A stretch of DNA of 64,000 nt. Origin: a virus (taxonomy: Duplodnaviria > Caudoviricetes). The position numbers were made by a program, and so were the translations under genes. Positions within the stretch are counted from its first letter, which is position 1, and every line of letters starts with the position of its first letter. The notes under the pieces were generated by a model, which saw only the letters and a program-made list of their open reading frames with translations, did not search any database and was not told the DNA's origin. The stretch spans positions 1 through 64,000 of IMG/VR virus record IMGVR_UViG_2061766007_000047. The stretch is one strand, 5' to 3'. Below are positions 1-64,000 of the stretch, in pieces.

Positions 1-150
1 AACAGTTCTAAAATTATCTAAATTAGTACCCGCCGCAATTGAAATGCCTTTTTCATTTGGGTTTTTTTCCTTCACATAATTTTTAATTGCGGTATTCAAT
101 TTTCCTTGGTATCTTTGCATGAACGATAAGTCTATTATTGACATAGCCAT
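1..150 (-). CDS. Tail fibre-like protein, N-terminal part (runs off the window)
   Basis: AAGGAGA RBS then ATG at 150; open frame MAMSIIDLSFMQRYQGKLN...GTNLDNFRTV to the edge; lies downstream of the tail genes. Confidence 0.5.
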   Translation of the reverse strand, partial: MAMSIIDLSFMQRYQGKLNTAIKNYVKEKNPNEKGISIAAGTNLDNFRTV

Positions 151-155
151 TCTCC

Positions 156-1847
156 TTATTCTACGGTGAACATATTCATTGCATTATCTTCGCTATAGCC
201 CGAAGAAGCTTGTGAGCCATCATACATATAAATTTTATTGTTAAATACAATAGCTTGTGAATCACCTAAATTATATGGAAGCCTGTTTTCTTCTGTCCAT
301 AATGTTCCATTCCAAGAATAATGTTTATAACAAGGAACACGACTCTGAATATTTCCACCAAGCATATGTATCTTGTTATTGTAAGTACAAAAAGCGGCTG
401 AACTAGATGAAGGAATATAAGGTAAAGTAGAAACTTCCGTCCAAGCTGTTCCATCCCATTTATAATGCTTTCCTGTTGAAGTATTAAAAATATGTATCGC
501 ATTATTAAATACGGTTATTCTATTATTCCTGCGTGTTAACAGGTCGAATGGAAGTGTAGAAACTTCCGTCCAAGCTGTTCCATCCCATTTATAATGCAAT
601 CGGTTAGGGGTTCTTCCACCTTTTACATTTATTCCACCAAGTAAATGAAGTTCGCCATTAAATTCAATAACAGCTATTCTACTTGCTTTATATGGCATAG
701 TAGAAACTTCAATCCATTGAGAACCATCCCATTTATAATGAGAATCAAAATGAGTTCCACCATTTGCACCTGTATAACCGCCCATGACATGAATCTCATT
801 ATTATATGATGTTACACCTGCATCATTAGAAAAATATGGGACAGGTGCAGATTCTATCATGTTTGTTCCATCGTAAACAGTGTGGTGTCTGCATTTATTT
901 TCATCTGTGTTTGAGAATGAACTACCCCCGATAATATGAAGTTTTCCACCAATAACAGCAGAACCCGCTGTAAAATAATACATCAGCATCATTGCTTGAA
1001 CACGAATACTGCTAGTTAAAGAACCTAAAGTAGCTGTAATAGTAGCAACACCATTCTTATTACGCGCTTTTACTATAGAAGTATCCAATGTCTTATTTCG
1101 GAATACTTTGATTACACTTTCATCACTTGATACAAGGTCATAATCTTTTCTATTTGAAGCATCACTTGGAACGGCTGTTAATGATAAATTACCTTGTTCA
1201 AGATAAGTTAATGTCATTTCACTAGGCAATAGAGTGATAGCAGTAGCCGAAGCTTCAACAGTACCATTAGAAGTTGCACTCTTATCGGGTTTCCCTTGTT
1301 GTTGTGCAGTTGCAGTAATAATAACAGTTCCACTAGCAAGAGCAGTTACAACTCCATTATTTACAGTAGCAACAGCGGTATTTGAACTACTCCACAATAC
1401 TGTATGTTGAGCATTACTAGGAACAACAGAGAATGTCAATGTGATTGTATCGCCCTCATTTAATGTAAATGAATTAGGTGTTAATGATACGCTTTCAATA
1501 ACAGGGTCAAAGTTATACCATCTTAAACAACAATTTTCTAATCGATTTAGTTCGTTGTAATCGATAAAAGGAGAATTATCGTAAAATACCTTCTTTTGTC
1601 CAATATTCGCGTCAGAACTAATGCGTTTAAATGATTCCAACGCATCTTCAAAAGCATTGAATTGTGAAGGTACATAATTGGTAATATAAGTAGCTTCATC
1701 ACCCAAATCCAAGTCTTTTGCAACATTAGGATATTTTTCATTAAGCATATTATTAAGATAAAGAAGATTATTTCTTATTCTGTTGTAGTCCGTATAAGTA
1801 AATTTATCTGATTTACTCCAATCGGTTTTTGGTGTTATCCATGCCAT
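156..1847 (-). CDS. Tail/receptor-binding protein: tail-anchoring N-terminus, two Ig-like (Big_2) domains, Kelch beta-propeller
   Basis: WSSSNTAVATVNNGVVTA Ig motif; repeated H(I/V/L/M)xGG...HYKWDGxxWxEVSTLPY Kelch units. Confidence 0.8.
   Translation of the reverse strand: MAWITPKTDWSKSDKFTYTDYNRIRNNLLYLNNMLNEKYPNVAKDLDLGDEATYITNYVPSQFNAFEDALESFKRISSDANIGQKKVFYDNSPFIDYNELNRLENCCLRWYNFDPVIESVSLTPNSFTLNEGDTITLTFSVVPSNAQHTVLWSSSNTAVATVNNGVVTALASGTVIITATAQQQGKPDKSATSNGTVEASATAITLLPSEMTLTYLEQGNLSLTAVPSDASNRKDYDLVSSDESVIKVFRNKTLDTSIVKARNKNGVATITATLGSLTSSIRVQAMMLMYYFTAGSAVIGGKLHIIGGSSFSNTDENKCRHHTVYDGTNMIESAPVPYFSNDAGVTSYNNEIHVMGGYTGANGGTHFDSHYKWDGSQWIEVSTMPYKASRIAVIEFNGELHLLGGINVKGGRTPNRLHYKWDGTAWTEVSTLPFDLLTRRNNRITVFNNAIHIFNTSTGKHYKWDGTAWTEVSTLPYIPSSSSAAFCTYNNKIHMLGGNIQSRVPCYKHYSWNGTLWTEENRLPYNLGDSQAIVFNNKIYMYDGSQASSGYSEDNAMNMFTVE
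427..597. repeat. 42-bp exact direct repeat (427-468 and 556-597) encoding Kelch blade HYKWDGTAWTEVST
   Basis: GTAGAAACTTCCGTCCAAGCTGTTCCATCCCATTTATAATGC occurs twice. Confidence 0.9.
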
Positions 1848-1851
1848 TTGT

Positions 1852-2010
1852 TTAATCCTCTAAGAAATCATCAAAAAGAGCATCACAATCCGCATCTGTT
1901 GCCATTTCTGTTGAATTGGTATCGAGAAGTTCAAGTTCATCCTCTATCCTGTTCATAAGTGCGGCTGTAAGCACTTCTCCATTCTGCCATGTGTGCTTTA
2001 CATAACTCAT
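1852..2010 (-). CDS. Small tail-associated protein (52 aa, not in ORF track)
   Basis: AAGGAGG RBS; MSYVKHTWQNGEVLTAALMNRIEDEL..., a motif common at tail-fibre N-termini. Confidence 0.7.
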   Translation of the reverse strand: MSYVKHTWQNGEVLTAALMNRIEDELELLDTNSTEMATDADCDALFDDFLED

Positions 2011-2021
2011 AGCGTTCCTCC

Positions 2022-4238
2022 TTAACTAATTGTTTCGTTTATTCTCACTCTTCCTACAATAGCCTTAGATAAGGTTGCATCTGTTTGATACCAAGTCCTT
2101 CTTCCAAGAAGACTACAAGCAAATTCCATACCTTGACTTGTAGTAATTGTTTCTTCTTCTATTCGAATTTCGTTATAGGCAACAAAATGATTTTCAAGAT
2201 AAATTAAATCATCTGCATCAAGAATAGGGTCGCCACGATAAACAAGATTATATTCTAAATCATCATCGTAATAATCTTTAAGCCATGCGCCTTGTGATTT
2301 CGCCATTTGTTGCGAACCGATAAGTGGATTTTGCGAATTTTTCTCAACGCCTTTCTCATGTATAGGAACGGTTAATATATTGTCGGTCACATTAAATGGT
2401 TTTGCATACACCTCAATTTCCTGTTCTGAATCAGATTCAACTACAAGATAATACGCTCCGCTTTCCTTGATAGTTCCTCCACTTATTTCATAATCATAAT
2501 AAGGTGAATCAAGAACGATAGTATTTTCTCCTACTGTTGCATCCACAGATGCAATACTAGCACCATACTCGTTCTCGCCTGTTTTTATTTCTGCTGTTTC
2601 ACCACCTTCTTCATTAGGAACATAATCTACATATACATAAGTGCCGTTGTTTGTTCCCTTTGTAGTATCTTCGTATGTATAAGAATAGATATGAACATTA
2701 AGATTAGATACCCTTTCTAAAGAAGTGGCAACAGGAGCGTGTTTTAATTCATGGTATGTCAACTCATAATCAATATATCCATTGAGTTGAATGTTATTCA
2801 GATGAATTCTTTGATTAGGCATTGCGCTATTAAAGATTATTTTAAGAGCATCAATAATTCCATCGTAGGTATAAACAGTTGATATTGCTAAATTTGTAAT
2901 GGTTTCGCTTGATACTTCTGTTCCTGCAAGATAAAGTTTTACGGTAACAGAAGTGGGAATAACAACAGCAAAATTCAAAAACAGTTGGCTGATATGATAT
3001 TCAGATTTAAAAGAAACATTTATGTTAGGGTTATTCGAAAATTGCCCGTTGCTATCTGCTAATTCAGATGAAACAAATCCAACATACATGAATGATTCTT
3101 CTTCGGGCAAAAATGTCAAAGAACCATCGGCTAAAGCGTAGTTATGTTCTGCATCAGCATAGTTGAATAAGGAATTGTCATCGAATATAGAAGCGGGAAT
3201 AGAATATGAAGTTGCTCCCGTAAACGACACATCGCCTACAAAACTAGGTCTACTTGCATTCTTTATGCAAATTATTCCATCTCTGTCCTCATAAAGAGTA
3301 CATTCACAAGCATTTGCAATCATTTGCAAAGCTTCACGATGGGTACAAACAGGGATTGGGTTAAATATCCGAACTCTTGCTAAAGAAGGGTCTAAATCAA
3401 AATTAGTAACTCCTGCATCTGCAAAGACATTTTGCGCCAATACTGTAGCTGAAATACCCTGTGGATAATACTGCCCTTTATAATACTGTCCATCTAAATA
3501 ATCCAAATATCCCGTACAAGAAAACTTCGCTTGATAGTCGTCACTAGACCAAGACTTTAAGAGCAATTTGCCACCCTTAATCTTATAAATTGAACCATCT
3601 GACATATCGCGCCCATATTCATAAGTAATTTCCTGTTTTTCTTGGATATAATCCGCATAACCATAAGGATTATCCTTATTGAACATATGAAGTCTGTTAT
3701 CAATAGCAAAATCAAATTTTTTTACAGGAAGTTCATTTGAAATATGGTCTACAACATTACTTCTTTGGGTACTCATAATTTGTGTATTTGAGAATTGTAA
3801 TCCAATCCCAAATAAGATTGACTTTAAGCTTAATTTCCCGCTGTCGGGAGTTATTTTAAGGTAATGACAATTAGTATATCCGTCATCAATTCTAAACTCG
3901 CCATCTTCGCCAATGGTATAAGTTTCTGTCTTTGTCCCATTGGTTACAGTAATGCTGTTAGGTGTTGTCAAACCGAATTGAATGGTTAATCCTGCAATGT
4001 TATTCTCATAACCATCAAATTCAAATTGTATATGTCCATCGTTTTCAGATGAAGTAACGACATAAGGTGAATTTGAACCATCATAAAGATGTTCTTCATT
4101 TCCACTAAAAGAAGAAGTGATATGCGCATTTCTTTGAGCATCGTTGTTAATTAAGCCAATATAAACCCATATATAAGATGCTCCACGAAGGGGCAACCTC
4201 ATTTCCTGCCTGTATTGTTCGGTAGTGTATTGCATCAC
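2022..4238 (-). CDS. Baseplate/tail protein
   Basis: 738 aa, beta-rich; HREALQMIANACECTLYEDRDGII and YRGDPILDADD motifs typical of siphovirus tail-hub proteins; follows the Dit-like gene. Confidence 0.7.
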   Translation of the reverse strand: MMQYTTEQYRQEMRLPLRGASYIWVYIGLINNDAQRNAHITSSFSGNEEHLYDGSNSPYVVTSSENDGHIQFEFDGYENNIAGLTIQFGLTTPNSITVTNGTKTETYTIGEDGEFRIDDGYTNCHYLKITPDSGKLSLKSILFGIGLQFSNTQIMSTQRSNVVDHISNELPVKKFDFAIDNRLHMFNKDNPYGYADYIQEKQEITYEYGRDMSDGSIYKIKGGKLLLKSWSSDDYQAKFSCTGYLDYLDGQYYKGQYYPQGISATVLAQNVFADAGVTNFDLDPSLARVRIFNPIPVCTHREALQMIANACECTLYEDRDGIICIKNASRPSFVGDVSFTGATSYSIPASIFDDNSLFNYADAEHNYALADGSLTFLPEEESFMYVGFVSSELADSNGQFSNNPNINVSFKSEYHISQLFLNFAVVIPTSVTVKLYLAGTEVSSETITNLAISTVYTYDGIIDALKIIFNSAMPNQRIHLNNIQLNGYIDYELTYHELKHAPVATSLERVSNLNVHIYSYTYEDTTKGTNNGTYVYVDYVPNEEGGETAEIKTGENEYGASIASVDATVGENTIVLDSPYYDYEISGGTIKESGAYYLVVESDSEQEIEVYAKPFNVTDNILTVPIHEKGVEKNSQNPLIGSQQMAKSQGAWLKDYYDDDLEYNLVYRGDPILDADDLIYLENHFVAYNEIRIEEETITTSQGMEFACSLLGRRTWYQTDATLSKAIVGRVRINETIS

Positions 4239-4247
4239 ACACCCCCA

Positions 4248-4640
4248 TTATCTATCGTTAGTTTCGCTAGTAAGACCAACATCAATTAGGTTCATTTTGC
4301 ATGACCTATAAAACGTAAAATCACCGTTTGAATTGATGTAGTAAGGCTCACAACTTCTGTCACCGCAATACATGGTCTTAGTAACAAACCCACCATTAAG
4401 AGCATCGGGAAAAGTAACAGAAAATTTAAAGCCCTTTACAAGTTGAAGAATGGATTGCCATTGTGCTTTTGTAAGCCAAACCCATTCTATATTGTCCAAC
4501 TTATAAATATCTCTTCCTATTCTCTCTCCAACCATTTCACCAAGCGCATTACGTCCATCTTCTACGTTGGTTGAAATAACCTCTGTAAGACCTCTTTTGG
4601 GAACAGGAAGACTTGTTCCATTGATTGCTATAAGTGGCAT
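4248..4640 (-). CDS. Distal tail protein (DUF6711-like)
   Basis: INGTSLPVP...GRNALGEMVGERIGRD...MYCGDRS; start moved to MPLIAING behind AAGGAGGG. Confidence 0.7.
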   Translation of the reverse strand: MPLIAINGTSLPVPKRGLTEVISTNVEDGRNALGEMVGERIGRDIYKLDNIEWVWLTKAQWQSILQLVKGFKFSVTFPDALNGGFVTKTMYCGDRSCEPYYINSNGDFTFYRSCKMNLIDVGLTSETNDR

Positions 4641-4660
4641 AATTCCCTCCTTAAACAAAG

Positions 4661-4705
4661 AAAAAGCCGACTAACTTTTGATAGTTAATCGGCTCACAGG
4701 CTCTC
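4661..4705 (-). terminator. GAGCC-N-GAGCC leader/terminator hairpin, copy A
   Basis: Minus strand GAGAGCCTGTGAGCCGATTAAC..GTTAGTCGGCTTTTT; related copies at 7561, 29509, 31691, 43358. Confidence 0.75.
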
Positions 4706-4710
4706 CCTTA

Positions 4711-4728
4711 ATTGTAACAGGGTTTACC
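4711..4728 (-). promoter_or_regulatory. GGTAAACC-N4-TACAAT putative phage promoter
   Basis: Same motif and spacing at 5 intergenic sites. Confidence 0.65.
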
Positions 4729-6636
4729 TCATTGTTCTATAACTGTTAGGAATTTCTTGACATTCTGCAAATAGTATGCTCTGTCAGCATTCATCATCAG
4801 TTCATCATCGGGATACATCTGTATTTTAAGTGATATATCAAAGTATTTGACATTTATATGAACCTTGACTTTAGGAATGATATTAGGAACATAATCCCCA
4901 AGTGGCTTTGTATTGCCTAAAACAGCCCTCCACAGCTTGATAATAGAATTGTTATCATAGTTGTATTTAAACTTGCCTTTCAGCCTGTTTTCGTAGATTT
5001 CATCAACAGGGTAATCTTTATCCATCTCCAATGGTAAAACATGAGCATTCACGCCATCTTTAACCCCAAGTTCGGGTAATACAGGTAAATCTGTACAGAT
5101 TACGGGTATCCCGCAAGATAGGCTCTCAACAATGGAGTAACAGAACGACTCTGTTGAACTAAGTTGCACTAAATAATCTGACCTAACAATGAAATCACAT
5201 ACATCAAGCGTAGGTGGCATACAAATCATATTCTTAGGTGCATCAGACAGTTCTACATTAGAAAAATAAAGCCAAACAAAAGGGATTCCCCTAGAGTTCA
5301 TTTGTCTAGCCAATTTTATCATTCTCTTCTGCCCTTTATCATTTGTATCAAGTCTTGTCGCTGATATAAGAAGCAAGGCTTTCTTTGGATTTAATTTGAC
5401 AAAAGGATTATTGATTACGATGCTATTTTTGGTTTCTTCACCAAAACTCTCTTTCGATGCTTGTGAAACACAAACAATCTCGTCCTTATCCTGCGGTATT
5501 GTCCACCCATTAAAATGATTACAGGTATGGCACATCTGAATTGCTTTTTTGTATTTGATATTAGCAGGAATTTTATCGGTAAGTCTATTTATGATAACTG
5601 TGTCACAAATTACTATATCTTCAATACTGTTCTTTTTTACTCTGACATAAGGCTCTAATCTCTCAATCTGATTAGTAGCCATCTCATTATACAGAACGGT
5701 GATATCGTAGTAATCCTTTAGGCTCATGCAGAAATTATAAATAAACGACTCGATTCCACCAATATCAAAAGCCTTGTTTGTCCAAATAACTACCTGTGTC
5801 CGTGTTGCCTGTTTAATTAAGGTGAATTTATTATATGGTTCTCCCCTAAGTTCCATTCCTCTGATAGAACAAGGCTTACGCACCCTACAATGCCTTTCAA
5901 GTTCGGGCAAATCGTTCTGATTAGTCAGTACCCAAACCTCATTAAATTCATCCTCTTTAGCAATCTCGTCAATGAGATAGGTCATATCAGAAGTAATATG
6001 GTTAAAATAGTAAACAATCCTTTTTGTTGGCATTTCACCATTTTCAAACTGCTTTGATTTTGAATTTTCTACTCCCGTTCTGTAATGATACAGATAATCC
6101 GTAATCACAGCTTTCTTTTTATCTTTAAGCGTGAAATAGAGTTTACGTTTAAATTCTTCATCTTCCGTAGAATGCTTATGTTCATTAAATCTCAAATCTC
6201 CAATACAGGTTCTCTTAAATACTCTTGTACAAGCACTAGGATTAGGTAAGCTATCCTCAATGCTATTAAGCTTTTGACTCCATTGTGTGCCACCCGCAAG
6301 AGAGTTCCACGACATTTCAAGATAATCAAAATGTTCGTTATCAATCTTATCAAGTATCTGCTTTACATAATCCTTTGCAACTAAATCATCAGCATCAATA
6401 AAAGAAATATATTCCCCTTTGCTCATGTCGATACCTGTGTTTCTTGCGGAAGATACCCCACCATTTTCTTTACGGATAACCTTTACCCACTTATATGAGG
6501 TGGAATAAGGTTCTCTTGAACCATCGTCAACAACAATAACCTCTACGTCTTTTGTGACCTGTGATTTAAGGCAATCCAACAATTCATCAGTATATGGTTT
6601 TAAGTTGTAGTAAGGTATAATAATAGATAACTTCAT
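4729..6636 (-). CDS. Two-domain glycosyltransferase (GT2 + GT-B/GT4-like)
   Basis: LSIIIPYYN, VVDDGS, GGVSSARNTG, FIDADD; C-terminal GGIESFIYN...ESFCYSIVESL. Confidence 0.85.
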   Translation of the reverse strand: MKLSIIIPYYNLKPYTDELLDCLKSQVTKDVEVIVVDDGSREPYSTSYKWVKVIRKENGGVSSARNTGIDMSKGEYISFIDADDLVAKDYVKQILDKIDNEHFDYLEMSWNSLAGGTQWSQKLNSIEDSLPNPSACTRVFKRTCIGDLRFNEHKHSTEDEEFKRKLYFTLKDKKKAVITDYLYHYRTGVENSKSKQFENGEMPTKRIVYYFNHITSDMTYLIDEIAKEDEFNEVWVLTNQNDLPELERHCRVRKPCSIRGMELRGEPYNKFTLIKQATRTQVVIWTNKAFDIGGIESFIYNFCMSLKDYYDITVLYNEMATNQIERLEPYVRVKKNSIEDIVICDTVIINRLTDKIPANIKYKKAIQMCHTCNHFNGWTIPQDKDEIVCVSQASKESFGEETKNSIVINNPFVKLNPKKALLLISATRLDTNDKGQKRMIKLARQMNSRGIPFVWLYFSNVELSDAPKNMICMPPTLDVCDFIVRSDYLVQLSSTESFCYSIVESLSCGIPVICTDLPVLPELGVKDGVNAHVLPLEMDKDYPVDEIYENRLKGKFKYNYDNNSIIKLWRAVLGNTKPLGDYVPNIIPKVKVHINVKYFDISLKIQMYPDDELMMNADRAYYLQNVKKFLTVIEQ

Positions 6637-6654
6637 ATAATTTCCCCCAAACTC

Positions 6655-7524
6655 TTATAAAATAGAACGCCATTGTTCTTTTCTTCTATCGTTATCATAG
6701 CTGAATTTAAACTTCGGAATATCAAGCAAAACATTTACATCAAAATCCATATCAAAAGGTACTACATGAGCATTAACACCATCTCTCACGCCTATCTCAT
6801 AAAAAGAAGGAACTCCTGTACATATCAACGGAACATTCAATGTCAATGCTTCTAAAACAGTATTTCCAAAACTCTCTACAGTAGATAACTGCACTACATA
6901 ATCCGCTTTTTGCATATAGTTTTGAATATCCATTTTAAATCCCATATTATAGAAATTTTGTGGCATATTCTTTAATTCCCCATCCGAGAAATTAAGCCAA
7001 AGATAAGGTATATGGGCTTCCTCTAACTTATTAGCTAAAATCCTCATTCTGTATTCATTATCACCTTTATCGGGGGCGGGTATTCTTGTCGCAGAAACTA
7101 GCAGTAGAGTCTTTTGGACATTTTTATAGATTAGATTATTGATTACGACAGAATCAGAAAGCTTGAAATCATTTTTAACTGCATTGGAAACACATACAGT
7201 AACATCACCATCACTAGGAATATGGTTTGCGCCAAACGCTTTACAAGTATGTATACGCCTAATTAACTTCTTATAAGAAACCATAAGTGGAAGTGCATCG
7301 GATATTCGAAGCATTATTAAAGTGTCACACTCTAATTTTTCCTGCAATTCACCTACAATAACAGTAGCAAATTGTCTTATCCTTTCAGCTTGAATATTAG
7401 ACATATTTCCTGCTAAAACAGTAATATCATATTCCTCATGCATATTTGCACAAAAATTATAAATAAATGTTCCCAAGCCACCAATGACATTTATTTTATT
7501 GATATAAAGGACAATTTTTTTCAT
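6655..7524 (-). CDS. Glycosyltransferase (GT-B/GT4-like), paralogue of the C-terminal half of 4729-6636
   Basis: IGGLGTFIYNFC...ADYVVQLSTVESFGNTVLEAL. Confidence 0.8.
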   Translation of the reverse strand: MKKIVLYINKINVIGGLGTFIYNFCANMHEEYDITVLAGNMSNIQAERIRQFATVIVGELQEKLECDTLIMLRISDALPLMVSYKKLIRRIHTCKAFGANHIPSDGDVTVCVSNAVKNDFKLSDSVVINNLIYKNVQKTLLLVSATRIPAPDKGDNEYRMRILANKLEEAHIPYLWLNFSDGELKNMPQNFYNMGFKMDIQNYMQKADYVVQLSTVESFGNTVLEALTLNVPLICTGVPSFYEIGVRDGVNAHVVPFDMDFDVNVLLDIPKFKFSYDNDRRKEQWRSIL

Positions 7525-7530
7525 AATAAT

Positions 7531-7548
7531 ATTTTCCCAAGGTTTACC
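7531..7548 (-). promoter_or_regulatory. GGTAAACC-N4-GAAAAT motif directly upstream of the GT pair
   Basis: Copy of the repeated motif with an imperfect -10. Confidence 0.5.
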
Positions 7549-7560
7549 AAATTGAACAAT

Positions 7561-7602
7561 AAAATAGAACCGAAAATCCTAAGAAATTCGGCTCTATGGC
7601 TC
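7561..7602 (-). terminator. GAGCC-N-GAGCC hairpin, divergent copy B
   Basis: GAGCCATAGAGCCGAA..TTCGGTTCTATTTT. Confidence 0.6.
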
Positions 7603-7776
7603 ACTTCGATATTATTTCCCCACGCCTTAAATATGATGAAACACTAAGGCTCTTTTTGCACTTATTACAGGTTAAATAAGCACCATCCCATGAAAGAATC
7701 ATGGTCTTTTTATTGACCTCAATCGGTTCTCCGCAAGACAAACATTTTACTATCATTCCATCAACCAAAGCATCCA

Positions 7777-8238
7777 TCAGTGTTTCTCCGCGACAAGCTG
7801 AATGCCTGTCATTTCCTCAAATTCTTTAGCAACATCATCTACAGTAAATCCCAAATCGTTATATTCGTTCATAATGGAAGTCATATTGTCAAAAAATGTT
7901 TCTATCTGTCCTTCTTCACCTTCATTAGTCCATCCATAATGTTTCAAAAGTGTCATTCCTGCCATTGAATAAAGCCAAACCAAATCTTCTTCGGCTTTCG
8001 CTACAAGCTGTTTATTGGCTCTTTCAGTAGCTTTTGCATGAGCATATTTTGATATGTTTTGTGTCTTATTTAAGGCTCTTTCTACTCTCCTACGGGTGCT
8101 TCTATTCCCCGAACTGTTTACCATGGCTGTCACTTCACTTACAGCGTCAACTTCTTTAAAATCATCAAGAAATGACTTCTGATTCAGAACATTAAGTGTT
8201 TGATATTTTCCCATTGTACTATTCCCTTCCTGCCGCAT
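7777..8238 (-). CDS. Hypothetical phage protein
   Basis: 153-aa ORF in operon context. Confidence 0.6.
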   Translation of the reverse strand: MRQEGNSTMGKYQTLNVLNQKSFLDDFKEVDAVSEVTAMVNSSGNRSTRRRVERALNKTQNISKYAHAKATERANKQLVAKAEEDLVWLYSMAGMTLLKHYGWTNEGEEGQIETFFDNMTSIMNEYNDLGFTVDDVAKEFEEMTGIQLVAEKH

Positions 8239-8242
8239 TGTG

Positions 8243-8593
8243 TTAATTAAAATCTTTTAATACCTCAAATATTTCTCTATATTTCCTTTGAAGGTCATAA
8301 GTATAAGAATAAACCTTTCCATCTTCCTCGTAACAAGTAGCTTTGACTATTTGTTTTATTTTATCCAATTTTGCCTTTGTATTCTTATAATCCTTAAGCC
8401 ATTCAGCAAGTTGTTGATGTTCTTCGGCACACTTTTGACACTCAATTTTAGATAATTCACATAATCTCGCTTCTGTATTATGTTTTATACGTCGTTTAAA
8501 TGTTTCTGCCTGTTCGAAAGCCAAAGAACTAGCTTTTTGTTCCTCTGCCACTTCTTTTGCGTGTTTTATAGCTTCATCAATCGACATTGCCAT
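8243..8593 (-). CDS. Hypothetical early protein (MSIDEAIKHA...CAEEHQQLAEWL family)
   Basis: Motif common in Firmicute phage early regions. Confidence 0.65.
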   Translation of the reverse strand: MAMSIDEAIKHAKEVAEEQKASSLAFEQAETFKRRIKHNTEARLCELSKIECQKCAEEHQQLAEWLKDYKNTKAKLDKIKQIVKATCYEEDGKVYSYTYDLQRKYREIFEVLKDFN

Positions 8594-10257
8594 TTTCTAT
8601 CACCGCCCTTAATGAATTTTCTAACGCTTCACCGCTTTGATGATAATAAATATCTTCTATCTTCTGATACTTGCGCATGGTTTCTATTGCCATATCATAA
8701 GCATCTTTGTATTTTCCACATGGAATAGAATATGTTGTGAGTTGTTTTATAGCCTTATCAATCGTCATTCCCATTTTCCATGCTCCTTTGTGGCTTCCAC
8801 TTATCATTCCAAGAACAGCATCCACCACATTCATCATCCATCATTGTGATATCATATCCATGCCTATACCACTCTCCGTATTCACAAGTATCACAAGTAT
8901 GTTTATCAATCGTCATTTCCATTTTCTACTACCTCACATTCTGCGTACTGCCAAAAATCCTCTCGTTTATCAGCCCCGTGAATACATTTATTGCATGGGT
9001 AAAAATCCTCGTTTAAATCTCCCCATTTGCACCTTCCGCAAGAGTGGTATCTTTCATCTGCTATAATTTCTTCTCTAGTCATTCCCATCTTCTACCTCTC
9101 ACTGATAGCTGAAACAATAGTGCTATCATCATTCTCACACTCATGCAAAAGTGTAATGATTGCCTTTGCTACTTTTTCGGGTACATTGTAAAATTCATAG
9201 TCGTTAATACCTTCGGTTATGTTAATTGTTATTCCCATCTTCTTTACCTTTCAATACCATACTACCCAACATTCTTTTCTTGGATACTCCCATGACATAT
9301 GCATAATTTGTCCGTGTACTTTATCGCTAAATTGACTTGCTTTATCATAATCAGAGAATTGTTTATATCGCATCTTTATTCTCCTTTAAAGCATTGATTT
9401 TCCGATTAAAGAAATTGCTAAAAATATTATTGCTACTATTCCCATTATCTTCACCGCCTTACTTTCAGTTGTGGCAATAAGTAAAGCATCTATCACTATC
9501 AATCCTATTTGCAATATTGTTTCCATCATGTCTGCTCCTGTATATTTTTCAGATTTATTCTCTTTTTATTCTGCCAATAAATATCACCTAAGCGTTTATG
9601 AGCATAGGCAAACATTGTCAGCAATTCTTCATGGTCATCTGTTACCATCATTCTGTTTATATTGCCCTGTAACATATCACATTCAATCATTAAGTCCTTG
9701 CGTTCTTTGTCTATATCAACTTGCAACTGCTTCAACTTTTCAATTGGTCTTTCCATAATTAAATGTAAACTCCTTCCCACGCCAACGATTGCAAAAGTCC
9801 TGTTCTTTTACATTCTCTTTTTGTAATCTGCAATAGCCATTATTGTAATATTCGCACCCATGGCAACATACTTGTGTATCAGTTGGTAGACCCATCTTTT
9901 ATTCCTCGTCTAAGAACTTCCAAAATTTATAATCTTGTTTCTTACCCTTTACCACATTATAAATGGCTGAAAGTTTCAAACTTTCGTTAAGATGTTCAAA
10001 GGGAAGATTTGTGTCAATTATTTTCCTAATCTTTTTGATTTTTTCTTCTGCACTTATTCCCATCTTTTTTCTTTGCCTTTCAATATACGCCTAATCTCAA
10101 CTATTCTTGTTTCATAAACTTCACCATATTTGTGCCACTCAACCTCTACTAAATCACCAACATCTGCCATGTGATTTATTTTTTCTTCAAGCTGATATAA
10201 CCTCTTTTCAAGTTTCTCTATCTTGTTCTCCATATACTGAATTGTCATTACTTATCC

Positions 10258-10605
10258 TCACTTTATGCCAACAAAAATACTTGCCGTGATTGTTGGTGTC
10301 ATACATTCAACATCAACCTCATAAGTTATGTTATCTTTGATACCCTCAAATAAATCTTTTGCTACTGCCTTTTTTGTATGTTCAATAATTCCATCAACAT
10401 CTGCCATATAAACAGGAATCATTCTTTTTGCCTTAAACTCTTGGAACGGCATTGTTGTATGTTGGACATTAAGTGGCTTGTTATACAAATCATATAATTC
10501 CTGCATAGTAGGACTATCCGCAATAATTCTATGCATCAAATCGTTATCAGATTCAAGGCGGTTTATCCGCTTTTTCAGACATTTCTTCATCTGCCTTGCG
10601 TTCAT
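10258..10605 (-). CDS. Hypothetical protein
   Basis: 115-aa ORF overlapping its neighbours in the small-gene cluster. Confidence 0.55.
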   Translation of the reverse strand: MNARQMKKCLKKRINRLESDNDLMHRIIADSPTMQELYDLYNKPLNVQHTTMPFQEFKAKRMIPVYMADVDGIIEHTKKAVAKDLFEGIKDNITYEVDVECMTPTITASIFVGIK

Positions 10606-11071
10606 CCCTTATCCTCACCTTCTGTTTTTTCTTTACTCCAATGCTTACAAGAATGTGTCATTACTGTGACATAAGATAGCCAACTATCATCAATATCGCA
10701 ATGGCACTGTATGTTTGTTATTTCGCCTGTTCTTATATTGTGCCTACAATTACAGCAAACTTTTCCATTTTCTTCACTCATGGGTTCTCCGTTTCTGCCT
10801 TTATATCTCCCCAAAAATTAGTTAGTGTTTCAAGCATATCCCTTGCTAATGGATTATTGTTTGGTGAATAATCCCAAAATTCCAAAGAGTCTGCTATCTC
10901 AGATTTCATCTTGTTTATCTTGTCTATAACAAGGTCTTGCTCTAGGGCTTCAATGGCATAGTCAATTAAAGTAATTGGCAATGATTTATGTCCTTCAAGT
11001 TCTATAGGATTTTCTACCAAGTATTTTTTTAAGCTATACAAGCCTTTTATCTTTTCTTCTCTTGTCATTCC

Positions 11072-11809
11072 TTATCCCTCACTTTCCTGTGGCTCAACCA
11101 TTCTTGCACCGCAATTAGGGCAATAGCTATATTGAGAAGTATGTCCATCAATAAAATCATGTATAAGTCCGCATTTACTACACATAAAATGATTATGTGT
11201 TGCGTTATTTTTATCCAAATAATCCATATCTTCTCTATGAACCCATTTACCTTTTCTTGGCTCTTGTGGTGTTACGGGTGATGCTTTTTCTATTTTATCC
11301 AATAGCATCTTTAGTGCTTCTTTGTAGTCACCATCGCACATTACTATTTCAAAGTCCGTAAGACCAATATCTGAACGTCTTATACAATCCAACTCGCCAA
11401 AATCCTTTTCGAGTTTTTTCGAGTTTTTTGCAAGTTCACTCGAAAGCTGTGGTGCTACTGAGGGCAAGGCATGAATATTTTTAACCACTTGTCCCATGCT
11501 CAAATCATAATCTGCTATCAAATCAAGCACTGCCTGTCTACTGATACAATCAACTCCTAAATCATTCTTAGTAGTTAGTGCCTTTCTTGCATCTTCCCAT
11601 ACATCTTTTTCTACAAGAACTAAGAAATGTTCATTGCAGTATTCCACCATTTGTTCGTAAAACGTTTTGTCAACTCCTAAATCATTCTTGGTAATTGGTT
11701 TTTGGCTTTTAGTAACCTCACAATCTTCACAGCCTATTCCGTTAACATCATTCCTAGTACAAATATTTCTATCACAGTATTTTCCCTCAATCGCTTCTTT
11801 TTTGGTCAT
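11072..11809 (-). CDS. Modular hypothetical protein with C-terminal Zn ribbon
   Basis: CISRQAV, PVTPQEPRKGKW, CSKCG...YCPNCGARM; internal 20-bp repeat (TKNDLGVD) at 11550 and 11670. Confidence 0.7.
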   Translation of the reverse strand: MTKKEAIEGKYCDRNICTRNDVNGIGCEDCEVTKSQKPITKNDLGVDKTFYEQMVEYCNEHFLVLVEKDVWEDARKALTTKNDLGVDCISRQAVLDLIADYDLSMGQVVKNIHALPSVAPQLSSELAKNSKKLEKDFGELDCIRRSDIGLTDFEIVMCDGDYKEALKMLLDKIEKASPVTPQEPRKGKWVHREDMDYLDKNNATHNHFMCSKCGLIHDFIDGHTSQYSYCPNCGARMVEPQESEG

Positions 11810-12070
11810 TGTTCTACTCCTTATCACAGTATTTGTCTGCTATCCTCTTTAATGTTTTTGCTATAAAGAATAAACTTACTGTTATACTGCCTATACAAAA
11901 CCCTAAAAGAATCTCATTCATTGTTCTGCTCCTTCAACATACATTCATCAGTTCCTTTTAAGTTCACCCACGACACATATAAATATGGTCTATTAGATAA
12001 ATCTCTTACTAATTCACCCCTAAAACATTTCTTAGGGCATTTATCTGTATAATCTGCACAGTGCGCATAG

Positions 12071-12445
12071 TCATGGTTCATTTTTTATTTCTCCTTCGAA
12101 TAATTCCGTTGACAAATCTTTAAATCTAATCTTTTTCTCGTAATAAGGACTCTCTAAATGTCTTGTCCATTCTTGATAATGTAAATCACATTCAGCGCAT
12201 TTATTAACAGAGCCTAAATAACAATGATAACAAGGGTTCTTCTCCGTGATTTTTACATCACCATAACCTTTAAGAAGTTCCTCGTACATAAACTTACACA
12301 ATAACCACATATCGGACTTAGATAATCTGTTATAAGTTCTAAGCTTTTCATCATTAAAGATGATGTTTAATGCTTTCAATTTACTTTCGGTGCTACTTGA
12401 TTTTCTCTTTAGTATTGTTACCGCTTCCCCTTGTGTTATTTCCAT
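12071..12445 (-). CDS. Hypothetical protein
   Basis: ORF MEITQGEAV... with Cys motif. Confidence 0.55.
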   Translation of the reverse strand: MEITQGEAVTILKRKSSSTESKLKALNIIFNDEKLRTYNRLSKSDMWLLCKFMYEELLKGYGDVKITEKNPCYHCYLGSVNKCAECDLHYQEWTRHLESPYYEKKIRFKDLSTELFEGEIKNEP

Positions 12446-13003
12446 TATTATCCCCAACCTTTTCTTCATACTCAGATGTTATCCATGCTTCACATTGAGT
12501 TTTTTCTAAACAATATTTGCATCTTTCATCCAATCTTTTCTTACAGAAAATTTGTATTGGTAAATCAATCCCAAATACTTCCGCAAATTTCTCCCCATTA
12601 TGATTTTTTTTTGCGAGAAAACCTCTCCCGCTAGGTTGAGGATGAATCGCCACTTTGCCAAAACATCTGTTTGTGGTACAATATATTCATATCGGAACAT
12701 TGACAACTGTATATTGGGTTTTGCCATGAACGCTACAAACAAGCACCTTTGGCAAGTAAAATATACAAGGCTTCTCGTTCCCAAAGCGAATAATCGCTAC
12801 CATTTAAAAGTAAGCCAAAGAGTCTTTTAACTCGATGGTCTAGTGGCACTGTGGACGTGCCGTGTTACACATTTCGTGTTTCAGAAACCACTTCCGTTAG
12901 GTGGTGGTAGTTCATAAGTGCAACGGTAATAATCACAGGTAGTGCAATCTCCTTTATGCCTTTGATAATATTCATCCCTAGCAATTTCAAGTGGGGTGTC
13001 CAT
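12393..13003 (-). pseudogene. 98-aa Cys-rich phage gene interrupted by a 314-bp IS200/IS605-derived insertion
   Basis: Removing 12602-12915 joins MDTPLEIARDEYYQRHKGDCTTCDYYRCT-Y-NGEKFAEVFG... in frame from an AGGAG-preceded ATG at 13003. Confidence 0.75.
12602..12915 (+). mobile_element. Non-autonomous IS200/IS605-family element (MITE/PATE-like, possible omegaRNA scaffold)
   Basis: Inserted 3' of TTAT with no target duplication; subterminal imperfect hairpins (ACCTCTCCCGCTAGGTTGAGG; AACCACTTCCGTTAGGTGGTGG); ends TAGTTCAT; internal TTGCCA-N16-TACAAT promoter. Confidence 0.75.
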
Positions 13004-13306
13004 TTTCCTTCTCCTTGTAGTATTCCTTCATCTTCTTTTTCTTCCAATATCTCTCGCGCTCTTTTTTTAAAATTTCTTCACGGTTTTTGTAATACCATTC
13101 CTTCTTCTTACGAAGTTTTTCTTCTCTATGAGTCCGATAATATTCCCTTGTCCATTCAGACCTATCCTTGTATCTATCTTGTTCTATTTTTTTAGCAATG
13201 ATTTCATCTCTATGCTTTTGGTAATAACGTTTCTGATAGACACGATGTTTAGCCCTCTTTAATTCTAGGGATTTTTCATCAACTTCTTCCTTCCAAATAC
13301 TCATTA

Positions 13307-13774
13307 TTACCATTCCTTATAAAAATCATCATCAAAAGTATCTTCTTTAACCAAGCCAAAATTATAGAACTTATCTACAGCAGTAAAAAGTTTATCGCCA
13401 TACCATCCGTAGCCTGTATCTTCCAACCCATTTTCTAAAACGATGCACCAAGATTGAACTACACCATGCATCAATGATGCGCTGATACCTCTGTGATTTA
13501 CAGCTTTCTCGATACCAAATTCAACATCTTGTTTAAGCTGATTTAATATATTCTCTTCTGTCCACTCTTTTACAGGTCTTTCACCTTCACCCGTGTACTT
13601 GTAATCAAATTTTTCCCATTCAGATGTAGGGATAAAGTCTAGTAATCTCTTCGTAAATCTTCTATCAAAAAAAGTATCTTGTTCAATTTCATCAATATGT
13701 TCCTTTACATACTCTAATGATTTCATTCTTTCTTTTCTCCTTTTCCATTCTTTTTCCCTTTCGGTCTGATTCAC
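13307..13774 (-). CDS. Hypothetical protein
   Basis: 155-aa ORF with a conserved-looking EKAVNHRGISASLM motif. Confidence 0.6.
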   Translation of the reverse strand: MNQTEREKEWKRRKERMKSLEYVKEHIDEIEQDTFFDRRFTKRLLDFIPTSEWEKFDYKYTGEGERPVKEWTEENILNQLKQDVEFGIEKAVNHRGISASLMHGVVQSWCIVLENGLEDTGYGWYGDKLFTAVDKFYNFGLVKEDTFDDDFYKEW

Positions 13775-13988
13775 TAATCTAACCCTCGTTCCTCTAAGAA
13801 CGTAATGTAATCCATAGTGTATTTAGTTTCACCTTCTTCACGGTCTTCTTCGATATCTTTATCAAATTTCTCAAAAAGATAGTTCTTAAGGCATAAATCA
13901 TCATTATCTCTACAGAAACTTTCATCATCATACCTTAAGAACCAACTTTTGATTTCTCTCCCGCACCATTTACAGGTTCTTGCCATAT

Positions 13989-14240
13989 TTAATCCTCTTT
14001 AAGAACGTACTTGGCAAACTTGCATATATGTCCGTATCTGTCCTTTTCAATCTGTTCTTCTGTTTCAATATCATAGCCTTTCTTTCTAAGGTTAAAGATA
14101 ATAGCCGATAACCTTGTAGCACCATAAAGCTGAAAAGCTTCCATGCTTGTGATATGTCCTCTTACCTTAAGATGCTTAAGAATTTCCCCTGCCTTAGTCT
14201 TTTTCTCGTTTCTGTCCTTGATATAAGCTAACATTTTCAT
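13989..14240 (-). CDS. Helix-turn-helix protein
   Basis: GHITSMEAFQLYGATRLSAIIFNLRKKGYDI. Confidence 0.75.
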   Translation of the reverse strand: MKMLAYIKDRNEKKTKAGEILKHLKVRGHITSMEAFQLYGATRLSAIIFNLRKKGYDIETEEQIEKDRYGHICKFAKYVLKED

Positions 14241-14712
14241 ACTCTCCTTTTATCCTTTATGAATTTTTCTCGATTTCATCTAACACGCTCTGATATTCTT
14301 TGGCGAGTTTTTCGTAATCCTCTTTAACCTTATTGTTTTCAGCAATAAGAGAATTAACATATTCTGTCAAAGCCTTTCCATCTTCTTCATAAAGCTTGAC
14401 ATAGGTATGAACGCTCCATGTATTATTTCTGATATTACTTACAACGCTACGTCCAAATTCAACCTGTGTTGCCATCTAAACCAACTCCTTCCCAAATCCT
14501 TTTTGCTTCACTTCCTGCGTCTAACATGACGCGATATATTGACCCGCCAATCTCGGTATCCCCGTATTGTTCCTTAAACTTGTCGCATTCATTCATATAT
14601 ACATCCCAAGTAGCCTGTTCTCTTAAATCAGCTTCTTTAAGGGTTTTCATAATATGCCAAGCCTTTGTGTACGGGTCATATATCCTGTCCTTAAAACCAT
14701 CTAAATAATTGT

Positions 14713-16563
14713 TCATTTCCATGGCAAATCTGCATCCTCTTCCATGTCCTTAAAACCATCATTTTCAAGTCCTGCTGTCCATCCGTAATCCATATCGGGG
14801 TTGTCGTGAACTCCAAAGATACGTTTCGATTTAGGCTCAAAATCAAGAACCCATCCTTCAACATTGGTAACACCAAAAACTCTGTTTTTCAGAAGTTTCA
14901 GTATTCTCTGTTCGGGAGTTACTTCTCCCTGTTCAAGCTGTCGCTTGTTTCCAATATCGTAGCTTAGTGTTATTGAACCTAAATTAGTGATATCGGATGA
15001 ACCACTTACTTCATCACTTTCTTCATTCCCATATGCTCCGTTCTTACGCTTATGCGCTACGAGCAATATGAGAACGTTATATTTCATTGCTATCCTTACA
15101 AGGGCTTTTACGAATTTACTCTGTCTTTCATATTTGTCGCTTTCCCTTGAATCATCCAAATCCAACGCTGTCATAAGGTTGTCAATAAGGATTACTCTCA
15201 CTCCATATCTCGATATAACTTCTTCCACAAGGCTAATTAAGCCCTTACTTTCATCTTCTACAGAAGTGGAATCGTAAATATAGATGTTATCCCTATACCA
15301 TTCCTTAATCAGCTTCTTATTAGTGTCAGATATCCTATATCCTTCTGACCCATAGCGTGTTGTATAGGTCTGAATATGGTTCTTACCTGCAAGTTGGTAG
15401 TCTAACCATGCCTTAAACAGATGGTTTGCAAGTTCTCCCGAATAAGCAAAGCACTTATATCCCTGCTCCAAGGCATTAGCAATTATCTGACTTGCAAGGC
15501 TACTCTTACCTTTTCCCGATTTCCCTGTGATAATCGTTACTCCACCAAAAAACAATCCACCGTACAGCATCTTATCTAAATCATTTATGCCCGATTTCAT
15601 TTTCTCGATATCGTAGATATTCACATCGGCTACATCAGCTAATTCAATAACCTGCTGAATAGGCAAATCAACTGCTGTTTCAACACAAGTCCTTAAATGT
15701 GCTTCTCCGTATTTCCGAAGCAAATCATTCGCGTCCTTGCAATCTTTGTACATCTCTTCCTTAACGTGTTTTATTCTCAGCCTTGAAAAACGCTGTTTTA
15801 TCTCGTCAAGAAGTGTTATCCTGCCCTTTTCGTAATCACCAAAAACGATAATCGTGTCAAACTGATTTACCCAATCCCAACAGTAAGATATCCATGTGAA
15901 TCCGTTTGCTCCGTTTGGTACAGAAACCGCATTCTCAATTCCTGCCTGTGCAATTGATAGGCTATCAATCTGTCCTTCCGCAATCACAAGAGTTTTGTTT
16001 TGCAGATTGCATTGATTCATCCCAAATAATATTGGTTTTCCATCAGCTTCGCACCACTCTTTGTTTTTATCTCTCTCTTTATCAAAATCCGTCTTACGAT
16101 ACTTAATGAACTCTAATCGTCCCTTGTCGTTATAGAACGGAAATACCAAGATATTTTCATGGTCGTTCTGCACCGTAATCTGATATTTCTTCGCAATTTC
16201 CGAACCAATACCTCTGCTCTTTAAATAAACAAGCGCAGGGTCTTTGGGTACAATTGGTTGTTCGGGTGTCTTAAAAGTTTTAAACTTCTTTCTCGGTCTG
16301 AAATATTCGTCAACGATATTCCCTAACGAAAAATCAAAGTCTTTTGCCAATGTGAGCATATTGCCTTGATACCCACAGGATTCTCTAAGGCACTTAAACT
16401 GTCCTGTTTTAAGATTGATGGCAAACGTTTTCTTATCTGACGTTCTTTGGTTACACATGGGGCATTTCTGAAAATGGAGTTTTCCATTTCTCTCTGTACA
16501 TTTAATTCCCATAAACCTAGCAAAATCGTAGGCATCTTCGGGTTTAAATTCATACATTCCCAT
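14713..16563 (-). CDS. Primase-helicase (Zn finger + Toprim + SF4 helicase, T7 gp4/Twinkle-like)
   Basis: CPMC..C..C; EGQIDSLS, FGDYE, KDAND; Walker A GKSGKGKS; ILIDNL; LVAH. Confidence 0.9.
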   Translation of the reverse strand: MGMYEFKPEDAYDFARFMGIKCTERNGKLHFQKCPMCNQRTSDKKTFAINLKTGQFKCLRESCGYQGNMLTLAKDFDFSLGNIVDEYFRPRKKFKTFKTPEQPIVPKDPALVYLKSRGIGSEIAKKYQITVQNDHENILVFPFYNDKGRLEFIKYRKTDFDKERDKNKEWCEADGKPILFGMNQCNLQNKTLVIAEGQIDSLSIAQAGIENAVSVPNGANGFTWISYCWDWVNQFDTIIVFGDYEKGRITLLDEIKQRFSRLRIKHVKEEMYKDCKDANDLLRKYGEAHLRTCVETAVDLPIQQVIELADVADVNIYDIEKMKSGINDLDKMLYGGLFFGGVTIITGKSGKGKSSLASQIIANALEQGYKCFAYSGELANHLFKAWLDYQLAGKNHIQTYTTRYGSEGYRISDTNKKLIKEWYRDNIYIYDSTSVEDESKGLISLVEEVISRYGVRVILIDNLMTALDLDDSRESDKYERQSKFVKALVRIAMKYNVLILLVAHKRKNGAYGNEESDEVSGSSDITNLGSITLSYDIGNKRQLEQGEVTPEQRILKLLKNRVFGVTNVEGWVLDFEPKSKRIFGVHDNPDMDYGWTAGLENDGFKDMEEDADLPWK

Positions 16564-17481
16564 TTATGCGTCCTCGAATTGTTTTGTCCATTCCTCACTC
16601 GGTTCATCTTCAACAGATTTCTGCGGTGGATATACATTTGCTTTAGGGATTTGTTCAATAGGCTTAAACTTGCTTAATCTGTCCCATAAAACACCCATAT
16701 AATTCTCGGTGATTGAATAATCCACCACATTGAGTACAGCTTGATTTCCGTACTTTTTAGCTGATTCCACGAACTTATTCATCAGCTTCACCAACCCGAT
16801 AGCGGTATTGTAATGATTAGAAGATTTAGGGCTTCTGCCATCCTTATATTCAAGCCACTCTCTTAAACAATCTAAAATAATCATGTTGCTATTGAGCCAA
16901 TCCTTATGCTCGTAATTCGTGTAGCTAAGAATATACATGGCATTTTCAACATTTGTATGTTTGCCAAAATCTCTCTCTTCATTCGAAGAAGGTTTTTTCC
17001 CCTCAACTTCTTCATCATTTAACTCTTTTTCCTCGGTGTCACCGCTTGTTTCAAGAAGATTTTCCTGCGGAACTTCCCCACATGGTAAAGACTTCTTCTT
17101 GGCTCTATGTTCACGAACTCTCTGTGCTGATTCACTCTCGGAAAATATCAATGAGTCCATCTGTGTAAGAAAGATTTCATCATCATTTACAAGCTGTAAT
17201 AAGCCCATTTTTTCAAGGTACATCAGCGTAACACGCACGTTCTCTGCATCTTCATCGATTTCAAGAGCAAGTTCCTCATGGAAGGTATCTTCAACTCCAT
17301 CAAAATACAATCTCCCATCACTCTTAAGACTCAAAAGCATTAGTTTAAGGTAAATAACAGTATAGGTATCCCCACCCGCTATTTTTCTCAGCTTCTTTAC
17401 TTCCTTATCTTGAAAAAACTCTTCTTTCAATTTCAACCAATAATACCTTTTCACAGTTTTACTCTGCTTTTGTTGCCCCAT
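16564..17481 (-). CDS. Replisome organizer / replication initiator
   Basis: KRYYWLKLKEEFF...KKLRKIAGGDTYTVIYLKLMLLSL N-terminal domain. Confidence 0.9.
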   Translation of the reverse strand: MGQQKQSKTVKRYYWLKLKEEFFQDKEVKKLRKIAGGDTYTVIYLKLMLLSLKSDGRLYFDGVEDTFHEELALEIDEDAENVRVTLMYLEKMGLLQLVNDDEIFLTQMDSLIFSESESAQRVREHRAKKKSLPCGEVPQENLLETSGDTEEKELNDEEVEGKKPSSNEERDFGKHTNVENAMYILSYTNYEHKDWLNSNMIILDCLREWLEYKDGRSPKSSNHYNTAIGLVKLMNKFVESAKKYGNQAVLNVVDYSITENYMGVLWDRLSKFKPIEQIPKANVYPPQKSVEDEPSEEWTKQFEDA

Positions 17482-17502
17482 TATAGTGTTTCCCCCTATC
17501 GG

Positions 17503-17763
17503 TTATTTGTAATTGTCTTCCAACGCAACCCCGCCATTACTCATGGTCTGATAGTCTTTAACTGCTCCTGCTATTGTTGGGTGTCCTGTTGTACACCAAA
17601 TTCCACAAGAACACTGACAAGAATAGTTTTCTCCCCCACGGATGCTATTCTTGGTGATAAGAACAGGCTTATCCTTACAGCAACCGTTCTTCATATAGGC
17701 TAATCCGACTACAGTATAAGCAGGGCTTACATTGTCTGTATCATAAGTAAATGCCTGTATCAT
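17503..17763 (-). CDS. Small Zn-binding protein
   Basis: CC..P..YSCQCSCG motif. Confidence 0.55.
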   Translation of the reverse strand: MIQAFTYDTDNVSPAYTVVGLAYMKNGCCKDKPVLITKNSIRGGENYSCQCSCGIWCTTGHPTIAGAVKDYQTMSNGGVALEDNYK

Positions 17764-18182
17764 TAGTCCACATCCTCTATTATTGTTAATTCAGTTCCAA
17801 TATTGCCATCGGTAGCATACCTTTTAATAACGGTAAGCTTTGTAATAAGTGAATCGTCTGCAAAAGCTATCCCATTACAGCCATCCAACAATCCCTTTGC
17901 CATATTATCCGCATCGGGTCGCTTGGTATGTCTTATGACTCCTGTAGTCATCAATTCTTTCTTTTTCTTTGACGTACTAGCAGGAATCGGCATATTAAAG
18001 ACAAGCTTTACAGCAATAGCACAATCGTAGTAATCATCCGTTTGACTTGCGTAATACTCCGCAACCTTTTTTTCGTAATCCCTTGTAGTTTGTGGCGTAT
18101 AGGAATGACCTGTCTTCATATTGAATCTAGGTCTTCCTTTTGGGATAGGTTCAAACGGAAAAAATACTTCTGTTTTTTTCAC
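17763..18182 (-). CDS. rusA: Holliday junction resolvase RusA-like
   Basis: PKGRPRF, KRPDADNMAKGLLDGCNGIAFADDS. Confidence 0.9.
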   Translation of the reverse strand: MKKTEVFFPFEPIPKGRPRFNMKTGHSYTPQTTRDYEKKVAEYYASQTDDYYDCAIAVKLVFNMPIPASTSKKKKELMTTGVIRHTKRPDADNMAKGLLDGCNGIAFADDSLITKLTVIKRYATDGNIGTELTIIEDVD

Positions 18183-18205
18183 CCCTTAATCCCCCTTAAT
18201 ACAGC

Positions 18206-18628
18206 TTAATTAAATGGCAACTCGTTCACATCATCGGGCAAATTGGTGAAGCCATCATTTGCAGGGTCAACCTGTGGCTGTGCGTTCTGCTGTGCATTCT
18301 GCTGATTGTTTCCCTTGCTCTCAACAAACTCGGTCTTTTCAACAACAATATCGGTTGTGTATCTCTTCTGACCGTTCTTATCGGTATATGAGCCTGTCTG
18401 AATACGTCCCTCGATACCGATTCTCATTCCCTTGGAGAAATACTTTTGAAGGAAATCTGCTGTCTTTCCGAAAGCGACAAGATTAAGGAAATCTACACCA
18501 TACTCTCCTGTCTGCTTATCCTTAAACTCTCTTTGCACAGCAACGCTTGTTCTTGCTATTGTGCTTCCATTGTTCTCCCTGTAATCAACGTCCTGTGAAA
18601 GTCTGCCAATCAGAATTACTTTGTTCAT
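18206..18628 (-). CDS. ssb: Single-stranded DNA-binding protein
   Basis: MNKVILIGRL, EGRIQTGSY, acidic tail ending ELPFN. Confidence 0.95.
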   Translation of the reverse strand: MNKVILIGRLSQDVDYRENNGSTIARTSVAVQREFKDKQTGEYGVDFLNLVAFGKTADFLQKYFSKGMRIGIEGRIQTGSYTDKNGQKRYTTDIVVEKTEFVESKGNNQQNAQQNAQPQVDPANDGFTNLPDDVNELPFN

Positions 18629-18640
18629 ATCTTTTCTCCT

Positions 18641-19048
18641 TTACTCATTGAAAAAGTTTTTGAAAATATCGTCAGCGGTAAAATCAGTATGTTCTTCTTT
18701 GGGCTGATTTAAGTGTTGGTATTTGTCGCACTCTTCCTTAAGGTCACAATTTTCGCAATCCTCGCAATCAATCGTATTCTCCAACATCTCCTTAAATTCA
18801 TCGGGAGTCATTGTTCCACCATTTACGATTTTCACGTTAGTTCCTTCAAGACCAATCTCTAACACTTCAAGAATATCTACAGGGTCTAACTTGTCATGAT
18901 GAATGCATTGTTGAATGATGTAACTAATATCAGCCATGAGTTCTGTTCTATCGCCTTGTATCTTTGTTATTCCGTGGTCGCAAAAAATCATTATTTTATC
19001 TCCATTAGTCCAAAAAATTCTTTCCGTACCTTTCAATCCAATCCTCAA
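18641..19048 (-). CDS. Hypothetical protein
   Basis: ORF in recombination operon; start uncertain. Confidence 0.55.
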   Translation of the reverse strand: MRIGLKGTERIFWTNGDKIMIFCDHGITKIQGDRTELMADISYIIQQCIHHDKLDPVDILEVLEIGLEGTNVKIVNGGTMTPDEFKEMLENTIDCEDCENCDLKEECDKYQHLNQPKEEHTDFTADDIFKNFFNE

Positions 19049-19319
19049 CAGTTTTCCCGTAATGTTCCAACCATACTTTTTCTGCCAACTGTTTAAGTTC
19101 TAATTGGTATTCCTGCTGTTGGTGCAATCTCATATGATGATTGTGACAAAGTTGTACGGTCAATCCATCAGCATCGGCGTAGGCTTTTTTATTACCGAAT
19201 AGCATATGATGGGTGTCAGTTCCATCAATGAATCGTCCCATCTTCTTACAGATAAAACAGTATTCATCATTGTTCGGAATTATACTTTTAGCTAATTCAC
19301 GTTGTCCCATCTCGTTCAC
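19005..19319 (-). CDS. HNH-like nuclease
   Basis: CFIC...HH..FG...LC HNHH..LH motif. Confidence 0.7.
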   Translation of the reverse strand: MNEMGQRELAKSIIPNNDEYCFICKKMGRFIDGTDTHHMLFGNKKAYADADGLTVQLCHNHHMRLHQQQEYQLELKQLAEKVWLEHYGKTVEDWIERYGKNFLD

Positions 19320-19327
19320 CTGTAATG

Positions 19328-19876
19328 TTAAGTTTGTTTGGCATCTTCATCTCCTATATCCATGCTTTTTGCATATTTGTTTTCCCAAAGAGAAATCATG
19401 TGTGCAATCTCAGCAGGTGTTGCCGTTTCGATATCCTGTTGTTGGCATTCTTGAATACAACCTTGTAGTAATGTGTTAAATTCAGCCGAATTATAAGTGT
19501 GGGAAGGTCTGTAAACTCTATAGAAATAAACCTTCTTTCCATTTTCTTCCGTAACTTTTACACACTTAGTATGAATGGTTTCAAGTTCTTCCATGTACGA
19601 TTCGGGGGCGTTTGTTTTGTAAATCATCGGTTCGTCTTCGATGTACATTACCTGTCCATAATCAGCTATTAACTGATTCTTACAACGTGCCATTGAAATA
19701 CCTAGTTTCAGCCTAAGTTTATCGGTCAAGACGTGAAAATAAGCATTAGCGTCTAAGCTTCGCTTCTTTCGATGTTTTGTTAAATCCCATAACTGCTCTT
19801 TGTCTATGCCATCACCCATAAGGAATGTCATTATTGCAAGAGCATTTCCTGTGAATTTATCAGCCATTGCTCTCAC
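19328..19876 (-). CDS. NinB-like recombination accessory protein
   Basis: KKRSLDANAYFHVL...SHTYNSAEFNTLL...DIET. Confidence 0.65.
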   Translation of the reverse strand: MRAMADKFTGNALAIMTFLMGDGIDKEQLWDLTKHRKKRSLDANAYFHVLTDKLRLKLGISMARCKNQLIADYGQVMYIEDEPMIYKTNAPESYMEELETIHTKCVKVTEENGKKVYFYRVYRPSHTYNSAEFNTLLQGCIQECQQQDIETATPAEIAHMISLWENKYAKSMDIGDEDAKQT

Positions 19877-20615
19877 CCTTGTTTGGTGTCTTTGCTAAAT
19901 TATTTAAAATAGCAACAGCAGTAACTTGGGTCATTTCTTCAAGGGATTTAGTCTGTGCGTAGTACAGGATGGTCTTCATGTTAATTCCTGTTCTTTCCAT
20001 TTCATCCTTAATCATTTGAAGCTGTGCATCAGATATCTTAGCGTTCTGTTCGGGAACAAGGTTCTTATCAACAGAATCAATCATTTCTTGATTTTTCTGC
20101 TCGTCATTAAGCTGTGCTTCATGTTCCTGCTTCTTAACAGCTTCCTTCTCAGCCTTTTGCTTGTCGGCTACTTCCTTATCTGACTTCTTTTTATCCTCTA
20201 CAGCCTTTTTCTTTTCTTCATCTGTGGTTTCCTGCGTATCCTCGTCTACAGTATCATCGATACAGAAAAGACCATTTAGAGCATATTTTCTAGCATAAGT
20301 AGAAGATGCTCCTGTTATTTGGCTATCAGACATTCCTTTTACAGCTAAAGGCTCTCTTGCAAAAGCTGTGTTCTCAACAATACTCCCATCTTCAAGGTCA
20401 ACAAACCTTGCGGTAGTTTTTACGTAGATACGCTCTGCAATCTGCACCACATCGTCTGTCATAAACAGGGTTGCTCCAACTTCGACAAGTAATGGCTTGA
20501 CACCATCAAGAATGTCTTCGCAAGAACGATAGTTATATCCCCCAAATTTATTGAACTTCGATTTGGGCGCGTTCAGCTTCTTTTGTACCGTCAACAACTT
20601 TTCATACACACTCAT
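19860..20615 (-). CDS. erf: ERF-family single-strand annealing protein
   Basis: NKFGGYNYRSCEDIL, QITGASSTYARKYALNGLFCIDD. Confidence 0.9.
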   Translation of the reverse strand: MSVYEKLLTVQKKLNAPKSKFNKFGGYNYRSCEDILDGVKPLLVEVGATLFMTDDVVQIAERIYVKTTARFVDLEDGSIVENTAFAREPLAVKGMSDSQITGASSTYARKYALNGLFCIDDTVDEDTQETTDEEKKKAVEDKKKSDKEVADKQKAEKEAVKKQEHEAQLNDEQKNQEMIDSVDKNLVPEQNAKISDAQLQMIKDEMERTGINMKTILYYAQTKSLEEMTQVTAVAILNNLAKTPNKGESNG

Positions 20616-20618
20616 ACT

Positions 20619-21407
20619 TTATTCCTCTCTAAAAGTAATATTTGAAAACTTTAAGAACTGCCTTACCTGTTCTGCATCAGCTTCACTTACGATAAAATGA
20701 TGCATTCTGATTGCACTTGCTAAATCATCAAGCTTTTCGATTGGCTTCTTTATTTCAGCTTCTTTAACCTTTTCAACAACCTTATTCTTGTCGCTCAGAT
20801 ATTGAGTATTTCTCTGAATGGCTACAGAAAGATTATTCCCACTCTCTAAGTAGGCATCCAAACACTCCTGCTCAACCTCGCTATTGAGGGCTTTAATAGC
20901 ATTGATATCGTTCTTGATTTTCAAGACCATTCCGTTAAGGTCAAAGACGATATCTTGGTCTTTGGTTGAAACATTAAGCCACTTAGGGTTCTCGCTCATT
21001 ACCTTCTCAAAAGGTAGATACTGCTCCAACCCTTGAATATTGTTGTCGTATAAGGTCTTAATATGCTCCTGCTTCTCTCTAGCGCGTTCTTCATCAAATA
21101 GCTTTAATTGACTATTGATAAGGTTAATAGGCGCATCAACAAGTGCAATTACTTCCTTGCAACGACTTTCGAACTTCTGATAAGGTTCATTCCAAGCCTG
21201 TTTTACTGCCTTGCGGGAATCATCCAAATTTGATTTAAGCTTTCTCAAATCAGCCAACAGCTTCTTATCAGCTTTGATGGAATCCTCGGTAACAACATAA
21301 TCCCTGTACTCAGCCATTTTCTCTTTTAATTCAGCTTCAATAGCATCAAGGTTAGTGTTGATAACTCCCGCTTGTTGGTCTACTACCAATTCATTCAGTT
21401 CTGCCAT
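20619..21407 (-). CDS. DUF1351-like coiled-coil protein
   Basis: ADLRKL...RKAVK..WNEPY..FE...PI; usual neighbour of ERF. Confidence 0.75.
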   Translation of the reverse strand: MAELNELVVDQQAGVINTNLDAIEAELKEKMAEYRDYVVTEDSIKADKKLLADLRKLKSNLDDSRKAVKQAWNEPYQKFESRCKEVIALVDAPINLINSQLKLFDEERAREKQEHIKTLYDNNIQGLEQYLPFEKVMSENPKWLNVSTKDQDIVFDLNGMVLKIKNDINAIKALNSEVEQECLDAYLESGNNLSVAIQRNTQYLSDKNKVVEKVKEAEIKKPIEKLDDLASAIRMHHFIVSEADAEQVRQFLKFSNITFREE

Positions 21408-21888
21408 CTTCGTTTTCTTCCTCTCCTAAAATATCTGCCCTTATGTCTTCAATAGCTTTGAAAACAGGTGCAAATTCTGTTAGATTTTCGTACTTCTGCA
21501 TAAAGGATTGCATTTCTCTATACGCTCGGCGTAAAATAATATCTTTTGTATCGGGATTAGAAAAAGCTGTTTCAGCATTGATAAAGCGACCTTTTCTCTC
21601 GGTATCAGACACGTTGTAGTACGCTCTGATTTTTCTAGGCTTCTGTTCCTTTTCAACCTCAATAGCAAGGTTGATTATCACGTTTGTTGCCTGTGTAAGC
21701 CTGTATTTATGCCCTGCTACAGCATCATCCCACTCAAAAAGTTCGTGCAATGGGGATTCTTCGGGTTCTGCATTCTGTAAAAGCAGTTCAGAAGTAACCT
21801 TCCCATATTCCTTTTCGATTTTTTCAAACTCATGTCCTACTGTTTCAGCAGGAACACTAAATTGGTACATTTTCCACGAATAAACCAT
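21391..21888 (-). CDS. Conserved phage protein (SPLHELFEWDD motif); candidate accessory of the array locus
   Basis: 165-aa ORF co-oriented downstream of the array. Confidence 0.7.
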   Translation of the reverse strand: MVYSWKMYQFSVPAETVGHEFEKIEKEYGKVTSELLLQNAEPEESPLHELFEWDDAVAGHKYRLTQATNVIINLAIEVEKEQKPRKIRAYYNVSDTERKGRFINAETAFSNPDTKDIILRRAYREMQSFMQKYENLTEFAPVFKAIEDIRADILGEEENEDGRTE

Positions 21889-21914
21889 CGTCCAATCTCC
21901 TTTCTTATTTCAGT

Positions 21915-22115
21915 TTATTTTGTGTAAAGCATCATTTTGGTTTTTCCAAGTAATGAGAATCCAATAACTTCTCTATCGCCATAATTCTTACGCACAACGT
22001 TTTTATCAGCTTCAATAAGAATGCTTGGTGAACTCATAAAACCTGTTTTATTTGCATCAACAACAGCAAACATAACACCTTGCATATCTAGCTTTGTAAA
22101 CTCCAAAACTGTCAT
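21915..22115 (-). CDS. Small hypothetical protein immediately downstream of the array
   Basis: AAGGAG RBS just after the last GGCAGTT anchor. Confidence 0.65.
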   Translation of the reverse strand: MTVLEFTKLDMQGVMFAVVDANKTGFMSSPSILIEADKNVVRKNYGDREVIGFSLLGKTKMMLYTK

Positions 22116-22134
22116 TTTTTCTCCTTTTTACCTC

Positions 22135-22820
22135 AACTGCCAAGCCAAGCCACAACGTAACTGACCTCGACTAAACCCGCCGTACCCAAACTGCCTTACC
22201 TTACGAGAACCCAACAAGCCTTACCACAACTTGCCTTAACGCGCCATAACTGCCACAACTCGACTAACCTCACGTAGCCAAACCTCAACTCAACTAACCT
22301 TAACTGCCAAACCGAACCAAACCGAACCGTAACAGAACATAACACAACGAACCTCAACTGCCACACCAAGCCTTATCTGACCCGACAATAACGCGCCGTT
22401 CCTTAACTAGCCATAACCCAACTGCCTTACCACAACGTACCTAACCTCACCTAGCCTAAACAGACCCGAACCCACCTTGACTCACCTCAACTGCCGAACC
22501 CAACGTAACCATACCAAAGCCCACCATAACGAACCATACCAAAACTGCCTTACCTAAACAAAGCTTAACTAAACGTACCCAAACGTACCTCACCATAACT
22601 GCCAAAACTAACCGCAACTTGCCCTAACTCAGCAGAACTCACCTCGCCTTGCAGTACCTTACCGCGCCTAACCACGACTAGCCTAACACTACCTTAACTG
22701 CCAAATCTTTAGGTTATGTGGGATGCAATAAGCACCCCACAACCTTCAAACGCACCATAACTGACCGCGACTCGACAGAACATACATGACCCGAACTTAC
22801 CGCACCTTACCTCAACTGCC
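22135..22820 (-). ncRNA. Putative guide-RNA array: 10 units of GGCAGTT anchor + alternating NN and GGY/GTY (VIPR-like)
   Basis: + strand AACTGCC at 22135, 22189, 22248, 22302, 22356, 22420, 22489, 22543, 22597, 22696, 22814; between them a strict 5-nt period, mostly NN-ACC/GCC/AAC/GAC; no ORF >=60 aa. Confidence 0.85.
22711..22745 (-). other. Stem-loop between array units I and II
   Basis: AGGUU-GUGGG-G-UGC(UUAUU)GCA-U-CCCAC-AU-AACCU; the G-U pair favours the minus-strand RNA. Confidence 0.75.
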
Positions 22821-22827
22821 AAACCAC

Positions 22828-23505
22828 TTAGTTATTGACCTCTTCACTTGACTCAATGTGATAACGCCCGAAAATACCGTCTTTTTCGGCTCTCCACTCG
22901 CCAAGACCGCATGAATAGCCACCTGCGTTGATTATGTTAAGTATCTGTTCAAGCGTTAATACTCCCGACTTGTTGTAACTTACAACGATATCCGCGTACC
23001 AATCCTTAAACTCTGCACGATAGCGTAAATCCGCAGTACCCATGCCGATTGTAACGTTGTCTTCACGTATTTCGGGAACACTACCCTTAATTTCAAACAA
23101 TTCTCCAAATTCACTCTCTATAAAATAAGCGCATCTAAGCATTGTCTGATTAGGAGTCCAACCAAGCCTGTATGCTGTAGAATTAGCACTCTGTTTAATT
23201 CCCGTCACAGGGAATCCCCACTTTGCACCATTTTTGACAGCCTGTTCAAAAGCTTTAGGATTTGATTCGGGCTTTGGAGTTAGCCAATACATAGAATTGA
23301 TAAATTCGTCGTAAGGGTCACGAACCTCCTTTGCCTTAGTTACTGTTGATGTTGCTTTAGTCTGCTTATCCAAAATCATCTTTTTGGATTTCTCCGACCA
23401 CGCATGAACAATCAGTGGGCTATCACCCTTAATCCGAATAGATACTTTCTGAATATCAAGTGGTCTGATTTCGATTACACTACCTTCTGTTTTCTTTGTT
23501 GCCAT
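22828..23505 (-). CDS. RAMP/Cas7-like RNA-binding protein (Vipr-like), putative effector of the adjacent array
   Basis: N-terminal strand IRIKGDSPLIVH, FPVTGIKQS, C-terminal Gly-rich loop GGYSCGLGEWRAEKDGIFGRY; array begins 7 nt after the stop. Confidence 0.7.
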   Translation of the reverse strand: MATKKTEGSVIEIRPLDIQKVSIRIKGDSPLIVHAWSEKSKKMILDKQTKATSTVTKAKEVRDPYDEFINSMYWLTPKPESNPKAFEQAVKNGAKWGFPVTGIKQSANSTAYRLGWTPNQTMLRCAYFIESEFGELFEIKGSVPEIREDNVTIGMGTADLRYRAEFKDWYADIVVSYNKSGVLTLEQILNIINAGGYSCGLGEWRAEKDGIFGRYHIESSEEVNN

Positions 23506-23583
23506 AATTTTTTCTCCTTTTCTAATTTGAAATAATGTGTTAGAATAGGAGTCGGAAAACGAGCGAAAAGTTATCCAACTCCG

Positions 23584-23616
23584 AAAAGCGGTTAAGGTGC
23601 AGACTTGACCGCTTTT
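23584..23616. terminator. Terminator-like hairpin upstream of the RAMP-like gene
   Basis: AAAAGCGGTTAAG-GTGCAGA-CTTGACCGCTTTT. Confidence 0.7.
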
Positions 23617-23861
23617 TAGTTACCTTTCTTTCTTGTTTCAACATATGAAACCTGTTTGTTTGTCTGAATAATTGATTTGAGATAAACGTTTGTGTCAGTA
23701 CACTCCCTGCTCTCAAATGACAGACTTCCATCCGATGAAATACGGATAGTAAAGTCCACTTGATGTTTTGTGGCATCATCCAACAAAACGTATAGATTTT
23801 TCTTACATCCATCAAAAAGATATTCAATAATGCTTCTTGATAAAATTGGCTCTGTTTTCAT
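23616..23861 (-). CDS. Hypothetical protein
   Basis: 81 aa with GAGG RBS. Confidence 0.55.
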   Translation of the reverse strand: MKTEPILSRSIIEYLFDGCKKNLYVLLDDATKHQVDFTIRISSDGSLSFESRECTDTNVYLKSIIQTNKQVSYVETRKKGN

Positions 23862-23875
23862 GCAATCCTCTTATT

Positions 23876-24436
23876 TCACTTGTAATAACGCTGTCCGTAC
23901 AACTCGTACAAAAATTCCTTGTTTTGGCTATGCCAACTATTAGATGAATTACTTGATGCTTCAACCCATAAAGAACCTTTGCTCCAATCAATGCCACGTT
24001 CTACCATGGCAAGTGCCAAGTGCGACTCTAAATTAGGTTCTGCTTTAGCAAACTTTCCTTCCGATACCACAGTGAACTGCCCTTCTTGGTAAATCACTTC
24101 CTTGACAGTATTAGGAAAGTCTTCGCTTTTAAGTCGATTAACAAGAACCATCATTTCGTGATACTGACTTGCAGTACATCCACCTGCTTCACATTTAGCA
24201 AGTTTCATAAGCATCATGGCTTCTTCTTGCGTAAAGCTAATAGTTGTTTCATGTCGAATATCCTGCTTACAGGTATACAGCCTTGACAATTCTTCATCCG
24301 TCAGATATTTAATTGGCTCAGTATCAATTATTACTTGTGTTTCCTCTTCTACTTCTTCCTCTTCATCTCCTGTGGCTACCGCTAAACATCCCGCAACCAA
24401 CAGTACACATAAAACAATTCCGATAAACCTTTTCAT
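23876..24436 (-). CDS. Cell wall hydrolase (SleB/Hydrolase_2-like) with signal peptide
   Basis: LAKCEAGG, VLVNRLKSEDFPNTVKEVIYQEGQF; hydrophobic N-terminus. Confidence 0.85.
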   Translation of the reverse strand: MKRFIGIVLCVLLVAGCLAVATGDEEEEVEEETQVIIDTEPIKYLTDEELSRLYTCKQDIRHETTISFTQEEAMMLMKLAKCEAGGCTASQYHEMMVLVNRLKSEDFPNTVKEVIYQEGQFTVVSEGKFAKAEPNLESHLALAMVERGIDWSKGSLWVEASSNSSNSWHSQNKEFLYELYGQRYYK

Positions 24437-24441
24437 CTCCC

Positions 24442-24633
24442 CTAAATCCGCCTTATATTAACTGCTCTAACACCGCGAGTATCACGGACAATATCAAACG
24501 CAACCGATTCTCTGTAAGAACAATGCTGATGGTTCTTATCAATGTCTTTTCTCATAAAAAAGACCTGCTTATCTTGGCTTGAAATAAAACCGTACCCCTT
24601 TGCGGCATCGTAATGTTTAACTTTTCCTACCAT
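24442..24633 (-). CDS. Cold-shock domain protein
   Basis: GKVKHYDAAKGYGFI..QVFF..RAVNIR. Confidence 0.85.
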   Translation of the reverse strand: MVGKVKHYDAAKGYGFISSQDKQVFFMRKDIDKNHQHCSYRESVAFDIVRDTRGVRAVNIRRI

Positions 24634-24656
24634 AATTTCCCCCTCTATTCAGTTTT

Positions 24657-24836
24657 TTACCCCTGTTTGTCTGAAACACCGAGAACGCTGTCCCGATAAA
24701 TCAGTAGTTTTTCATTCTGTGAAGCCCTTGGCATTGCCTTAAACACCCCTGTGGCAATCCGTTTCCTTACAGAATGAGGACTAAGCCCTGTGATTTCGCA
24801 CGTTTCTTTTACTGTAATGAACAACTTCCGTTCCAT
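24657..24836 (-). CDS. Excisionase-like winged HTH protein (59 aa, not in ORF track)
   Basis: MERKLFITVKETCEITGLSPHSVRKRIATGVF; follows the Cro-like gene. Confidence 0.7.
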   Translation of the reverse strand: MERKLFITVKETCEITGLSPHSVRKRIATGVFKAMPRASQNEKLLIYRDSVLGVSDKQG

Positions 24837-24837
24837 A

Positions 24838-25092
24838 TCAGCCCTCTTTTTTATCTAAGAACCTCATTGGGTCTACTTCTAAGAACTGACAAATTTCAAG
24901 TAGTTCATAATCACGCAAGTTCCGTGTTCTTTGGCTACTTGTCTTCTTACCCAAGCTGTTATACAAAGCATTGATAGGGATTCCTGTTGATTCAGAAACC
25001 TTAACAAGAGAAATTCCCTTTTCATCGATGTACTTAGCTAGGTTCTCTGTAACCGCACTAGGCGTTGCAAAATTCTCCGCTATTGCTCCCAT
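24838..25092 (-). CDS. Cro-like XRE HTH regulator
   Basis: GISLVKVSESTGIPINALYNSL...LEICQFLEVDP; first gene after a strong promoter. Confidence 0.8.
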   Translation of the reverse strand: MGAIAENFATPSAVTENLAKYIDEKGISLVKVSESTGIPINALYNSLGKKTSSQRTRNLRDYELLEICQFLEVDPMRFLDKKEG

Positions 25093-25112
25093 AGTTCTCC
25101 TTTCTCCACATT

Positions 25113-25198
25113 TTCTCCAACGTGGCGATTTACTTCATCATAGCACATTTTTGGAGAATGTCAAGCGAATTTAATCGCTTTTTCTTCAAATTGGAGAA
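25113..25198 (-). promoter_or_regulatory. Early lytic promoter TTGACA-N16-(TGC)TATGAT with operator-like TTCTCCAA/TTGGAGAA sites
   Basis: -35 at 25159-25164, -10 at 25137-25142; near-palindrome TTCTTCAAATTGGAGAA at 25182-25198 and half-sites at 25113 and 25151. Confidence 0.7.
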
Positions 25199-25562
25199 TT
25201 TCCTAACTCCTACAATCAGTATGCAGAAACCATGCAAAAAGCAAACAGAGATAAGATGGAGCGTCTTTATTTTGGACAAAATAAGATTTCAAAGTCAAAA
25301 TCAAACGAAGCATAACCTGTCATAATGTTATTTACTGAACGGAGATATTTGCGTCCACCCTTGCATTCACTTAATGAACGCAAATCAACACCTGTCAAAA
25401 TGTTAAATAATAGAAAATAACAAATAAAAAACCCACCGCCAATACAGGTAGTGGGCTTTTCCGCACTAAAAACAGAGCAGTTTATTTAGGAGAATTCAAT
25501 AGAACCCTCTCTCGCAGGACAATTATATCATAATTTCTTCACAAAAGAAAGGAGGCTCGTCT

Positions 25563-25640
25563 ATGAGAAAGCATCCCAAAAACAAGCCCATTGGATATGG
25601 ATATGTAAACATACCAAATCGTAAATCTATTATAACATAA
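25563..25640 (+). CDS. 25-aa peptide ORF
   Basis: AAAGGAGG RBS; MRKHPKNKPIGYGYVNIPNRKSIIT. Confidence 0.4.
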   Translation: MRKHPKNKPIGYGYVNIPNRKSIIT

Positions 25641-25768
25641 ATTTAAGACCTGTCAAATAACATACAAAAAGCGTATGTCCTTACCCTTAACATACGCTTC
25701 GTATACCCGATATGAACATATCGAAATTATCGGGGATAACTTGAATCATTGAAATAAATCGAAATTCA

Positions 25769-26109
25769 TTTCTAATCAACAGTTACCGTTCATATCGGAT
25801 GAAGATAGAATAACATAAAAACAGATTAGAAACAAGATTAGAAATTTAAAAAAATAGGTTAATTTACATCAACAAAAAGAAAAGACTTAACCACACAAAC
25901 CTGCATGGTTAAGCCTTTATTTCTGTACTGACTCCGACGAGAATCGAACTCGTGTTACCGCCGTGAAAGGGCGATAAAACGCTTGTCAACGTGTTACAGT
26001 TTATTACAGTTTGTTATAACTGTCAAGGGTTTTAATTGATGTTTTGTATTTTTTGTTACACTCTGTTACACACAATAATATGGGCTTAGATTAGAAAAAG
26101 GATTAGAAA
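25769..26109. other. attP-like site: tRNA-Glu 3' half as core with GATTAGAAA arm-type repeats
   Basis: Core 25929-25973; GATTAGAAA pairs with 12-bp period at 25824/25836 and 26089/26101, inverted copy at 25769. Confidence 0.75.
25929..25973 (-). tRNA. 3' fragment of tRNA-Glu(TTC), not a full tRNA
   Basis: CGCCCTTTCACGGCGGTAACACGAGTTCGATTCTCGTCGGAGTCA = anticodon arm, T arm and 3' acceptor strand; no D arm or 5' acceptor strand upstream; hairpin at 25881-25918 downstream. Confidence 0.85.
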
Positions 26110-26360
26110 ATCTTTGGCAACTCAATTTTCTCAATTTCTGCCCTATCACCCAAAACATCAAGATAAACTTCCATACCCTTAATCTGTAAATCGTAAAGAC
26201 TTCTCGGACAAGTGGGTGTGAAATCAAGTTCGTTGTTATCCCACTTATCAAGCATAGTCTTAAGCTTATTGTATCTGATTTTAAGTTGACAGTATTCAGC
26301 TATGAATCTATCCTTGTAATCCTCACTTACCATTCTTGCGTAAGTATCTCTTAATTCCAT
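26103..26360 (-). CDS. Conserved phage coiled-coil protein
   Basis: MVSEDYKDRFIAEYCQLKIRYNKL...QIKGMEVYLDVL. Confidence 0.7.
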   Translation of the reverse strand: MELRDTYARMVSEDYKDRFIAEYCQLKIRYNKLKTMLDKWDNNELDFTPTCPRSLYDLQIKGMEVYLDVLGDRAEIEKIELPKIF

Positions 26361-26370
26361 AAAACCTCCT

Positions 26371-26664
26371 TCAAATGCTAGTCAAAAACAACAACGCTAT
26401 ACTTGTAAGCGTATAGAACAAAATTAACATAAACACAAAGCAAATCAGAAACGCTAACACATCATTTTTGTTAGGATGTAATACCCTACGCCACATATTA
26501 GGCTTCTTTGGTAGCTTTTGAATCAGTTCTTGTCTTTGTCCCTGCGTTAGCCTTTCAATATACGACAAGTCATAACCATGTCGGAAAAGCGTCATTACAT
26601 CTTCCACACCCTGTTCATAGCCATCGTCATACCCACTCGACAATGTAACCATCTCATTTTTCAT
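26371..26664 (-). CDS. Membrane protein
   Basis: C-terminal hydrophobic segment. Confidence 0.5.
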   Translation of the reverse strand: MKNEMVTLSSGYDDGYEQGVEDVMTLFRHGYDLSYIERLTQGQRQELIQKLPKKPNMWRRVLHPNKNDVLAFLICFVFMLILFYTLTSIALLFLTSI

Positions 26665-26788
26665 ACTTTTCTCCGTTATTTCATCTAGTTTTAGGGATTA
26701 CAGACAAAAGCCAACCAATATCCTCGCTTTTAGCCCATGCTCCCTTACAAAGTAGTCTAACTAATGCCTTAAATTTCATGGTTTCTCC

Positions 26789-27082
26789 TTATACGATATG
26801 TATTCCATATTTTTTAGCGCAATCATGTTCTATAACGCATCCACGGGCTTCCTCCCAACCTTCACAGAAAAATGCGTAATCTGCCATGGATAACATCATA
26901 ATAGATTTACCAAGAAACCAAAGCGGAGTAGCATCTTTTGGCGCATCCTCAAAGAAAGAATCAAGGACTTTAATATCTTCCCCAAGATATTTTTTGCAAA
27001 GCTTTATTGCCTTATCTCTTTCCTTTACAATTTCCTCTTTAGTTTTTCCATTCATCGGTTGTGATATAAAGAGTTTTTTCAT
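26789..27082 (-). CDS. DUF4406-like (nucleoside deoxyribosyltransferase-fold) protein
   Basis: KLFISQPMNG...GWEEARGCVIEH. Confidence 0.75.
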   Translation of the reverse strand: MKKLFISQPMNGKTKEEIVKERDKAIKLCKKYLGEDIKVLDSFFEDAPKDATPLWFLGKSIMMLSMADYAFFCEGWEEARGCVIEHDCAKKYGIHIV

Positions 27083-27477
27083 CCATTTTCTCCTTCTTCC
27101 ACGGGTTCTTCAACGGATGGCGCAGGAGTATTTCTTCTCACATAATCAGCAACAGCAGAACGCCATCTTTCATTAACATCTTCAACCTTCCATGGCTCAT
27201 TAGTCTTTGCATTTATTGTTTTAGCTATAATAAGGTCGCCATAATAAGGAATGATGTTAGGGTCTTCCCAATAAGTATCATCCTGCGAATTGCATACACC
27301 GTTTTCACAAACAATCTTTGTCATAGCCCATCCGATTGTTTCACCAAGTACCTGTTGTCCCATGTACTGATATTGTGCTTTCTTTGCTTCATCATAGCTG
27401 TTAAATGCGGGTGGTTGCGGTCTATCTTCTCCACAAGCCACCTTATTGTATGCTACTTTAAACAAATAATATCTCAT
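27079..27477 (-). CDS. Hypothetical protein
   Basis: MRYYLFKVAYN after a GGAAGAGG RBS. Confidence 0.55.
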   Translation of the reverse strand: MRYYLFKVAYNKVACGEDRPQPPAFNSYDEAKKAQYQYMGQQVLGETIGWAMTKIVCENGVCNSQDDTYWEDPNIIPYYGDLIIAKTINAKTNEPWKVEDVNERWRSAVADYVRRNTPAPSVEEPVEEGENG

Positions 27478-27542
27478 ACCTCTTCCTCCTGTTTTCATAA
27501 ATTTCACGAAAAAATCTTGAAACATTTCATATTTTTCACGTT

Positions 27543-28805
27543 TTATTTGTTGGCATATTTATCAAAGTATTCCTGTCCATAACTTGCTCTATTAGCTTTC
27601 ACAGCATCAGATTGATTTTTAGGTCTTTCAAATTTAGTAAGAACAATATCAGATGCTTCACGTACTGAAAAAGCTGTTTTAAGGCGTTCTAAGACAATTT
27701 TGTAACTTGTTGACAGTTCTTTCCATAGGAAGTTTAGCTGTACTGTTAAATCCCCTATAGAATCGTTTCCTTTACTATTTAAAAGTCCCTGCTTTCTTCC
27801 ACTACTTGTCCATTGAGCCAACCCATAGCCACATTTGTCGGTTGCGAAGTTCTTATACATTCCGTTATCAACAGCCCTTGTGTAAGTTTCATCTGTAAGA
27901 TTCAGCTTCTTTTCACAACTGTTTTGCAAATTCTTTGGATTAAGACCACTCTCTGCCTTAAGATTTCCCATAAGTCCTGCCACACCATAAGGATTATTGA
28001 TTTTAGACATTAAATAGTCCCAAATAACTTTCTCGGTATTTTTCTCTTCCTTTGAAACAGGTTTTTTGGTCTTAAGGGCATAAAGAGTCTGACTCCCGAC
28101 CTCGCCATCGGCAACAAGCCCGTGGTCTTTCTGATAAAGCATAACCGCCAATTTCGTTTGCTTACCAAACTGCCCGTCAATGCTTAAATTAGCCCCATTA
28201 GCATTTAGTTCGTATTGAAGCCATTTTACAGACTCACCAATGCTTCCTTGCTTCATAAGGGTGGATGTAAGAGTGTATGGGTTTCCTTCTGCCTTAACAA
28301 CTACTACTGTGTGCTTTCCTTCTGCAATAAGGATATCCCCACGTTTCAACTTGTCGGGCTTCGTCACATAAAGTGGAGTGGTATAGATTTCAACCTCTCC
28401 TGTTGTTTTAAGGCTTTGTCTAAGAGTTCTTGTTGTGGCACAGTTACCATTAAGGGTTAATGCGCTTTCGGGTATTCCTGCATACATACAAGCCACGCTA
28501 ACTAAGGCTGAACAATCCGTATTCACAGGAACATTTACCTTAGACACGTTGTAATTATACTTACGGGCTTCATTTAAAAGCGTATTGCGGGTCTGCTGAC
28601 TATATCCGATATTGTCGTTCTTAGCCGCCATTTCCATGCAATCTGCAACCTTATTAGCCATTACAGGGTCAGTGAAACGAATCAGTACATTCCATGGTTT
28701 GCTATACCATTTCCTAGTACAAACCTCTTTCCCTGTTTGGTCGCCTTTTTGACCGCTTATTGTGCCATTTTCACTTTGACTTGCATGAGCAATAATTACA
28801 GCCAT
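27543..28805 (-). CDS. Endolysin: NlpC/amidase-like domain + peptidoglycan-binding domain + phage-tail-lysozyme domain
   Basis: GDQTGKEV, DCSALVS, HTVVV; DGQFG..T..AV..YQ..HGL.ADG.VG; GLMGNLKAESGL..GYGLAQWT. Confidence 0.85.
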   Translation of the reverse strand: MAVIIAHASQSENGTISGQKGDQTGKEVCTRKWYSKPWNVLIRFTDPVMANKVADCMEMAAKNDNIGYSQQTRNTLLNEARKYNYNVSKVNVPVNTDCSALVSVACMYAGIPESALTLNGNCATTRTLRQSLKTTGEVEIYTTPLYVTKPDKLKRGDILIAEGKHTVVVVKAEGNPYTLTSTLMKQGSIGESVKWLQYELNANGANLSIDGQFGKQTKLAVMLYQKDHGLVADGEVGSQTLYALKTKKPVSKEEKNTEKVIWDYLMSKINNPYGVAGLMGNLKAESGLNPKNLQNSCEKKLNLTDETYTRAVDNGMYKNFATDKCGYGLAQWTSSGRKQGLLNSKGNDSIGDLTVQLNFLWKELSTSYKIVLERLKTAFSVREASDIVLTKFERPKNQSDAVKANRASYGQEYFDKYANK

Positions 28806-28807
28806 TG

Positions 28808-29137
28808 TTAATCCCCCTTGTCAACTTCTGCCTTTATCTTCTCATACTCTCCTTCATCCATAGTTTCTATTTCAGATACAACAAGAGCATTACGCCCCGA
28901 TTCAAGATGCTCCAAAAGATTACCTTTAAATACTTCCTTGATTTCGGGGTGATTATCTAAGAATCTTCCTAAATCAATATCTTCACCATCTACTTCAAAG
29001 TCATAAACTTCCAAGTTATCAAAAAAACTATCAATGGCGTCTACAGCAATATCATATCCATCTAAAGTAGCCTTAGATTTTCCGACAAGATACTTCTCGT
29101 TATAGGCTTCATCTGTTCTCGCATTTGGCATATACAT
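28808..29137 (-). CDS. Hypothetical acidic protein
   Basis: 109-aa ORF between holin and lysin. Confidence 0.6.
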   Translation of the reverse strand: MYMPNARTDEAYNEKYLVGKSKATLDGYDIAVDAIDSFFDNLEVYDFEVDGEDIDLGRFLDNHPEIKEVFKGNLLEHLESGRNALVVSEIETMDEGEYEKIKAEVDKGD

Positions 29138-29494
29138 TTACGCACCCTCCACATATCTCTTAATTGATTCATTAGTTTCAAGAAGGTTACGCATCTGCTC
29201 CAAAACTTCATCTACCAATGTAGAGAAAAGTTCAAATGGAATAAGAGATGCAAGACTAGGGTATAACTCTACGAAACGAGAATAAGCCCATGACAGTTTA
29301 AGTTTTCCTGTTTGTCCACCAAACTGACGCTCCGCTTCGATTACAATAGCTAAAAGAATTGCTTTAGCTTTTGCCTGTTGTTCGTCAGAAGGAAGTCCTG
29401 CGAATTTTTTAAACCTCACATAGACCACCACTATTGCGGCTAAAATAACAACCAACAGCGACCAATTATCATATAACCATTGCATAAATTTCAC
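29138..29494 (-). CDS. Holin-like protein
   Basis: N-terminal TM; EAERQFGGQTGKLK motif; upstream of the lysin. Confidence 0.75.
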   Translation of the reverse strand: MKFMQWLYDNWSLLVVILAAIVVVYVRFKKFAGLPSDEQQAKAKAILLAIVIEAERQFGGQTGKLKLSWAYSRFVELYPSLASLIPFELFSTLVDEVLEQMRNLLETNESIKRYVEGA

Positions 29495-29508
29495 CTCGCT
29501 TTCTGCAT

Positions 29509-29575
29509 AAAAAAGCCGACTACCTAAAAGGTAATCGGCTCAACGGCTCTTTCTGTTATTTTATCATGGTTTACC
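29509..29575 (-). promoter_or_regulatory. GGTAAACC-N4-TAAAAT promoter (29558-29575) plus GAGCC hairpin leader (copy C) before the holin
   Basis: Repeated composite element. Confidence 0.7.
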
Positions 29576-29586
29576 GACAAAACCTA

Positions 29587-30678
29587 TTAGAAAGTTGCCA
29601 CGCCTGTTTTGAGGTCATTTTCAATTATCTTAGCAGGAAACTTAGAACGAATTTCTTTTAGTTCTTCCTCACCACCATATTCATCATTTTTAATCTTATC
29701 CATAAACTCAAAGAATGTTATTTCGGGTATAATACCGAGCATATCTTCGGCGTGTTGTCCTCTCTGTACGGTGTAAATATCCGTAAGGACTTTATCATTT
29801 ATCCTGTTCTCGATTTCAGAATAACACTCATGGTAAAATCTCTTGGCATTGAACAAGTTTTGTTCTGCAAAGATAGGCTTTCTTGCCTTACAGGTAACGT
29901 AGGTAAAATAGTGTCCTACCATCATTTCAGTTACAAACCTGTCTATGCCACCGTTAAAAGGATTCTTCTCCCTACAGAACTTAGTTGCCCTTATTGAAGC
30001 TATAGTAGCCCCTATTTGGCACAAATCAAAGTTGTATTGAGGTATTCCATCCTCTTCTACTCCGATACGGGTAATGGAGTGTTCTGACCCTGTACGCCAT
30101 AAATAAACATTATCATTAACAATATTTCTGACAAGTGGTGAACCTTCTATAGTCATGTTAATCTTCCAATTAAGTTCACCGTCTTCCATGGCTCTAAGTT
30201 CAGTAAATCTTATTTCATTTTGTTTAAGGAATGGTACGTTATAAAGTCTGCCAAACACCCATGGGTGTCCCACATCATTTCTTGGGATACCTCTCACTCC
30301 CTGCGGATTATCATCAACTTCCTGCATAAAAGCACCTTGCACTTCAATTACATTTGGCTGAATACCCCTCACAAGCTGTTCAAGGGAAAATGGGCTAAAG
30401 AACACATCATCTGCATCTATAAAAGTAATCCAATCATTTTTACAAGCATCTAACGCTCTTTGCCTTGCCAAACCTGCACCTGTGTTTTCTTTACATGAAA
30501 GAATCTCAATTTTCAAATCGGGGAAACGTTTCTTTACAAACCCATAATCATCATCGGGACTATCCGACGCTATTATGATTGTTATTTCATCTTTAATAGT
30601 TTGGATTGCAATTGATGCCAAGCAATCACAAATCGTCTGCGTTGCCTTATACGCAGGTATGCCTACTGTAATTCTCAT
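29587..30678 (-). CDS. GT2 glycosyltransferase
   Basis: ITVGIPAYK, GAGLARQ, FIDADD, EDG. Confidence 0.85.
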   Translation of the reverse strand: MRITVGIPAYKATQTICDCLASIAIQTIKDEITIIIASDSPDDDYGFVKKRFPDLKIEILSCKENTGAGLARQRALDACKNDWITFIDADDVFFSPFSLEQLVRGIQPNVIEVQGAFMQEVDDNPQGVRGIPRNDVGHPWVFGRLYNVPFLKQNEIRFTELRAMEDGELNWKINMTIEGSPLVRNIVNDNVYLWRTGSEHSITRIGVEEDGIPQYNFDLCQIGATIASIRATKFCREKNPFNGGIDRFVTEMMVGHYFTYVTCKARKPIFAEQNLFNAKRFYHECYSEIENRINDKVLTDIYTVQRGQHAEDMLGIIPEITFFEFMDKIKNDEYGGEEELKEIRSKFPAKIIENDLKTGVATF

Positions 30679-30690
30679 TTTTCTCCTTTC

Positions 30691-31674
30691 TTAACCGCTA
30701 TAATTGTAGTAACAATAAACATTATAAGCTGTATTGTAGAAGTAATTTGTTGCCGAAGTCCATGTAATTGCGTTGCTAACCAAACTATTTGTAGAAGTAA
30801 TTACATTGAATAAATTATTTAAAACTGAATTAAACCAAATATTTTTTCTCTTTTGATGATTGCAATTTACAAATATTCCATGTACTCTTAACTCTCTATA
30901 AGTATTTCCTTTTATAAAAATATTTTTACTAAAATCAGAATTCGCAACCAAACAGTAACAATCGTCAACGGAAGAAGGAATTGTTATGTTTTGGTTTAAT
31001 GAATTACAGTTACTAAACATAAATCTACAGGAGTTTACGGAATTGGGAATTATTATGTTTTGATTTAATGATGTACAATTTAAAAACATAGCTTGACATT
31101 CTTTAACGGAATTGGGAATTATTATGTTTTGGTTTAATGATGTACAATTACCAAACATATGATAACAGTTTTGTACAGAAGTAGGTATAACTATATTTTG
31201 GTTTAATAGTGTACAACTAGAAAACATATAACTACAACTAACAACATTATCGGGTATCTGTATGTTTTGGTTTAATGATGTACAATTACCAAACATATAA
31301 ACACAAGTAACAACATTATCGGATATCTTTATGTTCTGATTTAGTGAGGTACACTTATAAAACATATAATTACAATCAACAACATTATCGGGTATCTGTA
31401 TGTTTTGGTTTAATGATGTACAATTACCAAACATATAAAAACAATTAACAACATTATCGGATATCTGTATGTTTTGGTTTAATGATGTACAACTAAGAAA
31501 CATATAAATACAACTAACAACATTATTCCCTATTATTACAGGCTCATTGAGAGTAGCATTATTAGCAAACATATACGCACATGAACCTTTTTGCAATACT
31601 CCATTCACACTTGCAGTATATGTAGCTGAATTATCAACAGAATTGCTTATTGGAGAACTTCTAAATAAAATCAT
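30691..31674 (-). CDS. BspA/DUF285-like leucine-rich-repeat protein
   Basis: About 8-9 tandem 22-aa repeats MFxxCTSLNQNIxIPxxVxxCxY (66-bp DNA repeats). Confidence 0.8.
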   Translation of the reverse strand: MILFRSSPISNSVDNSATYTASVNGVLQKGSCAYMFANNATLNEPVIIGNNVVSCIYMFLSCTSLNQNIQISDNVVNCFYMFGNCTSLNQNIQIPDNVVDCNYMFYKCTSLNQNIKISDNVVTCVYMFGNCTSLNQNIQIPDNVVSCSYMFSSCTLLNQNIVIPTSVQNCYHMFGNCTSLNQNIIIPNSVKECQAMFLNCTSLNQNIIIPNSVNSCRFMFSNCNSLNQNITIPSSVDDCYCLVANSDFSKNIFIKGNTYRELRVHGIFVNCNHQKRKNIWFNSVLNNLFNVITSTNSLVSNAITWTSATNYFYNTAYNVYCYYNYSG

Positions 31675-31690
31675 AATTATTTCCTCACAC

Positions 31691-31740
31691 AAAAAAGAAA
31701 GAGCCGACTAACCTGTTACAGTTAATCGGCTCAACGGCTC
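31691..31740 (-). terminator. GAGCC hairpin, copy D
   Basis: GAGCCGTTGAGCCGATTAAC..GTTAGTCGGCTCTTTCTTTTTT. Confidence 0.75.
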
Positions 31741-31829
31741 ACGACTTCTTCTTATTATATCCTTTTGGAACATGACCCTTACCGCCACATATCGGACATT
31801 TAAGGCTTCCTTCGGGAACTTTCTTCGCC

Positions 31830-32144
31830 CTAGTTTTGGTTGTTGTCGTTGTTGTAGTCTGTTTCGCTTTCCCCGCCATAATAATCACCACCTATGCTTT
31901 TCAGAATAATATCACTATTACCATCAGACATAGCTTCTTGTGTTACCGTTTGGGTTGTAGTTACAGTATCTTCATACTGCGACTCATACCATAGCCATCC
32001 TGCATTAGTCCCTATTAAAGCTAAAATAAGAACCAAAATCACAATCCATAGCTTTGTATTAGCCTTTTCAAGCTTCGCAAGGGAACTTTCAATGATAAAT
32101 CTGATATTGTTATCATCTGTATTGAAATTTGGTCTGTTTTCCAT
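31830..32144 (-). CDS. Membrane protein
   Basis: Single TM segment LWIVILVLILALIGTNAGWLWYE. Confidence 0.65.
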   Translation of the reverse strand: MENRPNFNTDDNNIRFIIESSLAKLEKANTKLWIVILVLILALIGTNAGWLWYESQYEDTVTTTQTVTQEAMSDGNSDIILKSIGGDYYGGESETDYNNDNNQN

Positions 32145-32162
32145 ATAATATCCCCTTTTCTT

Positions 32163-32180
32163 ATTATATCTTGGTTTACC
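32163..32180 (-). promoter_or_regulatory. GGTAAACC-N4-TATAAT promoter
   Basis: Perfect -10 box 4 nt after GGTAAACC. Confidence 0.7.
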
Positions 32181-32197
32181 AAGAGTGGCTAGATTAC

Positions 32198-32518
32198 TTA
32201 GGAATCTAATATCTCAGAAATACGGTTTAATTTGCCATGCATAGAATAAGACCCCGAATGAACAGTGGCTCTTATTTTGTCTAGTTTAACATTATCTATT
32301 TTTGCATTCATGGCATCATAATAACCTTTTCTATATGCGTTTTCCAAAACATGAGTCTGTCGTACTGCGGTATCCCACACTTTAGTTATATCTTCACCAT
32401 ATTCTGTAAATGTTTTTGCATATAAATAAGCAGTTGATAAAAGCATTTCAGAACCATTCTCAAGTTCTTCCAACATTAGCTTCTTATTAACCTGCATAAC
32501 AAAACCACCTCTAATCAT
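32198..32518 (-). CDS. Hypothetical protein, divergent from the RHH gene
   Basis: 106-aa ORF. Confidence 0.6.
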   Translation of the reverse strand: MIRGGFVMQVNKKLMLEELENGSEMLLSTAYLYAKTFTEYGEDITKVWDTAVRQTHVLENAYRKGYYDAMNAKIDNVKLDKIRATVHSGSYSMHGKLNRISEILDS

Positions 32519-32615
32519 TTTGCTCCTTGCTTATTGATGTTTAATTAAACATACCACATTTTAATGTTGTATGCAAGTCTGAAATGTGTTAAGATTTTAT
32601 TAAGGAGATTTACCT

Positions 32616-32777
32616 ATGGCTGACAGATTAAAAAACAGATACAGATTTTCAACTACATTAGATAAAAAGACTATCGAAATGCTACGGGATTATTCAAACA
32701 AAACAATGATACCCTCTAGCAAAATTGTTGATATAGCAATAAAAGAATATATTGAGAAGAAAAAGGCTACCGATTAA
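32616..32777 (+). CDS. Ribbon-helix-helix regulator (53 aa, not in ORF track)
   Basis: AAGGAG RBS; MADRLKNRYRFSTTLDKKTIEMLRDYSNKTMIPSSKIVDIAIKEYIEK. Confidence 0.8.
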   Translation: MADRLKNRYRFSTTLDKKTIEMLRDYSNKTMIPSSKIVDIAIKEYIEKKKATD

Positions 32778-32788
32778 GGTAGCCTTTT
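32761..32788. terminator. Bidirectional terminator
   Basis: AAAAGGCTACC-GATTAA-GGTAGCCTTTT between convergent genes. Confidence 0.85.
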
Positions 32789-32798
32789 ATAATTTTAA

Positions 32799-33635
32799 TT
32801 ATGTTGTTTTAGTGTATTGGATAGTAGCATAACCTGTACATCCACTTGCTGATTTTGAAGCATTTGAAATACGAAGTTTGTTCCTATCTGCGGCTGTCGC
32901 ATAAGCGTTTGTCTGTACTAAAATTCTGACATACTTGGTAGATGCACCTGTCACAGTAAATATAGATGAAACTTTAGCACCGTTGACGAACCATGCATTT
33001 ACGTCTACTACTGTATCTATTGATGCGCCTATCGCAAAAGAAGCACTAACTTCTGTTCCATCAGTTGTGCAAGTCGGAATAGTGATTGGAATAGTCTTTT
33101 GATAAATTGGCTTTGAGTCTATCCAAGTTCCTACTATCTTCTCTGTAGTAGAGTAATCTGTTTCATTACCTATGGAAGTTGCACTATCTGTGGTCTTGGT
33201 GTACTGCATAATCACATAAGCTGAAAATGTGCTTCTATCAGTGGTACTGACTACTTCAATGTTAGCACCTCTAACACATATAGTTGTAGCATCAGAAGTA
33301 GATGTTACTATTGTCCTATCAAAATTAAAAAACATATTATCTGATGCTCTTTTTGCAACCCCTCGTAATGTAATAACATAATCTAGGTTGCTTATTCCAT
33401 GAGCAACAGATTTGGTTGTAGCATTTGGAAGTGAACCAAAATTAAACACTTTCTGATAAACAGGCTTACCATCTGTCCATTGTCCTACAATCTTTTCAGA
33501 AGTAGAGTATATATCACTCTTACTGAATTTATTTGCTACCATTTCGGGCATACCACCAAGATAAGGGAATATTTCATTATAGAAATCCGCTAAGTCTTGT
33601 TTGGTTACTACCTTATCGGGATTAGTTACACTCAT
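32799..33635 (-). CDS. Fibre/adhesin-like protein C' (two YST-E-IVG-W-DGKP-YQK domains)
   Basis: Paralogue of 35482-36345. Confidence 0.7.
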   Translation of the reverse strand: MSVTNPDKVVTKQDLADFYNEIFPYLGGMPEMVANKFSKSDIYSTSEKIVGQWTDGKPVYQKVFNFGSLPNATTKSVAHGISNLDYVITLRGVAKRASDNMFFNFDRTIVTSTSDATTICVRGANIEVVSTTDRSTFSAYVIMQYTKTTDSATSIGNETDYSTTEKIVGTWIDSKPIYQKTIPITIPTCTTDGTEVSASFAIGASIDTVVDVNAWFVNGAKVSSIFTVTGASTKYVRILVQTNAYATAADRNKLRISNASKSASGCTGYATIQYTKTT

Positions 33636-33652
33636 TCTTTCATTCTCCTTTC

Positions 33653-34618
33653 TTATGTGGCTTTGGTGTATTTAACGATAGCAATACCTTTTCGTCCATT
33701 ATAAGTTGTGTAATTAGAATCAACTGTTAATGTATTAGTTGAATTTACATAAATACGCACTCCATACATATTTGTATTTATCATATTTACTGAATTAAGT
33801 GGTATTGCTTGAACAGAGGTATTATCTTTATGAAAACAGCCATCTATTGATACTACTTCTTTAATATTCCAACTAGAAATATCAATAGATATGCCTACCA
33901 TAGTCCCCTGTGTAGTTACTGTTGGCATTGTTATTTCTATACAACGCTCATAAAGAATAGACCCATCAATCCATCTTCCAACCACTTGTTCTTCTGTGGA
34001 GTATTGATGATACCTTGCACCCACACTTGGAAGTTCGGGGATTACTTCATCCATATCACCACTTGCAAAAGACTTGATGGACATGGTAGAACTTGACTTT
34101 GACAAGCCTGTTCCTGCTGTCCCAACATATAATGTGTCAAAGTATGTCTTTAATACACTCTTAATATTACTCCAAAGTGTCTTTTTCTTTGCACTTGCTG
34201 ATGTGTCATATACAGGAACATAATCTGCATCTGCCAATGCGGTAAATGCTGTGTCGCCTGTTTTATAACAATCAGAAGTGCTAGGTATATCTGTTGATTT
34301 AGCAAGTCCTAAATCACTTGCTGTTTTATTTCCACTAAGAGTTACCCCTTCAATTGACGGTTTGTTAGTCAAATCAGAGTAGTCACTCGCTCCACCGCCA
34401 CCGCTTGAAAACTCACGCCACTTTCCTGTTGTTTCGTCTACAGTATTAGTAGATAAGAACTTATAATACTTATCTGTTTCGGCGCAGTATGCAAGACAAC
34501 CCTCGTTGATGTTTGCATCTGTTACAGTTTTCATCAACGCAAGAGTGGAATACTGCGTCCTGTTATCAAGGGGCTTCTTTCCGTTGTAGCCCATGTTGTC
34601 AGCAATGTTAATGGACAT
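33653..34618 (-). CDS. Fibre/adhesin-like protein B'
   Basis: Paralogue of 36364-37209 (KPLDxR, TGKWREFSSGGG). Confidence 0.7.
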   Translation of the reverse strand: MSINIADNMGYNGKKPLDNRTQYSTLALMKTVTDANINEGCLAYCAETDKYYKFLSTNTVDETTGKWREFSSGGGGASDYSDLTNKPSIEGVTLSGNKTASDLGLAKSTDIPSTSDCYKTGDTAFTALADADYVPVYDTSASAKKKTLWSNIKSVLKTYFDTLYVGTAGTGLSKSSSTMSIKSFASGDMDEVIPELPSVGARYHQYSTEEQVVGRWIDGSILYERCIEITMPTVTTQGTMVGISIDISSWNIKEVVSIDGCFHKDNTSVQAIPLNSVNMINTNMYGVRIYVNSTNTLTVDSNYTTYNGRKGIAIVKYTKAT

Positions 34619-34635
34619 TTATTTATCCCCCTTTC

Positions 34636-35466
34636 TCACGCAAATATTACGCTATAGTTTGATACGGTTGTCGGGTCGGTAAGAACGTACCTATAGTAAA
34701 CTACGGATGTACTATTTTGTGTATAGGTTACTTCTGTTCTTGTGAATGAATCGAACAGGCTAAATCCGTTACCATCCTTAATACTTGCAAGTGCGCCAAG
34801 TGATTTTGGATATGCGTAACAGATACGTCCTGCCGATACAGTAAAGGAGTATGTTCCACCTTTTCCTGTTCCCAAAGCTGTTGTAAGGGCTTCAACCGTA
34901 GCTTCTGACGGTGCAAGGTCTGAAACTGCTCCATAGAACTTGTTGTAGTAGAAGTTAATTGAACCTGTCTTTGTAACGGTTGTATCTGTATCATCTGATT
35001 TAGTATAGGTTACGATAGCCTTGAAGGTTGTTGATGTGGTTGTAGCAGTATCCATTGTATAAGTCCAAGAACCTGTCGTTGTACTATCAACGGTATCTGT
35101 CTTCTTAAGGGTATCTCCCTCATACCATGCGATTGTCTTAATCTTCTTTGCTGTTCCCATTGCGGTTACTGCAAGAGTAAGAGTTTCGGTATAAGAACCA
35201 CCATATGCCACGTTTCCACTCTTAGATAAGCTGAAAGTAACAGTAGGTGCTATTTCAGATACAACAAGTTTTTGAACAAACTCGGTAAATGTTGTTCCCT
35301 GCGCAAGTGTAGTTCCACTTGCAATCGCTCCTACGGTTGTATTGGCTGTAACGGCACTATCTAATGAAGCACTTCCACCACCACCGCCAAGATACGGTCT
35401 TATTTCATCGTAGAAATCTTTCAAATCCTGTTTAGTAACAACTCTTTCGGGATTTTCCACGCTCAT
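34636..35466 (-). CDS. Structural protein A'
   Basis: Paralogue of the C-terminal half of 37227-38690. Confidence 0.65.
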   Translation of the reverse strand: MSVENPERVVTKQDLKDFYDEIRPYLGGGGGSASLDSAVTANTTVGAIASGTTLAQGTTFTEFVQKLVVSEIAPTVTFSLSKSGNVAYGGSYTETLTLAVTAMGTAKKIKTIAWYEGDTLKKTDTVDSTTTGSWTYTMDTATTTSTTFKAIVTYTKSDDTDTTVTKTGSINFYYNKFYGAVSDLAPSEATVEALTTALGTGKGGTYSFTVSAGRICYAYPKSLGALASIKDGNGFSLFDSFTRTEVTYTQNSTSVVYYRYVLTDPTTVSNYSVIFA

Positions 35467-35481
35467 TGATTTTCTCCTTCC

Positions 35482-36345
35482 TTATGTGGTTTTAGTATAT
35501 TGGGCAGTTACATAAGCGGTTATTCCTGCAACACTCGAAGCATTTGTCGATAAAGTTACTGCATTATTATAAAACTTTACTTTAGCGACATATCCCCCAT
35601 TGGAAATCCATGGGAATGTAATTTTCGTGGAAGATGCAATATACCATCCTTCCATCTTAATAACATTACCAACTCCACTAATAGTTGCTATTGCTTTATC
35701 AGCATAAGTTCCATCAGTAGTTGTCGGGAATGTTCCACTAACCGTTTTCTGATATATAGGTTTACCATCTATCCAAGTTCCTACTATCTTCTCTGTTGTA
35801 GAGTAATCTGTTTCATTACCTATAGAGATTGCACTATCTGTGGTCTTGGTATATTTGATAATAAACTTACAATTACACCCGTTTGCACTTGCATTAGAAT
35901 TTTTTACAATAACCGCATTTTTATCTGACGAAGCACTATTAGTAGACACCATAAATCTCGTTTGTCTTAAAGTTGCTTGTGCTGTCCATGTTGTAGGAGC
36001 AGTAGCACTTAAAGGTCTAGTAAATAAAGGAATCCATGTCCCTGCTGATATATACCAACCATCTGCACCCACTATTTCATCAATAGTAGAACCTATGCTA
36101 ATTGAAGAAGCAACTTCTGCACCATCTGTAACACAATTAGGAATTGTACCTGTGACTACTTTCTGATAGATGGGCTTACCATTATACCATTGTCCTATCA
36201 TCTTTTCAGATGTAGAGTATATATCACTCTTACTGAATTTATTTGCCACCATTTCGGGCATACCACCAAGATAAGGAAGTATGCCATCATAGAAGTCTTT
36301 TAATCTTTCTTCTGTTACCACTTTATTTGGATTAGTTAAACTCAT
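35482..36345 (-). CDS. Fibre/adhesin-like protein C
   Basis: Two repeated beta domains ending YTKTT. Confidence 0.7.
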   Translation of the reverse strand: MSLTNPNKVVTEERLKDFYDGILPYLGGMPEMVANKFSKSDIYSTSEKMIGQWYNGKPIYQKVVTGTIPNCVTDGAEVASSISIGSTIDEIVGADGWYISAGTWIPLFTRPLSATAPTTWTAQATLRQTRFMVSTNSASSDKNAVIVKNSNASANGCNCKFIIKYTKTTDSAISIGNETDYSTTEKIVGTWIDGKPIYQKTVSGTFPTTTDGTYADKAIATISGVGNVIKMEGWYIASSTKITFPWISNGGYVAKVKFYNNAVTLSTNASSVAGITAYVTAQYTKTT

Positions 36346-36363
36346 TTGACATTACTCCTTTCT

Positions 36364-37209
36364 TTAAGTTGTCTTGGTATATCGAATGATAGTGTAAAAC
36401 TCAACTGTTCCGCTTGTATGGTCATTCTTATAAGTCCACCTTAACTTTGAGTTGGTAGTTGCTTGTTTTACGAATGAACCATACTGCGTTACACTTGCAA
36501 AAGTATCTCCGTTTGATGCTTTCAAAGGTACAGGCGCAATACCCGCACGATTAGTAGAAGTATCTGTGTATTGATACCATGCAAAATGCTGACAATAAAT
36601 AATATGTTTCATATTAGAATCAATAGTGTCAGCATACACTGTAGAAGAAGTACCTTTTTCAACAATTTCATAAACCACTTTTTCATATATTGTTTCACCA
36701 TTCAGCCACTTACCTACTTCACGTTCTTTCGTACTATACTCGTAAGTCCTTGGCAATACATTGGGAAGTGGGTCTATTATCTCCGACATATCTGCTCTAG
36801 GCATAGCATCTGTGAGTTTAAAATACAAAGTATCAAAGTAAGTTTTTAACTTAGACTTGATATTACTCCATGTACTCTTTCTTGCCCCACTTGCTGATAT
36901 ATCATACATGGGAACAAAATCGCCATCAGCTATGGCTGTGAAAGTGTTATCATCTGTATGATAAGCATTTTCATCTATGCCACCACCGCCACCGCTTGAA
37001 AACTCTCTCCATTTTCCTGTATCGGCATCTACTGTGTTTGTGGATTTCCATTGATATGTCTTATCTGTAGCAACGCAATAAGCCATGCAACCATCGTACA
37101 TAGTTGCATCGGCTACTGCTTTCATGTTTGCTAATGTATCGTATTTAAGTCTTCCGTCAAGGGGCTTTGCTCCTTGAAAGCTGAAATTATCACCAATAAC
37201 AAGGCTCAT
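36364..37209 (-). CDS. Fibre/adhesin-like protein B
   Basis: Paralogue of B'. Confidence 0.7.
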   Translation of the reverse strand: MSLVIGDNFSFQGAKPLDGRLKYDTLANMKAVADATMYDGCMAYCVATDKTYQWKSTNTVDADTGKWREFSSGGGGGIDENAYHTDDNTFTAIADGDFVPMYDISASGARKSTWSNIKSKLKTYFDTLYFKLTDAMPRADMSEIIDPLPNVLPRTYEYSTKEREVGKWLNGETIYEKVVYEIVEKGTSSTVYADTIDSNMKHIIYCQHFAWYQYTDTSTNRAGIAPVPLKASNGDTFASVTQYGSFVKQATTNSKLRWTYKNDHTSGTVEFYTIIRYTKTT

Positions 37210-37226
37210 AATCTTTTCCCCCTTTC

Positions 37227-38690
37227 TTATGCGTAAATCTGCTTAAATCCACTTGCAGTTACAGGGTCAGTTAGTGTATATACGTTATAATCAACACCAT
37301 CAACCGAAACTGTTGTCTTAGTATATGAGTTGATATATTCAAAATTGTTACCATCTTTAATGCTCGTCAGCGCACCGAAGGATGCAGGATAACAATAGCA
37401 AGACCTCTGATTTGACAGAGTAAATGTTGCGGTCTGTGCCTTGGTATTCTTAACGTTCTTTGTGAGTGCTGTAATACCCGACTTATCGATAGGTGCGGTT
37501 GTTACTGCGCCATAGTAAGAAGCCATTACGAATGTGTATGTAGCACTCTTCTCAATAGAAGCTGTGGAATCATCTGACTTCTTGTACTCCAATACGCCCT
37601 TAACGGTCTTCGTAGTGGTCACAGCATCCATTGTAAATGTGTAGCTGTTAGTTCCGCTTACATAAGCCTGTGTATCAAGGAGTGTAGAACCATCATAGAA
37701 CTTGATAGATGCAGGAGTTCCTGTTCCAACATCACTAATAGTAAGTGTAAGTGTAGGTGTAACGCTTGTTCCGACTTCCTTTACTCCGCTTCCACTTGCA
37801 GAAAATGTGATTGTAGGTGCTATTTCAGTTATAAAGAGTTTCTTCATAACATCGGTGAATGACATTCCTTGTGTCAATGTTGTTCCACTCGGAACAGCAC
37901 CAACAGCAAGGTTAGTGGTTATTGACTCTTCAAGTTCAGCATCACCACCACCTTCTCCATTTTCCCATTCCTCGGTTTCTGAATTATACTTAAGAACATC
38001 CCCATTAGCAGGATTAGTAATATTTACATCCTCAATATCACCTAAATCATGTCCTTCGGTTACAGGGCTTGGTAGAGGGTCAATAATATCATCCATATCG
38101 TCCTCTTGAAGTGAGTCTGTGGAGATTACGTTCTCTTGGGAAATATTGATACCATCTCCTGCGGTATAAGAACCGCCACCGTTAGGAGGTTGAACATCGG
38201 TTTGTTCCCATGAGTATGTAGGAGTAGTTTCACCATCCGAAACACACTCATAAAAATAACCATGAGTATAGCTATCTGTTATTGAAGCACCTGTATACTG
38301 AACAACCTTTCCGAGATAATCTACAGAAGCAGTAGGCATAGTAGAAAGTTGCATAGCGTCCTGCAATCCCAAATCAGAAGCGGTTTTATTTCCACTTAAA
38401 GTAGTTCCGTTAATACTAGGCTTATTAGTAAGGTCTGTATAATCAGTAGTTCCTCCACTACCCTCACCAATCTCTTTCCAATTTTCAATATCCGTAGGGT
38501 CTGCACCCATAAGTCGATACTTTTTATCTTCGGCAACAACATAGACTTCCATACCAACATAAGGGTATGGGAAATTTCCGCTAGTTGTTAATTCAGCTTT
38601 AGCAGAAACTTGTTCTCTAGCATCAAGTGGTGCAGATATAAGTGGTTCTAATGCTCCTGCTAATGAAAAACTACCTTTAGTCCTAGCCAT
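37227..38690 (-). CDS. Structural protein A (fibre-associated)
   Basis: Start MARTKG after AAGGAGG; YTDLTNKPSING, LGDIEDV..GDVLKYN fibre motifs. Confidence 0.7.
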   Translation of the reverse strand: MARTKGSFSLAGALEPLISAPLDAREQVSAKAELTTSGNFPYPYVGMEVYVVAEDKKYRLMGADPTDIENWKEIGEGSGGTTDYTDLTNKPSINGTTLSGNKTASDLGLQDAMQLSTMPTASVDYLGKVVQYTGASITDSYTHGYFYECVSDGETTPTYSWEQTDVQPPNGGGSYTAGDGINISQENVISTDSLQEDDMDDIIDPLPSPVTEGHDLGDIEDVNITNPANGDVLKYNSETEEWENGEGGGDAELEESITTNLAVGAVPSGTTLTQGMSFTDVMKKLFITEIAPTITFSASGSGVKEVGTSVTPTLTLTISDVGTGTPASIKFYDGSTLLDTQAYVSGTNSYTFTMDAVTTTKTVKGVLEYKKSDDSTASIEKSATYTFVMASYYGAVTTAPIDKSGITALTKNVKNTKAQTATFTLSNQRSCYCYPASFGALTSIKDGNNFEYINSYTKTTVSVDGVDYNVYTLTDPVTASGFKQIYA

Positions 38691-38691
38691 T

Positions 38692-39504
38692 TTAACCTCC
38701 TTTACTATTTTGTGGTGGAATAAACAATCGGTCATTATCCCAACCTTTTAATACTCTATTGCGTAATGTACTAACATTTATTCCCTTAATTCTGCTCCAT
38801 TCCGCTATTGTATGAGTTTCATTTTCATAGGTTACAAAATGATTTTTTGATGTGTTGTTTTCTTGAACTAAATAACTAACCCACCTACAATTTAATGGTT
38901 CATAATTTCCATTATTATTTTCACGGTCAATAGTTAATGAATCATCATAACCATTCTTTAAAGACCACTCATAAAAATGTTCAAACCCCGATACATCCAT
39001 CCATTCATCACACACTTTAATTCCTCTTCCACCATATAGACGATAGGATTGAGATTTAGGGTTATTACAACGGTCTAACATACTTCTATAAATACGATAT
39101 ATCCTCGTATGACTCATATTATGCGTTGAATGTCTTTTTATAGCACATCCACAGCTTTTTGAGTTTCCGCTTGTTAATCGTGAAGTCGTTACAATCCGTT
39201 CCGTTCCACATTCACATTTGCAATACCACGCACTACACCCATTCTTATCGGAAGTTTTATACAATGCTGTCCATAATCCAAATTTTTTCCCTTTTAAATC
39301 TTTATAATGTTCATTGTGGTATTGGATGTTATAACACCCACACGATTTTGTGCGCCCTTTTAATAGAGAATTTGCTAATACAAATGTTTCATTTCCACAA
39401 TCACAAACACATCTCCATTTTGAGCGTTTACCCTCTTGCCTTATATATTCCTTTGCAACAAGTTTTCCAAATCTTTGTCCCGTCAAATCATTTAATTTTC
39501 CCAT
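38692..39504 (-). CDS. Free-standing HNH homing endonuclease
   Basis: Two WxCxCxCG..SCGC repeats; YGGRGIKVCDEW; LTIDRENNNGNYEPLNCRW. Confidence 0.9.
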   Translation of the reverse strand: MGKLNDLTGQRFGKLVAKEYIRQEGKRSKWRCVCDCGNETFVLANSLLKGRTKSCGCYNIQYHNEHYKDLKGKKFGLWTALYKTSDKNGCSAWYCKCECGTERIVTTSRLTSGNSKSCGCAIKRHSTHNMSHTRIYRIYRSMLDRCNNPKSQSYRLYGGRGIKVCDEWMDVSGFEHFYEWSLKNGYDDSLTIDRENNNGNYEPLNCRWVSYLVQENNTSKNHFVTYENETHTIAEWSRIKGINVSTLRNRVLKGWDNDRLFIPPQNSKGG

Positions 39505-39627
39505 AATATACTCCTTTCAACTTATTGTTACTGAAAGCATTTTATTTCAGCCTAACATACATATGTTCTATTTTCAATAAGTTGAAAGTAGTTTATAATC
39601 TTCCTATAACTTTTAAGGAGATTTAAT

Positions 39628-39789
39628 ATGGCTAATCGTGGATTAACAAACCGCATCGCTATTTCTACTGCTATTGACAAGGAACTGTATGAGCGATTAA
39701 AGGAATATTCAAATGAAACAAGCATCCCACTCAGCAAACTTTTCGATAAAGCTATTGCCATGTATCTTGAATCTATTAAGACCACTTGA
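39628..39789 (+). CDS. Ribbon-helix-helix regulator (53 aa, not in ORF track)
   Basis: AAGGAG RBS; MANRGLTNRIAISTAIDKELYERLKEYSNETSIPLSKLFDKAIAMYL. Confidence 0.8.
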   Translation: MANRGLTNRIAISTAIDKELYERLKEYSNETSIPLSKLFDKAIAMYLESIKTT

Positions 39790-41008
39790 TTCTAATTTTT
39801 CTTGAACCTGTAGCAACACCAAGATTGCAAAGATACTTTTTATAATTTACAACATTTCCACCTGCATCATTATGAGTTGTGTCTGTTACAGTAAACTCTC
39901 CCGCACAGTTTTCCCATTGATTAGAAAGCGTATTAAGAACTTCTACAGCCGTAATAGACCAACTAGCATCCACATGAAATTCTTCGGGATTAGTAACTGT
40001 TTGAGCAGGAAAATTAAACTCTTTTACTTTTGCACTTTTACTTATAAGAGTTAATTTTGCGACAGATGTTATATCACTTGTATTAGCATAAAGAGCATTT
40101 ACAAATTCATAATTGATTACATTTGTATTAACACTACCTGCCGACAACGGTGAATCATAGTCTTTACCCTTAGAATCTTTGGGTTGTTGTCCTGCCGAGT
40201 ATGCAACAGTTCCTTGGTATGTCTTTTGTGATTCTGTTACTGTTTCAGCAAAAGTATTTGTTTGTTGTGTTGCTGAACCATTTAACCCATATCCTGTAGC
40301 TTCACCCGACCTATACCCGTTTGTTCCATAAGCGGGAGAAATATTACCTCTTGAAAATGTTATGGTAAATGTAGTTGCCAAAGATGCACCTTTTTCGAGT
40401 AACTTCGCTCCTGTAGCTGAAAGACTTGCACTTGGTGCTGTAAATGACGGATAAAGTGTAGGCTCTAATAAATCCCTAAACAAAGTTTCAAGTGATGTAC
40501 CCGCTTCATAGGTTACACCACTAGCTATTCCACCTACCGATATTGCAGTTGTTAAATCATCTGAAAGAACAGAACTTCCACCCTCGTTATCTGCATTTAC
40601 CCATGTTTCAGTTTCAATATCATATTTAAGGATTTGACCATCCTTAAGGTCATTAAGTTCTACATCATCCAAATCATCAAGAGCAGATGCACCACCACCG
40701 CCACCTGCGGGTGCATACAAGGTAACAGGTGTTCCATCTACCGTTATTACAGCTATTTTAGTTCCTTTTTTGAGAATTTGGTCTACTGCAAGGACAGTTC
40801 CATCTTTACCGTTCATAACGTCCACGGTGGTCTGACGGGCTACCTCTCCATCGTCATACCAAACGTATGTAACGCGTGTACCGCCCTCAATAGGAGTGCT
40901 TGATAATATCTGACAATTCTTACCTGCCAAAACACCCGATGTTCCTTTTATGGAATCATCAGTATATTTATTGGCGACAGCAAGAACGTTCATGTCCATC
41001 TTTCCCAT
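39776..41008 (-). CDS. Structural/fibre-associated protein
   Basis: GGGGG linker, LDDLDDV..DGQILKYD repeat, Thr/Ser-rich beta domains. Confidence 0.65.
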   Translation of the reverse strand: MGKMDMNVLAVANKYTDDSIKGTSGVLAGKNCQILSSTPIEGGTRVTYVWYDDGEVARQTTVDVMNGKDGTVLAVDQILKKGTKIAVITVDGTPVTLYAPAGGGGGASALDDLDDVELNDLKDGQILKYDIETETWVNADNEGGSSVLSDDLTTAISVGGIASGVTYEAGTSLETLFRDLLEPTLYPSFTAPSASLSATGAKLLEKGASLATTFTITFSRGNISPAYGTNGYRSGEATGYGLNGSATQQTNTFAETVTESQKTYQGTVAYSAGQQPKDSKGKDYDSPLSAGSVNTNVINYEFVNALYANTSDITSVAKLTLISKSAKVKEFNFPAQTVTNPEEFHVDASWSITAVEVLNTLSNQWENCAGEFTVTDTTHNDAGGNVVNYKKYLCNLGVATGSRKIRIKWS

Positions 41009-41424
41009 AACACCCTCCTTATGTCCAAGACTTATCGCTATTCATAAAGTGTGCTGAATAATCCGATTGACAGAAACAGCTAGAACCAACCTTAAGATGA
41101 TGTTCTTCTGCAAACTGTTCAAGATTAGCTAAATCAGATGTAGAATCACATCCAAGAGAAGCTTGTGTTCCATCTTTTTCGCCTTGATTAAGCCATATTG
41201 CCATAATAACCCTCCTTATTACGCACTAGGAATTGCCACATCAATAACAACGTTAATAGTTACCCTGTCTTTTATTTCCCATGAAATAACGTTGCTAGAC
41301 TTATATTCCTTATCCAAAGCATCTGCGCCTTGGGTGAAAATCTTACAGACATGATTTCCGTCTGTGTCTGTTATATCAGCCTTAACATCGTCATTTTTCA
41401 ACATGGAAAGAAGTTCATATAGCG

Positions 41425-41706
41425 TCATAACTCACCCTCCATTTCATCAACAGAAAAATCATCCGTTTCGTTTTTGTGACCTTTTATTATCTTAAATTCT
41501 TCATGTAGCTTAAAACGCTTGATTAGAAAACAGCAAAGCAACTCAAAACCAAACAGCCCAAATACAACCCTTGTTAATGTAGTAGCTTCTGCTCCTGTTA
41601 TAACGAAAATAACAGTATGTGCGATTATATAAGCTACTAGAATAATGAAACAAGTTATGATATAGCGGTCTAGTTTATTTGTTTTCTTTATCGCTTTCCT
41701 AACCAT
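41425..41706 (-). CDS. Two-TM membrane protein (holin-like)
   Basis: Two hydrophobic segments. Confidence 0.55.
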   Translation of the reverse strand: MVRKAIKKTNKLDRYIITCFIILVAYIIAHTVIFVITGAEATTLTRVVFGLFGFELLCCFLIKRFKLHEEFKIIKGHKNETDDFSVDEMEGEL

Positions 41707-42593
41707 TATGTTGCCCTTTTCTGCTTTCTAATAGCGCATAGTTCTTTATGACTACCATCAAAAAACAAGTCTTCTTCGGGGAAGTTCATCCGATACCTAG
41801 ACCTTAATGTAGATAGTTTTATCCCTGTTATTGAACTCCATTCTCTAATAGTGTGTGTTTCGCCGTCATGTGTTATCCAAATGGTATTTTGTCTATTATC
41901 TGCTTGTTCTTGCCATGTTATCCACCTACAATTTGATGGTTCATAGTTGCCATTAACGTTTTTACGGTCAATCGTAAGAGTTTCTTCATACCCGTTCTTC
42001 AAAGCCCATTCTCTAAAAGCTAGAAAATCATATTTCCACTCGTTGCATACAGTGATACCTCTTCCACCATATTGCCGATAGCCTTTAAATTTAGCATCAT
42101 TACATCTACGATTCATACCCTGCCATATAATATATAATCTCTTATCATTCTTATCTGCGTTTGAAGCAGTAAAACCATGAGTTATATTCCAATCAAAAAC
42201 ATGATGTTTATTACAACCACAACTTTTAGTTTCACCTTTTACAAGATACCTCGCTTGTACTGCTGTCGCATTTCCACAATCGCATTGGCAACGAATTATC
42301 GGACTATGATTTTTCTCGTTATAACCTACATATTCAACGCCAACTAATTTTCCATATCTTTGTCCTATATATTTTTGAGCATTTTTTCTTCTTACATGGA
42401 CTTTATTATTACAATGAGTACATTTCCCTTGCGTTAAACAATATAAAAGGGTTTCAATAGTACCTCCGCAATCGCATTGACATAAAAATCTTCTTCGCCA
42501 TAATTCGTCTGTAGGCAGTTCCTTAATAATGGTTAATTCTCCAAAACGTTGTCCTACCTCAATTTGTAATCTGTTTTTTGGTATAACACCCAT
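41706..42593 (-). CDS. Free-standing HNH homing endonuclease
   Basis: CQCDCG repeats, YGGRGITVCNEW, LTIDRKNVNGNYEPSNCRW. Confidence 0.9.
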   Translation of the reverse strand: MGVIPKNRLQIEVGQRFGELTIIKELPTDELWRRRFLCQCDCGGTIETLLYCLTQGKCTHCNNKVHVRRKNAQKYIGQRYGKLVGVEYVGYNEKNHSPIIRCQCDCGNATAVQARYLVKGETKSCGCNKHHVFDWNITHGFTASNADKNDKRLYIIWQGMNRRCNDAKFKGYRQYGGRGITVCNEWKYDFLAFREWALKNGYEETLTIDRKNVNGNYEPSNCRWITWQEQADNRQNTIWITHDGETHTIREWSSITGIKLSTLRSRYRMNFPEEDLFFDGSHKELCAIRKQKRAT

Positions 42594-42603
42594 ATTTCCT
42601 ACC

Positions 42604-42682
42604 TCGCTTTTGTAGAATCACTATGATAACGGCAAGCCAACAACTAGCGATTGTTGCTTTCGGGAGCGACCCTAGACTTGCC
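42604..42682 (-). ncRNA. Putative three-way-junction cis-regulatory RNA before the HNH gene
   Basis: GGCAAGTC-TA-GGG(TCGCT)CCC-GAAA-GCAACAA(TCGCTAG)TTGTTG-GCTTGCC; same architecture at 62135-62200. Confidence 0.55.
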
Positions 42683-42687
42683 AAGTA

Positions 42688-43338
42688 TCAACCTATCTTT
42701 TTATCATCCATGCTCTTAGCTTCTTCATCTGATACAACAGGAAGTGATTTCATATACTCCATAGCTGTAGAACAATGAGAATTACCACCAAGTTTGCGAT
42801 ATGGTTCATAAATAGACTCCAATGTGGCTTTCTCCTTTAGGGTTATTGCCCCTCGTCCTGCTATTTTATCTGTCATAAAGATGATTTTGTCATGTGATAT
42901 TCCAATCAGACTTTCCGCAATAGTTTCTTGTTTTTCAGCCATTTTTTCTAGGCTTTCTGTCACTTTTGTATCATTGTTTTCAAGCCGTTTTATAGCCTCT
43001 AATAACGTTTGAAAATCCTTTTGATGTTGTAAATTCATTTTTTCAATGGAAAGATGATGTTCTTCGTATCTTTTTTTTCCCATTTCTTCACGCTCTGCTA
43101 AACCTTCCTTAACCTCTTTTGCAAGGTCAGATATTGCTTTAGCGTTCTTATCACAGTAATCGACCTTCCACTTATCATTAACATTAGTAAGATGGTCTTT
43201 CATTTCTTTTTTTAAAATCTCTTCGTGATTCTTTTTCGCATCTTCCGTTTGTTTATCCTTGCGATTTACAAAAAACTGTATGATTCCGCTAGTTAGCAAA
43301 ACAGTTATGCCTGTTACAGCTATTTGTGTCCAATCCAT
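42688..43338 (-). CDS. Membrane-anchored coiled-coil protein (holin-associated type)
   Basis: N-terminal TM; YEPYRKLGGNS motif. Confidence 0.65.
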   Translation of the reverse strand: MDWTQIAVTGITVLLTSGIIQFFVNRKDKQTEDAKKNHEEILKKEMKDHLTNVNDKWKVDYCDKNAKAISDLAKEVKEGLAEREEMGKKRYEEHHLSIEKMNLQHQKDFQTLLEAIKRLENNDTKVTESLEKMAEKQETIAESLIGISHDKIIFMTDKIAGRGAITLKEKATLESIYEPYRKLGGNSHCSTAMEYMKSLPVVSDEEAKSMDDKKIG

Positions 43339-43357
43339 TGTATTATCCCCCTGCCAA

Positions 43358-43429
43358 AGAGAAAGAGCCGACCACCCGCAGGTAATCGGCTCATTGGCTC
43401 TCCCTCTGTTAATTGTATCGCGGTTTACC
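43358..43429 (-). promoter_or_regulatory. GGTAAACC-N4-TACAAT promoter (43412-43429) plus GAGCC hairpin leader (copy E), directly after the TMP stop
   Basis: Repeated composite element. Confidence 0.7.
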
Positions 43430-43432
43430 TAT

Positions 43433-46400
43433 TTAATCCACAAATTTCCTTCCCATGCCTTGCTGTCCTCTGCGGTTCGCTTCTGCTATTTGTCTGTCGC
43501 CAATCACAACGTCAACATCCTTTCTATCGATAGCATTTTCAAGTCTTGAAGTCTGACTCTCAATAGCACTTACCATACGGTCATTTGCCATTGATACACC
43601 GTTTGCCACAGCGGTTACAATTTGGTCGTTGTTCGCTACTGCGGTTCTACCACCGAAGCTTCCGACAAATTCGGGAGTTCCATTCTCACGGGCAACGAAT
43701 ATTTCACCCGAATTAGGCATACCACCCATTTGATAACCTTTAGCAAGGAATCTTTGATACCAAGCATCAAACAAAGTTTTTGCTTCTACAGCATTCTCAG
43801 CAACAAATTTTCCTGCATCTACACTAAACTTGTCTAGTTTAGTTTTTCCTTCTGCTATTTCCTTTAAACTAGCCGTTTTATCAAAGTATTGATTTACAGG
43901 ATACTCTTTTGATGAACCATATGAATAGCTAGACTTTCCAAACGATACATAAGCATCATCTTCCGTGATTTTTTTGACAGCTTCATCTAATTCTTTTTGT
44001 CTAGCTTGATTAGCAACCTTTTGTTCTTTCTCAGAGTCAGTTTCAAGTCCTGCAATCTTTTGAAGATTATCTAAATAATATTTTTGCTTAGTAGCCCTTG
44101 AATCAGCATTTGAACTACTATTCCAAGCTAAATAAGAATTGAAGTATTGTTTAGCCTTGGCTTTATCGTCCGAACTAATAGACGAATCCTTTTGAATAGC
44201 TTTATATACATCATAGGCTTTTTGATTAGCAGAACCAAAATTAGCCATGTCTTCGGTGATACCAAGAGAACGGATGTAGTCTTTCATCTCGTTAATGACT
44301 TTAGTATCAGTGATTTTGTCTTTTGAATCAGCCGAATTACCTGTGCCATTACTTTGTAAGAACCAACTTATTTCATTACCCTGCGAATCTCTATCACTTA
44401 TCAGAGCATTTGCAAGAATTTTCTTACCCGAATCAGTTTTAGCAAGGTCATTAACATTAAAGATACCGCCATTAGCACCAAGTCTAAGATTCTTTTGGGT
44501 TTGAGTCTTACCGTTTTGACCCGTCACAGCGTCTTTCAAATTCTTAAGGTTCATTAAGAATCCTGCCGCATCTTTAGGGCTACCCATGTTACCCGAAGTA
44601 CGCATTTTTATATTAGATAATAAAGTCTTAGCATTATCTTTTTGTTGCCACGTAGCATATGGGCTATTAACAATATCGTTATAATACGATTGAGCAAGAT
44701 TCTCTAAAGCTTTAGGGTCATTGTAGCCATCAGCCATGAGTGAATACAATTTCAAGGCATCTAATTGGTTTTTATAGGTTTCAGAACTACTAGCATTTTG
44801 GTTTTTCATCAAGTAATCATATCTTGACTTAGCCTGTGCTTTTGTGGAATCATCACCTTTCGCCATTATATTATCGTAATACTGCTGTGCTTCATTACGA
44901 TAATTTTCTACCTTTCTATTTTCTTCATCTCTAAGGGCTTTCCACTTATCAAGAACTCCGTATTTATAAGCCCCTAACGAAGTGCTTATAGCATAGCCCT
45001 TCTTAGATTCATCAACAGATGAATCTAATTTACCTAATGTTGTATCAACCCATTTAACAGCCATATCCTTGTTATCATCGATAAGACTATCATCCACATA
45101 GGTTTTCGCACCATAAGCACCGTTAAGTCTACCTGTAAATATTCTGTCATTCATCAATGCATCAGAAGAATAATGCCAATTTCCTTCCGAATCTAACCAC
45201 GTATCGCCCTTATTAGGTTGATTATTTTTAGGTTCTTCACCACCATCATCCTGTGGTTGGTTGCCACCATCATCCTGTGGGTGGTCTTCTCCACCGCCGT
45301 TATCTCCACTATCATTGTTTTGTGGGTGGTCTTCTCCACCGCCGTTATTTCCACTACCATTGTTTTGCGGGTGGTCTTTTCCACCACCGTTATCTACAAG
45401 GGTTCCACCATCAGCAGTTGAAGTGTTAGGAACGTTATACTTTTCCATTTCCTTTTGAACAAGCTTTTTAGCATCTGACTCTGACAAATCGGCATAACTA
45501 TCAAGCGCATTCTTATAAGACTTGCCATTATATTTCTTAGCAAGATATTTAGCCCATCTCTTCTTAAGGAATGCCAATAATTTCTTTCTATCTGCGGCAG
45601 ACAAAGGATTTCCTTTTGAATCAGTAATAAGATACTTACCACTTGCAATAAGGGCTTTCATTTCATCTGAAAGAGCATTTTCATCAAGTCTTACCTTCTT
45701 ACCATCGACAAGTGCAAACAAAGATGCTTTTGAACCATTAGCATTCTGCCATACAATATTACTCCCGCCCGAACTATTACCAATAGTATGCCACCATCCA
45801 CTGTCGCCTGTTGATGAATAACCTGTATTATCACTCTCATCTATAGTCTGTGGACTATATGGAGTTTGATGGAAACCCTCGGTGTAATTTGGAATTTCGG
45901 GAACAGGGTCGCCACCATCACTACTTCCGCTAGTAGGTGGTTCATAACCGCCATTACCAACATCACTTGTAGGTGTAGGTTCATTTTTGATATCTTTAAT
46001 ATTCCTACCACCTTTACCGCCACCTTCATTGCCACCCATAGCACAACCGCCACAGTTGCAATTACAATTACAGTTACAGGTAATGTTAGATACTGAATTT
46101 CTAAGCCCTGTAGTAAATCCATTAAGACCCTTATATAAATCATTGATTGCTCTAGTATTTGCTTCTACAGCCTTTGTATTAGCTGATTTAGCGTTGGTAT
46201 TATTAACAAGGTGAGCATCGTGAGTATTTGTGTTGAAGTTTTTTATAATATCGCCAAGTATATTAGCTTCTGCATGAGCAACAGCTTCAATATTCTCAAT
46301 GACAGCGGTAACACGAAGGTTCGCATCCTCAATTGCTCTCTTAATTGTTTCATAAAGGGAACTACTATCAAATGCAGTTCTGATAATATCTGCAAGATTG

Positions 46401-49400
46401 TTCAACGCATCGGTATTACCGTGTATTGCAGTTATAGCGTTATTGATTGCATCAATCAGAGCATTTATTCTACCTATCAAAGTGTTTATAGTAGCAATAC
46501 ATCTCTCGATAGCATTCTTAAGGTTTGTTATTGCAGGGGTATTATTACCTATCGCTTCGGTAAGCTTTTCTATAGCCTTAGTACATTGCTTAATAGCATC
46601 TTTAAGGTTATTTAAAGCTACAATGCACTTATTGATTGCGTCAGTACATTTCTTTACCGCATCAGTAAGCAACTTTAATTCAGCAATCAGTTCATTGATT
46701 ACTTTAATAAGGTTTTCTATAGTAGAAATCAGCTTATTTATAGCCTTGGTGAGATTTTTAATTACAGTAATAAGACTTTCAACTCCAACAAGCTTGAATG
46801 TCATATCATCCAAGTCAAACATATCACCTAAGAAGTCTTCAATATTAAATGACTCAAACAGCCTGTAAATTCTGCCAAGCCACTTATCGATAATATTGTA
46901 GACTTCTGCCATCTTGTATTCGGTCTGTAATGGAAGGCTATCAAGGAATGAAAACTGTCCTGTTCCACCTGTTGTTTCATCTCCAATAACATTGGCTTCA
47001 TCAAAGCCATCGTAAAGACCGTTATTGTCTTGTTTAGGTATTTCGCCCGTAGGTACAGGTTCATCATCAATATTTACAGTTCCCTCATAAGAGCCAAGTT
47101 GTCCTGCGATACCTAACGCATTATAAACTCTTTTTCCTTCTGCCGAACTACTTTGGTCTTTAGGCTTCTCAAACTTCTTAAATACAACATCTACTGCATC
47201 ATATAAATGCGTAGCATTTCTAAGTGTATTTAATACATCAGAATACTCAGATGACATTAACTCTTTTTTCAAATATTCTAATTGACCTTGTAAATCATCT
47301 ACAGAACGTCCATTAAGAGTATTTAATAATCCTTGTTTTCTATCATCCGTAGTCCATTGAGCCAATCCGTAGCCTTTATTGTCTGTAAAGTCCCCACCAT
47401 TATTCATTTTATTAGTGTAGGCTTCATCAGTTATGGTATCGTTATAAACATCTTGAAGGTTATTACTTCTTAACCCACTTTCCTCATAAAGATTACCCAT
47501 TAAGCCATAAACACCATTTTCATTGCCTATAAAACTCATAAGATAATCACGGATGTATTTTGCAGTAGATGGCAATGATAAGTTATTATAGCTACTATTG
47601 GAATCTGCGATTTTTCTGCTTGAATCATCTAATTTAATAATGCCATTAGATAATTTATTACCACTTACATTAGATGTGTTTTCACCAAGATAAATGGGTG
47701 ATGTTTCAAATATTGTTTCGTTTCCATAACGAGGAAGAGAACCATATCCCCAACCACCTGTTGCCTTATTGTAATATTCAGAAATACCATCTAAGAAGTC
47801 TTCTGCACTAGGAACAAGACCACTTATATCGCTCCATCTATCCCCTGCTTCAAACTGTGGCTTTGCAATATAGCCTGTTCCACCATAGCCACTCCAATCA
47901 ATACCACCATCAGTATTGATGTTGATTGTCTGTGTGCCACCTGTACCACCACTAAGATTTCCATAGATAGTGCCAACCTTAAGAGCATTTGCGACGATAT
48001 TTGATACAGTAAGAAGCTGTGCGTTTATATTAGATACATTAAGCGCATTTGAAGTAATTTTAGATGCATCAAGAACATTCGCCATTACCTTTTCAGCACG
48101 GAGTTCGGGGGTTTCAATTAACTGTGCAACAATCTTTTCGAACTCCTGTACTTCCGCAGTTAAATCTCCAAGTCCGTTCTCTTTTGCAACAATCTTATCT
48201 ACTTCAAACAGCTTTGCAGTAGCTTTCTTGGTTATCTCAAATTTCTCGGCTGTAACCTTATCCGTAACTTCAAGAAGTTCTGTTGTAATCTTCTCTGCTT
48301 CAAGAAGTTTTGTTGTTATCTTCTTTGCATCAAGAAGTTTAGTTTTAATCTTTTTCGCATCAATTAGCGGAGTTGTAATACTTTCAATTACTTCAATAAG
48401 TGGAGTAGTAATCTTTTCTGCAATTTCTACAAGCGGCGCAGTAATCTTTTCAGACACTTCAAGTAATCTTGCTGTAATTGTATCTACATCAAGGTTGTTA
48501 CTAAGATTGCCACCCTTTGCTTCAATAGTATTTCCACCATAAGCCTTTTCCATATCCTTACTTACGGCGTCATTATCAGTTACTATTTCCTTAACGGTAA
48601 GCTTATCTGCAATAATATCTATAACAGTAAGCGTATCTGCAAACATCTCTTCGGAATCAAGGGTATCACCCTTAAACACCTTTACCTCAATCGCGTCAGC
48701 CTTTATCTTACCTAATTTAGCATCTTCAAATTGAAGTTCTGCATTGCCTTGAATATCTTCAAGCTTATACTTCTTGTCTTTATCAACAACAGGCTTAATA
48801 TCAACAGGGATTTCTGCTTCTGCCTTATCCTTGCCAAACAGGAACTCACCTATATTGCCAAAGAAATCTTTAACTCCCTTAACTCCATCTTCAATTTTCT
48901 TTTTAACCCTAGATAACAGGCTTTCACCTGCCTTATCTTCATCATGGAAAAAGATGTTATCAAACAAATTAGCAAGGCTAAAGTCACCTGTAAACATTCC
49001 TTGCAATAATCCAACGATAAACCCACCTATTCCATCTTTAGGAAGAATATGTGCATCTTGAAGAAGTCTAATAGGATTAAGTCTAGCCTTTATCTTCTCC
49101 CAAATTTTTCCAAGAATAGTAGTAAGGAAATCAACAAGAGCATCTGCAATTCCATCAATAAATCCCGATACTCCCTCTACTGAAAACAGTGATTTTGTAA
49201 GTGCTGTAATATCTTCAAACTTTTCGGTAAACTTTCTTATAAGAATACTTACAATAGTTCCCAAAAGTTTACCTATAGGTTCTTCAAGACGTTCTACAAT
49301 CCTAGCAATTTCCTTATGAAGCCTACCTTTTTCATCAAAGAAAGTATCAATGATATCACAAAGAGTATCAATGATTACAGTAAGACTATTTACAATCTCG

Positions 49401-52400
49401 TCTTCATGTTCTTCAAGGTATTCAGCCAATCCATCAGCAAATTCTCTGATAGCCTTAATGATATTCGTTCCGTTATCATCAAAGAAGATAGCAATACCAT
49501 TTATGATACCAACAAGGATACCTGCCATGGTTGTGCCAAGTTCATAGAAGGAATTACTTGCAAACATCTCTTTAAAGATGTTTGATATGAAAGTGCTAAA
49601 TGACTTAAATGCATTCTCAATGTCTTGTTTTATTTTATTTCTATTAGCATAGAGTTCATCAATTACATCAGCAATACCTGCACCAATCTGTTTACCAAGT
49701 TCTTCCCAATCAATACCCTCAATTACAGCAAAGATTGTAAATGCCAACTTGATTGTTGCTTTACCTACATTAGTAATGATTCTCTGAATCTGTCCCGATT
49801 GAACGATGCCATTGAGATAGTTCGATATTCTTGTTGCTAAATCATCCCAATCAATAGTTAGAACATCTTCTGTGAACTCAGCGACAAACTTAAGACCCCT
49901 AATAGTTAAATCGCCAAACATTCTCCAAAAGTTATCGTTATGAATGGTATCGTTGATAAACTTAAATATCTTATCACCAATTCTATACAGATTGTCTTCA
50001 AGGGTCTTCCAATCAATAGAATCATAAGTAATTGCAAGGTGATTGAATATCCAATCAGCAAGAGAGAAATCTGCGGGGATAGCATCAAGAATACCCTTAA
50101 CCGCGTTAGACAACGCATTAAGCGCATCAGCAGGAAGCTTAAATAATGTATCCCAATTAACATTCTGCAATCCTGTAATAAGTGAATCAGCAATTGCCTT
50201 ACCAATGTCATAAGCCTTTAACTTCTTAATAGCCTTATCAAACAAATCAATAATGCCATTTACAAAGTTACTAATAGAAACAAATATATCAGTTAAGAAT
50301 TTTTCATCAGTAAACAGACCATTGACAACATCTGCGATATTCTGCGCCCATTTGTCAATAGCTTCATAAAATTCATCCCATCTAATTCCTTCAAGGAATC
50401 TCTCAATCGCTAATTTAAGTGAATCAACAGCATTGGCAAAATCAATATCACCAAGCTTATTGAATGCTTCAAGGACAATGTTTACAAACTTAGCAATAGA
50501 ATCGCCAAGAGTAATCCAAAATTCCTTATTAGCCATTGCTGTGTTGATGAAATCAACAAGTCCTGTTACCCAACCTTCAACAGTATGACGAAGACGTTCC
50601 CAATCAAACTTTTGAAGTGCTTCTGCAATGCTATCTGTTAGCTGTTGAGCCATTCCGCTAAAATCAAACGTCCAAGCCCATTCTTCAAAGAATCTCATAA
50701 TAGCATCGAGAGTGTTGACAATAAGAGTAACTATTCTATCCCATAGCTTTTCATCAGCAAAGATATCATTCCAAAATTCAGCTAATTTATGCGCCCACTT
50801 AGTTACGGTTCTATAAACTCTATCCCAATCAATTTGGTCGATAGCATTTACGATGAACTCTGAAAGCCATGCGGCTAAAGCATGAGGGTCAAAATTATCT
50901 GCCAACCTTTCAAGTATCACAAATACCGTATTGATAAGGTCGCCAAGAGTCTTTCCAAGCCACTCGGCTAAATCAAGCCTAGATAAGATGTAGTTAATAT
51001 AACCCATAACCTTATCTATAAAATCTTCGATTGTCTTCCAAATCTTCTGCCAATCAATATTCTTTAGGAAGTCAACAATCTTATCAATAATATCCTTAAG
51101 AGCAGGGATATTTAAGCCAAATCCCTCGTCTATCCAAACTTTCTCAAATTCTATATCGGGAGTAACACCCCCTTTATCCTGCTTATCGTTAAGGATATTT
51201 AATTCATCAAGACCGTTTGTAAGGTTCTTAGCTTTCTTTGCTGTTTCGTCTAAGCTATCACCATAGCTTTCATAGAACTTCTTTGCTCTGAGGTAATATG
51301 GCTGTCCCGTCAAAATAGCCATAAACTTAGCCATATTCTCAGCCATTCCTTGAAGTGATGTAAGGAATGTTTCAGCAGGAGCAGATATGGCATTGATAAG
51401 TGGCTCAAAGATAGCTACCACTTGGTTAGCTAATCTTCTAAGAGCAGAGAATACGATAGATACGTTGTATTCCAACTGCAACATAGCATCATCGGCATTT
51501 TTCTCAAAGAGAACCATATCCTCAAATGCTTGTTTCATCTTATTAAAGAATGCTGTAATTGACTTTCTCATAAGCATACGAGTCATCATTGAGAAATATC
51601 TTGTCAATGTCTTTACTGCACCCTTCAATATATGGGTCTGCTTAATTATCTTTGAAAGTTGGAAATTGCTATTAACAAGCGTCTTCACAAATTTAGGTGA
51701 AACAGCCATCATAATAGACTTAATTCCCTTAACAGCAGGGGCAACTGCACCACCTAATTTACCAAAGATAGAGATAATTTTACCGCTAACTTCTCCAATT
51801 TTATGCAAGGCACTTACGACTATCTCTGCCCCACTCTTTACAGCCGACGCAACCTTACTTACTGCACCCGCAACAGCGTTAAATGCTCCAACAACCTTAT
51901 CAAGCATGGTCTTAGCAAATTGAGTAAGACTCTGAACAAATTGAATCAAAGTATCTCTCACCTTACTCATTGTCTTCCACCATGTTTGAATTACAGCAAC
52001 TACAACACCAACTACTGCGGATACCTGTGCTACTGCGGTTGCTACTGTTCCAAGTGTTCCTGCAAGTGACGAAAGTGATGCAAGTTGTGAATCGCCCATA
52101 ACGGCTGTTCCATCCTTAACAGCCTTACCAAACATATTGGAGATATTTCCAAGCGCACCAAGAACAGGATTCTTACTACCCGACAGCATAGAACCGAATT
52201 GTCCAAAACCATTTCCTACACTATCGCGCATTTCCTGTGAAGCACGTTCTGCTTCATCAGCCATTCGAGTCATTTCATCAGCCGCTATTCTAGCGGAATC
52301 AGCAACATCCTCAATGGAAAGTTCCATATTTTTAAGGGCTTCATCAGAATCCTCGATTTCCTTCGTTATTTCATCCATTCTAATACGGATTACTTCAAAC

Positions 52401-55400
52401 ATCTGTCCCATATTAGAACCCGAAGGAGCATCAAATCCCTTAAAGCGTTTCATTACCTCTTCATAACGCTTATATTCTTGCTTAAGGTTAGCTAAATATT
52501 GCGCACCCTCTGCATAAGTTTCAAAACGAGGTGCAGATTCAATCGCAATATGAAGATTTCTGATTGTATCTCTTAAGCTGTCTGCTTTCGCTCTTAACTG
52601 CTCATAGAGAACCATCTGCCTTTCAGTAAGTTCGGGCTTATCATTAACAACATTACTACGATTAACTTTTGCCTTTTCCTCTTCGATTCTCTTCATCGTA
52701 GAGTGAAGCATTCTTTCAGCTTCTCTAAGCTGTTTTCTTAAACTATTTACAGGCGCAGTTAAATCAAAGAGATGCGAGTAATCAACATCATCAATAGCTT
52801 CATTAAGGTTTCTAGCAAATCTGCTATACTCTTCATCCGTCTTCTGAATTACACGACTAAAGTTTGCAACGCCATCGCTATCGAGCGTAATGTTAATCTT
52901 ATTATTGCTACCTTTAATGTTTGCTAAGTGGTCTGCGAGTTTAGCAAGGGCTTCTACAATAACCTCAAGCTTATCAGCTTCTACGTTCTTCATATCTGCC
53001 TGTGTAAGAGTCTTAATTACATCGGCAACACCCTTGAACGCATTCTTATCAATACTAGGCGCACCGCCTAATATCATAACGAGATTATTCAGTTCCTCAT
53101 TAAGTGCCTTAAACTTAGTTGTATCAAGCTTATTGACACCTTCAATACTCTTTACAGTAGACAGAATTACCTGTGCATTCTGCATTGAAGAATCGGTGTA
53201 CTGCAATGTATCAAGAAGCTGTGTTAATGGCTGTGTATTGATAAATGTATCTTTCGGGATACTTCTAAGAACAGAAAGTATCTGTCCAACGCCCTGCGCA
53301 AAATCAGCTAATTTAGGAAGTGAAAGACCATTAAATTCCTTAAGGGTTACTCCAAGATTTGCAATAGCATTGTCTTTCGGGTCAAATCCCTCGTCCTTCT
53401 TAGCTAAATCAATCAGCTTATGAATTGCATTAAGTGTGAAGGAAATCTTATCAAATCCTTTAGGAAGGTCTTCATAAAATTTCCTTAACTGATTAGCTAA
53501 TGTTGTAAGTGTCTTGTTACTTCCCTGTAAATCGGTATACTTAAGAGAGTTAAGCAGGATACCAACGGGCTGTGCCATGTTGGTAAGCTTATCAAACTTC
53601 GCACCAAGAACATCGATATTCTTATCCTTTGCAAGTTTCTCTAAATCTTCAAGAAGAGTCCTTAATGGAGATATGTCTACCGTCTTGCCCTTAAGTTGAT
53701 TAAGCGCACTAAGAAGAGTACCAAGTCCTTGTCCAAGACCTGCTACGTTCTTATAAGAGTCATTCAGCTTCTTAAATTCTTTTAGAGTATCAAATAACGC
53801 GCTATTGGTTACAGGTTGAAGTGCATCTGTAAAATCAGTTGAAATAATCTCAATGTTTGACCTTACATCATACAGAGCGTCAGACGCATTCTTAAAAGAA
53901 GAAACCATAAGGTTCATAGTATCTCTTACAGAACCCGATTGAGTTGCTATCGCTCCATACGCCTTATAAAGTGCTTCAAGAACATGAGTAATCTTCGTTG
54001 CACTTGATACAAATTCATCATTATTGAAAGCATTTTTGATAGCAGTTCCGATAGCTTCAATACTTCCAACATCAATTTGTTTTGTTTCTTTCAGAGCAGT
54101 AACAAGCTGTGCTAATGCACTTGTTATATTAGATACATTAGTGTATTGTCTGCCCGTCAAAACCCCATCAAACGAACCAAGAGCAGTTGCAATCTTATTG
54201 ATATACTCAAAGTCACTCTTCTTAGAACCCTTCATAGCTTCGGTAGCTTTTGAAAGGTTCATAAGACCAACAGAAATCTCATTTAAACCAACAAGGTTAG
54301 AATCAAGTCCATTAAACTCATGGAGTGCCTTACCCAAGTCGCCAAGTCTATTGATATTTCCTTGCGAAATTTTCTCTATATTAGATACTTTAACAAGGAC
54401 ATTAACCATCTTATCAACGCCGTTATAAATAGCGTTGAGTCCTTCAAGACTCTTTCCAAGTTCAGCAAACTCTTGTAATGCCTTACCCAAATTACCAAAT
54501 TGAGTAATTGCTGACCCTGCTTTGCCCTTATATTCAGACAGCATCTTTAAGGTGTCTATCATTAAGACAACACCCTTATGTACCTTTTCTATTCCTTCAA
54601 GGCTTGTTCCAAGATTAGCAAATGCCTGTAATGCTTCTCCAAGAGCCTTGAATTGTTCGATTGAGCCACTTGCATCACCCGTGTACTCAGATAATATCTT
54701 AAGAACATCAACAAGCTTATTGATACCACCTACAGCATCATCAAGTCCTTCAAGCTTCTTTGAAATACCATCAAGTTTACTGATAGTATCAACGAAATCG
54801 TTGAGAAGCTTAATCATATCGCTTATAGCCGAAGGTTCTTCTTCAACTTTAGGAATAGATGCTTTTGGAGTTCTAGCGTATGTCTGTTCCCTTACGTCAG
54901 AATTTTGGAATTTAGCATACGTCTGCGTCTTTACATCAAAAGCATTTGATTTCTGTCTACCACCAAAAATCTTATTCTGCCATTGATACATTTCTTGAAG
55001 CTGTTTATTAGCTTCTATCATAGCTGAATTTTCTTTTTCTAATTCAGCCACATTAACATATTGTCCAAGATTAGCGTCAACACCCTTTAATTGAGCGACC
55101 AACTCTTGTTGTCTTTTCACCCACTTCGGGAGGGCTTCTTCATAAATATTTTGATTTTCACCGCCCGATATAGTAGCAATTCTACCTTTAATACTCTTAA
55201 GCATATCAGCATTAAAGTTTACGCGTTCCGTTACTTTCACTAACTGATTAAGAATATCAATTCTCTCATTTATAAGACTTTCAAGGGTCTTGTTATCGGC
55301 TTCAACACTTTGAGTTAAGCCACTCTCGCCCGACACAGGAGAAGTAGAAAACTGTTTAGCAAGGGCATCACGATAAATAGACAATGCCTTTTCTGTTTCC

Positions 55401-58400
55401 TCTTGATAGCGAGTATACTTATCAAGCTGTTCCTTATAAGTATCAGCCCATTGTCCTGCGCTCTTATCAGACAATCCTTCCTTATAGGAAGCGACTCTTT
55501 CCTTGAAAAATTCAAGGTTATGTTCAAGTTGGCTTACCTTATCCTTAATAATACTACCGAACTTTTCAACATCCTTCGTGAGTTCTTCTGCCTGTTGGAT
55601 AACAAATGACTTACTTCCTTGCGTTGAGGTTTTTTCTTCCCTAATATTTGTGGCATCTCTAAGAATCTTTAAGGCTTGTTGACTCTCGCCAATTTGCCCC
55701 TTAATCTGTGTTATCTTGTCTTTATAGTTTTCTGTCCACTTACCCGCATTACCACTTGCCAATGCATCTTCATACTGAGCAAGTTCCTTTTGCTTTGTTT
55801 CAAGGAAGCCTTCTATCTGCTTTATTTTATCTCCAATAAGGTCTTTATACTTTTCAGTATCACTAGCAAATTCCTTTGCTTGACGGACAATAAAGGAATC
55901 CTTAGATGTTGTATTACCTTTAAATTGTTCAGATGCATTAAACTTAATTACTTCAAGTTCATTATTGTATTTCTTTGCAAGGTCAAAAGAATGCTGTGTA
56001 CCCTTGCTCACACCATCCCAAAATGCAACGACTTTTCTATCGTCAAATTGAGCGATATACTCATGCATTTGCTCGTTGCGCTTATATCCTGCGGATTTAC
56101 CATATTTATCCCACTCAGCAGGGAACTCTTTATAACCATATCCTTTTTCTTTAGCATAGCGTTTTGCAAGAGCATCTGCTCCCTGTGCGCCGCCACTAAC
56201 AATGGTTATCTTTTCGTATCCTTGTGCTACTCTATCAAGGACTTCTGCGAGTTGTTCGTAGTCACGGAATGTTCTTGAACCTACTACAAGAACATATTTC
56301 ATCTTATCCGCATCTTCGGTTACTTGATTTATAGAGCCATCTAACTCACCACCAATACTACTAGATGAAAACTTAGCCCATTCCTCAATCTGTCCCTCTA
56401 ATTCTGAAAGTCTTTCTTGTAGTCCTTCTCTTTCATAGTCAAGTTCACCCTGTTCCCATGCGGAAGCATAGCTTTGATTTATTTCAGCTAATCTAGCAAT
56501 AATCTGCGCACGTTCATCTATGGCGTGTTGGAGTAGCACATTATCCTTATCTACATTACCCGATACAGCATATAGCATATCGGTAAACGTATCTATAGGG
56601 AATGACTTATAGATTTCATTTGCATCATAGCCATGCATTGTAAGTGCATTCTTAAGAGAATCCTTAACAACACTTTGGAATTTATCGTCTGTAATAGCAC
56701 TACCAAATTTGTCATCGTAAACAGAAGAAAAAACATCTCTTATATAAGACCTAATAACAGCACTAAATCTCTCTGTTTGGCTACTATCCAAATTAAGTCC
56801 TTGGATAAACTGATTTGCAAGAGCATCGCCAATGTCATTAGCATTTATAAATTGACCATCCTTAATTTGACTCATATAACCATCAAAGATAGCCTTAATT
56901 TTTGAGAAATTATTATTAAGGGTTTCAGCATTAAACGCCTTTTCTATACGCCCGAATAATATGTCGGAAAATGCCGAGCCACCAAGAGCCTTTTCGATTT
57001 CACCCCTAGTTACAGTAAATAATTCATCTCCCATCTTATACAGGTTTTCACAGAATGATTCGTAAATTCCCATATAATCAGAAGGATTGATTTTACCATA
57101 ATCAATAGTTGAAAATTCCTTCAATCCTACAACTACTTGATGCCTAATGCCCTCAACATATTCCTGCACCCCCGAAAACCAATCGGAAGGAGAAAAAGAT
57201 GCAATATTAGAAGGGTGGCTATGGAAAAACGTATCAACAATTTCTCCAACCGCATCAAGTTCTTTTTGAAGAGCATATATTTGTTCCCCTGCAATAGAAT
57301 CACGCGAACCATGAATAACTTTTGAAGAAAAACCGCGTACCGAATCACCAAAAAGCCCTTGTTCGGGTCGCCATTCTACATCAGATGCCATATAAGAAGA
57401 AAGCCCCTTAACAACATCAGCAAAACCCGATACATTTGAAAGAGCCTTAGAAGCATCATCAGCGTTCTTTGCTAATGTTTCCATAAATTTAGCAAATTCG
57501 GCTGTGCTTCCTGCCGACTTTTCCATACCATCGGTAATTTCAGAAAATGAAATCATACCAAAAGCATTATGCACTCTATCTTCTGCTTTTGTCCTATCTG
57601 AAACAGCCTTATCCATTTCACTAGATAAAGCTTTAATTTGTTCTTGTGTATCTTTTAAATCTTCACCACGTTCAAAATTCGAACCCTTTTTATTTTTGGT
57701 GAGTTTTAAATCATATTCGCTGTTTACAAGATTAACAAATGTTCCAAGTTTTTCCTGTATTTCTTCCTCAATCTGAATAAGTTGATTTAAGGCTTTTGCT
57801 CTTTCAGCTTCCCTATCGATTGTACTTTGAACGTCAGAATCATCCCTTGGTTTTAATTCAGATGCTTTAGATGAAATCGCCTTTTGGACTTGTTCAAGCA
57901 TATTCTCCATATCAAGTGCTTGTTCTTTAAGTCCTTTGTATTCCTCATTGATTTTTACCGCAGTATCCCAATCTACACGAGGGAATATATTTTCAAGGCG
58001 AATCATATCGCCATTATTTTCGTTTATACGATTAGCAAGAAGTTTTCCCATCTCACTAAGTTTTTCAACAGGAAAACGGTTTGCAACTTTACTCCAATCT
58101 TCTTCCGCTGTTGCATAGAAAGCACGTATATTAGCTGTAATATCATCTGAACTAATATACTTTTCAATCTTCTCTAAAGCAGACTTTTTATAGGTTGCCA
58201 TATTAACATCGGGGAATGGCAAATCTATATCTTCTTTCGCTACGCTGTCGGCAACATCTGTCATATGTTTAGCACCATCCATCATAGCGCGTATAACTTT
58301 ATCATAAGCATTCTCAATATTTTCTATAAGAGTATCAGTTACTTGTCTACTCTTATCAAAACCAAGAATGTTTATAGGTTGACCACCAAGGTTTTTGATT

Positions 58401-60691
58401 TTTTCATTTATCTCAGCATATTGTTGAGCAAATGTAGAATATCCCTTTATTGAATCAGACATTTCTTTGTCTGATAAAGTAGTATGGTATTTAGCATCTT
58501 TACCATAACTATTGCGCAGGTTAATATTTTCCGCAGAATCCCACAGTTTACCTAAAATATCTGCTCTCTCTTTTAAAAGAGATTGCAAATTTTGATTAGA
58601 TTTCTCTACAGTAGATTCCTGTTTAGATAAGCTTGAAGAAAGTCCCTCATTAGATGCATCAGCAATCTTAGAAACTTCCTTTAACGCATTTTGGAAGTCT
58701 AAGTCACTAACCCACCATCCATCCTTAAGACCATTGATATTAACAGCCTTACCACCACTTTTTGCTATTTCATCGTTAATAGCAAGATACTGTTTAGCTA
58801 ACTCTTGGTAACGGTCATTAAATCTTTCAAGGTCAGCAAAATCCCTTTCATCAGCAATAGGAGATTCGGTGTAGAAAAGCCCTTGGTCAAACTTATCCCC
58901 TGCAACACCCACTAAGTCTGAAAGAATCTCTTTTCTTCTCTGATTTAACTCTTGAAGATGCTTATTAGATACATCTACAGCAGATTCTTGTTTAGACAAT
59001 GCGGAACTAAGCCCATCACCAACTTTTGATGCGTCAGCGGTAGGCATTTTCAGTTTTCCGATTTGGCTTTGAACTCTAACTAATTCACCTTGAAAATCAG
59101 TTAAGAATCCCTTAAGACTATCAACATACCCTGCATCAGAAGAACCCTTTGCAGTAGAATCTTTTATATCCTGCTGTAATTGTGCAATACGCTTTTTAAT
59201 CCATGTTTCAAGTGTACTAAGTTGAGCCATGTCCATCTTGCTCTTGTCAATATGGAGCAGATTGTCCATGGTTATTTCAACTTTATTATCTGCAACAGCC
59301 TGTTCTACCTTTCCTTTGGATTCTTTCAGTTCTGAATTGATTTGCTTAATGAAATCATCTACAGGAATAGCACTTCCCTGTTTACGAGCGTTCTGATTGT
59401 GGTCGTAAGCAGAAGAAATAGCCTGTTCTATCTGAGATATCTTTTCCGCTAATTGCTTTGAAATAGGTTCAAGCTGTTCTAAAGATTTCTGCGCTTCAAG
59501 AGCAAAAGTCTGTATCGGGTTCTGTCCATTAAACTTTGAACCCCTAATTCTTTTCCCCATGCTCTCAAACCAATCAAAAGGAACAAGGTCTGACGCTTTA
59601 TCAATCTTAAGAGAACCCTTCGCATCTTCATTAGTTTGTTGTCTTAAGGTTTGTCCAAAATCTAATATTCTTTGTTTCTTAAGCCTAGCCATCATATCCT
59701 TATTGGACATTTCAGCACTAGCAAAGACATTTTTATAAGCACCCTTGATTCCCAAGATAGCTTCTTGTTCAGCCTTATTTAACGCACCTAAATCAAATCC
59801 CTTAAAAAATTCATTGGAAAGCTTTATCTGATTTCCCTTAATAAGATTATCATTCTGCGCCTTAATCTTCTTTACAGCACTAGCTAAAGCCTTGGATGTT
59901 TCTTCCGCACCCTGCTTTACCTCTTTGCTATAATCAAGCGGTTTTCCAACTTTTGCGCCTTGACTCTTAGCAAAATCAATCTTTTGCTGTGCATTGCGCA
60001 TATCGTTGTCAACTTTTTGCTTTCTCTTACGATACTCGTCAAGTTGCTTTTCCATTTTCTGAATATTAGAAAGTGGAATTTCTTGGTCTTTAGATGTAGC
60101 CTGTCTACTTGCTTTCTTCTCTCTAAGAGTCTGCAAAGCATCCTTACGAACCTTAGACCAATGTTCAAGGTTCTTTTCAGATTCCTTTAAATCTTTATTG
60201 GATTTCTTAACAGAAGAAGAGAAATTAAAGGCTTTCTTGATATCCTTTACAGAATTAGTAGCTTTGTTCACAGACCCACTAATTCCGCTTAATTTAACCA
60301 TAGCGTCAATGATTCCATTGATGCTATTAGAAACATTTTCAAGACCCTTTAAATTGTCGCCTAATCCTGCAAAGTTTTTGAGTGCTTTTCCAAGCAATGA
60401 AAGTTGAGCAATGCCCTCTCTAGCCTTGCCCGTGTAATTAGACAATTTATTAAGAACTTCTATTAAATCATCTATACTTTCTTTTGCTTTCTTGATGCCC
60501 GTTTTGGTCTTGCCAAACTTGTCAATGGTACTCATAGCATCAGCCATTGTTTTTAATGACCCTGCACCCTTTTGAGCATCTTGCGCAAACTCACGCAACC
60601 CCTTTAAGGCATTGACAGCACTATCTATGCCTTGTAGGTCGCCCAATTCAGAATCGACTTTGATAATTAAATCTTCCAATTCTTGTGCCAT
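43433..60691 (-). CDS. Giant multi-domain tape measure protein (5752 aa) with JAB-like, SLOG/DUF2493-like and tail-lysozyme domains
   Basis: Follows the tail chaperones; Trp-spaced helical repeats (IDW..); GLDELNIL; C-terminal GGMPNSGEIFVARENG.PEFVG..G.RTAVANNDQI. Confidence 0.9.
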   Translation of the reverse strand: MAQELEDLIIKVDSELGDLQGIDSAVNALKGLREFAQDAQKGAGSLKTMADAMSTIDKFGKTKTGIKKAKESIDDLIEVLNKLSNYTGKAREGIAQLSLLGKALKNFAGLGDNLKGLENVSNSINGIIDAMVKLSGISGSVNKATNSVKDIKKAFNFSSSVKKSNKDLKESEKNLEHWSKVRKDALQTLREKKASRQATSKDQEIPLSNIQKMEKQLDEYRKRKQKVDNDMRNAQQKIDFAKSQGAKVGKPLDYSKEVKQGAEETSKALASAVKKIKAQNDNLIKGNQIKLSNEFFKGFDLGALNKAEQEAILGIKGAYKNVFASAEMSNKDMMARLKKQRILDFGQTLRQQTNEDAKGSLKIDKASDLVPFDWFESMGKRIRGSKFNGQNPIQTFALEAQKSLEQLEPISKQLAEKISQIEQAISSAYDHNQNARKQGSAIPVDDFIKQINSELKESKGKVEQAVADNKVEITMDNLLHIDKSKMDMAQLSTLETWIKKRIAQLQQDIKDSTAKGSSDAGYVDSLKGFLTDFQGELVRVQSQIGKLKMPTADASKVGDGLSSALSKQESAVDVSNKHLQELNQRRKEILSDLVGVAGDKFDQGLFYTESPIADERDFADLERFNDRYQELAKQYLAINDEIAKSGGKAVNINGLKDGWWVSDLDFQNALKEVSKIADASNEGLSSSLSKQESTVEKSNQNLQSLLKERADILGKLWDSAENINLRNSYGKDAKYHTTLSDKEMSDSIKGYSTFAQQYAEINEKIKNLGGQPINILGFDKSRQVTDTLIENIENAYDKVIRAMMDGAKHMTDVADSVAKEDIDLPFPDVNMATYKKSALEKIEKYISSDDITANIRAFYATAEEDWSKVANRFPVEKLSEMGKLLANRINENNGDMIRLENIFPRVDWDTAVKINEEYKGLKEQALDMENMLEQVQKAISSKASELKPRDDSDVQSTIDREAERAKALNQLIQIEEEIQEKLGTFVNLVNSEYDLKLTKNKKGSNFERGEDLKDTQEQIKALSSEMDKAVSDRTKAEDRVHNAFGMISFSEITDGMEKSAGSTAEFAKFMETLAKNADDASKALSNVSGFADVVKGLSSYMASDVEWRPEQGLFGDSVRGFSSKVIHGSRDSIAGEQIYALQKELDAVGEIVDTFFHSHPSNIASFSPSDWFSGVQEYVEGIRHQVVVGLKEFSTIDYGKINPSDYMGIYESFCENLYKMGDELFTVTRGEIEKALGGSAFSDILFGRIEKAFNAETLNNNFSKIKAIFDGYMSQIKDGQFINANDIGDALANQFIQGLNLDSSQTERFSAVIRSYIRDVFSSVYDDKFGSAITDDKFQSVVKDSLKNALTMHGYDANEIYKSFPIDTFTDMLYAVSGNVDKDNVLLQHAIDERAQIIARLAEINQSYASAWEQGELDYEREGLQERLSELEGQIEEWAKFSSSSIGGELDGSINQVTEDADKMKYVLVVGSRTFRDYEQLAEVLDRVAQGYEKITIVSGGAQGADALAKRYAKEKGYGYKEFPAEWDKYGKSAGYKRNEQMHEYIAQFDDRKVVAFWDGVSKGTQHSFDLAKKYNNELEVIKFNASEQFKGNTTSKDSFIVRQAKEFASDTEKYKDLIGDKIKQIEGFLETKQKELAQYEDALASGNAGKWTENYKDKITQIKGQIGESQQALKILRDATNIREEKTSTQGSKSFVIQQAEELTKDVEKFGSIIKDKVSQLEHNLEFFKERVASYKEGLSDKSAGQWADTYKEQLDKYTRYQEETEKALSIYRDALAKQFSTSPVSGESGLTQSVEADNKTLESLINERIDILNQLVKVTERVNFNADMLKSIKGRIATISGGENQNIYEEALPKWVKRQQELVAQLKGVDANLGQYVNVAELEKENSAMIEANKQLQEMYQWQNKIFGGRQKSNAFDVKTQTYAKFQNSDVREQTYARTPKASIPKVEEEPSAISDMIKLLNDFVDTISKLDGISKKLEGLDDAVGGINKLVDVLKILSEYTGDASGSIEQFKALGEALQAFANLGTSLEGIEKVHKGVVLMIDTLKMLSEYKGKAGSAITQFGNLGKALQEFAELGKSLEGLNAIYNGVDKMVNVLVKVSNIEKISQGNINRLGDLGKALHEFNGLDSNLVGLNEISVGLMNLSKATEAMKGSKKSDFEYINKIATALGSFDGVLTGRQYTNVSNITSALAQLVTALKETKQIDVGSIEAIGTAIKNAFNNDEFVSSATKITHVLEALYKAYGAIATQSGSVRDTMNLMVSSFKNASDALYDVRSNIEIISTDFTDALQPVTNSALFDTLKEFKKLNDSYKNVAGLGQGLGTLLSALNQLKGKTVDISPLRTLLEDLEKLAKDKNIDVLGAKFDKLTNMAQPVGILLNSLKYTDLQGSNKTLTTLANQLRKFYEDLPKGFDKISFTLNAIHKLIDLAKKDEGFDPKDNAIANLGVTLKEFNGLSLPKLADFAQGVGQILSVLRSIPKDTFINTQPLTQLLDTLQYTDSSMQNAQVILSTVKSIEGVNKLDTTKFKALNEELNNLVMILGGAPSIDKNAFKGVADVIKTLTQADMKNVEADKLEVIVEALAKLADHLANIKGSNNKINITLDSDGVANFSRVIQKTDEEYSRFARNLNEAIDDVDYSHLFDLTAPVNSLRKQLREAERMLHSTMKRIEEEKAKVNRSNVVNDKPELTERQMVLYEQLRAKADSLRDTIRNLHIAIESAPRFETYAEGAQYLANLKQEYKRYEEVMKRFKGFDAPSGSNMGQMFEVIRIRMDEITKEIEDSDEALKNMELSIEDVADSARIAADEMTRMADEAERASQEMRDSVGNGFGQFGSMLSGSKNPVLGALGNISNMFGKAVKDGTAVMGDSQLASLSSLAGTLGTVATAVAQVSAVVGVVVAVIQTWWKTMSKVRDTLIQFVQSLTQFAKTMLDKVVGAFNAVAGAVSKVASAVKSGAEIVVSALHKIGEVSGKIISIFGKLGGAVAPAVKGIKSIMMAVSPKFVKTLVNSNFQLSKIIKQTHILKGAVKTLTRYFSMMTRMLMRKSITAFFNKMKQAFEDMVLFEKNADDAMLQLEYNVSIVFSALRRLANQVVAIFEPLINAISAPAETFLTSLQGMAENMAKFMAILTGQPYYLRAKKFYESYGDSLDETAKKAKNLTNGLDELNILNDKQDKGGVTPDIEFEKVWIDEGFGLNIPALKDIIDKIVDFLKNIDWQKIWKTIEDFIDKVMGYINYILSRLDLAEWLGKTLGDLINTVFVILERLADNFDPHALAAWLSEFIVNAIDQIDWDRVYRTVTKWAHKLAEFWNDIFADEKLWDRIVTLIVNTLDAIMRFFEEWAWTFDFSGMAQQLTDSIAEALQKFDWERLRHTVEGWVTGLVDFINTAMANKEFWITLGDSIAKFVNIVLEAFNKLGDIDFANAVDSLKLAIERFLEGIRWDEFYEAIDKWAQNIADVVNGLFTDEKFLTDIFVSISNFVNGIIDLFDKAIKKLKAYDIGKAIADSLITGLQNVNWDTLFKLPADALNALSNAVKGILDAIPADFSLADWIFNHLAITYDSIDWKTLEDNLYRIGDKIFKFINDTIHNDNFWRMFGDLTIRGLKFVAEFTEDVLTIDWDDLATRISNYLNGIVQSGQIQRIITNVGKATIKLAFTIFAVIEGIDWEELGKQIGAGIADVIDELYANRNKIKQDIENAFKSFSTFISNIFKEMFASNSFYELGTTMAGILVGIINGIAIFFDDNGTNIIKAIREFADGLAEYLEEHEDEIVNSLTVIIDTLCDIIDTFFDEKGRLHKEIARIVERLEEPIGKLLGTIVSILIRKFTEKFEDITALTKSLFSVEGVSGFIDGIADALVDFLTTILGKIWEKIKARLNPIRLLQDAHILPKDGIGGFIVGLLQGMFTGDFSLANLFDNIFFHDEDKAGESLLSRVKKKIEDGVKGVKDFFGNIGEFLFGKDKAEAEIPVDIKPVVDKDKKYKLEDIQGNAELQFEDAKLGKIKADAIEVKVFKGDTLDSEEMFADTLTVIDIIADKLTVKEIVTDNDAVSKDMEKAYGGNTIEAKGGNLSNNLDVDTITARLLEVSEKITAPLVEIAEKITTPLIEVIESITTPLIDAKKIKTKLLDAKKITTKLLEAEKITTELLEVTDKVTAEKFEITKKATAKLFEVDKIVAKENGLGDLTAEVQEFEKIVAQLIETPELRAEKVMANVLDASKITSNALNVSNINAQLLTVSNIVANALKVGTIYGNLSGGTGGTQTININTDGGIDWSGYGGTGYIAKPQFEAGDRWSDISGLVPSAEDFLDGISEYYNKATGGWGYGSLPRYGNETIFETSPIYLGENTSNVSGNKLSNGIIKLDDSSRKIADSNSSYNNLSLPSTAKYIRDYLMSFIGNENGVYGLMGNLYEESGLRSNNLQDVYNDTITDEAYTNKMNNGGDFTDNKGYGLAQWTTDDRKQGLLNTLNGRSVDDLQGQLEYLKKELMSSEYSDVLNTLRNATHLYDAVDVVFKKFEKPKDQSSSAEGKRVYNALGIAGQLGSYEGTVNIDDEPVPTGEIPKQDNNGLYDGFDEANVIGDETTGGTGQFSFLDSLPLQTEYKMAEVYNIIDKWLGRIYRLFESFNIEDFLGDMFDLDDMTFKLVGVESLITVIKNLTKAINKLISTIENLIKVINELIAELKLLTDAVKKCTDAINKCIVALNNLKDAIKQCTKAIEKLTEAIGNNTPAITNLKNAIERCIATINTLIGRINALIDAINNAITAIHGNTDALNNLADIIRTAFDSSSLYETIKRAIEDANLRVTAVIENIEAVAHAEANILGDIIKNFNTNTHDAHLVNNTNAKSANTKAVEANTRAINDLYKGLNGFTTGLRNSVSNITCNCNCNCNCGGCAMGGNEGGGKGGRNIKDIKNEPTPTSDVGNGGYEPPTSGSSDGGDPVPEIPNYTEGFHQTPYSPQTIDESDNTGYSSTGDSGWWHTIGNSSGGSNIVWQNANGSKASLFALVDGKKVRLDENALSDEMKALIASGKYLITDSKGNPLSAADRKKLLAFLKKRWAKYLAKKYNGKSYKNALDSYADLSESDAKKLVQKEMEKYNVPNTSTADGGTLVDNGGGKDHPQNNGSGNNGGGEDHPQNNDSGDNGGGEDHPQDDGGNQPQDDGGEEPKNNQPNKGDTWLDSEGNWHYSSDALMNDRIFTGRLNGAYGAKTYVDDSLIDDNKDMAVKWVDTTLGKLDSSVDESKKGYAISTSLGAYKYGVLDKWKALRDEENRKVENYRNEAQQYYDNIMAKGDDSTKAQAKSRYDYLMKNQNASSSETYKNQLDALKLYSLMADGYNDPKALENLAQSYYNDIVNSPYATWQQKDNAKTLLSNIKMRTSGNMGSPKDAAGFLMNLKNLKDAVTGQNGKTQTQKNLRLGANGGIFNVNDLAKTDSGKKILANALISDRDSQGNEISWFLQSNGTGNSADSKDKITDTKVINEMKDYIRSLGITEDMANFGSANQKAYDVYKAIQKDSSISSDDKAKAKQYFNSYLAWNSSSNADSRATKQKYYLDNLQKIAGLETDSEKEQKVANQARQKELDEAVKKITEDDAYVSFGKSSYSYGSSKEYPVNQYFDKTASLKEIAEGKTKLDKFSVDAGKFVAENAVEAKTLFDAWYQRFLAKGYQMGGMPNSGEIFVARENGTPEFVGSFGGRTAVANNDQIVTAVANGVSMANDRMVSAIESQTSRLENAIDRKDVDVVIGDRQIAEANRRGQQGMGRKFVD

Positions 60692-60753
60692 GACATTTCT
60701 CCTTAAAATGTAAAAAGGGATAGGTGATATTCAAGTATTCACTTAAACATCAA

Positions 60754-61089
60754 CTATCCCATCACAGGACTACTCGCATTTCGAGAGTCCTTTACTTCCT
60801 TGCTAATACGCTTCATAGCGTTGTGTTGCAACATAAACCTCATAAATTCATCAGCTTCATCCTGCGGTGCTTTCTTCTTAGCACTACCAAAGATTTCCAA
60901 TGGCTTTTGAGGATATTTTGCGTTCTTACTTAAGATAGAAGCTACTGCGTGTTGGTTATAAAGACCAAATACCCATGCTTCTAAATTCATCCTATTTTGA
61001 TGGGCTTCCATCTTCATTGAATAAGCCTTTTCAATAGGCTTCATCCGTTTTGGGTTTAGATGCCAAAATGTTTCATAAGAAACACCCAT
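60754..61089 (-). CDS. Tail assembly chaperone C-terminal extension (gpGT-like, reached by -1 frameshift)
   Basis: The -1 frame is open from the slippery site at 61227-61233 into this ORF. Confidence 0.75.
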   Translation of the reverse strand: MGVSYETFWHLNPKRMKPIEKAYSMKMEAHQNRMNLEAWVFGLYNQHAVASILSKNAKYPQKPLEIFGSAKKKAPQDEADEFMRFMLQHNAMKRISKEVKDSRNASSPVMG

Positions 61090-61151
61090 TAACAGAGCCG
61101 AAGGTAGGTAGCCATCATTTACCGCATCAGTAAAGTTATCGTACTTCTTCT

Positions 61152-61532
61152 TTACTTCTCCGCTTTCTTGCGCCCCTTCGCTACCGTCTGTGGCTTCTTG
61201 TGGTCTTGCGGTTGAGGGGTCTTCCCAAAACCCGCATCTGTCATAGCGTCTGTGAATACGCTAAACACATCTTCAAGAGAACCATCGTTAGCGATATGCT
61301 CACCAATAAGCTTTCCTGCTTCCTGCTGTGGAACACCAATCATTACAGCGAGAAGCGCACGTACTGTTGTAAACAGTTTGCTTCTGTCAAGTGTTCCGCT
61401 TGTGAGAGTCATTACATCAATTCCTGCACCCTCAAGGTCACATACGAGGTTGTAAAAATCGAGTTCCTTTACAGGGAACAACTGCTCTCCGTCATTAGTA
61501 TTCAGTTGAATTGTTCTTGCGATTGTTGCCAT
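61152..61532 (-). CDS. Tail assembly chaperone (gpG-like)
   Basis: Lies between MTP and TMP; G-GGT-TTT slippery heptamer. Confidence 0.8.
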   Translation of the reverse strand: MATIARTIQLNTNDGEQLFPVKELDFYNLVCDLEGAGIDVMTLTSGTLDRSKLFTTVRALLAVMIGVPQQEAGKLIGEHIANDGSLEDVFSVFTDAMTDAGFGKTPQPQDHKKPQTVAKGRKKAEK

Positions 61533-61600
61533 AAATAAAATCCTCCTTTGTTTGCCTAAATGAGTTTATTTAACCTCATAAACAAAACGCCTAGCGTGGT

Positions 61601-61623
61601 GGGGCTAGGATGACCCTAGCCCC
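61601..61623 (-). terminator. Hairpin after the major tail gene
   Basis: GGGGCTAGG-ATGAC-CCTAGCCCC. Confidence 0.6.
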
Positions 61624-61646
61624 GTGAACTTGTTTCAGCTAATTTA

Positions 61647-62090
61647 TCAGCCGCTTGTTGAATCAACCATCTTAAGAGCATTCTCGCCCTCGTCAGAGAT
61701 GGTGATTGTCATAGGAACAGCCGCATTAGACTCTACAGAGCCTACATATACGGACAGCTTTCCCTGCCACTCAAACTTACCGTACACACCGTTCTCACCG
61801 AACCATACTTGGTAAGTATCAAGCTGAGTCTGTGTCTTATCCCTGTCAGCGTCCGCAATGGCTTGAAGACTTGCATATGTATCCTTGTCATACCATGCAC
61901 CAAATTCAAGTGCAGATACGCTCTGAATACCATTGATGTTTCTTGTCTGAAGGTCAGACAGAGTTGTTACATCAATTTGGTCGGGTGCGCCACCAAGGTC
62001 GGGAATTGATGTGATATCAACAAGCTTTGAAAATGTTGAACCGCCATTTGCCTTGCGCATGAGATACGCTTTGTTTGAAAGAATAGCCAT
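61647..62090 (-). CDS. Major tail (tube) protein
   Basis: LVDITSIPDLGGAPDQIDVTTLSD..NINGIQ. Confidence 0.85.
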   Translation of the reverse strand: MAILSNKAYLMRKANGGSTFSKLVDITSIPDLGGAPDQIDVTTLSDLQTRNINGIQSVSALEFGAWYDKDTYASLQAIADADRDKTQTQLDTYQVWFGENGVYGKFEWQGKLSVYVGSVESNAAVPMTITISDEGENALKMVDSTSG

Positions 62091-62134
62091 GGTATTTATC
62101 CTCCGATTTTTTGTTTTCCTTGCCTGTAGGAAGA

Positions 62135-62200
62135 TAGCCTATTTTTAAGGGTTGAAACTGCTAGGCTACAGCTTGTCGGGTGCGCATCCCTATCAACCCT
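62135..62200 (-). ncRNA. Putative three-way-junction RNA before the major tail gene
   Basis: AGGGTTGA-TA-GGG(ATGCGCA)CCC-GACA-AGCTG(TAGCCTAG)CAGTT-TCAACCCT then TAGGCTA. Confidence 0.55.
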
Positions 62201-62208
62201 GTAGTACC

Positions 62209-62571
62209 TTATACATCAAGCCTTTCGTAACGTCCTACGAATCGGCTAACGTTTGAAGATGATTGAATCGGCATGAAAGTACGGCAGTTAAATCCTTGCG
62301 CAATCATAAAATTGCGGATATCCCACGCCATTTTTCGTGCTTGGCTCTGCCCCGATTCAGTGTATACCTCTATCTGATAATTCAGACTAACTACCGCTTC
62401 GTCGTTTGACAGAGTAATACTTCTTGTTGGTTCATCCAAAAGAAAGAAATACACATATGGAAGTTGAACTTTTCCTTCCTTGTATGATTGACCACCCGTT
62501 ACATTAGAGTAAATGCTACGCATATACTCCATCAGTTCCGTATAGAGTTTATTTGTCTTATCTGATACCAC
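62209..62571 (-). CDS. Tail terminator/completion protein
   Basis: PYVYF, YQIEVY, MIAQGF motifs; position. Confidence 0.7.
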   Translation of the reverse strand: MVSDKTNKLYTELMEYMRSIYSNVTGGQSYKEGKVQLPYVYFFLLDEPTRSITLSNDEAVVSLNYQIEVYTESGQSQARKMAWDIRNFMIAQGFNCRTFMPIQSSSNVSRFVGRYERLDV

Positions 62572-63088
62572 TTAACACCTCGTTTCTTATCCGCTTGTGT
62601 GCTTCAATAAGTTTTTCAACTGACCGATACATAAACGGATTAGCAGGTACACCGCTTGTGAAAGCCCATTTTCCATCTTCGGTTCGGTATCTCCAAAAAT
62701 CCCTACCATCTCCTGTATGAATTATGTATGTTCCCGTATTCCATCCGATGTTATAGGGCGGTGGCAAAGAGTTTAGCCATTCCTCATTGATTCCTTCATG
62801 TGCATTTAAACCAACAATACCTGTACCAAACTCGATAAACTCTACGTGTCCATCAAATACAACAACTCCCTCGGTATAGTCGCCATAATCAATTACCTCA
62901 ACACTCTTCATAAGTGCTATTCCCTCTGCGGGGGCTTCTTCTAAAAGAAACTCTTTTAAGGCATCCATCATAGCTTCGGTAAACTTCTTTGGAAACTCTA
63001 TCAAAAGTCTTTTGTACTCTAAGAGTTCGTTAATAGCATTATCTATACTCGATACCCTTAAAGGATTAACCTTGACTACTTTCTCCAT
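62558..63088 (-). CDS. Neck protein (HK97 gp10-like)
   Basis: FIEFGTGIVG, TSGVPANPFMY. Confidence 0.75.
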   Translation of the reverse strand: MEKVVKVNPLRVSSIDNAINELLEYKRLLIEFPKKFTEAMMDALKEFLLEEAPAEGIALMKSVEVIDYGDYTEGVVVFDGHVEFIEFGTGIVGLNAHEGINEEWLNSLPPPYNIGWNTGTYIIHTGDGRDFWRYRTEDGKWAFTSGVPANPFMYRSVEKLIEAHKRIRNEVLSGIR

Positions 63089-63479
63089 ATCCGTCTATCC
63101 TTCTAATAGCCCATACCTTTTGGTATATCCCTTTGGCAACCCGAATCACCTCATAATCGGGCTTTGTATTAGTAGAACCGTCTTCTCTGATTACAGGAAC
63201 TACATCTACGAATAACTTGGTAAACTCGTCTATTGGCAAATCTTGAACCGTGGAAATCATCTTGTCATATTTACAATCCCTTCCAAATGGAAGGTCTTCA
63301 ACGTCCGATGTATTTTCACTTATCATTGCAGTTGCCTTAATTGGGTTGGAATAAGAAATGTCCGTATCACCCGTTTCATAACCTTCATCATCAAAAACTT
63401 CCACTTCACCTTTATAAAGCTGATAGTAGAAATCTCTTTGATTGGCTTTTAAGTCCTTAATGTCCATACCCATCACCAC
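63066..63479 (-). CDS. Head closure/head-tail joining protein
   Basis: DDEGYETGD..YSNP..FG..YDK; position. Confidence 0.7.
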   Translation of the reverse strand: MVMGMDIKDLKANQRDFYYQLYKGEVEVFDDEGYETGDTDISYSNPIKATAMISENTSDVEDLPFGRDCKYDKMISTVQDLPIDEFTKLFVDVVPVIREDGSTNTKPDYEVIRVAKGIYQKVWAIRRIDGYGESSQG

Positions 63480-63802
63480 ACATAAGTCTGTACAGGGATA
63501 GCAGAAAGGGCATTGGCAATAGCCTTATCTCCACCATTTTCCCAAATTCTCGTTACGCCAAGTTCCGTAAACTGTTTCATTCCCTCTCTTGAAGAACTTT
63601 CATACATAGCCTTGGCAACATCGTAAATTTCGTATTCATATCTGTTTACAAACTTATCAATGTCTTCATCAAGAGGTTCATCATCTTCCTTCCACCAATA
63701 ATGATTTACAGCAAGTTTTTTTGCTCTTTCGAGCATTATTTCAAGCTGTTCATCAGTTAGTGAGGTATTACCTATGATTTTTCTAAAAGTTTCTACACTC
63801 AT
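63473..63802 (-). CDS. Head-tail connector (gp6-like)
   Basis: EGMKQFTELGVTRIWE; directly after the capsid gene. Confidence 0.7.
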   Translation of the reverse strand: MSVETFRKIIGNTSLTDEQLEIMLERAKKLAVNHYWWKEDDEPLDEDIDKFVNRYEYEIYDVAKAMYESSSREGMKQFTELGVTRIWENGGDKAIANALSAIPVQTYVW

Positions 63803-63851
63803 ATTTCACCTCACTATTGGCTACGCCACTTTGGACGTAGCCACCGTTTTA

Positions 63852-63998
63852 TCATGCAGATGGATTCTCGTTAGGGAACGCTTCTGAAAGTCCTGTAATC
63901 TTAGCTGAAAGCCACTCACAGCAATGGTCAAGTCCGACCTGTCCAAAGATTTGGAAGTCTGTTCCTGCACCTGTCTTAGCAAGTTCCTCAAGGAAGAA
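63852..63998 (-). CDS. Major capsid protein C-terminus (partial; DUF5309/SU10-like)
   Basis: FFLEELAKTGAGTDFQIFGQVGLDHCCEWLSAKITGL; hairpin at 63818-63843 after the stop. Confidence 0.75.
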   Translation of the reverse strand, partial: FFLEELAKTGAGTDFQIFGQVGLDHCCEWLSAKITGLSEAFPNENPSA

Positions 63999-64000
63999 GT

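What the first reader, a model, noticed from the sequence alone, without database searches (positions are those of the whole stretch)
22135..23505. RAMP/Cas7-like gene plus non-CRISPR pentamer-periodic RNA array: candidate programmable RNA-guided system
Seen: 7 nt after the stop of a 225-aa gene begins an array with 11 exact GGCAGTT anchors (minus strand) delimiting 10 units of 74, 99, 54, 54, 69, 64, 54, 54, 59 and 54 nt. All lengths equal 9+5n. Each unit alternates a variable dinucleotide with a near-constant GGY/GTY triplet, e.g. GGCAGTT-TG-GGT-AC-GGC-GG-GTT-TA-GTC-GA-GGT-CA... Phase is never lost within a unit, the NN strings are unique per unit, and there is no ORF. It is neither CRISPR (no contiguous spacers, no cas1/cas2) nor a simple satellite. 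Inference: each unit is a guide RNA on which a protein filament binds one triplet per subunit and displays the NN bases for gapped target pairing. From memory this fits the recently described phage 'VIPR' (alternating GGY/NN) systems; I cannot verify that here, so novelty needs checking.
Basis: partly seen in the sequence, partly recalled or inferred. Interest (0 to 1): 0.97.

Follow-up and report, generated by a model that had tools for sequence, protein, structure and literature searches.

The report
Phage VIPR guide-RNA system, staggered array
This 108-kb phage carries a VIPR system, a kind first described in 2026: a small Cas7-like protein plus an array of ten pentamer-coded guide RNAs, at least three of which decode to genes of rival phages; it is a clear new example, not a new kind.

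Summary
On the minus strand, 7 nt after the stop of the 225-aa gene, 11 exact GGCAGTT anchors punctuate 109 NN-GKY pentamers. One detail is wrong: the first spacing is 118 nt (about 70 periodic nt plus a hairpin), not 74.

The protein is a Vipr homologue. It matches the solved SUSP1 Vipr by sequence (E 4e-6; profile 1e-8), keeps all five GGY-contacting residues, and folds like Csm3/Cas7. In 78 of 80 related viral loci the same kind of array follows the gene, and in 77 of 80 a winged-helix-like 165-aa gene follows the array.

The junction GGCAGKY is two pentamers sharing one base, the published "staggered" vrRNA array.

Under the published one-base-skip rule:
- Guide 1 matches the vipr genes of rival relatives (24/24), while the phage's own site is recoded (15/24).
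- Guide 5 matches HK97-type portal genes (21 contigs, all in codon phase).
- Guide 9 matches the start of tail-tube genes (30 contigs).
- Guides 5 and 9 converge on the same contigs in six cases.
- Guide 4 probably matches a TraG-like ATPase gene.

This is a new member of a known kind.

The parts
22828..23505 (-). vipr gene: 225-aa stand-alone RAMP (Cas7-like) protein
   Evidence: phmmer against PDB hits 36pp 'SUSP1 Vipr protein' at E 4.2e-6; the family profile gives 1.1e-8. SUSP1 contact residues H17, R138, D177, W178 and R179 align to H34, R163, E203, W204 and R205, all invariant in alignment A1. AF2 pLDDT is 76 and the top Foldseek hits are Csm3/Cas7 at E 7e-7. Also matches phrog_4652.
22135..22820 (-). 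vrRNA array: 10 guides of NN-GKY pentamers, punctuated by GGCAGTT (NNGGC and CAGTT pentamers sharing the C)
   Evidence: With the 1-nt overlap, units 2-10 are whole numbers of pentamers (20, 11, 11, 14, 13, 11, 11, 12, 11); unit 1 (119 nt, about 14 periodic pentamers plus the hairpin) is not. In relatives the junction is GGCAGKY and anchor spacing is 4 mod 5 in 345 of 508 cases.
22749..22818 (-). guide 1 (14 pentamers): predicted to target the vipr genes of rival relatives
   Evidence: 24 of 24 contiguous NN bases match in L073, L075, L061 and L063 at codons EKAKRQMLEAQM, with the skip base at the wobble position. The best of 20 shuffled guides reached 22/28 against 25/28 observed. At least 20/24 in 54 of 80 relatives. 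The phage's own vipr scores 15/24.
22705..22751 (-). stable hairpin after guide 1; role unknown
   Evidence: dG -23.3 kcal/mol, z -3.6. No U-tract follows. Not seen in the relatives examined.
22601..22700 (-). guide 2 (20 pentamers); no target found
22547..22601 (-). guide 3 (11 pentamers); no credible target
   Evidence: One non-coding hit at 19/22, which is chance level.
22493..22547 (-). guide 4 (11 pentamers): probable target is a TraG/VirB4-like P-loop ATPase gene, on the antisense strand
   Evidence: 13 viral contigs match. Ten share one ~800-aa ATPase. A divergent homologue (L114) matches 21/22 at the same QYINPMDIN motif, in codon phase. L002 carries this guide at 21/22.
22424..22493 (-). 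guide 5 (14 pentamers): predicted to target HK97-type portal genes
   Evidence: An exact 20-base pattern hits 21 viral contigs. All are in phase 0 in PF04860 portal ORFs at the motif RD[DE]KGRLYYEY, with matches up to 27/28. The phage's own genome has no PF04860.
22360..22424 (-). guide 6 (13 pentamers); weak, mixed hits
22306..22360 (-). guide 7 (11 pentamers); no hit
22252..22306 (-). guide 8 (11 pentamers); weak hits; identical guide in closest relative L002
22193..22252 (-). guide 9 (12 pentamers): predicted to target the start codon and first 10 codons of siphophage tail-tube genes
   Evidence: 31 metagenome contigs match. Thirty sit at the ATG of a ~190-aa ORF starting MANKVKFGLKN, behind an RBS, with varied wobble bases and matches up to 24/24. 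The ORF is PF06488. It also matches 18-19/22 in 6 of the 21 portal-target contigs, 4.1-5.3 kb downstream on the same strand.
22139..22193 (-). guide 10 (11 pentamers); no hit
21391..21888 (-). 165-aa conserved gene after the array: candidate vipr-accessory protein (vap), winged-helix-like
   Evidence: Present directly after the array in 77 of 80 relatives. Matches phrog_15946. AF2 pLDDT is 90.6. VIA-align puts residues 3-112 closest to winged-helix domains at Z 4.5-6.7, which is modest. Foldseek against PDB gave nothing significant.
21915..22115 (-). 66-aa ORF between array and candidate vap; probably not part of the system
   Evidence: Its RBS and ATG start 20 nt after the last anchor. No homologue in any of the 80 relatives and no family match.

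Best explanation
This is a VIPR (Viral Interference Programmable Repeat) system in the early operon of a 108-kb phage, probably of gut or rumen Clostridia.

The 225-aa Vipr protein is a minimal RAMP. It is expected to polymerise along each vrRNA, one protomer per pentamer. It would lock the G-K-Y bases away and present the NN dinucleotides.

The filament would then bind double-stranded DNA whose sequence reads NN-x-NN-x (one skipped base) and silence transcription there.

The array is of the 'staggered' form. Each guide runs from CAGTT to NNGGC, and neighbouring guides share one base (GG[C]AGTT).

At least three guides are aimed at competitors: rival relatives' vipr genes, HK97-type portal genes and tail-tube gene starts. 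A fourth is probably aimed at a TraG-like ATPase gene of other mobile elements. The skipped base falls on the codon wobble position, so synonymous drift does not free the target.

The phage spares itself. Its own vipr is recoded at the guide-1 site, and it has no portal or tail-tube gene of the targeted families.

Shown here: homology, array anatomy, conserved synteny and the target matches. Inferred from the published SUSP1 and P. fulva work: filament assembly, DNA binding and silencing, and processing at the junction.
For: Protein:
- Sequence match to the solved SUSP1 Vipr.
- The five GGY-contact residues are conserved.
- Csm3/Cas7 fold.

Array:
- 109 NN-GKY pentamers, unique in the genome.
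- Units 2-10 are whole numbers of pentamers under the 1-nt overlap.
- The same junction and spacing rule holds across relatives.
- This matches the legend of fig. S18 in 10.64898/2026.04.26.720920.

Synteny:
- An array follows vipr in 78 of 80 loci, always on the same strand.
- The 165-aa gene follows the array in 77 of 80.

Setting:
- Virus record, 100% complete by CheckV.
- No cas1 or cas2.
- A relative's locus sits beside integrase, repressor and a Cro-like gene.

Targets:
- Only skip = 1 gives above-control matches. Skip = 3 finds only the array itself.
- Guide 1 matches rival vipr 24/24, against 15/24 in the phage's own gene.
- Guide 5 matches 21 portal genes, all in phase.
- Guide 9 matches 30 tail-tube gene starts.
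- Guides 5 and 9 co-occur on 6 contigs.
- No self-target above control.
- The vipr, portal and tail guides have the same sense as the mRNA, so they can pair only with the template DNA strand. The ATPase guide is antisense. Use of both strands fits DNA targeting.
Against: - No expression, processing, RNP or binding data exist for this locus.
- The similarity to SUSP1 Vipr is distant. Only about 70 C-terminal residues align significantly.
- The triplet is GKY rather than GGY (36% GTY).
- Guides 2-10 have no structured 3' tail like that of type II vrRNAs.
- Six of ten guides have no confident target.
- The collection scans required exact matches and could not be paired with shuffled-pattern controls.
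- The accessory gene's winged-helix assignment is weak (Z below 7).
- The host is inferred only from prophage relatives at 63% identity or less.
Confidence: 0.92

Rival explanations
1. It is a Vipr-type RNA-guided complex, but the outcome differs from transcriptional silencing. The conserved 165-aa partner or a host factor might bring target cleavage, replication block or RNA targeting.
For: Published VIPR types III-V carry nucleases or helicases. The 165-aa partner has no assigned family. Its fold match is weak. The distance to the characterised type II proteins is large.
Against: No nuclease or helicase domain was detected in the conserved module. The partner looks winged-helix-like, as in the DNA-binding vaps of types II, VI and VII. 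Three guides have mRNA sense and so cannot pair with the transcript.
Confidence: 0.06
2. The array works mainly at the DNA or RNA level as something other than guides. It could be a sponge or decoy that titrates rivals' Vipr proteins, or a set of protein-binding repeats that regulate the operon it sits in.
For: Satellites use solo vrRNAs to redirect a phage's VIPR. The array lies inside an operon, 20 nt before the next RBS. Six guides lack targets.
Against: A cognate vipr is present and intact. Four guides decode to conserved genes of other elements, in codon phase, far beyond chance. NN strings are hypervariable between relatives while the triplets are kept.
Confidence: 0.015
3. It is a non-functional simple satellite, or a Gly/Val-rich coding repeat that happens to lie beside a RAMP-like gene.
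For: Two short mechanical ORFs overlap the array.
Against: Period 5 with a -1 shift at each anchor breaks every reading frame. Synteny is conserved in 78 of 80 loci, with conserved triplets and variable NN. The target matches argue against it.
Confidence: 0.005

Closest known systems
Type II VIPR of Escherichia phage SUSP1 and the Pseudomonas fulva prophage (bioRxiv 10.64898/2026.04.26.720920 and .720927; PDB 36pp)
   Same: - Stand-alone RAMP protein with the same GGY-contact residues (H, R, D/E, W, R).
- Pentamer guides of conserved triplet plus variable NN.
- 10-20 repeats per guide.
- Phage-encoded, with a small accessory gene.
- Targets follow the 1-nt-skip rule with the skip at codon wobble, lie on both strands, and belong to competing mobile elements including rival vipr genes.
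   Different: - Only distant sequence similarity, significant over about 70 residues.
- The gene order is vipr, then array, then accessory gene. In SUSP1 the order is vipr, vap1, then array.
- Guides abut with a 1-nt overlap and have no pseudoknot tail.
- The second triplet base is G or U.
- The predicted targets are structural genes (portal, tail tube) of other phages, not a satellite recombinase or lysis-lysogeny regulators.
Staggered vrRNA arrays (fig. S18 of 10.64898/2026.04.26.720920)
   Same: Adjacent vrRNAs are derived from positions that overlap by 1 nt, so the end of one marks the start of the next. Here NNGG[C]AGTT is two pentamers sharing the C, and units 2-10 become whole numbers of pentamers.
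   Different: I could read only the legend. Which VIPR type shows this form, and whether its junction is GGCAGKY, could not be checked. Processing of staggered arrays was not among the architectures the paper says it confirmed by sRNA-seq.
vipr-targeting vrRNAs of SUSP1-family phages (10.64898/2026.10.15.759431)
   Same: Guides are aimed at early codons of relatives' vipr genes, and self-match scores are lower than non-self scores.
   Different: In that work most such guides are solo vrRNAs in phages that have lost vipr. Here a VIPR-positive phage carries the guide, and its own vipr is recoded at the site. The recoding includes a change at a column where at least 90% of relatives have Ala, and a synonymous CTN-to-TTG Leu change.
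Class 1 CRISPR Cas7/Csm3 backbone filaments
   Same: RRM core, G-loop and thumb. One subunit per repeat of guide length, with the thumb periodically breaking the duplex. Foldseek E is 7e-7 to Csm3.
   Different: - No CRISPR repeats or spacers and no cas1/cas2.
- No Cas10 or Cas11 found in the neighbouring ORFs screened.
- Period 5 with 3 bases flipped, rather than period 6 with 1 flipped.
- Guides are hard-wired and not acquired.

Membership tests
VIPR system | Vipr protein: minimal RAMP with RRM core, G-loop and thumb, homologous to described Vipr proteins | tested here: met
   phmmer E 4.2e-6 and profile E 1.1e-8 to PDB 36pp SUSP1 Vipr. G-loop CGLGEWR aligns with CGVGDWR. H34, R163, E203, W204 and R205 align to H17, R138, D177, W178 and R179. 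The fold matches Csm3/Cas7.
VIPR system | vrRNA: at least 4 tandem YNNGG-type pentamers next to vipr, with conserved triplet and hypervariable NN | tested here: met
   109 pentamers in 10 units of 11-20. Triplet G(94%)-K(96%)-Y(99%). 15 of the 16 possible dinucleotides occur at NN. The variant is GKY rather than strict GGY.
VIPR system | Non-CRISPR, minimal locus (vipr plus an accessory gene), mostly viral | tested here: met
   Virus record of 108,491 bp, 100% complete by CheckV. No Cas1 or Cas2. A vipr-array-165-aa module is conserved in 77-78 of 80 viral loci.
VIPR system | Targets obey the 1-nt-skip (NNx) rule, with skip bases at codon wobble, on either strand, and no self-targets | tested here: met
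   Only skip = 1 gives above-control matches. The vipr, portal, tail-tube and ATPase targets are all in codon phase. Own genome has no hit above shuffled controls.
VIPR system | vrRNAs are expressed, co-purify with Vipr, and the RNP binds and silences dsDNA | not testable with these tools
   Needs sRNA-seq, pull-down and reporter assays.
VIPR type II (SUSP1 / P. fulva) | Each vrRNA ends in an invariant structured 3' tail (a pseudoknot in the SUSP1 clade) | tested here: not met
   Guides 2-10 abut directly through GG[C]AGTT with no tail. Only guide 1 is followed by a hairpin, and that is absent from the relatives examined. No Rfam match.
VIPR with staggered array | Adjacent vrRNAs overlap by 1 nt | tested here: met
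   Units 2-10 are whole numbers of pentamers only if the C of GGCAGTT is shared. In relatives GGCAGKY spacing is 4 mod 5 in 345 of 508 cases. The true RNA ends are not known.
VIPR types I-VII (which one) | Placement in the published Vipr phylogeny and a matching vap family (vap1-6) | not testable with these tools
   The paper's trees and data files are not held. The winged-helix-like partner would fit the DNA-binding vaps of types II, VI and VII.
CRISPR-Cas class 1 | Repeat-spacer array with cas1/cas2 adaptation genes and a multi-protein effector | tested here: not met
   No contiguous spacers. No Cas1 or Cas2. Single RAMP gene.

The most novel reading that the evidence does not exclude
Staggered VIPR arrays of this clade may follow their own grammar.
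- The constant CA-GKY pentamer that opens every guide is never used for pairing. It mismatched in the vipr and portal targets. It could be a register-setting handle and processing signal, cut at the shared C, perhaps by Vipr itself in the manner of Cas6.
- The tolerated G/U at the second triplet base could tune filament stability.
- The anti-vipr guide combined with a recoded own site would define 'immunity groups' among co-infecting Clostridia phages, a VIPR-against-VIPR arms race inside VIPR-positive phages.
Probability: 0.3. Interest if true: 0.55.

Novelty: new member of a known kind. Interest (0 to 1): 0.35.

Why it matters
This is not a discovery of principle, because VIPR and its code were published in 2026. 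It is still a clean, fully readable natural example from uncultured gut or rumen phages.

It shows the staggered array form in detail. It shows a G/U-tolerant triplet. It offers a concrete target set: rival vipr, portal, tail tube and a TraG-like ATPase. This extends the 'inter-phage warfare' picture from regulators and satellite recombinases to the structural genes of competitor siphophages.

The self-sparing recoding of the phage's own vipr is a testable signature of VIPR-against-VIPR conflict.

A side observation has practical value. Cultured Mycobacterium phages such as Donkeykong carry a homologue whose array is annotated as a protein-coding gene. That offers a tractable model and flags an annotation error.

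Tried and rejected
- Pfam and NCBIfam gave nothing for Vipr, the 66-aa ORF or the 165-aa ORF.
- Rfam gave no hit in the region, so there are no hammerhead-interspersed units.
- Skip lengths 0 and 2 gave no above-control targets. Skip 3 found only the array itself.
- Guide 3 gave one non-coding hit at 19/22, judged chance.
- Guides 7 and 10 gave no exact 18-base hits.
- Guides 6 and 8 gave mixed genes and phases with little extension beyond the forced bases. I left them unassigned.
- Guide 2 gave no match of 80% or more in any fetched locus.
- The 24-base guide-1 core found nothing in genome contigs as an exact pattern. With mismatches allowed it reaches at least 21/26 in 11 of 40 prophage relatives.
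- The portal pattern found 1 hit in 401 Clostridia genomes, at one mismatch, with 0 in controls. This is uninformative about the host.
- Relatives' guides do not hit this genome above control: 3 hits against 1.
- The hairpin after guide 1 is not conserved in relatives, so it was not treated as a family feature.
- 'Missing CC' among the NN: CC is absent here (0 of 118) but makes up 2.9% in relatives. It is a low-frequency dinucleotide, not a rule.
- Foldseek against PDB for the 165-aa protein gave nothing significant. BFVD returned only uncharacterised phage proteins.
- No complex prediction was run, since filament assembly needs the RNA.
Full report
OBSERVATION

The 225-aa ORF lies at 22828..23505 on the minus strand. 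Its TAA stop is followed by 7 nt and then the first of 11 exact GGCAGTT motifs.

The spacings are 118, 99, 54, 54, 69, 64, 54, 54, 59 and 54 nt.

The window holds 17 GGCAGTT against 6.2 +/- 2.5 expected, and 11 of them lie within 690 nt.

Between anchors the sequence is a strict period-5 pattern. Of 109 pentamers, position 3 is G in 102, position 4 is G in 66 and T in 39, and position 5 is T in 86 and C in 22. Positions 1-2 vary freely. A phase-coherent scan finds nothing comparable anywhere else in the 108,491-bp genome on either strand.

ARRAY GRAMMAR

GGCAGTT is best read as two pentamers, NNGGC and CAGTT, that share the C. With that reading units 2-10 are whole numbers of pentamers: 20, 11, 11, 14, 13, 11, 11, 12 and 11. 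Unit 1 is the exception, with about 14 periodic pentamers followed by the hairpin (119 nt in all). Each unit opens with the constant CAGTT and closes with NNGGC.

In 80 related viral loci the junction is GGCAGKY, most often GGCAGGC. Anchor spacing is 4 mod 5 in 345 of 508 cases, with modes at 49, 54, 59, 64 and 69 nt.

[quoted passage not shown] S18 legend).

THE PROTEIN

Pfam and NCBIfam find nothing. PHROGs gives phrog_4652, of unknown function.

phmmer against PDB sequences gives one hit: 36pp, 'SUSP1 Vipr protein', at E 4.2e-6. A 23-member family profile improves this to 1.1e-8 and adds a weak N-terminal stretch.

The cryo-EM paper names the SUSP1 residues that hold the GGY bases: H17 and D177 for G1, R138 and W178 for G2, and R179 for Y3. 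In the HMMER alignments these fall on H34, E203, R163, W204 and R205 of this protein. All five are invariant in the family alignment.

The AlphaFold model (pLDDT 76, pTM 0.72) matches Csm3/Cas7 subunits of type III and VII complexes, with Foldseek E 7e-7 and TM about 0.5.

G2 is held by a salt bridge and stacking rather than by base-specific hydrogen bonds. This may explain why U is tolerated there. That link is my inference.

CONSERVATION AND SETTING

The family is large. There are 3029 relatives at E 1e-3 or better in the 5.8-billion-protein set and 2578 representatives at the 50% identity level.

In 78 of 80 IMG/VR loci an NNGKY array starts just after the homologue, always on the same strand. 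A few loci also have an upstream array.

The 165-aa gene at 21391..21888 follows the array in 77 of 80 loci. The 66-aa ORF between them occurs in none.

The 165-aa protein models well (pLDDT 90.6). Its residues 3-112 resemble winged-helix domains, with VIA-align Z of 4.5-6.7 to SelB, Z-alpha, Fur, MecI and S25e-type domains. Foldseek finds nothing significant. This fits the DNA-binding vaps described for VIPR types II, VI and VII, but it is weak evidence.

The window belongs to a virus record rated 100% complete. No Cas1 or Cas2 is present.

A 75%-identical relative sits just downstream of integrase, an HTH repressor, a Cro-like gene and a cell-wall hydrolase. That places it in the early operon beside the lysogeny switch.

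Prophage relatives lie in gut and rumen Clostridia MAGs, including Oscillospiraceae, Lachnospiraceae, Ruminococcaceae and Faecalibacterium. The best is 63% identical. The host assignment is therefore an inference.

TARGETS

I applied the published rule: concatenate the NN dinucleotides with one wildcard between them and search both strands. I first searched the phage genome plus the 80 loci, about 0.6 Mb, with each guide's dinucleotide order shuffled 20 times as control. Skip lengths 0 and 2 gave nothing above control. Skip 3 found only the array itself. Skip 1 gave one clear outlier.

Guide 1
- It matches 25/28, with 24 contiguous NN bases perfect, inside the vipr genes of L073, L075, L061 and L063.
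- The site is codons E-K-A-K-R-Q-M-L-E-A-Q-M, with every skipped base at the wobble position. The best of the 20 shuffled controls reached 22.
- At the same site 54 of 80 relatives score at least 20/24. So do 11 of 40 prophage relatives in bacterial MAGs, at 21/26 or better.
- The phage's own vipr reads E-K-S-K-K-M-I-L-D-K-Q-T there and scores 15/24.
- The differences include Ser at a column where at least 90% of relatives have Ala, and a synonymous CTN-to-TTG leucine.

Guide 5
- An exact 20-base pattern found 21 IMG/VR contigs.
- All 21 sites are in phase 0 of a 410-470-aa ORF at R-D-[DE]-K-G-R-L-Y-Y-E-Y. Full-guide matches reach 27/28.
- The ORFs are PF04860 portal proteins at E 1e-129 or lower.
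- The phage itself has no PF04860 gene.

Guide 9
- An exact 20-base pattern found 31 metagenome contigs.
- Thirty sites lie at the ATG and first ten codons of a ~190-aa ORF, M-A-N-K-V-K-F-G-L-K-N. An RBS precedes it, wobble bases and flanks vary, and matches reach 24/24.
- The ORF is a PF06488 tail-tube protein.
- The phage has no homologue.

Convergence of guides 5 and 9
- Six of the 21 portal-target contigs also carry a guide-9 site at 18-19/22.
- It sits at the start of a ~196-aa tail gene, 4.1-5.3 kb downstream on the same strand.
- So two guides hit one structural module.

Guide 4
- It found 13 contigs. Ten share a ~800-aa TraG/VirB4-like P-loop ATPase.
- A divergent homologue matches 21/22 at the same Q-Y-I-N-P-M-D-I-N motif, on the antisense strand and in phase.
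- I rate this target probable.

Remaining guides and other checks
- The other six guides have no confident target.
- No self-target exceeds control.
- Relatives' guides do not hit this genome above control.
- One relative, L070, carries a guide that hits seven other relatives' vipr genes at 19/20.
- The closest relative (L002, 86% identical Vipr) shares guides 4 and 8 but not the others. This points to guide turnover.

MECHANISM

The vipr, portal and tail-tube guides have the same sense as the mRNA. They can pair only with the template DNA strand, not with the transcript. The ATPase guide is antisense. Use of both strands is what the literature reports for DNA-binding VIPR.

By homology to SUSP1 and P. 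fulva, I expect the following steps:
- one Vipr protomer per pentamer;
- G-K-Y bases flipped out;
- NN bases paired to NN-x targets in an R-loop triplex;
- transcriptional silencing.

None of these steps is shown for this locus. How the precursor is cut at GG[C]AGTT is unknown. The constant CA of the first pentamer did not pair in the vipr or portal targets, so it is probably a handle and not a guide position. That is my inference.

COMPARISON AND NOVELTY

Every defining feature I could test is met:
- Vipr homology;
- pentamer vrRNAs;
- a minimal non-CRISPR viral locus;
- the 1-nt-skip code with skipped bases at codon wobble;
- no self-targeting.

The type II hallmark, an invariant structured 3' tail, is not met. 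The locus fits the staggered form instead. Which of the seven published types it belongs to cannot be decided without the paper's data files, which are not held.

Several related features are already published: non-canonical triplets, vipr-targeting guides and self-match avoidance. What is new here is limited to the instance itself:
- the GKY triplet in a staggered array;
- the gene order vipr, array, winged-helix-like partner;
- structural-gene targets;
- a VIPR-positive phage that targets rivals' vipr while its own site is recoded.

Verdict: a new member of a known kind, of moderate-to-low interest.

EARLIER NOTES OF THIS SCAN

First-reader notes on this same stretch already proposed the skip-one decoding, the stand-alone RAMP and the internal hairpin. 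I looked them up only after the vipr, portal and ATPase target matches were in hand; the tail-tube match and the convergence came later.

Noticed in passing
L175:2022-2331 (Mycobacterium phage Donkeykong NC_051648.1, about 36909-37218): A staggered NNGGC pentamer array with GGCAGGC junctions lies upstream of the 36%-identical Vipr homologue gp49. It sits under the annotated CDS gp48 'hypothetical protein'. 27 Mycobacterium and 5 Gordonia phage records carry the homologue. This is a likely mis-annotation and a cultured model for this form of VIPR.
   Followed up: partly
window 43433-60691 (-): A single 5752-aa ORF, unusually long for a phage gene. An earlier scan note calls it a polyvalent tape measure protein.
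   Followed up: no
window 23583-23617: A 14-bp hairpin with T-runs on both sides lies between the 81-aa ORF and vipr, and looks like a terminator. vipr and the array may therefore have their own promoter or depend on read-through. No convincing sigma-70 promoter was found between the hairpin and vipr.
   Followed up: partly
L025:2640-2930, L026:2648-2924, L034:2063-2284, L070:2624-2776, L004:448-522: Some relatives carry a second pentamer array upstream of vipr as well as the downstream one.
   Followed up: no
L070:3681-3735: A guide in this relative matches the vipr genes of seven other relatives at 19/20, near codons 144-153, and does not match its own. Guide-to-relative hits totalled 19 against 1 in shuffled controls.
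   Followed up: partly
L002:3669-4110: The closest relative (86% identical Vipr) shares guide 8 exactly and guide 4 at 21/22, but lacks guide 1 and its hairpin. Guide content turns over faster than the protein.
   Followed up: partly
window 23876-24436 (-): A cell-wall hydrolase (PF07486, endolysin-like PHROGs) lies in the early operon just upstream of vipr. The same arrangement is seen in a few relatives and in L132. This is an odd place for a lysis-type enzyme.
   Followed up: no
window 19860-20615 (-): An Erf-like single-strand annealing protein (phrog_155) lies downstream of the module. This confirms an early or recombination-region setting.
   Followed up: no

What the first reader, a model, noticed from the sequence alone, without database searches (positions are those of the whole stretch)
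22196..22702. The array's NN dinucleotides decode, skipping every third base, to genes of competing phages
Seen: reading NN in RNA order as codon positions 1-2. Unit 22196-22254 = AT GC AA AA GT AA TT GG CT AA AA, compatible with MANKVKFGLKN. Unit 22427-22495 = GA GA AA GG CG CT TA TA GA TA AC GT AA, compatible with DENGRLYYEYTV(K/N). Unit 22604-22702 = AA AG TA TA GT TA GC AA AC AA GA GA CT GA AG AA GC TA TT, compatible with KRYYVYAKTKEELERK. From family knowledge (recalled, not searched) these resemble the N-terminus of phi13-family major tail proteins, a Clostridial HK97-type portal segment (..VDRDENGxLYYEY..) and a tyrosine-integrase N-terminal arm. The first is not this phage's own tail protein (MAILSNKAY). 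Inference: target = NNx-NNx..., with the skipped base at the wobble position so synonymous escape is impossible, aimed at rival temperate phages. Caveats: ambiguous residues (K/N, D/E etc.) were resolved by me, and the other seven units give no peptide I recognise.
Basis: partly seen in the sequence, partly recalled or inferred. Interest (0 to 1): 0.95.

Follow-up and report, generated by a model that had tools for sequence, protein, structure and literature searches.

The report
Phage VIPR guide-RNA array, decoded
This 108-kb uncultured gut or rumen phage carries a VIPR system, a CRISPR-like silencer first described in 2026 preprints, and two of its ten five-base-repeat guides exactly spell conserved tail and portal gene motifs of other phages, so it is a new example of a known kind.

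Summary

**The array.** On the minus strand, 22112-22820 holds ten full units. Each is GGCA plus 10-19 pentamers of the form G-K-Y-N-N (121 pentamers). It lies just downstream of a 225-aa protein whose model matches only Cas7-type RAMPs.

**Known kind.** This is a VIPR system (bioRxiv 10.64898/2026.04.26.720920, .720927 and 10.64898/2026.10.15.759431). In VIPR, the NN dinucleotides pair with DNA and skip every third base.

**Targets confirmed.**
- Unit 22196-22254, read as NNx, has 32 exact matches in IMG/VR. All start at the ATG of phi13-family major tail genes (MA[NK]KVKFGLKN), and nine of the ten skipped positions vary.
- Unit 22427-22495 has one exact in-phase match in an HK97-type portal gene.
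- The backwards pattern and the 2-nt-gap pattern gave 0 hits.
- The phage itself has neither gene family and no self-target.

**Not confirmed.** The third decoding (integrase arm) found no target. Seven other units also remain without a target; only units 1 and 6 were scanned in the public collections.

**Differences from the published type II system.**
- The array is staggered and lacks tails.
- Scaffold position 2 is G or T.
- The accessory gene differs.
- Guides appear almost always identical to the coding strand.

This scan has already noted VIPR-like arrays in at least 96 other genomes.

The parts
22828..23505 (-). vipr gene: 225-aa lone RAMP (Cas7-like) protein, phrog_4652, no Pfam family
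   Evidence: The AF2 model has pLDDT 78.6. The 35 Foldseek PDB rows printed (ranks 1-50) are all Cas7-type RAMPs (Csm3, type VII Cas7, Cas7-11), best E 9e-7. The C-terminus is 32% identical (pairwise E 5e-11) to the Vipr-like protein of Ounavirinae phage ESCO56. Equivalents of the published contact residues are conserved: H34, K50, R163, E203, W204, R205.
22703..22820 (-). vrRNA unit 1: GGCA plus 14 pentamers (22747-22816), then a 44-nt non-repeat tail holding a stable hairpin at 22711-22745
   Evidence: Parse. The fold gives -29.8 kcal/mol, z -3.3, and 0 of 200 shuffles fold as well. The exact NNx pattern has 0 hits in IMG/VR.
22604..22702 (-). vrRNA unit 2: 19 pentamers, the longest unit; target unknown
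   Evidence: Parse. No target found.
22550..22603 (-). vrRNA unit 3: 10 pentamers; NN begins AT GA; target unknown
   Evidence: No match above shuffles in local searches.
22496..22549 (-). vrRNA unit 4: 10 pentamers; shared with the closest relative L001 (19/20 NN identical)
22427..22495 (-). vrRNA unit 5: 13 pentamers; the guide matches an HK97-type portal gene
   Evidence: One exact 26/26 NNx hit at L040:3651-3688, phase 0, peptide DDKGRLYYEYTVN. The target ORF matches PF04860 at 1.8e-135 and TIGR01537 at 8.8e-97.
22363..22426 (-). vrRNA unit 6: 12 pentamers; target unknown
   Evidence: The exact pattern has 0 hits in IMG/VR.
22309..22362 (-). vrRNA unit 7: 10 pentamers; target unknown
22255..22308 (-). 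vrRNA unit 8: 10 pentamers; shared with L001 (20/20 NN identical, while 9 of 30 scaffold bases differ)
22196..22254 (-). vrRNA unit 9: 11 pentamers; the guide matches codons 1-11 of phi13-family major tail protein genes
   Evidence: 32 exact NNx hits, all at the ATG in phase 0. There are 16 distinct target sequences, and 9 of the 10 skipped positions vary. TIGR01603 scores 2.8e-27 and 1.6e-35 on two targets. Controls gave 0 hits.
22142..22195 (-). vrRNA unit 10: 10 pentamers; target unknown
22128..22141 (-). Closing GGCA plus two pentamers. This runs straight into the ribosome-binding site of the 66-aa ORF.
21915..22115 (-). 66-aa ORF directly after the array. It has no family match and is absent at this position in relatives. 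Whether it belongs to the system is unknown.
21391..21888 (-). Candidate vipr-accessory (vap) gene: 165 aa, phrog_15946, conserved H..FEWDD..A..YR..Q motif, no recognised fold
   Evidence: A motif-bearing ORF lies next to vipr or the array in at least 53 of 87 related loci. It is 27% identical (E 6e-12) to the gene directly after vipr in mycobacteriophage Donkeykong. It shows no similarity to the gene after vipr in ESCO56. The AF2 model has pLDDT 88, with no informative PDB match.

Best explanation
The locus is a VIPR (Viral Interference Programmable Repeat) system. The mechanism below is taken from the SUSP1 system and inferred for this phage. The 225-aa RAMP protein (Vipr) polymerises along each transcript unit, one protomer per pentamer. 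It buries the G-K-Y scaffold bases and presents the two N bases. These NN bases pair with one strand of double-stranded DNA while every third target base is flipped out. Read as NNx, a guide therefore spells codon positions 1-2 of a protein-coding target and ignores the wobble base. Shown here: two of the ten guides exactly match the start of phi13-type tail-tube genes and a conserved portal motif of other, at least partly temperate, phages of the kind found in gut Clostridia. The likely effect is transcriptional silencing of competitors in a shared host. The array is of the 'staggered' kind: each unit ends in a GGCAG pentamer whose last G is the first base of the next unit, and there are no structured tails between units.
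For: Anatomy: the G-K-Y-N-N array with GGCA delimiters. Protein fold: Cas7-type RAMP. Sequence link to a SUSP1-type Vipr and conservation of the published RNA/DNA contact residues. Gene and array co-occur in 7 of 7 viral and 76 of 80 prophage loci. Skip rule, window guides: unit 9 gave 32 exact hits at gap 1, against 0 backwards and 0 at gap 2. Unit 5 gave one exact 26/26 hit. Three other exact patterns of 24-38 specified bases gave 0 hits in IMG/VR, and two patterns of 22 and 38 gave 0 in the metagenome collection, which shows how rare chance matches are. Wobble phase: 32 of 32 and 1 of 1 hits in phase 0. Skip rule, family level: of 291 guides from related loci searched against 621 kb of phage DNA, 8 reached at least 90% NN match at gap 1. 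The counts were 1, 0, 0 and 0 for gaps 0, 2, 3 and reversed. The 10 hits on provirus G004 are all in phase 0, in genes for a DUF2800 nuclease, PolA, a D5-like primase, TerL, the portal and a serine recombinase. No self-target, and the target families are absent from the phage itself. NN is conserved while the scaffold drifts in guides shared with L001: 1 of 40 versus 14 of 60 differences, Fisher p 0.004. Published mechanism.
Against: Only 2 of 10 guides have an identified target. No RNA data could be obtained, so expression, processing sites and RNP formation are not shown for this phage. 41% of pentamers have T, not G, at scaffold position 2. In SUSP1 a GGY>GAY change abolished silencing, so recognition must be somewhat different in this clade. 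The accessory gene has no recognisable DNA-binding fold. The host of this phage and the hosts of the exact-match target contigs are unknown, so a shared host is inferred from the Clostridia hosts of relatives.
Confidence: 0.93

Rival explanations
1. The locus is a VIPR system, but it destroys its targets or blocks their replication or packaging rather than silencing transcription. The conserved FEWDD accessory protein of unknown fold would act as the effector.
For: The accessory gene is conserved next to vipr across Clostridia, Alphaproteobacteria and mycobacteriophage loci and has no recognisable fold. The VIPR paper reports types with nuclease or helicase accessory genes. Targets include replication and packaging genes.
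Against: No nuclease or helicase signature appears in Pfam or PHROGs for the 165-aa protein. In the published work the phage-borne type acts by repression, and the nuclease-bearing types sit in host defence islands.
Confidence: 0.08
2. The array is a protein-binding RNA in the style of TRAP or CsrA sponges. The triplets are the binding sites and the NN are meaningless spacers.
For: Three conserved plus two variable bases per 5 nt is the layout of TRAP binding sites (own knowledge). This was my first working idea.
Against: Meaningless spacers would not give 32 exact in-phase matches to one gene family with 0 in controls. They would also not stay identical while the triplets drift.
Confidence: 0.01
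3. The guides act on messenger RNA as antisense regulators, not on DNA.
For: Cas7-family proteins of type III systems guide RNA targeting (one search lists them as the closest folds).
Against: All 13 guides with a match of 88% or better, two of them from this window, have the same sense as the target's coding strand. They cannot pair with its mRNA and could pair only with the template DNA strand. The published system binds double-stranded DNA.
Confidence: 0.01
4. Some or all units are decoys or anti-VIPR guides. They would redirect another element's Vipr rather than serve this phage's own attack, as reported for satellite-borne solo vrRNAs.
For: The October 2026 preprint describes vrRNAs used to redirect a rival's VIPR. 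Eight units here have no identified target.
Against: The array sits directly beside its own vipr gene in all relatives. The two decoded guides hit essential structural genes of other phages, not vipr genes or host repeats.
Confidence: 0.03

Closest known systems
VIPR systems (Vipr + vrRNA + vap), bioRxiv 10.64898/2026.04.26.720920, in particular the 'staggered arrays with overlapping vrRNAs' of its fig. S18
   Same: Lone small RAMP protein. Guide RNAs made of tandem pentamers with a fixed triplet and a variable NN. Target read with a one-base skip that falls on the codon wobble position. Targets in other phages, no self-targets, phage-borne. Units joined with a 1-nt overlap (GGCAG/G), as the legend of fig. 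S18 describes and as I saw in mycobacteriophage Donkeykong.
   Different: I could not see the figures or data tables, so I cannot say which of the seven types this is. Here scaffold position 2 is G or T (55% and 41%). The alternative consensus forms listed in the paper's methods (NNNGG, YNNNG, NNNNG) do not describe that. One unit has 19 repeats against the published 9-16. Guides appear almost all coding-strand-identical, whereas the paper reports targets on both strands.
Type II VIPR of Escherichia phage SUSP1 (the experimentally characterised system; cryo-EM in bioRxiv 10.64898/2026.04.26.720927)
   Same: The contact residues have equivalents here. In an ESCO56 relative the numbering matches the paper: H17, K33, R138, D177, W178, R179. 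These align with H34, K50, R163, E203, W204, R205 here.
   Different: Only the C-terminal 74 residues align by BLAST, at 32%. SUSP1-type vrRNAs each end in a structured tail or pseudoknot and lie on both sides of the operon. Here nine of the ten units have no tail. The accessory gene is unrelated. The published natural targets are a satellite and prophage regulators; here they are conserved motifs of structural genes.
Class 1 CRISPR-Cas backbone proteins (Cas7/Csm3 of type III, type VII Cas7, Cas7-11)
   Same: Best structural matches of the 225-aa protein. RAMP proteins polymerise on a guide RNA with fixed periodicity.
   Different: There is no repeat-spacer array and no other cas gene nearby. 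The periodicity is 5 nt with 2 pairing bases, not 6 nt with 5 pairing bases. Sequence identity is only 10-14%.

Membership tests
VIPR | A lone small RAMP protein (RRM core, glycine-rich loop, thumb) outside a CRISPR-cas context | tested here: met
   AF2 model. The Foldseek top rows are all Cas7-type RAMPs, best E 9e-7. The glycine-rich motif GG..G.GEWR.E.DG is invariant in the family. The neighbours are Erf, DUF1351, a NinB-like protein and a cell-wall hydrolase, not cas genes.
VIPR | Residues that hold the scaffold bases and the skipped target base in the solved SUSP1 complex (H17, K33, R138, D177, W178, R179) | tested here: met
   Alignment with the ESCO56 homologue, whose numbering coincides with the paper's, places H34, K50, R163, E203 (D to E), W204 and R205 at these positions. 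All but K50 are invariant in 17 family members.
VIPR | Guide RNA genes made of tandem GGY-NN pentamers, 9-16 per guide, beside the vipr gene | tested here: met
   121 pentamers G-K-Y-N-N in ten units of 10-19. In 332 units from 77 related loci the length is 8-19, with the mode at 10-11. Deviation: position 2 is T in 41% of pentamers here, and up to 50% in other AT-rich relatives.
VIPR | Targets follow the one-base skip rule (NNx) better than other gaps or shuffled guides | tested here: met
   Unit 9: 32 exact hits at gap 1, against 0 backwards and 0 at gap 2. Unit 5: 1 exact hit. Family guides with at least 90% NN match: 8 at gap 1, against 1, 0, 0, 0. Gaps 0 and 3 were not scanned in the public collections.
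VIPR | The skipped base falls on the codon wobble position of protein-coding targets | tested here: met
   33 of 33 exact hits are in phase 0. So are 10 of 10 family hits on provirus G004 and 2 of 2 further hits.
VIPR | No self-targeting of the carrier genome | tested here: met
   No unit exceeds shuffled guides at any gap in the 108,491-bp genome with the array masked.
VIPR | An accessory vap gene in the operon | tested here: inconclusive
   A conserved 165-aa gene accompanies vipr in most relatives. It is unrelated to the ESCO56 (type II) partner and has no recognisable fold. I could not compare it with vap2-6 because the paper's tables are not held.
VIPR | vrRNAs are expressed, processed and co-purify with Vipr; the complex silences a matching target | not testable with these tools
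This needs experiments.
CRISPR-Cas (class 1) | Repeat-spacer array with contiguous spacers, and several cas genes | tested here: not met
   The array has 5-nt periodicity with a 4-nt delimiter and no 24-40-nt repeats. There are no cas families in the neighbours and no Rfam match.

The most novel reading that the evidence does not exclude
In this Vipr clade (Clostridia, Alphaproteobacteria and actinophage loci with staggered, tail-less arrays) guides are almost exclusively identical to the coding strand of their targets. The scaffold also tolerates U at position 2. The strand rule would mean one of two things. Either guides are made from, or selected against, one strand only (for example C-poor guides, or acquisition from transcripts), or this clade must pair with the template strand to work. 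Both differ from the published both-strand behaviour of type II.
Probability: 0.4. Interest if true: 0.55.

Novelty: new member of a known kind. Interest (0 to 1): 0.4.

Why it matters
VIPR is a very recent discovery (three 2026 preprints), characterised mainly in E. coli and Pseudomonas elements. This locus independently reproduces its central claims on unrelated DNA from an uncultured 108-kb phage: the one-base skip, the wobble phase and rival phages as targets.

It also gives a clean natural example of why the code is useful. One 11-pentamer guide matches 16 different synonymous versions of the same 11 codons, in tail proteins that are otherwise only 35-48% identical.

It points to three things worth checking across the clade: the sense-strand rule, G/U at scaffold position 2, and an accessory protein of unknown fold.

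As a discovery it adds little, because the kind and the mechanism are already in print and this scan has met VIPR-like arrays in many other genomes.

Tried and rejected
- **TRAP-like or sponge RNA and G-quadruplex ideas.** Dropped after the exact in-phase target hits.
- **Rfam.** No family in 21500-23500.
- **blastn of the locus against GenBank phages.** Nothing.
- **Unit 2 (integrase reading).** 0 exact hits in IMG/VR. 0 in the metagenome collection for the full pattern and for an 11-pentamer seed. 0 at up to 3 mismatches in 239 genomes of the order of the closest prophage host.
- **Units 1 and 6.** 0 exact hits in IMG/VR.
- **Convergence of the window's other units on the same rivals.** None in 33 target loci or in five whole target contigs.
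- **Unit 9 in five Vipr-carrying host genomes, up to 2 mismatches.** 0.
- **Named GenBank phages with this tail family.** They reach only 17-19 of 22 NN, so I do not claim them as targets.
- **Fold of the 165-aa accessory protein.** No Foldseek match at E <= 0.001. Best VIA-align Z was 5.2, on a generic helical hairpin. The ESM Atlas neighbours are unnamed viral clusters.
- **The 'missing CC dinucleotide' noted for this window.** About 2 are expected from the column frequencies and 0 are observed, which is not significant. CC is simply the rarest NN family-wide, at 2.3%.
- **Promoter and terminator scan.** Nothing convincing around the array.

Full report
**What is there.** Every large ORF listed in the window lies on the minus strand. 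Read on that strand, 22112-22820 is non-coding and strictly periodic. GGCAGTT occurs eleven times, and all spacings are 4 mod 5. Cutting each unit as GGCA plus pentamers gives ten full units of 10-19 pentamers and a stub of two.
- Over 121 pentamers, position 1 is G in 114, position 2 is G in 67 and T in 50, and position 3 is T in 98 and C in 22. Positions 4-5 take 15 of the 16 dinucleotides.
- Unit 1 alone is followed by a 44-nt non-repeat tail with a stable hairpin at 22711-22745.
- Upstream lies a 225-aa ORF (22828-23505, phrog_4652, no Pfam).
- Downstream lie a 66-aa ORF, a 165-aa ORF (phrog_15946), then DUF1351, Erf and a NinB-like gene. This places the locus in the early or recombination region of the phage.
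- The window belongs to a 108,491-bp IMG/VR virus record rated complete.

**It is a conserved gene-plus-array module.** Seven IMG/VR relatives of the 225-aa protein (41-86% identity) all carry the same kind of array next to it.
- In one genome per species, 111 stretches encode a relative. Of the 80 loci kept, 76 have a G-K-Y-N-N array on the gene's strand, usually directly downstream. Only one short run lies on the other strand. At least two of the four exceptions end at or just after the gene.
- The closest hosts are gut and rumen Clostridia (Oscillospiraceae, Lachnospiraceae, Acutalibacteraceae). More distant members sit in Alphaproteobacteria.
- Members also occur in Mycobacterium and Gordonia phages.
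- The protein family is large: 3,029 proteins at E <= 0.001.

**The protein is a RAMP.** The AF2 model has pLDDT 78.6. Every row printed by Foldseek against the PDB (35 rows, ranks 1-50) is a Cas7-type RAMP: Csm3, type VII Cas7 or Cas7-11. The best E-value is 9e-7 with TM about 0.48.

- That paper defines VIPR systems as a lone ancestral RAMP (Vipr), vrRNAs of 9-16 GGY/NN pentamers, and an accessory vap gene.
- It shows by pangenome search, binding assays and reporter repression that the NN bases recognise double-stranded DNA with a one-nucleotide skip. The skip mostly falls on the wobble position.
- Natural targets lie in competing satellites and prophages.
- A companion cryo-EM paper (.720927) shows one protomer per pentamer, the GGY bases buried, and the skipped target base flipped into a pocket.
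- A third preprint (10.64898/2026.10.15.759431) shows the competitive role in infection.
- The paper also mentions 'staggered arrays' whose vrRNAs overlap by 1 nt. That fits the junction here, where GGCAG is a regular pentamer whose last G begins the next unit. I saw the same 1-nt-overlapping runs in mycobacteriophage Donkeykong.

**Sequence link to the characterised type.**
- tblastn gives a weak C-terminal hit to Ounavirinae phages.
- In one of them (ESCO56, locus L121) the hit gene is flanked by GGY-NN tracts, each followed by a structured tail. That is the published type II layout.
- The pairwise alignment is 32% over 74 residues, E 5e-11.
- In the multiple alignment the ESCO56 numbering coincides with the residues named in the cryo-EM paper. 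These align with H34, K50, R163, E203, W204 and R205 of the window protein.
- All of these except K50 are invariant across 17 family members.

**Direct test of the decoding.**
- Unit 9 (22196-22254), written as NNx, has 32 exact matches in IMG/VR.
- Every one starts at the ATG of an ORF of about 190 aa, in phase 0, encoding MANKVKFGLKN or MAKKVKFGLKN.
- Two of these ORFs were scanned, and both match TIGR01603, the phi13-family major tail protein, at 2.8e-27 and 1.6e-35.
- The 32 sites comprise 16 different sequences, and nine of the ten skipped positions vary.
- The proteins are only 35-48% identical overall. Ten of their 18 invariant alignment columns lie in the first 12. Part of that is by construction, since the hits were selected by the pattern.
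- The same pattern read backwards gave 0 hits, and the 2-nt-gap version gave 0.
- Unit 5 (22427-22495) has one exact 26/26 match, in phase 0. It lies in a portal gene (PF04860 at 1.8e-135, TIGR01537 at 8.8e-97) and spells DDKGRLYYEYTVN.
- Five other exact patterns of 22-38 specified bases gave 0 hits. Chance matches at this information content are therefore rare.

**The targets are not the phage's own genes.**
- The genome has no TIGR01603 or PF04860 match.
- Its own major tail protein (61647-62090, MAILSNKAY...) belongs to phrog_158.
- No guide exceeds shuffled guides at any gap on the masked genome.
- The tail family occurs in named temperate phages and prophages of Ruminococcus, Coprococcus, Blautia, Agathobacter, Oscillospiraceae, Clostridium and Streptococcus. 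These hosts overlap those of the Vipr clade.
- The four named phages I checked reach only 17-19 of 22 NN. I do not claim them as targets.
- IMG/VR classes two of the five fully fetched target records as proviruses. One of them (G004) carries a serine recombinase. This fits 'temperate rivals'.

**Family-level replication.** I parsed 332 units from 77 related loci. I searched 291 guides from other loci against 621 kb: this phage plus the target loci and contigs.
- Guides reaching at least 90% NN match: 8 at gap 1, against 1, 0, 0 and 0 for gap 0, gap 2, gap 3 and reversed gap 1.
- Nine guides from seven other loci, plus this window's unit 5, fall on provirus G004. All ten are in phase 0.
- The genes hit encode a DUF2800 PD-(D/E)XK nuclease, a family A DNA polymerase, a D5-like primase, the large terminase, the portal and a serine recombinase.
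- These are imperfect matches (88-96%). I read them as hits to the target families, not proof that G004 itself is the victim. An earlier check in this scan warned against leaning on matches near 80%.

**Selection on NN.** Two units are shared with the closest relative, L001. NN differ at 1 of 40 positions while scaffold bases differ at 14 of 60 (Fisher p 0.004). The remaining eight units are not shared, so array content turns over.

**What differs from the published description.**
- *Scaffold position 2.* It is G or T here (55% and 41%), with T up to 50% in other AT-rich relatives. In GC-rich relatives it is almost always G. In SUSP1 a GGY>GAY change abolished silencing.
- *Strand.* All 13 guides with a match of 88% or better are identical to the coding strand.
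- *A database-free check of the strand rule.* The NN composition of 3,627 pentamers fits 'codon positions 1-2, sense' best of six register and orientation models. The maximum-likelihood sense fraction is 0.95 (bootstrap 0.88-1.00). The window alone gives 1.00 (0.68-1.00). The paper reports natural targets on both strands.
- *Caveat on that check.* NN are poorer in C than codons are: 12% at N4, against about 19% at codon position 1. A constraint against C in guides could itself produce the bias.
- *Accessory gene.* The conserved 165-aa FEWDD protein is homologous to the gene after vipr in Donkeykong. It is unrelated to the type II partner and has no recognisable fold.
- I cannot assign one of the seven published types, because the figures and tables are not held.

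**Not resolved.**
- Expression and processing could not be examined.

**Verdict.** The kind is already known, and this scan has noted it in at least 96 other genomes. This is a new, well-decoded member with a few clade-level peculiarities.

Noticed in passing
L122:2034-2323 (Mycobacterium phage Donkeykong, NC_051648.1, about 36921-37210): A staggered GKY-NN array (five runs of 8-12 pentamers joined by 1-nt overlaps) lies just upstream of the Vipr homologue gp49. It sits under the annotated 'hypothetical protein' gp48 (and the end of gp47), which is probably a spurious ORF call over guide-RNA genes.
   Followed up: partly
L121:2334-2510 and 3721-3780 (Escherichia phage vB_EcoM_ESCO56, OM386665.1): An Ounavirinae phage with an unannotated type II-like VIPR locus. 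Three GGY-NN tracts (10, 9 and 12 pentamers), each followed by a structured tail, flank a 195-aa Vipr-like gene and a 146-aa partner. Both genes are annotated as hypothetical.
   Followed up: partly
G004 = IMGVR_UViG_2681813434_000004 (L131-L133), 40,572 bp provirus: Guides from seven different VIPR loci, plus this window's unit 5, match this one provirus at 88-100% NN, all in wobble phase. The genes hit are its replication, packaging, portal and recombinase genes, so it looks like a common type of target.
   Followed up: partly
L002 and L035 (IMG/VR sample 3300031867): A VIPR-carrying relative of this phage and a phage with an exact unit-9 target come from the same metagenome. This is consistent with the two kinds of phage meeting in one habitat.
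   Followed up: no
window 22711-22745 (minus strand): A single stable hairpin (9-10 bp stem, UUAUU loop) follows the first unit only. Relatives L002 and L005 have a hairpin between vipr and the array instead. Its role (terminator, processing signal or tail of the first guide) is open.
   Followed up: partly
window 21915-22115 (minus strand): A 66-aa ORF with a strong ribosome-binding site directly follows the last pentamers. It has no family match and no counterpart at this position in the closest relative, L001.
   Followed up: partly
Not examined here.
   Followed up: no

Follow-up and report, generated by a model that had tools for sequence, protein, structure and literature searches.

The window analysed here comprises the first 64,000 nucleotides of a complete 108-kb cattle-gut phage (IMG/VR record IMGVR_UViG_2061766007_000047). 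The locus of interest lies on the minus strand, as do all of the nearby genes. Read along that strand, a 225-aa gene (P0001) is followed by a tract of short tandem repeats, a 66-aa ORF (P0002) and a 165-aa ORF, and then by genes for DUF1351, Erf, a NinB-like protein, SSB, RusA and a replisome organiser. The features discussed below are collected in Table 1.

Table 1. Features of the repeat tract and its flanking genes (positions in the window)
Feature	Position	Strand	Description
candidate vap, 165 aa	21391..21888	-	conserved partner gene; phrog_15946
66-aa ORF (P0002)	21915..22115	-	between array and partner gene; outside the conserved module
staggered vrRNA array	22135..22820	-	10 units between 11 GGCAGTT anchors; final anchor abuts RBS of next ORF
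unit 9, 11 NN	22196..22254	-	candidate guide against the start of a rival major tail protein gene
unit 2	22604..22702	-	19 NN, outlier length
stem-loop, 35 nt	22711..22745	-	between the pentamer tract of unit 1 and the second anchor
unit 1 guide part	22746..22820	-	anchor + 13 pentamers; predicted anti-vipr guide
vipr (P0001), 225 aa	22828..23505	-	Cas7-like RAMP; homology and predicted fold

Pentamer grammar and conserved genes of the locus

The tract is punctuated by exact GGCAGTT anchors, running down the minus strand from 22820 to 22135. Nine inter-anchor intervals fit 5k+4 (99, 54, 54, 69, 64, 54, 54, 59 and 54 nt), and the nine corresponding units (all but unit 1) consist of GGCAGTT, k repeats of a variable dinucleotide (NN) plus a triplet, and a closing NN. 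The anchor can be read as GGC-A-GTT, two scaffold triplets set 1 nt apart (a 4-nt step), so that the register shifts by one at each anchor. The 109 scaffold triplets include GGT (43), GTT (33), GGC (15) and GTC (6); 102 begin with G, 97 fit G-K-Y, and position 2 is U in 39 (36%). The scaffold is therefore GKY and not strictly GGY. Units 1 to 10 carry 13, 19, 10, 10, 13, 12, 10, 10, 11 and 10 NN, respectively. An earlier note on this DNA had reported guides of 10–19 NN with the two longest nearest the gene; the range is correct and the 19-NN unit is second from the gene, but unit 1, with 13 NN, only ties unit 5. When both strands of the whole 108,491-bp genome were scanned, this was the sole GKY-periodic tract. 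An Rfam scan of positions 20000–25000 at E ≤ 1 returned no family, and megablast of 21000–24500 against GenBank phages returned no match. Avoidance of false anchors (NN = AG after GGC) was also considered and was not seen (OR 1.27, p 0.22).

This layout coincides with that of VIPR, which was first reported in 2026 as a DNA silencer resembling CRISPR (10.64898/2026.04.26.720920). As set out in the available text of the 2026 VIPR bioRxiv preprints, the small Cas7-like protein Vipr polymerises on vrRNAs of 9–16 YNNGG pentamers, in which GGY is buried and NN is presented. The NN string reads dsDNA as NNxNNx, with a 1-nt skip that usually falls on the codon wobble position, and silences the target. 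The loci described there are mostly on phages, each with a single accessory gene (vap). Several array architectures are distinguished, among them 'staggered arrays with overlapping vrRNAs', in which unit positions overlap by 1 nt; the preprint itself says that this architecture was not one of those confirmed by sRNA-seq (10.64898/2026.04.26.720920). The present tract has the tandem pentamers of conserved triplet and variable NN, with the variant consensus GKY and 10–19 NN per unit.

P0001 is homologous to Vipr, and its predicted fold is that of Cas7. In a phmmer search of PDB sequences, residues 153–222 aligned with 36pp_D ('SUSP1 Vipr protein', E 4.2e-6), with CGLGEWR matched to CGVGDWR at the G-loop, and a profile of 20 P0001 homologs matched the same chain in two stretches at E 9.1e-11. 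The AF2 model of P0001 (pLDDT 82.7) finds Csm3/Cas7 chains as its best Foldseek matches (6xn3_F, E 2.2e-7, TM 0.51–0.54). By sequence, G-loop and predicted fold, then, the gene next to the array encodes a small RAMP homologous to the published Vipr, which is built from an RRM core, a G-loop and a thumb. Its homologs at E ≤ 1e-3 number 3,029.

We compared the locus with 146 related loci (147 including the window), which supplied 300 unique units for NN statistics. The array grammar, an anchor GGCAG[GT]N with 5k+4 spacing, was recognised by eye beside the vipr homolog in all of the first seven loci inspected, and a parser found it in 105 of the 147, the window included. Across loci the commonest anchor is GGCAGGC, and GGCAGTT and GGCAGGT also occur. 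Of the loci that come from named genome records, most belong to MAGs labelled Clostridia, Oscillospiraceae or Lachnospiraceae, and Alphaproteobacteria and others are represented by some. A homolog of the 165-aa ORF is present in 133 of the 146 loci and lies downstream on the same strand in 122 of the 128 with a located vipr. By comparison, the DUF1351 and Erf neighbours are common to only 3 of the 146, and tblastn matched P0002, which has no Pfam or PHROG family, in none. Because it is kept where its neighbours rarely or never are, the 165-aa ORF is the candidate vap, and the locus thus consists of a minimal set of vipr, array and one accessory gene on a 108-kb virus record. The partner protein belongs to no Pfam family, and the Atlas places it only in unnamed viral clusters. 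Its model (pLDDT 87.4) matched nothing in Foldseek at E ≤ 0.001, and the VIA-align list (best Z 6.3) holds weak matches, mostly to winged-helix domains. Searches of 22 neighbouring ORFs gave no match to Cas1, Cas2 or RT families, and no CRISPR-type repeats are present at the array.

Some features of the tract could suggest a decaying, non-functional remnant with orphan or worn guides. Unit 1 is broken by a non-periodic insert, and 7 of the 109 triplets lack the leading G. Unit 2, in addition, contains TGC-AA-GGC in its middle, which may be a decayed anchor that joined two units: a 1-nt insertion into the single-base spacer of an anchor would convert it to ordinary pentamers and fuse the units on either side. 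Nevertheless, the vipr and partner ORFs are intact and retain the invariant residues of the family, 10 of the 11 anchors stand in exact 5k+4 register, and the same array recurs in an independent 2025 contig (X3), from which it differs by 11 substitutions and a single 10-nt insertion over 1,701 nt. We consider decay highly improbable.

Guide composition and predicted targets

By analogy with the SUSP1 preprints, in the parts available, the array would be transcribed and cut into units, and P0001 would polymerise along the pentamer repeats, one Vipr protomer per pentamer, burying the G-K-Y triplet and presenting the NN pair. The NN string would then read dsDNA as NNxNNx..., skipping every third base, and binding would silence the target. 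We scanned NNx patterns against the phage's own genome and all loci (2.4 M positions) and later against ~0.6 M more positions from five whole related phage records.

The strongest match belongs to unit 1. Its NN, taken as codon letters 1 and 2, give EKAKRQMLEAQM(A), which is a segment conserved in Vipr, and with a 1-nt skip the unit matches the vipr genes of two related loci (L069/L071) at 25 of 26 positions, on the plus strand and in frame. Over 140 located vipr genes, the score is 25/26 in 2, 23/26 in 11 and 22/26 in 15, and windows of nine NN from unit 1 match perfectly (18/18) in seven loci. The phage's own vipr, which reads EKSKKMILDKQTK at this place, scores 15/26, and that of its nearest relative (L016) 20/26. 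Unit 1 is thus predicted to be aimed at a conserved segment of the vipr genes of rival phages, a segment at which the phage's own vipr has diverged. Guides that target vipr have been described (10.64898/2026.10.15.759431, section 8, in the available text).

The skip itself can be examined across arrays. Among 263 guides, NN matches of at least 0.9 numbered five with a skip of 1, none with a skip of 0, one with a skip of 2 and none with shuffled guides; computationally, the targets are therefore read with the 1-nt, wobble-aligned skip (NNxNNx) of VIPR. The three strongest vipr matches (unit 1 of the window, L046 unit 0 and L066 unit 0) all read in sense and in frame 0, and each comes from the first unit of its array. 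Matches to a foreign vipr of at least 0.9 were found for 3 of 60 first units and 0 of 204 other units, a small-number hint that the first slot is favoured.

A second candidate is unit 9, which matches a gene in one of the five related phage records (G003, L170:10129-10719, minus strand) at 19 of 22 positions, in frame over codons 4–14; only 1 of 400 shuffles reaches 19. Its NN can be read as MA[KN][KN]V[KN][FL]GL[KN][KN], and the matched ORF is a major tail protein (phrog_88, E 2e-54). Unit 9 may therefore be aimed at the start of a rival's major tail gene, which we offer as a lead and not as proof. Units 2–8 and 10 gave no target above shuffles in the phage's own genome, the 146 loci or the five whole related phage records. 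The phage's own genome matches none of its own guides, and no foreign guide matches it at 0.85 or above.

The composition of the guides is that of the first two codon letters of their targets, in sense. The frequencies of the 16 dinucleotides over the 300 units correlate with codon-prefix frequencies of the phage's ORFs at r 0.95, compared with r 0.34 for the antisense strand and 0.47 and 0.22 for the other phases; the window array alone gives r 0.81. These results also bear on a reading in which the tract is a periodic protein-binding RNA or ssDNA, with TRAP-like triplets or a sponge and with NN as unconstrained 2-nt spacers. In its favour, N1 shows no statistical dependence on N2 in this array. 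However, that reading does not account for NN that follow codon letters 1 and 2, for a neighbouring gene that is a Vipr homolog, or for an in-frame match of 25/26 to a rival vipr coding segment, and we dropped it once guide–target matches were found, as vanishingly improbable. The interleaved-guide proposal of the earlier note, with NN as information and triplets as scaffold, is upheld by the match of unit 1 to rival vipr and by its agreement with the published VIPR vrRNA.

The same note had drawn attention to the absence of CC from the guides. We count 118 NN, not 119; 15 of the 16 dinucleotides are present, as reported, and CC is absent against 2.0 expected from the marginals. The gap is within chance: by permutation, the probability of no CC is 0.096 and that of at least one missing dinucleotide among the 16 is 0.34. 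In a codon-prefix model 3.1 CC are expected and the probability of none is 0.044, uncorrected for 16 tests. CCN proline codons make up 2.6% of the phage's codons, and C is rare at N1 (11%), as it is at codon position 1; the absence of CC follows from the rarity of these codons and a sample of only 118 positions. The outlier among the window NN is instead TA, with 15 against 5.2 expected.

It had been proposed that guides are under selection to avoid CC, either because the dinucleotide would pair with scaffold GG or because GGCC/GGNCC restriction sites would arise. Apart from its absence in the window, the observation that favours such selection lies at the boundary between scaffold and guide, where a C at scaffold position Y3 followed by a C at guide position N1 is truly depleted in the 300 units. 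N1 is C in 7.1% of cases after scaffold C3 and in 15.7% after T, a ~3-fold depletion that persists when stratified by locus (OR 0.33, chi2 51). Within NN, however, CC occurs 79 times in the relatives' arrays against 70 expected (3,221 NN; within-NN OR 1.14), and 19 times against 21 expected in the closest clade, so that exclusion of CC does not survive the comparison. The two restriction sites are themselves frequent, with GGCC found 67 times and GGNCC 64 times in those units. We therefore regard selection against CC in guides as extremely improbable.

The boundary depletion stands apart from such sites. It is alike for GGY (OR 0.44) and GTY (0.43) scaffolds and similar whether the next scaffold starts with GG (0.42) or GT (0.29), which rules out avoidance of GGCC or CCNGG restriction sites as its cause; the corresponding C-C ratio is 0.80 in flanking DNA. 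Avoidance of C3 before C1 may reflect a constraint from the Vipr pocket or from RNA folding.

The internal hairpin, guide length and turnover of units

Unit 1 is 118 nt long, and its 13 pentamers are followed by 46 non-periodic nt that hold the stem-loop. The structure, which the earlier note had placed between the first unit and the other nine, is confirmed at exactly those coordinates. Read from 22745 to 22711, it closes a 5-nt loop with a stem of 14 pairs that contains a 2-nt bulge. The fold energy in a 70-nt context is -25.8 kcal/mol (z -3.69), a stability matched by 1 of 200 shuffles. A comparison of raw hairpin energies across 458 intervals was uninformative, since arrays rich in GC form spurious folds.

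The hairpin had also been put forward as an array signal. In a functional version of this idea, the anti-vipr vrRNA of unit 1 would be made or stabilised separately from the other nine, with the hairpin serving either as its 3' cap or tail or as a leaky stop. The fold is stable, it separates unit 1, which alone among the guides has a strong predicted target (rival vipr), from the other units, and it is kept in the independent 2025 contig. There is a parallel in type II vrRNAs, in which a structured 3' tail caps the filament according to the available preprint text, and a few other arrays hold internal non-periodic hairpins, sporadically and in differing places (L041 unit 1, L069/L071 unit 5 and L158 unit 0). 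On the other hand, neither sequence nor place is conserved: the hairpin has no sequence relative in the 146 loci and is absent from the array of L016, whose Vipr is 86% identical. The first-slot anti-vipr guides of L046 and L066 are followed by ordinary 5k+4 spacing. No U-tract follows the hairpin, and a consensus terminator scan makes no call. The 10-nt insertion in X3 lies beside the hairpin and is also present in a second contig (X8), as would fit an indel-prone scar. A conserved element of array grammar is thus unsupported; judging from its distribution, the hairpin was inserted after unit 1 in this lineage only and is not array punctuation. A signalling function in this one array is possible but on balance unlikely; if the hairpin has a role, it would most likely cap the 3' end of the predicted anti-vipr vrRNA, stabilise that RNA or act as a partial stop.

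Guide length, similarly, varies freely and independently of position. The 300 unique units carry 6–22 NN, most of them 9–12, with single units of 19 and 22, and length shows no relation to array position over 304 units (rho -0.06, p 0.33). Placement of the longest guides nearest the gene is therefore not a general rule.

Comparison of related arrays also indicates how units are gained and lost. The window and L016 have two units in common, in the same order (window 4 = L016 1; window 8 = L016 6), and the rest are unrelated; relative to L016, the window array has three extra units at its vipr-proximal end, including unit 1 with the hairpin. In the two common units NN are identical at 39 of 40 positions and scaffolds at 40 of 54. 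As a general rule, greater conservation of NN was unsupported, since 21 other homologous unit pairs show no difference (94.3% vs 92.7%, p 0.31). Among other related arrays the differences are proximal (L049/L052), internal (L067 family) or distal (L103/L104). The earlier note had suggested comparing relatives for polarity of gain and loss, and the result is non-polar; whole-unit differences at all three kinds of place fit cassette exchange and not polar addition, and turnover looks like mosaic exchange of whole units between arrays. The available text of the three VIPR preprints (10.64898/2026.04.26.720920, 10.64898/2026.04.26.720927 and 10.64898/2026.10.15.759431) describes no mechanism by which guides are written. 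We discounted two contigs as too weak: one (X6) appears to skip 22131-23498 but has only 21 nt on one side, and the other, a 151-nt contig (X7) joining unit 10 to unit 7, has a depth of 2.

Relation to known VIPR and CRISPR systems

We conclude, with a probability of roughly 0.88, that the tract is a staggered vrRNA array of a phage VIPR system made up of vipr, the array and the 165-aa partner gene, and that CC exclusion, guide length and the hairpin are not rules of the system. The system has been in print since April 2026, and the locus adds a member and not a principle. As a specimen it offers a complete phage in which an intact vipr is accompanied by ten guides in a staggered array and by a partner gene. 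Its clade, with thousands of homologs in gut phages of the Clostridia type, is remote from the E. coli and Pseudomonas systems that have been studied. Two tempting but false rules, CC exclusion and the hairpin as punctuation, are removed, and NN composition is accounted for by the codon letters of the targets. Gained are one concrete predicted guide–target pair, unit 1 and rival vipr, and a new small regularity, namely that C-C is depleted where scaffold meets guide. Staggered arrays might have a further layer of grammar that combines C3/C1 avoidance with an anti-vipr first slot, here insulated by the hairpin and escaped by the phage's own vipr through non-synonymous change. We consider this combination rather unlikely.

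One comparison is with the backbone of class 1 CRISPR systems, in which Cas7 or Csm3 assembles on crRNA. The two have the RAMP fold in common (Foldseek E 2e-7 to Csm3 chains), and in both systems one protomer occupies each RNA period and guide–target pairing is periodically disrupted. The period is 5 with 2 paired bases here, whereas in class 1 CRISPR it is 6 with 5 paired. Unlike class 1 CRISPR, the locus has no CRISPR repeats, Cas1/Cas2, Cas10 or Cas8 large subunit, or polar spacer acquisition; it has neither the repeat-spacer array nor the Cas1/Cas2 module that defines CRISPR-Cas.

A second comparison is with VIPR type II, known from Escherichia phage SUSP1 and a Pseudomonas fulva prophage (cryo-EM, 10.64898/2026.04.26.720927; PDB 36pp). 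Its Vipr is homologous to P0001 and has the same G-loop C-x-x-x-[DE]-W-R, and, as far as the available text describes type II, the GGY/NN logic, the 1-nt-skip wobble-aligned rule and guides against rival vipr are common to both. Type II vrRNAs, however, are ~100 nt long and separately spaced, with an invariant 3' tail and a pseudoknot, whereas only 7-nt anchors separate the units here. Nine of the ten units contain no non-periodic sequence, and the single hairpin is unrepeated, unlike an invariant structured tail. Type II has been studied in Enterobacteria and Pseudomonas, and the present locus belongs to Clostridia-type gut phages.

The closest likeness is to the staggered VIPR arrays, as drawn from the Fig. 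S18 legend of 10.64898/2026.04.26.720920. In both, vipr lies beside head-to-tail pentamer guides with no long inter-unit tail, and each unit begins where the previous one ends, offset by 1 nt, an arrangement that here takes the form GGC-A-GKY. Both are phage-borne with one conserved partner gene, and in both NN carry the guide information. The present array differs from VIPR as described in the available preprint text in having one unit of 19 NN (published range 9–16), one unit with an internal hairpin, and U at scaffold position 2 in 36% of triplets in place of the published GGY. The locus joins the known VIPR systems as a member with a variant scaffold, GKY, and GGCAGKY anchors.

Base preferences within and between pentamers

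In the staggered vrRNA guide array, each pentamer joins a scaffold triplet to two guide bases (NN). When all parsed arrays are considered (300 unique units from 105 loci), a C at scaffold position 3 followed by a C at guide position 1 is depleted ∼3-fold, at 7.1% versus 15.7%, with a stratified odds ratio of 0.33. This depletion is alike for GG and GT scaffolds across the same units and loci. Within the window (22142–22702), the corresponding counts for C–C at the boundary are 0/16 versus 7/70.

The NN positions of the window (22142–22820) also contain an excess of TA, which occurs 15 times where codon prefixes would predict 5.2, with units 2, 5 and 8 holding most of them. This reflects either tyrosine-rich targets or the presence of some non-coding ones.

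Array variants in other samples

Contigs from other samples (X3, X6, X7 and X8) carry changes that are natural guide variants of near-identical phages. The first NN of unit 7 is converted from GA to TT by a double change at 22354–22355 in X3 and X6, and an NN of unit 3 reads TG in place of TA (22555) in X3, X7 and X8. A 10-nt insertion at 22754/22755, adjoining the 35-nt hairpin of unit 1, is present in X3 and X8. Two larger rearrangements may be assembly artefacts. One, on a 151-nt X7 contig of depth 2, has the end of unit 10 running into the beginning of unit 7 by way of 13 shared nt (window 22130–22350); the other is a 7-kb X6 contig in which vipr and the array are apparently skipped (window 22130–23499), with one side of only 21 nt.

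First-slot guides and foreign vipr genes

Three guides match a foreign vipr gene at ≥0.9, and each is the vipr-proximal first unit of its own array. This corresponds to 3/60 first units versus 0/204 other units, small numbers drawn from a search space that is enriched for vipr genes.

Coordinates of first units with a foreign vipr match and of additional open reading frames
Feature	Position	Strand	Remark
First unit matching foreign vipr at ≥0.9	window 22746–22820		
First unit matching foreign vipr at ≥0.9	L046 (related locus), from 4665		
First unit matching foreign vipr at ≥0.9	L066 (related locus), from 4679		
66-aa ORF	21915–22115	-	inserted between terminal anchor and conserved partner gene
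Family-2 glycosyltransferase	29587–30678		adjoins 333-aa ORF
333-aa ORF	30691–31692	-	DUF285 in five stretches; leucine-rich repeats of BspA type
5,752-aa single open reading frame	43433–60691	-	window's largest by far

Other genes of the window

The DUF285/BspA-type ORF beside the glycosyltransferase has no relation to the array. For the 66-aa ORF, no family assignment was found, and 0/146 related loci have a homolog; in relatives, the terminal anchor directly abuts the ribosome-binding site of the partner gene.

Follow-up and report, generated by a model that had tools for sequence, protein, structure and literature searches.

What a small RAMP-like protein does in the early region of a phage genome, and whether it acts there on its own, is the question raised by one gene of IMGVR_UViG_2061766007_000047, a virus record of 108,491 bp that is 100% complete according to CheckV. 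A sequence-only reading of the window (the whole stretch of DNA analysed here, 64,000 nt, positions 1 to 64,000 of that record) had described the gene product as a stand-alone protein of the RAMP/Cas7 group, expressed early and acting by binding or silencing. Here we present database and structure searches, decoding of the adjacent repeats and comparison with related loci, from which we conclude, with a probability of roughly 90%, that the locus is a complete VIPR system of an uncultured phage, aimed at competing mobile elements.

VIPR (Viral Interference Programmable Repeat), described in 2026 preprints, comprises the protein Vipr, vrRNAs and vap (PMC13142463; 10.64898/2026.04.26.720920). Vipr is a phage-borne ancestral RAMP that binds GGY/NN vrRNAs with one protomer per pentamer, and the resulting complex recognizes double-stranded DNA through pairing of the NN bases only, skipping one target base per repeat, with silencing of transcription as the outcome (PMC13142463; 10.64898/2026.04.26.720927).

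A minimal RAMP protein homologous to SUSP1 Vipr

The three motifs on which the sequence-only reading was based are all found in the translation of the ORF, far beyond chance expectation: SPLIVH at residues 29-34, FPVTGIK at 98-104 and GGYSCGLGEWRAEKDGIFGRY at 195-215. A PHROGs search placed the 225-aa protein in phrog_4652, a family of unknown function (E 1.3e-23), whereas scans against Pfam and NCBIfam returned nothing at E <= 1 except two unrelated sub-threshold matches, with no match to the Pfam RAMP models. The family to which the protein belongs is large, comprising 3,029 clusters at 90% identity and 2,578 at 50% (E <= 0.001), almost all of them metagenomic and none carrying an informative name. 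Five residues, R163, G196, G200, R205 and G213, are invariant in this family.

Searches against the PDB linked the protein to a characterized one. The sole significant phmmer match was 36pp_D, 'SUSP1 Vipr protein' (E 4.2e-6), a chain of the published SUSP1 Vipr structure, PDB 36pp (10.64898/2026.04.26.720927), and a profile of the family retrieved this same chain at E 1.6e-13 (positions 62-219) as its only match, with no Cas7 chains. In SUSP1 Vipr, each repeat is contacted by H17 and D177 on G1, R138 and W178 on G2, and R179 on Y3 (10.64898/2026.04.26.720927). The residues H17, R138, D177, W178 and R179 align to H34, R163, E203, W204 and R205 of window Vipr, and these positions are strongly conserved in a 96-member alignment (H34 in 86/96, R163 in 96/96, E or D at position 203 in 95/96, W204 in 75/96 and R205 in 96/96). 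The difference between D177 of SUSP1 and E203 of window Vipr is a conservative change.

An AlphaFold2 (AF2) model computed from a 96-sequence alignment reached a pLDDT of 93.2 and a pTM of 0.85. In the model, SPLIVH lies on the N-terminal beta-strand, FPVTGIK begins the helix 101-113, and the glycine-rich motif sits in the loop past the helix 185-198; the thumb is formed by the beta-hairpin 145-166 and the G-loop by residues 195-215. The top Foldseek matches in the PDB were all Cas7-type RAMPs (E 1e-6 to 3e-4, probability 1.0), among them Csm3 of type III-A (E 1e-6), type VII Cas7, Cas7-11 and Cmr4, and VIA-align superimposed Vipr on Csm3 with a Z score of 11.3 over 155 residues (rmsd 3.5 A, span 16-221). 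The modeled fold is that of a minimal, single-domain RAMP with a glycine-rich loop and a thumb. The structural check suggested in the sequence-only reading thus yielded a RAMP and not some other fold, and the RAMP/Cas7 claim stands as far as the fold is concerned; it does not extend to the Cas7 and Csm3 families proper, whose Pfam models leave the protein unmatched.

A punctuated pentamer array downstream of vipr

Approximately 700 nt separate the vipr stop codon from the next gene, and this segment, G/T-rich on the minus strand, holds no credible ORF. It contains 28 cases of GGY motifs at a distance of exactly 5 nt, compared to 2.7 +/- 1.6 in shuffled sequences, an excess of about 10-fold, and it is the sole region of the 108,491-bp genome with such periodicity. 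Read in register, the pentamers have Y at position 1 in 92% of cases, G at position 4 in 85%, and G (57%) or T (33%) at position 5, with positions 2-3 variable. The repeats are punctuated by GGCAGT marks (Table 1), spaced by 118, 99, 54, 54, 69, 64, 54, 54, 59 and 54 nt, all of which are of the form 5n+4 except the first (118). An overlap of 1 nt between neighboring vrRNAs would yield exactly 5n+4 and would thereby account for the 4-nt register step at each mark; going by this sequence grammar, we infer that the vrRNAs end at the GGCAGT marks. Nine of the ten units so delimited contain 10-13 repeats, and U2 contains 19. The terminal mark (22136-22141) extends into the ribosome-binding site of the following ORF.

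There is no structured 3' tail after each repeat tract: U2-U10 abut directly at GGCAGT, and an Rfam search of the array identified no family and no hammerhead ribozyme between the units. U1 is the only tailed unit of the window array, and the hairpin in its tail is stable (dG -23.3 kcal/mol, z -3.6). The tail of U1 in a related phage contig, L002, also folds (z -4.7), with a sequence different from that of the window hairpin.

Table 1. Coordinates in the window of the vipr gene, its array units and the associated features.
Feature	Coordinates	Strand	Description
vipr	22828..23505	-	225-aa single-RRM RAMP protein (Vipr); ATG-initiated ORF
Staggered vrRNA array	22136..22820	-	11 GGCAGT marks bounding 10 units of Y-NN-G-K pentamers
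U1	22703..22820	-	13 pentamers and ~47-nt tail with hairpin 22717-22741
U2	22604..22702	-	19 in-register pentamers, above the published 9-16
U3	22550..22603	-	10 pentamers
U4	22496..22549	-	10 pentamers; guide kept in two related phages; predicted target, TraG/VirB4/HerA-like ATPase gene
U5	22427..22495	-	13 pentamers; predicted target, portal protein gene
U6	22363..22426	-	12 pentamers
U7	22309..22362	-	10 pentamers; 7 of the first 9 NN common to L002 U8
U8	22255..22308	-	10 pentamers
U9	22196..22254	-	11 pentamers; predicted target, start of major tail protein gene
U10	22142..22195	-	10 pentamers
66-aa ORF	21915..22115	-	Between array and vap candidate; no Pfam or PHROG match
Candidate vap gene	21391..21888	-	165 aa, phrog_15946, function unknown
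Sigma-70-type early promoter	25137..25164	-	TTGACA, 16 nt, TG-TATGAT; 11/12, extended -10; upstream of Cro-like gene

Related loci and a candidate accessory gene

The closest relatives of the locus are found in the phage contigs L002/L003 and L006, in which Vipr is 86% identical and both synteny and array grammar are kept. The L002 and L006 arrays carry GGCAGT marks at spacings of 54, 59, 64 or 69 nt, and differ for the most part from the window array in their NN strings. CC is missing from the NN positions of the window array, where about 2.0 occurrences are expected; with P(0) = 0.13 and two CCs in the L002 array, an exclusion of CC from the NNs is rejected. One guide is shared: U4 of the window is equivalent to U3 of L002 and U1 of L006, with nine NNs unchanged and the G-K positions drifting between GG and GT. 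This retention of the NNs against drift at the fixed positions implies that selection acts on the NNs of the U4 guide.

A Clostridia MAG (L007) contains a 63%-identical copy of Vipr with three array units, a hint at the host of the window phage, which is probably a member of the Clostridia (Firmicute). Homologs with ~36% identity are encoded by Mycobacterium phages (Donkeykong, Brocalys, Saal and others) and Gordonia phages (UmaThurman, Pipp). In the two of these that were inspected, Donkeykong and UmaThurman, strong GGY/NN arrays lie beside the vipr homolog and are annotated as protein-coding genes, gp48 in Donkeykong and gp40 in UmaThurman. The 4-nt GGCA step is also present in both of these arrays and in that of L074, the Vipr of which is 39% identical.

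A 165-aa gene downstream of the array has homologs that adjoin vipr and the array in six other loci: L002, L006, L007 (E 5e-21), UmaThurman (gp41, 4e-20), Donkeykong (gp50, 3e-9) and L074 (5e-20). With X denoting this gene, three gene orders are observed, vipr-array-X, array-vipr-X and vipr-X-array. Because its linkage to vipr survives across such distances, the 165-aa gene is the best candidate for vap, and by this conserved gene neighborhood it is likely to be the accessory component of the system. The model of the 165-aa protein (pLDDT 85, pTM 0.49) matched no solved fold, either with Foldseek (E > 1) or with VIA-align, where the best match was to a helical hairpin (Z 5.5), and an Atlas search with the model recovered viral hypothetical clusters only. 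Two other small ORFs were considered as vap and rejected. The 66-aa ORF between the array and the 165-aa gene had no tblastn match in the related loci and is probably not part of the VIPR system, and an 81-aa ORF upstream of vipr (23616-23861) had no detectable homologs in those loci.

Since a 685-nt guide-RNA array and a linked 165-aa gene adjoin vipr on its downstream side, the description of Vipr as stand-alone has to be abandoned. Other elements of the sequence-only reading fared better. No nuclease or cas gene adjoins vipr, which is correct for the immediate neighbors: these encode Cro-like and Xis-like HTH proteins, CSD, a cell-wall hydrolase, DUF1351 and Erf, with no cas genes among them and no CRISPR-like repeat period near vipr. 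The position in an early operon was also recognized properly, as the gene follows those for the Cro-like and Xis-like proteins, with a strong promoter ahead of them. From this promoter (Table 1) to the array, all genes are on the minus strand and no terminator-like site was found on that strand, and early co-transcription of vipr and the array from the promoter is plausible on this arrangement.

Guides decode to genes of foreign mobile elements

Following the published 1-nt-skip rule, each unit was converted to a query of the form NN-x-NN-x. In the phage's own genome, no guide scored above shuffled-guide controls, and the perfect scores that occurred did so only at skip = 3, where the array matches itself. 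In foreign sequences, by contrast, three guides decoded to specific genes.

U9 matches exactly (22/22 specified bases) in 32 viral contigs, where the site takes 20 distinct sequences that vary, within the matched span, solely at skipped positions. The site consists of the ATG and the ten codons that follow (MA[N/K]KVKFGLKN) in ORFs of 185-200 aa, preceded by a Shine-Dalgarno sequence, and these ORFs encode a major tail protein (PF06488; phrog_88, with E values down to 2.7e-54). U5 has a single exact site, with 26/26 specified bases, at L021:3651-3688 in a portal gene (PF04860, E 2e-135), in phase 0. Considering the 4^22 and 4^26 possibilities against an estimated ~1e11-base collection, it is very unlikely that the U9 and U5 matches arose by chance.

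For U4, scanning with the first 9 NNs (18 specified bases) identified ten viral contigs with a site in a gene for a TraG/VirB4/HerA-like P-loop ATPase; with all ten NNs, the match is complete in G005 (20/20) and reaches 18/20 in G004. Two variants of the site occur that differ only at skipped bases, and both encode QYINPMDIN, again in phase 0, with the coding strand opposite to the guide sense. Three further U4 matches, in a gene for a Fringe-like glycosyltransferase, were set aside as probably due to chance, given the 18 specified bases and the AT-rich pattern. By our estimate, an 18-base scan of this kind is expected to produce a few chance matches.

Every matched site is in phase 0, such that the skipped base coincides with the third (wobble) position of the codon, and consequently synonymous wobble changes in the target would give no escape.

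The five target records were fetched whole and scanned with all 25 guides of the three sister arrays, and an unbiased test was restricted to the 20 guides that had played no role in finding these records. Among these 20 guides, a perfect match in the five records occurred at skip = 1 only. L002_U7 matches 24/24 and 23/24 specified bases in the TerL nuclease domain (PF20441) in two records, compared to a maximum of 19 in shuffles, and L006_U2 matches 19/22, in phase, in the same portal gene as U5. The identified targets of the clade (n=5) are all genes of mobile elements: portal twice, major tail protein, TerL and the TraG-like ATPase. Exact 1-nt-skip scans gave no match for U1, U6, U7, U8 and U10 in viral contigs and none for U1 and U6 in metagenome contigs, and U3, with up to 3 mismatches allowed, had none in the five target records. 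The target records have no nucleotide similarity to the window phage and contain no vipr; mutual VIPR-versus-VIPR targeting is therefore not seen here.

Proposed mechanism and alternative explanations

We propose that the early promoter drives one transcript comprising vipr, then the array of ~685 nt and then the 165-aa accessory candidate, and that the array portion would give rise to about ten vrRNAs, each bounded by GGCAGT marks. One Vipr protomer would occupy each pentamer, with the fixed G-K-Y bases held by H34, the thumb residue R163 and the G-loop residues E203-W204-R205, and with NN exposed. The filament would then pair with double-stranded DNA, two bases being read and one skipped, and transcription of the bound gene would be silenced. 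Filament assembly, DNA binding and silencing are extrapolated here from the work on SUSP1; the sequence-only reading had likewise expected polymerization on RNA with a fixed periodicity and a binding/silencing mode of action, both of which are true of the characterized relatives (10.64898/2026.04.26.720927; PMC13142463) and may be expected of window Vipr by analogy. Because the guides decode to virion and packaging genes of unrelated siphophages or prophages and to the ATPase of another element, the system would serve the phage as a weapon against other mobile elements that compete with it within a shared host.

Among the alternatives, the one that fares best, while still being improbable, is that the VIPR system mainly regulates host genes or the phage's own program, in which case the guides for which no target emerged would be the important ones. 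[quoted passage not shown] A role in the phage's own program is countered by the lack of any guide matching the phage genome above controls, and the restriction of all five clade targets to mobile-element genes, in agreement with the published spectra of SUSP1 and the P. fulva prophage, argues against regulation as the main function.

It is far less probable that the protein is an orphan Cas7/Csm3-like derivative of a host CRISPR-Cas system that acts without guides, for example, as an anti-CRISPR decoy soaking up crRNAs or poisoning effectors, with the G/T-rich repeats being unrelated to it. Such an origin would be compatible with Csm3 and other Cas7 proteins being the best matches among solved structures and with the lack of nearby cas genes or a CRISPR array, but the sequence itself matches SUSP1 Vipr and neither Cas7 chains in the PDB nor Pfam RAMP models, and the residues that make the GGY-specific contacts are conserved. 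Moreover, vipr keeps its pentamer array across loci from Clostridia and from phages of Mycobacterium and Gordonia, in any of three gene orders, and the array NNs decode to exact, in-phase sites in foreign phage genes.

Similarly slim are the chances that the repeats are a structural element (a G-quadruplex tract or a replication or packaging site) or low-complexity coding sequence, with coincidental phage matches. Quadruplexes of two tetrads could in principle arise from a strand with GG at 5-nt intervals, and two short reading frames, of 53 and 57 aa, run through the array, but coding sequence cannot have a 5-nt period with steps of 4 nt, and coincidence would have to explain two full-length matches (26/26 and 22/22), the recurrence of the U9 site in 20 distinct sequences that differ at skipped positions only, and sister-phage guides that match the same foreign elements only under skip = 1.

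With the locus interpreted as a VIPR system, several implications follow. It would represent a cleanly decodable natural VIPR, with ten guides, largely tail-less units, what appears to be a single early transcript and a relaxed G-K-Y repeat, and the 1-nt-skip, wobble-proof code holds in it far from the model systems. The analysis also nominates a conserved accessory candidate whose fold has no solved match, and, in well-known phages of Mycobacterium and Gordonia, it identifies vrRNA arrays where the annotation has genes for a 'hypothetical protein'. These phages are cultured, so that VIPR can be tested directly in them.

Comparison with known systems

Compared with Csm3 and the other Cas7 proteins of type III and type VII systems, Vipr shares the RRM core, the G-loop and the thumb hairpin (Z 10-11, ~155 residues, rmsd 3.5 A), and both kinds of protein polymerize along a guide RNA with a fixed periodicity, which for Vipr is known from characterized relatives. 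The two differ in the RNA step, which is 5 nt for Vipr and 6 nt for Csm3/Cas7, and in sequence, with only 12-16% identity and no match of Vipr to Pfam RAMP models, as well as in the lack of a CRISPR array and cas partners at the vipr locus. In addition, characterized Viprs target double-stranded DNA and have no nuclease, unlike Csm3/Cas7 effectors. Judged by its sequence relationships, window Vipr is not a member of the Cas7 family.

The locus resembles published VIPR systems in the defining features examined here. It is phage-encoded and combines a ~20-25 kDa single-RRM RAMP, with a G-loop, a thumb and the GGY-contact residues, and an adjacent non-coding array of pentamers with three fixed and two hypervariable bases; a small linked gene is a candidate for the accessory component. 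The guides have no self-targets, and their targets, located on either strand, are aligned to wobble positions with a 1-nt skip and belong to competing mobile elements.

The differences are mostly from SUSP1. The sequence similarity between the two Viprs is remote (E 4e-6 for the single sequence), and the second position of the window motif, G-K-Y, is T in ~33% of the repeats; in SUSP1, other substitutions in GGY abolished silencing, G-to-T at the second position being outside the set tested there. Whereas each SUSP1 guide has a ~40-nt pseudoknotted tail, the window units are arranged head to tail and punctuated by GGCAGT; the lack of a tail on U2-U10 argues against type II (SUSP1-like) and fits the staggered variant, and does not argue against VIPR as such. 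The 19 repeats of U2 compare with 9-16 in published vrRNAs. The published targets are a satellite recombinase and lysogeny regulators, whereas those of the window are virion and packaging genes and a TraG-like ATPase, and the published VIPRs are mostly from phages of Proteobacteria (SUSP1, the P. fulva prophage), whereas the host of the window phage is probably a Firmicute.

These differences suggest a tentative, on balance doubtful, further reading, namely that this clade of Firmicutes and Actinobacteria phages represents a VIPR variant with an expanded repeat code (G-T-Y besides G-G-Y), tail-less vrRNAs punctuated by GGCA and a class of vap defined by the 165-aa protein with its novel predicted fold. 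Were this the case, this vap class would be needed for processing or silencing, and the hairpin-tailed U1 and the 19-repeat U2 could be functionally distinct RNAs. The array architecture itself has a published counterpart: in the 'staggered' arrays, according to the legend of Fig. S18 of PMC13142463, adjacent vrRNAs overlap by 1 nt, so that each vrRNA defines with its end where the following one begins, an overlap that predicts the 5n+4 spacing of the window array. The boundary motif is GGCAGT in the window array and GGCA|GG in the actinophage and L074 arrays. Pentamer motifs degenerate at one fixed position are likewise reported in a further preprint (10.64898/2026.10.21.760802). With staggered arrays and non-canonical pentamers both already reported, the locus belongs to known VIPR rather than to a new kind of system.

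Predicted guide targets and lifestyle of the phage clade

Guides from two sister phages match the same 103-kb record, IMGVR_UViG_3300029549_000154 (G005; L066-L071), perfectly: unit U4 of the window array at 20/20 positions inside a TraG-like ATPase gene, and unit 7 of the array in the sister phage contig L002 at 24/24 positions inside TerL. The guides of this clade appear to converge on the G005 element. L002, whose Vipr is 86% identical, carries a tyrosine integrase and a CI-like HTH repressor, in divergent orientation, upstream of the same early operon; window positions 25100-26100, upstream of the Cro-like gene, contain neither. The clade is, or was, temperate.

Features of the window and related loci

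Feature	Location	Strand
HNH endonuclease ORF	window 19005-19319	-
Array unit U2	window 22604-22702	
Tandem repeats	window 30977-31575	
Guide-matched sites in G005	62936-62964 and 102723-102757	
Integrase and repressor genes	L002:717-2268	
Donkeykong gp48	L072:~2002-2330	
UmaThurman gp40	L073:~3123-3440	

Arrays in cultured actinophages and other features

Mycobacterium phage Donkeykong (NC_051648.1) and Gordonia phage UmaThurman (NC_031249.1) each have a CDS called "hypothetical protein" (gp48 and gp40) adjoining a Vipr homolog (gp49 and gp39, respectively). Both sequences are dense GGY/NN pentamer arrays with GGCA steps of 4 nt, probably vrRNA arrays mis-called as genes, and both phages are cultured and tractable.

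Elsewhere in the window lie about eight tandem copies of a 69-nt unit (alternatively read as 138 nt), 74-83% matching, which are unrelated to the VIPR locus and possibly represent iterons or an origin. The 104-aa HNH ORF belongs to the same operon as vipr, six genes downstream, past Erf and NinB; it is not beside vipr, shows no sign of linkage to it, and is of note because some VIPR types have HNH vipr-accessory (vap) genes.

Within the window array, U2 comprises 19 pentamers in one register without an internal 4-nt step, and may be a single long guide or two guides whose boundary mark was lost; published vrRNAs, in contrast, have 9-16 repeats.
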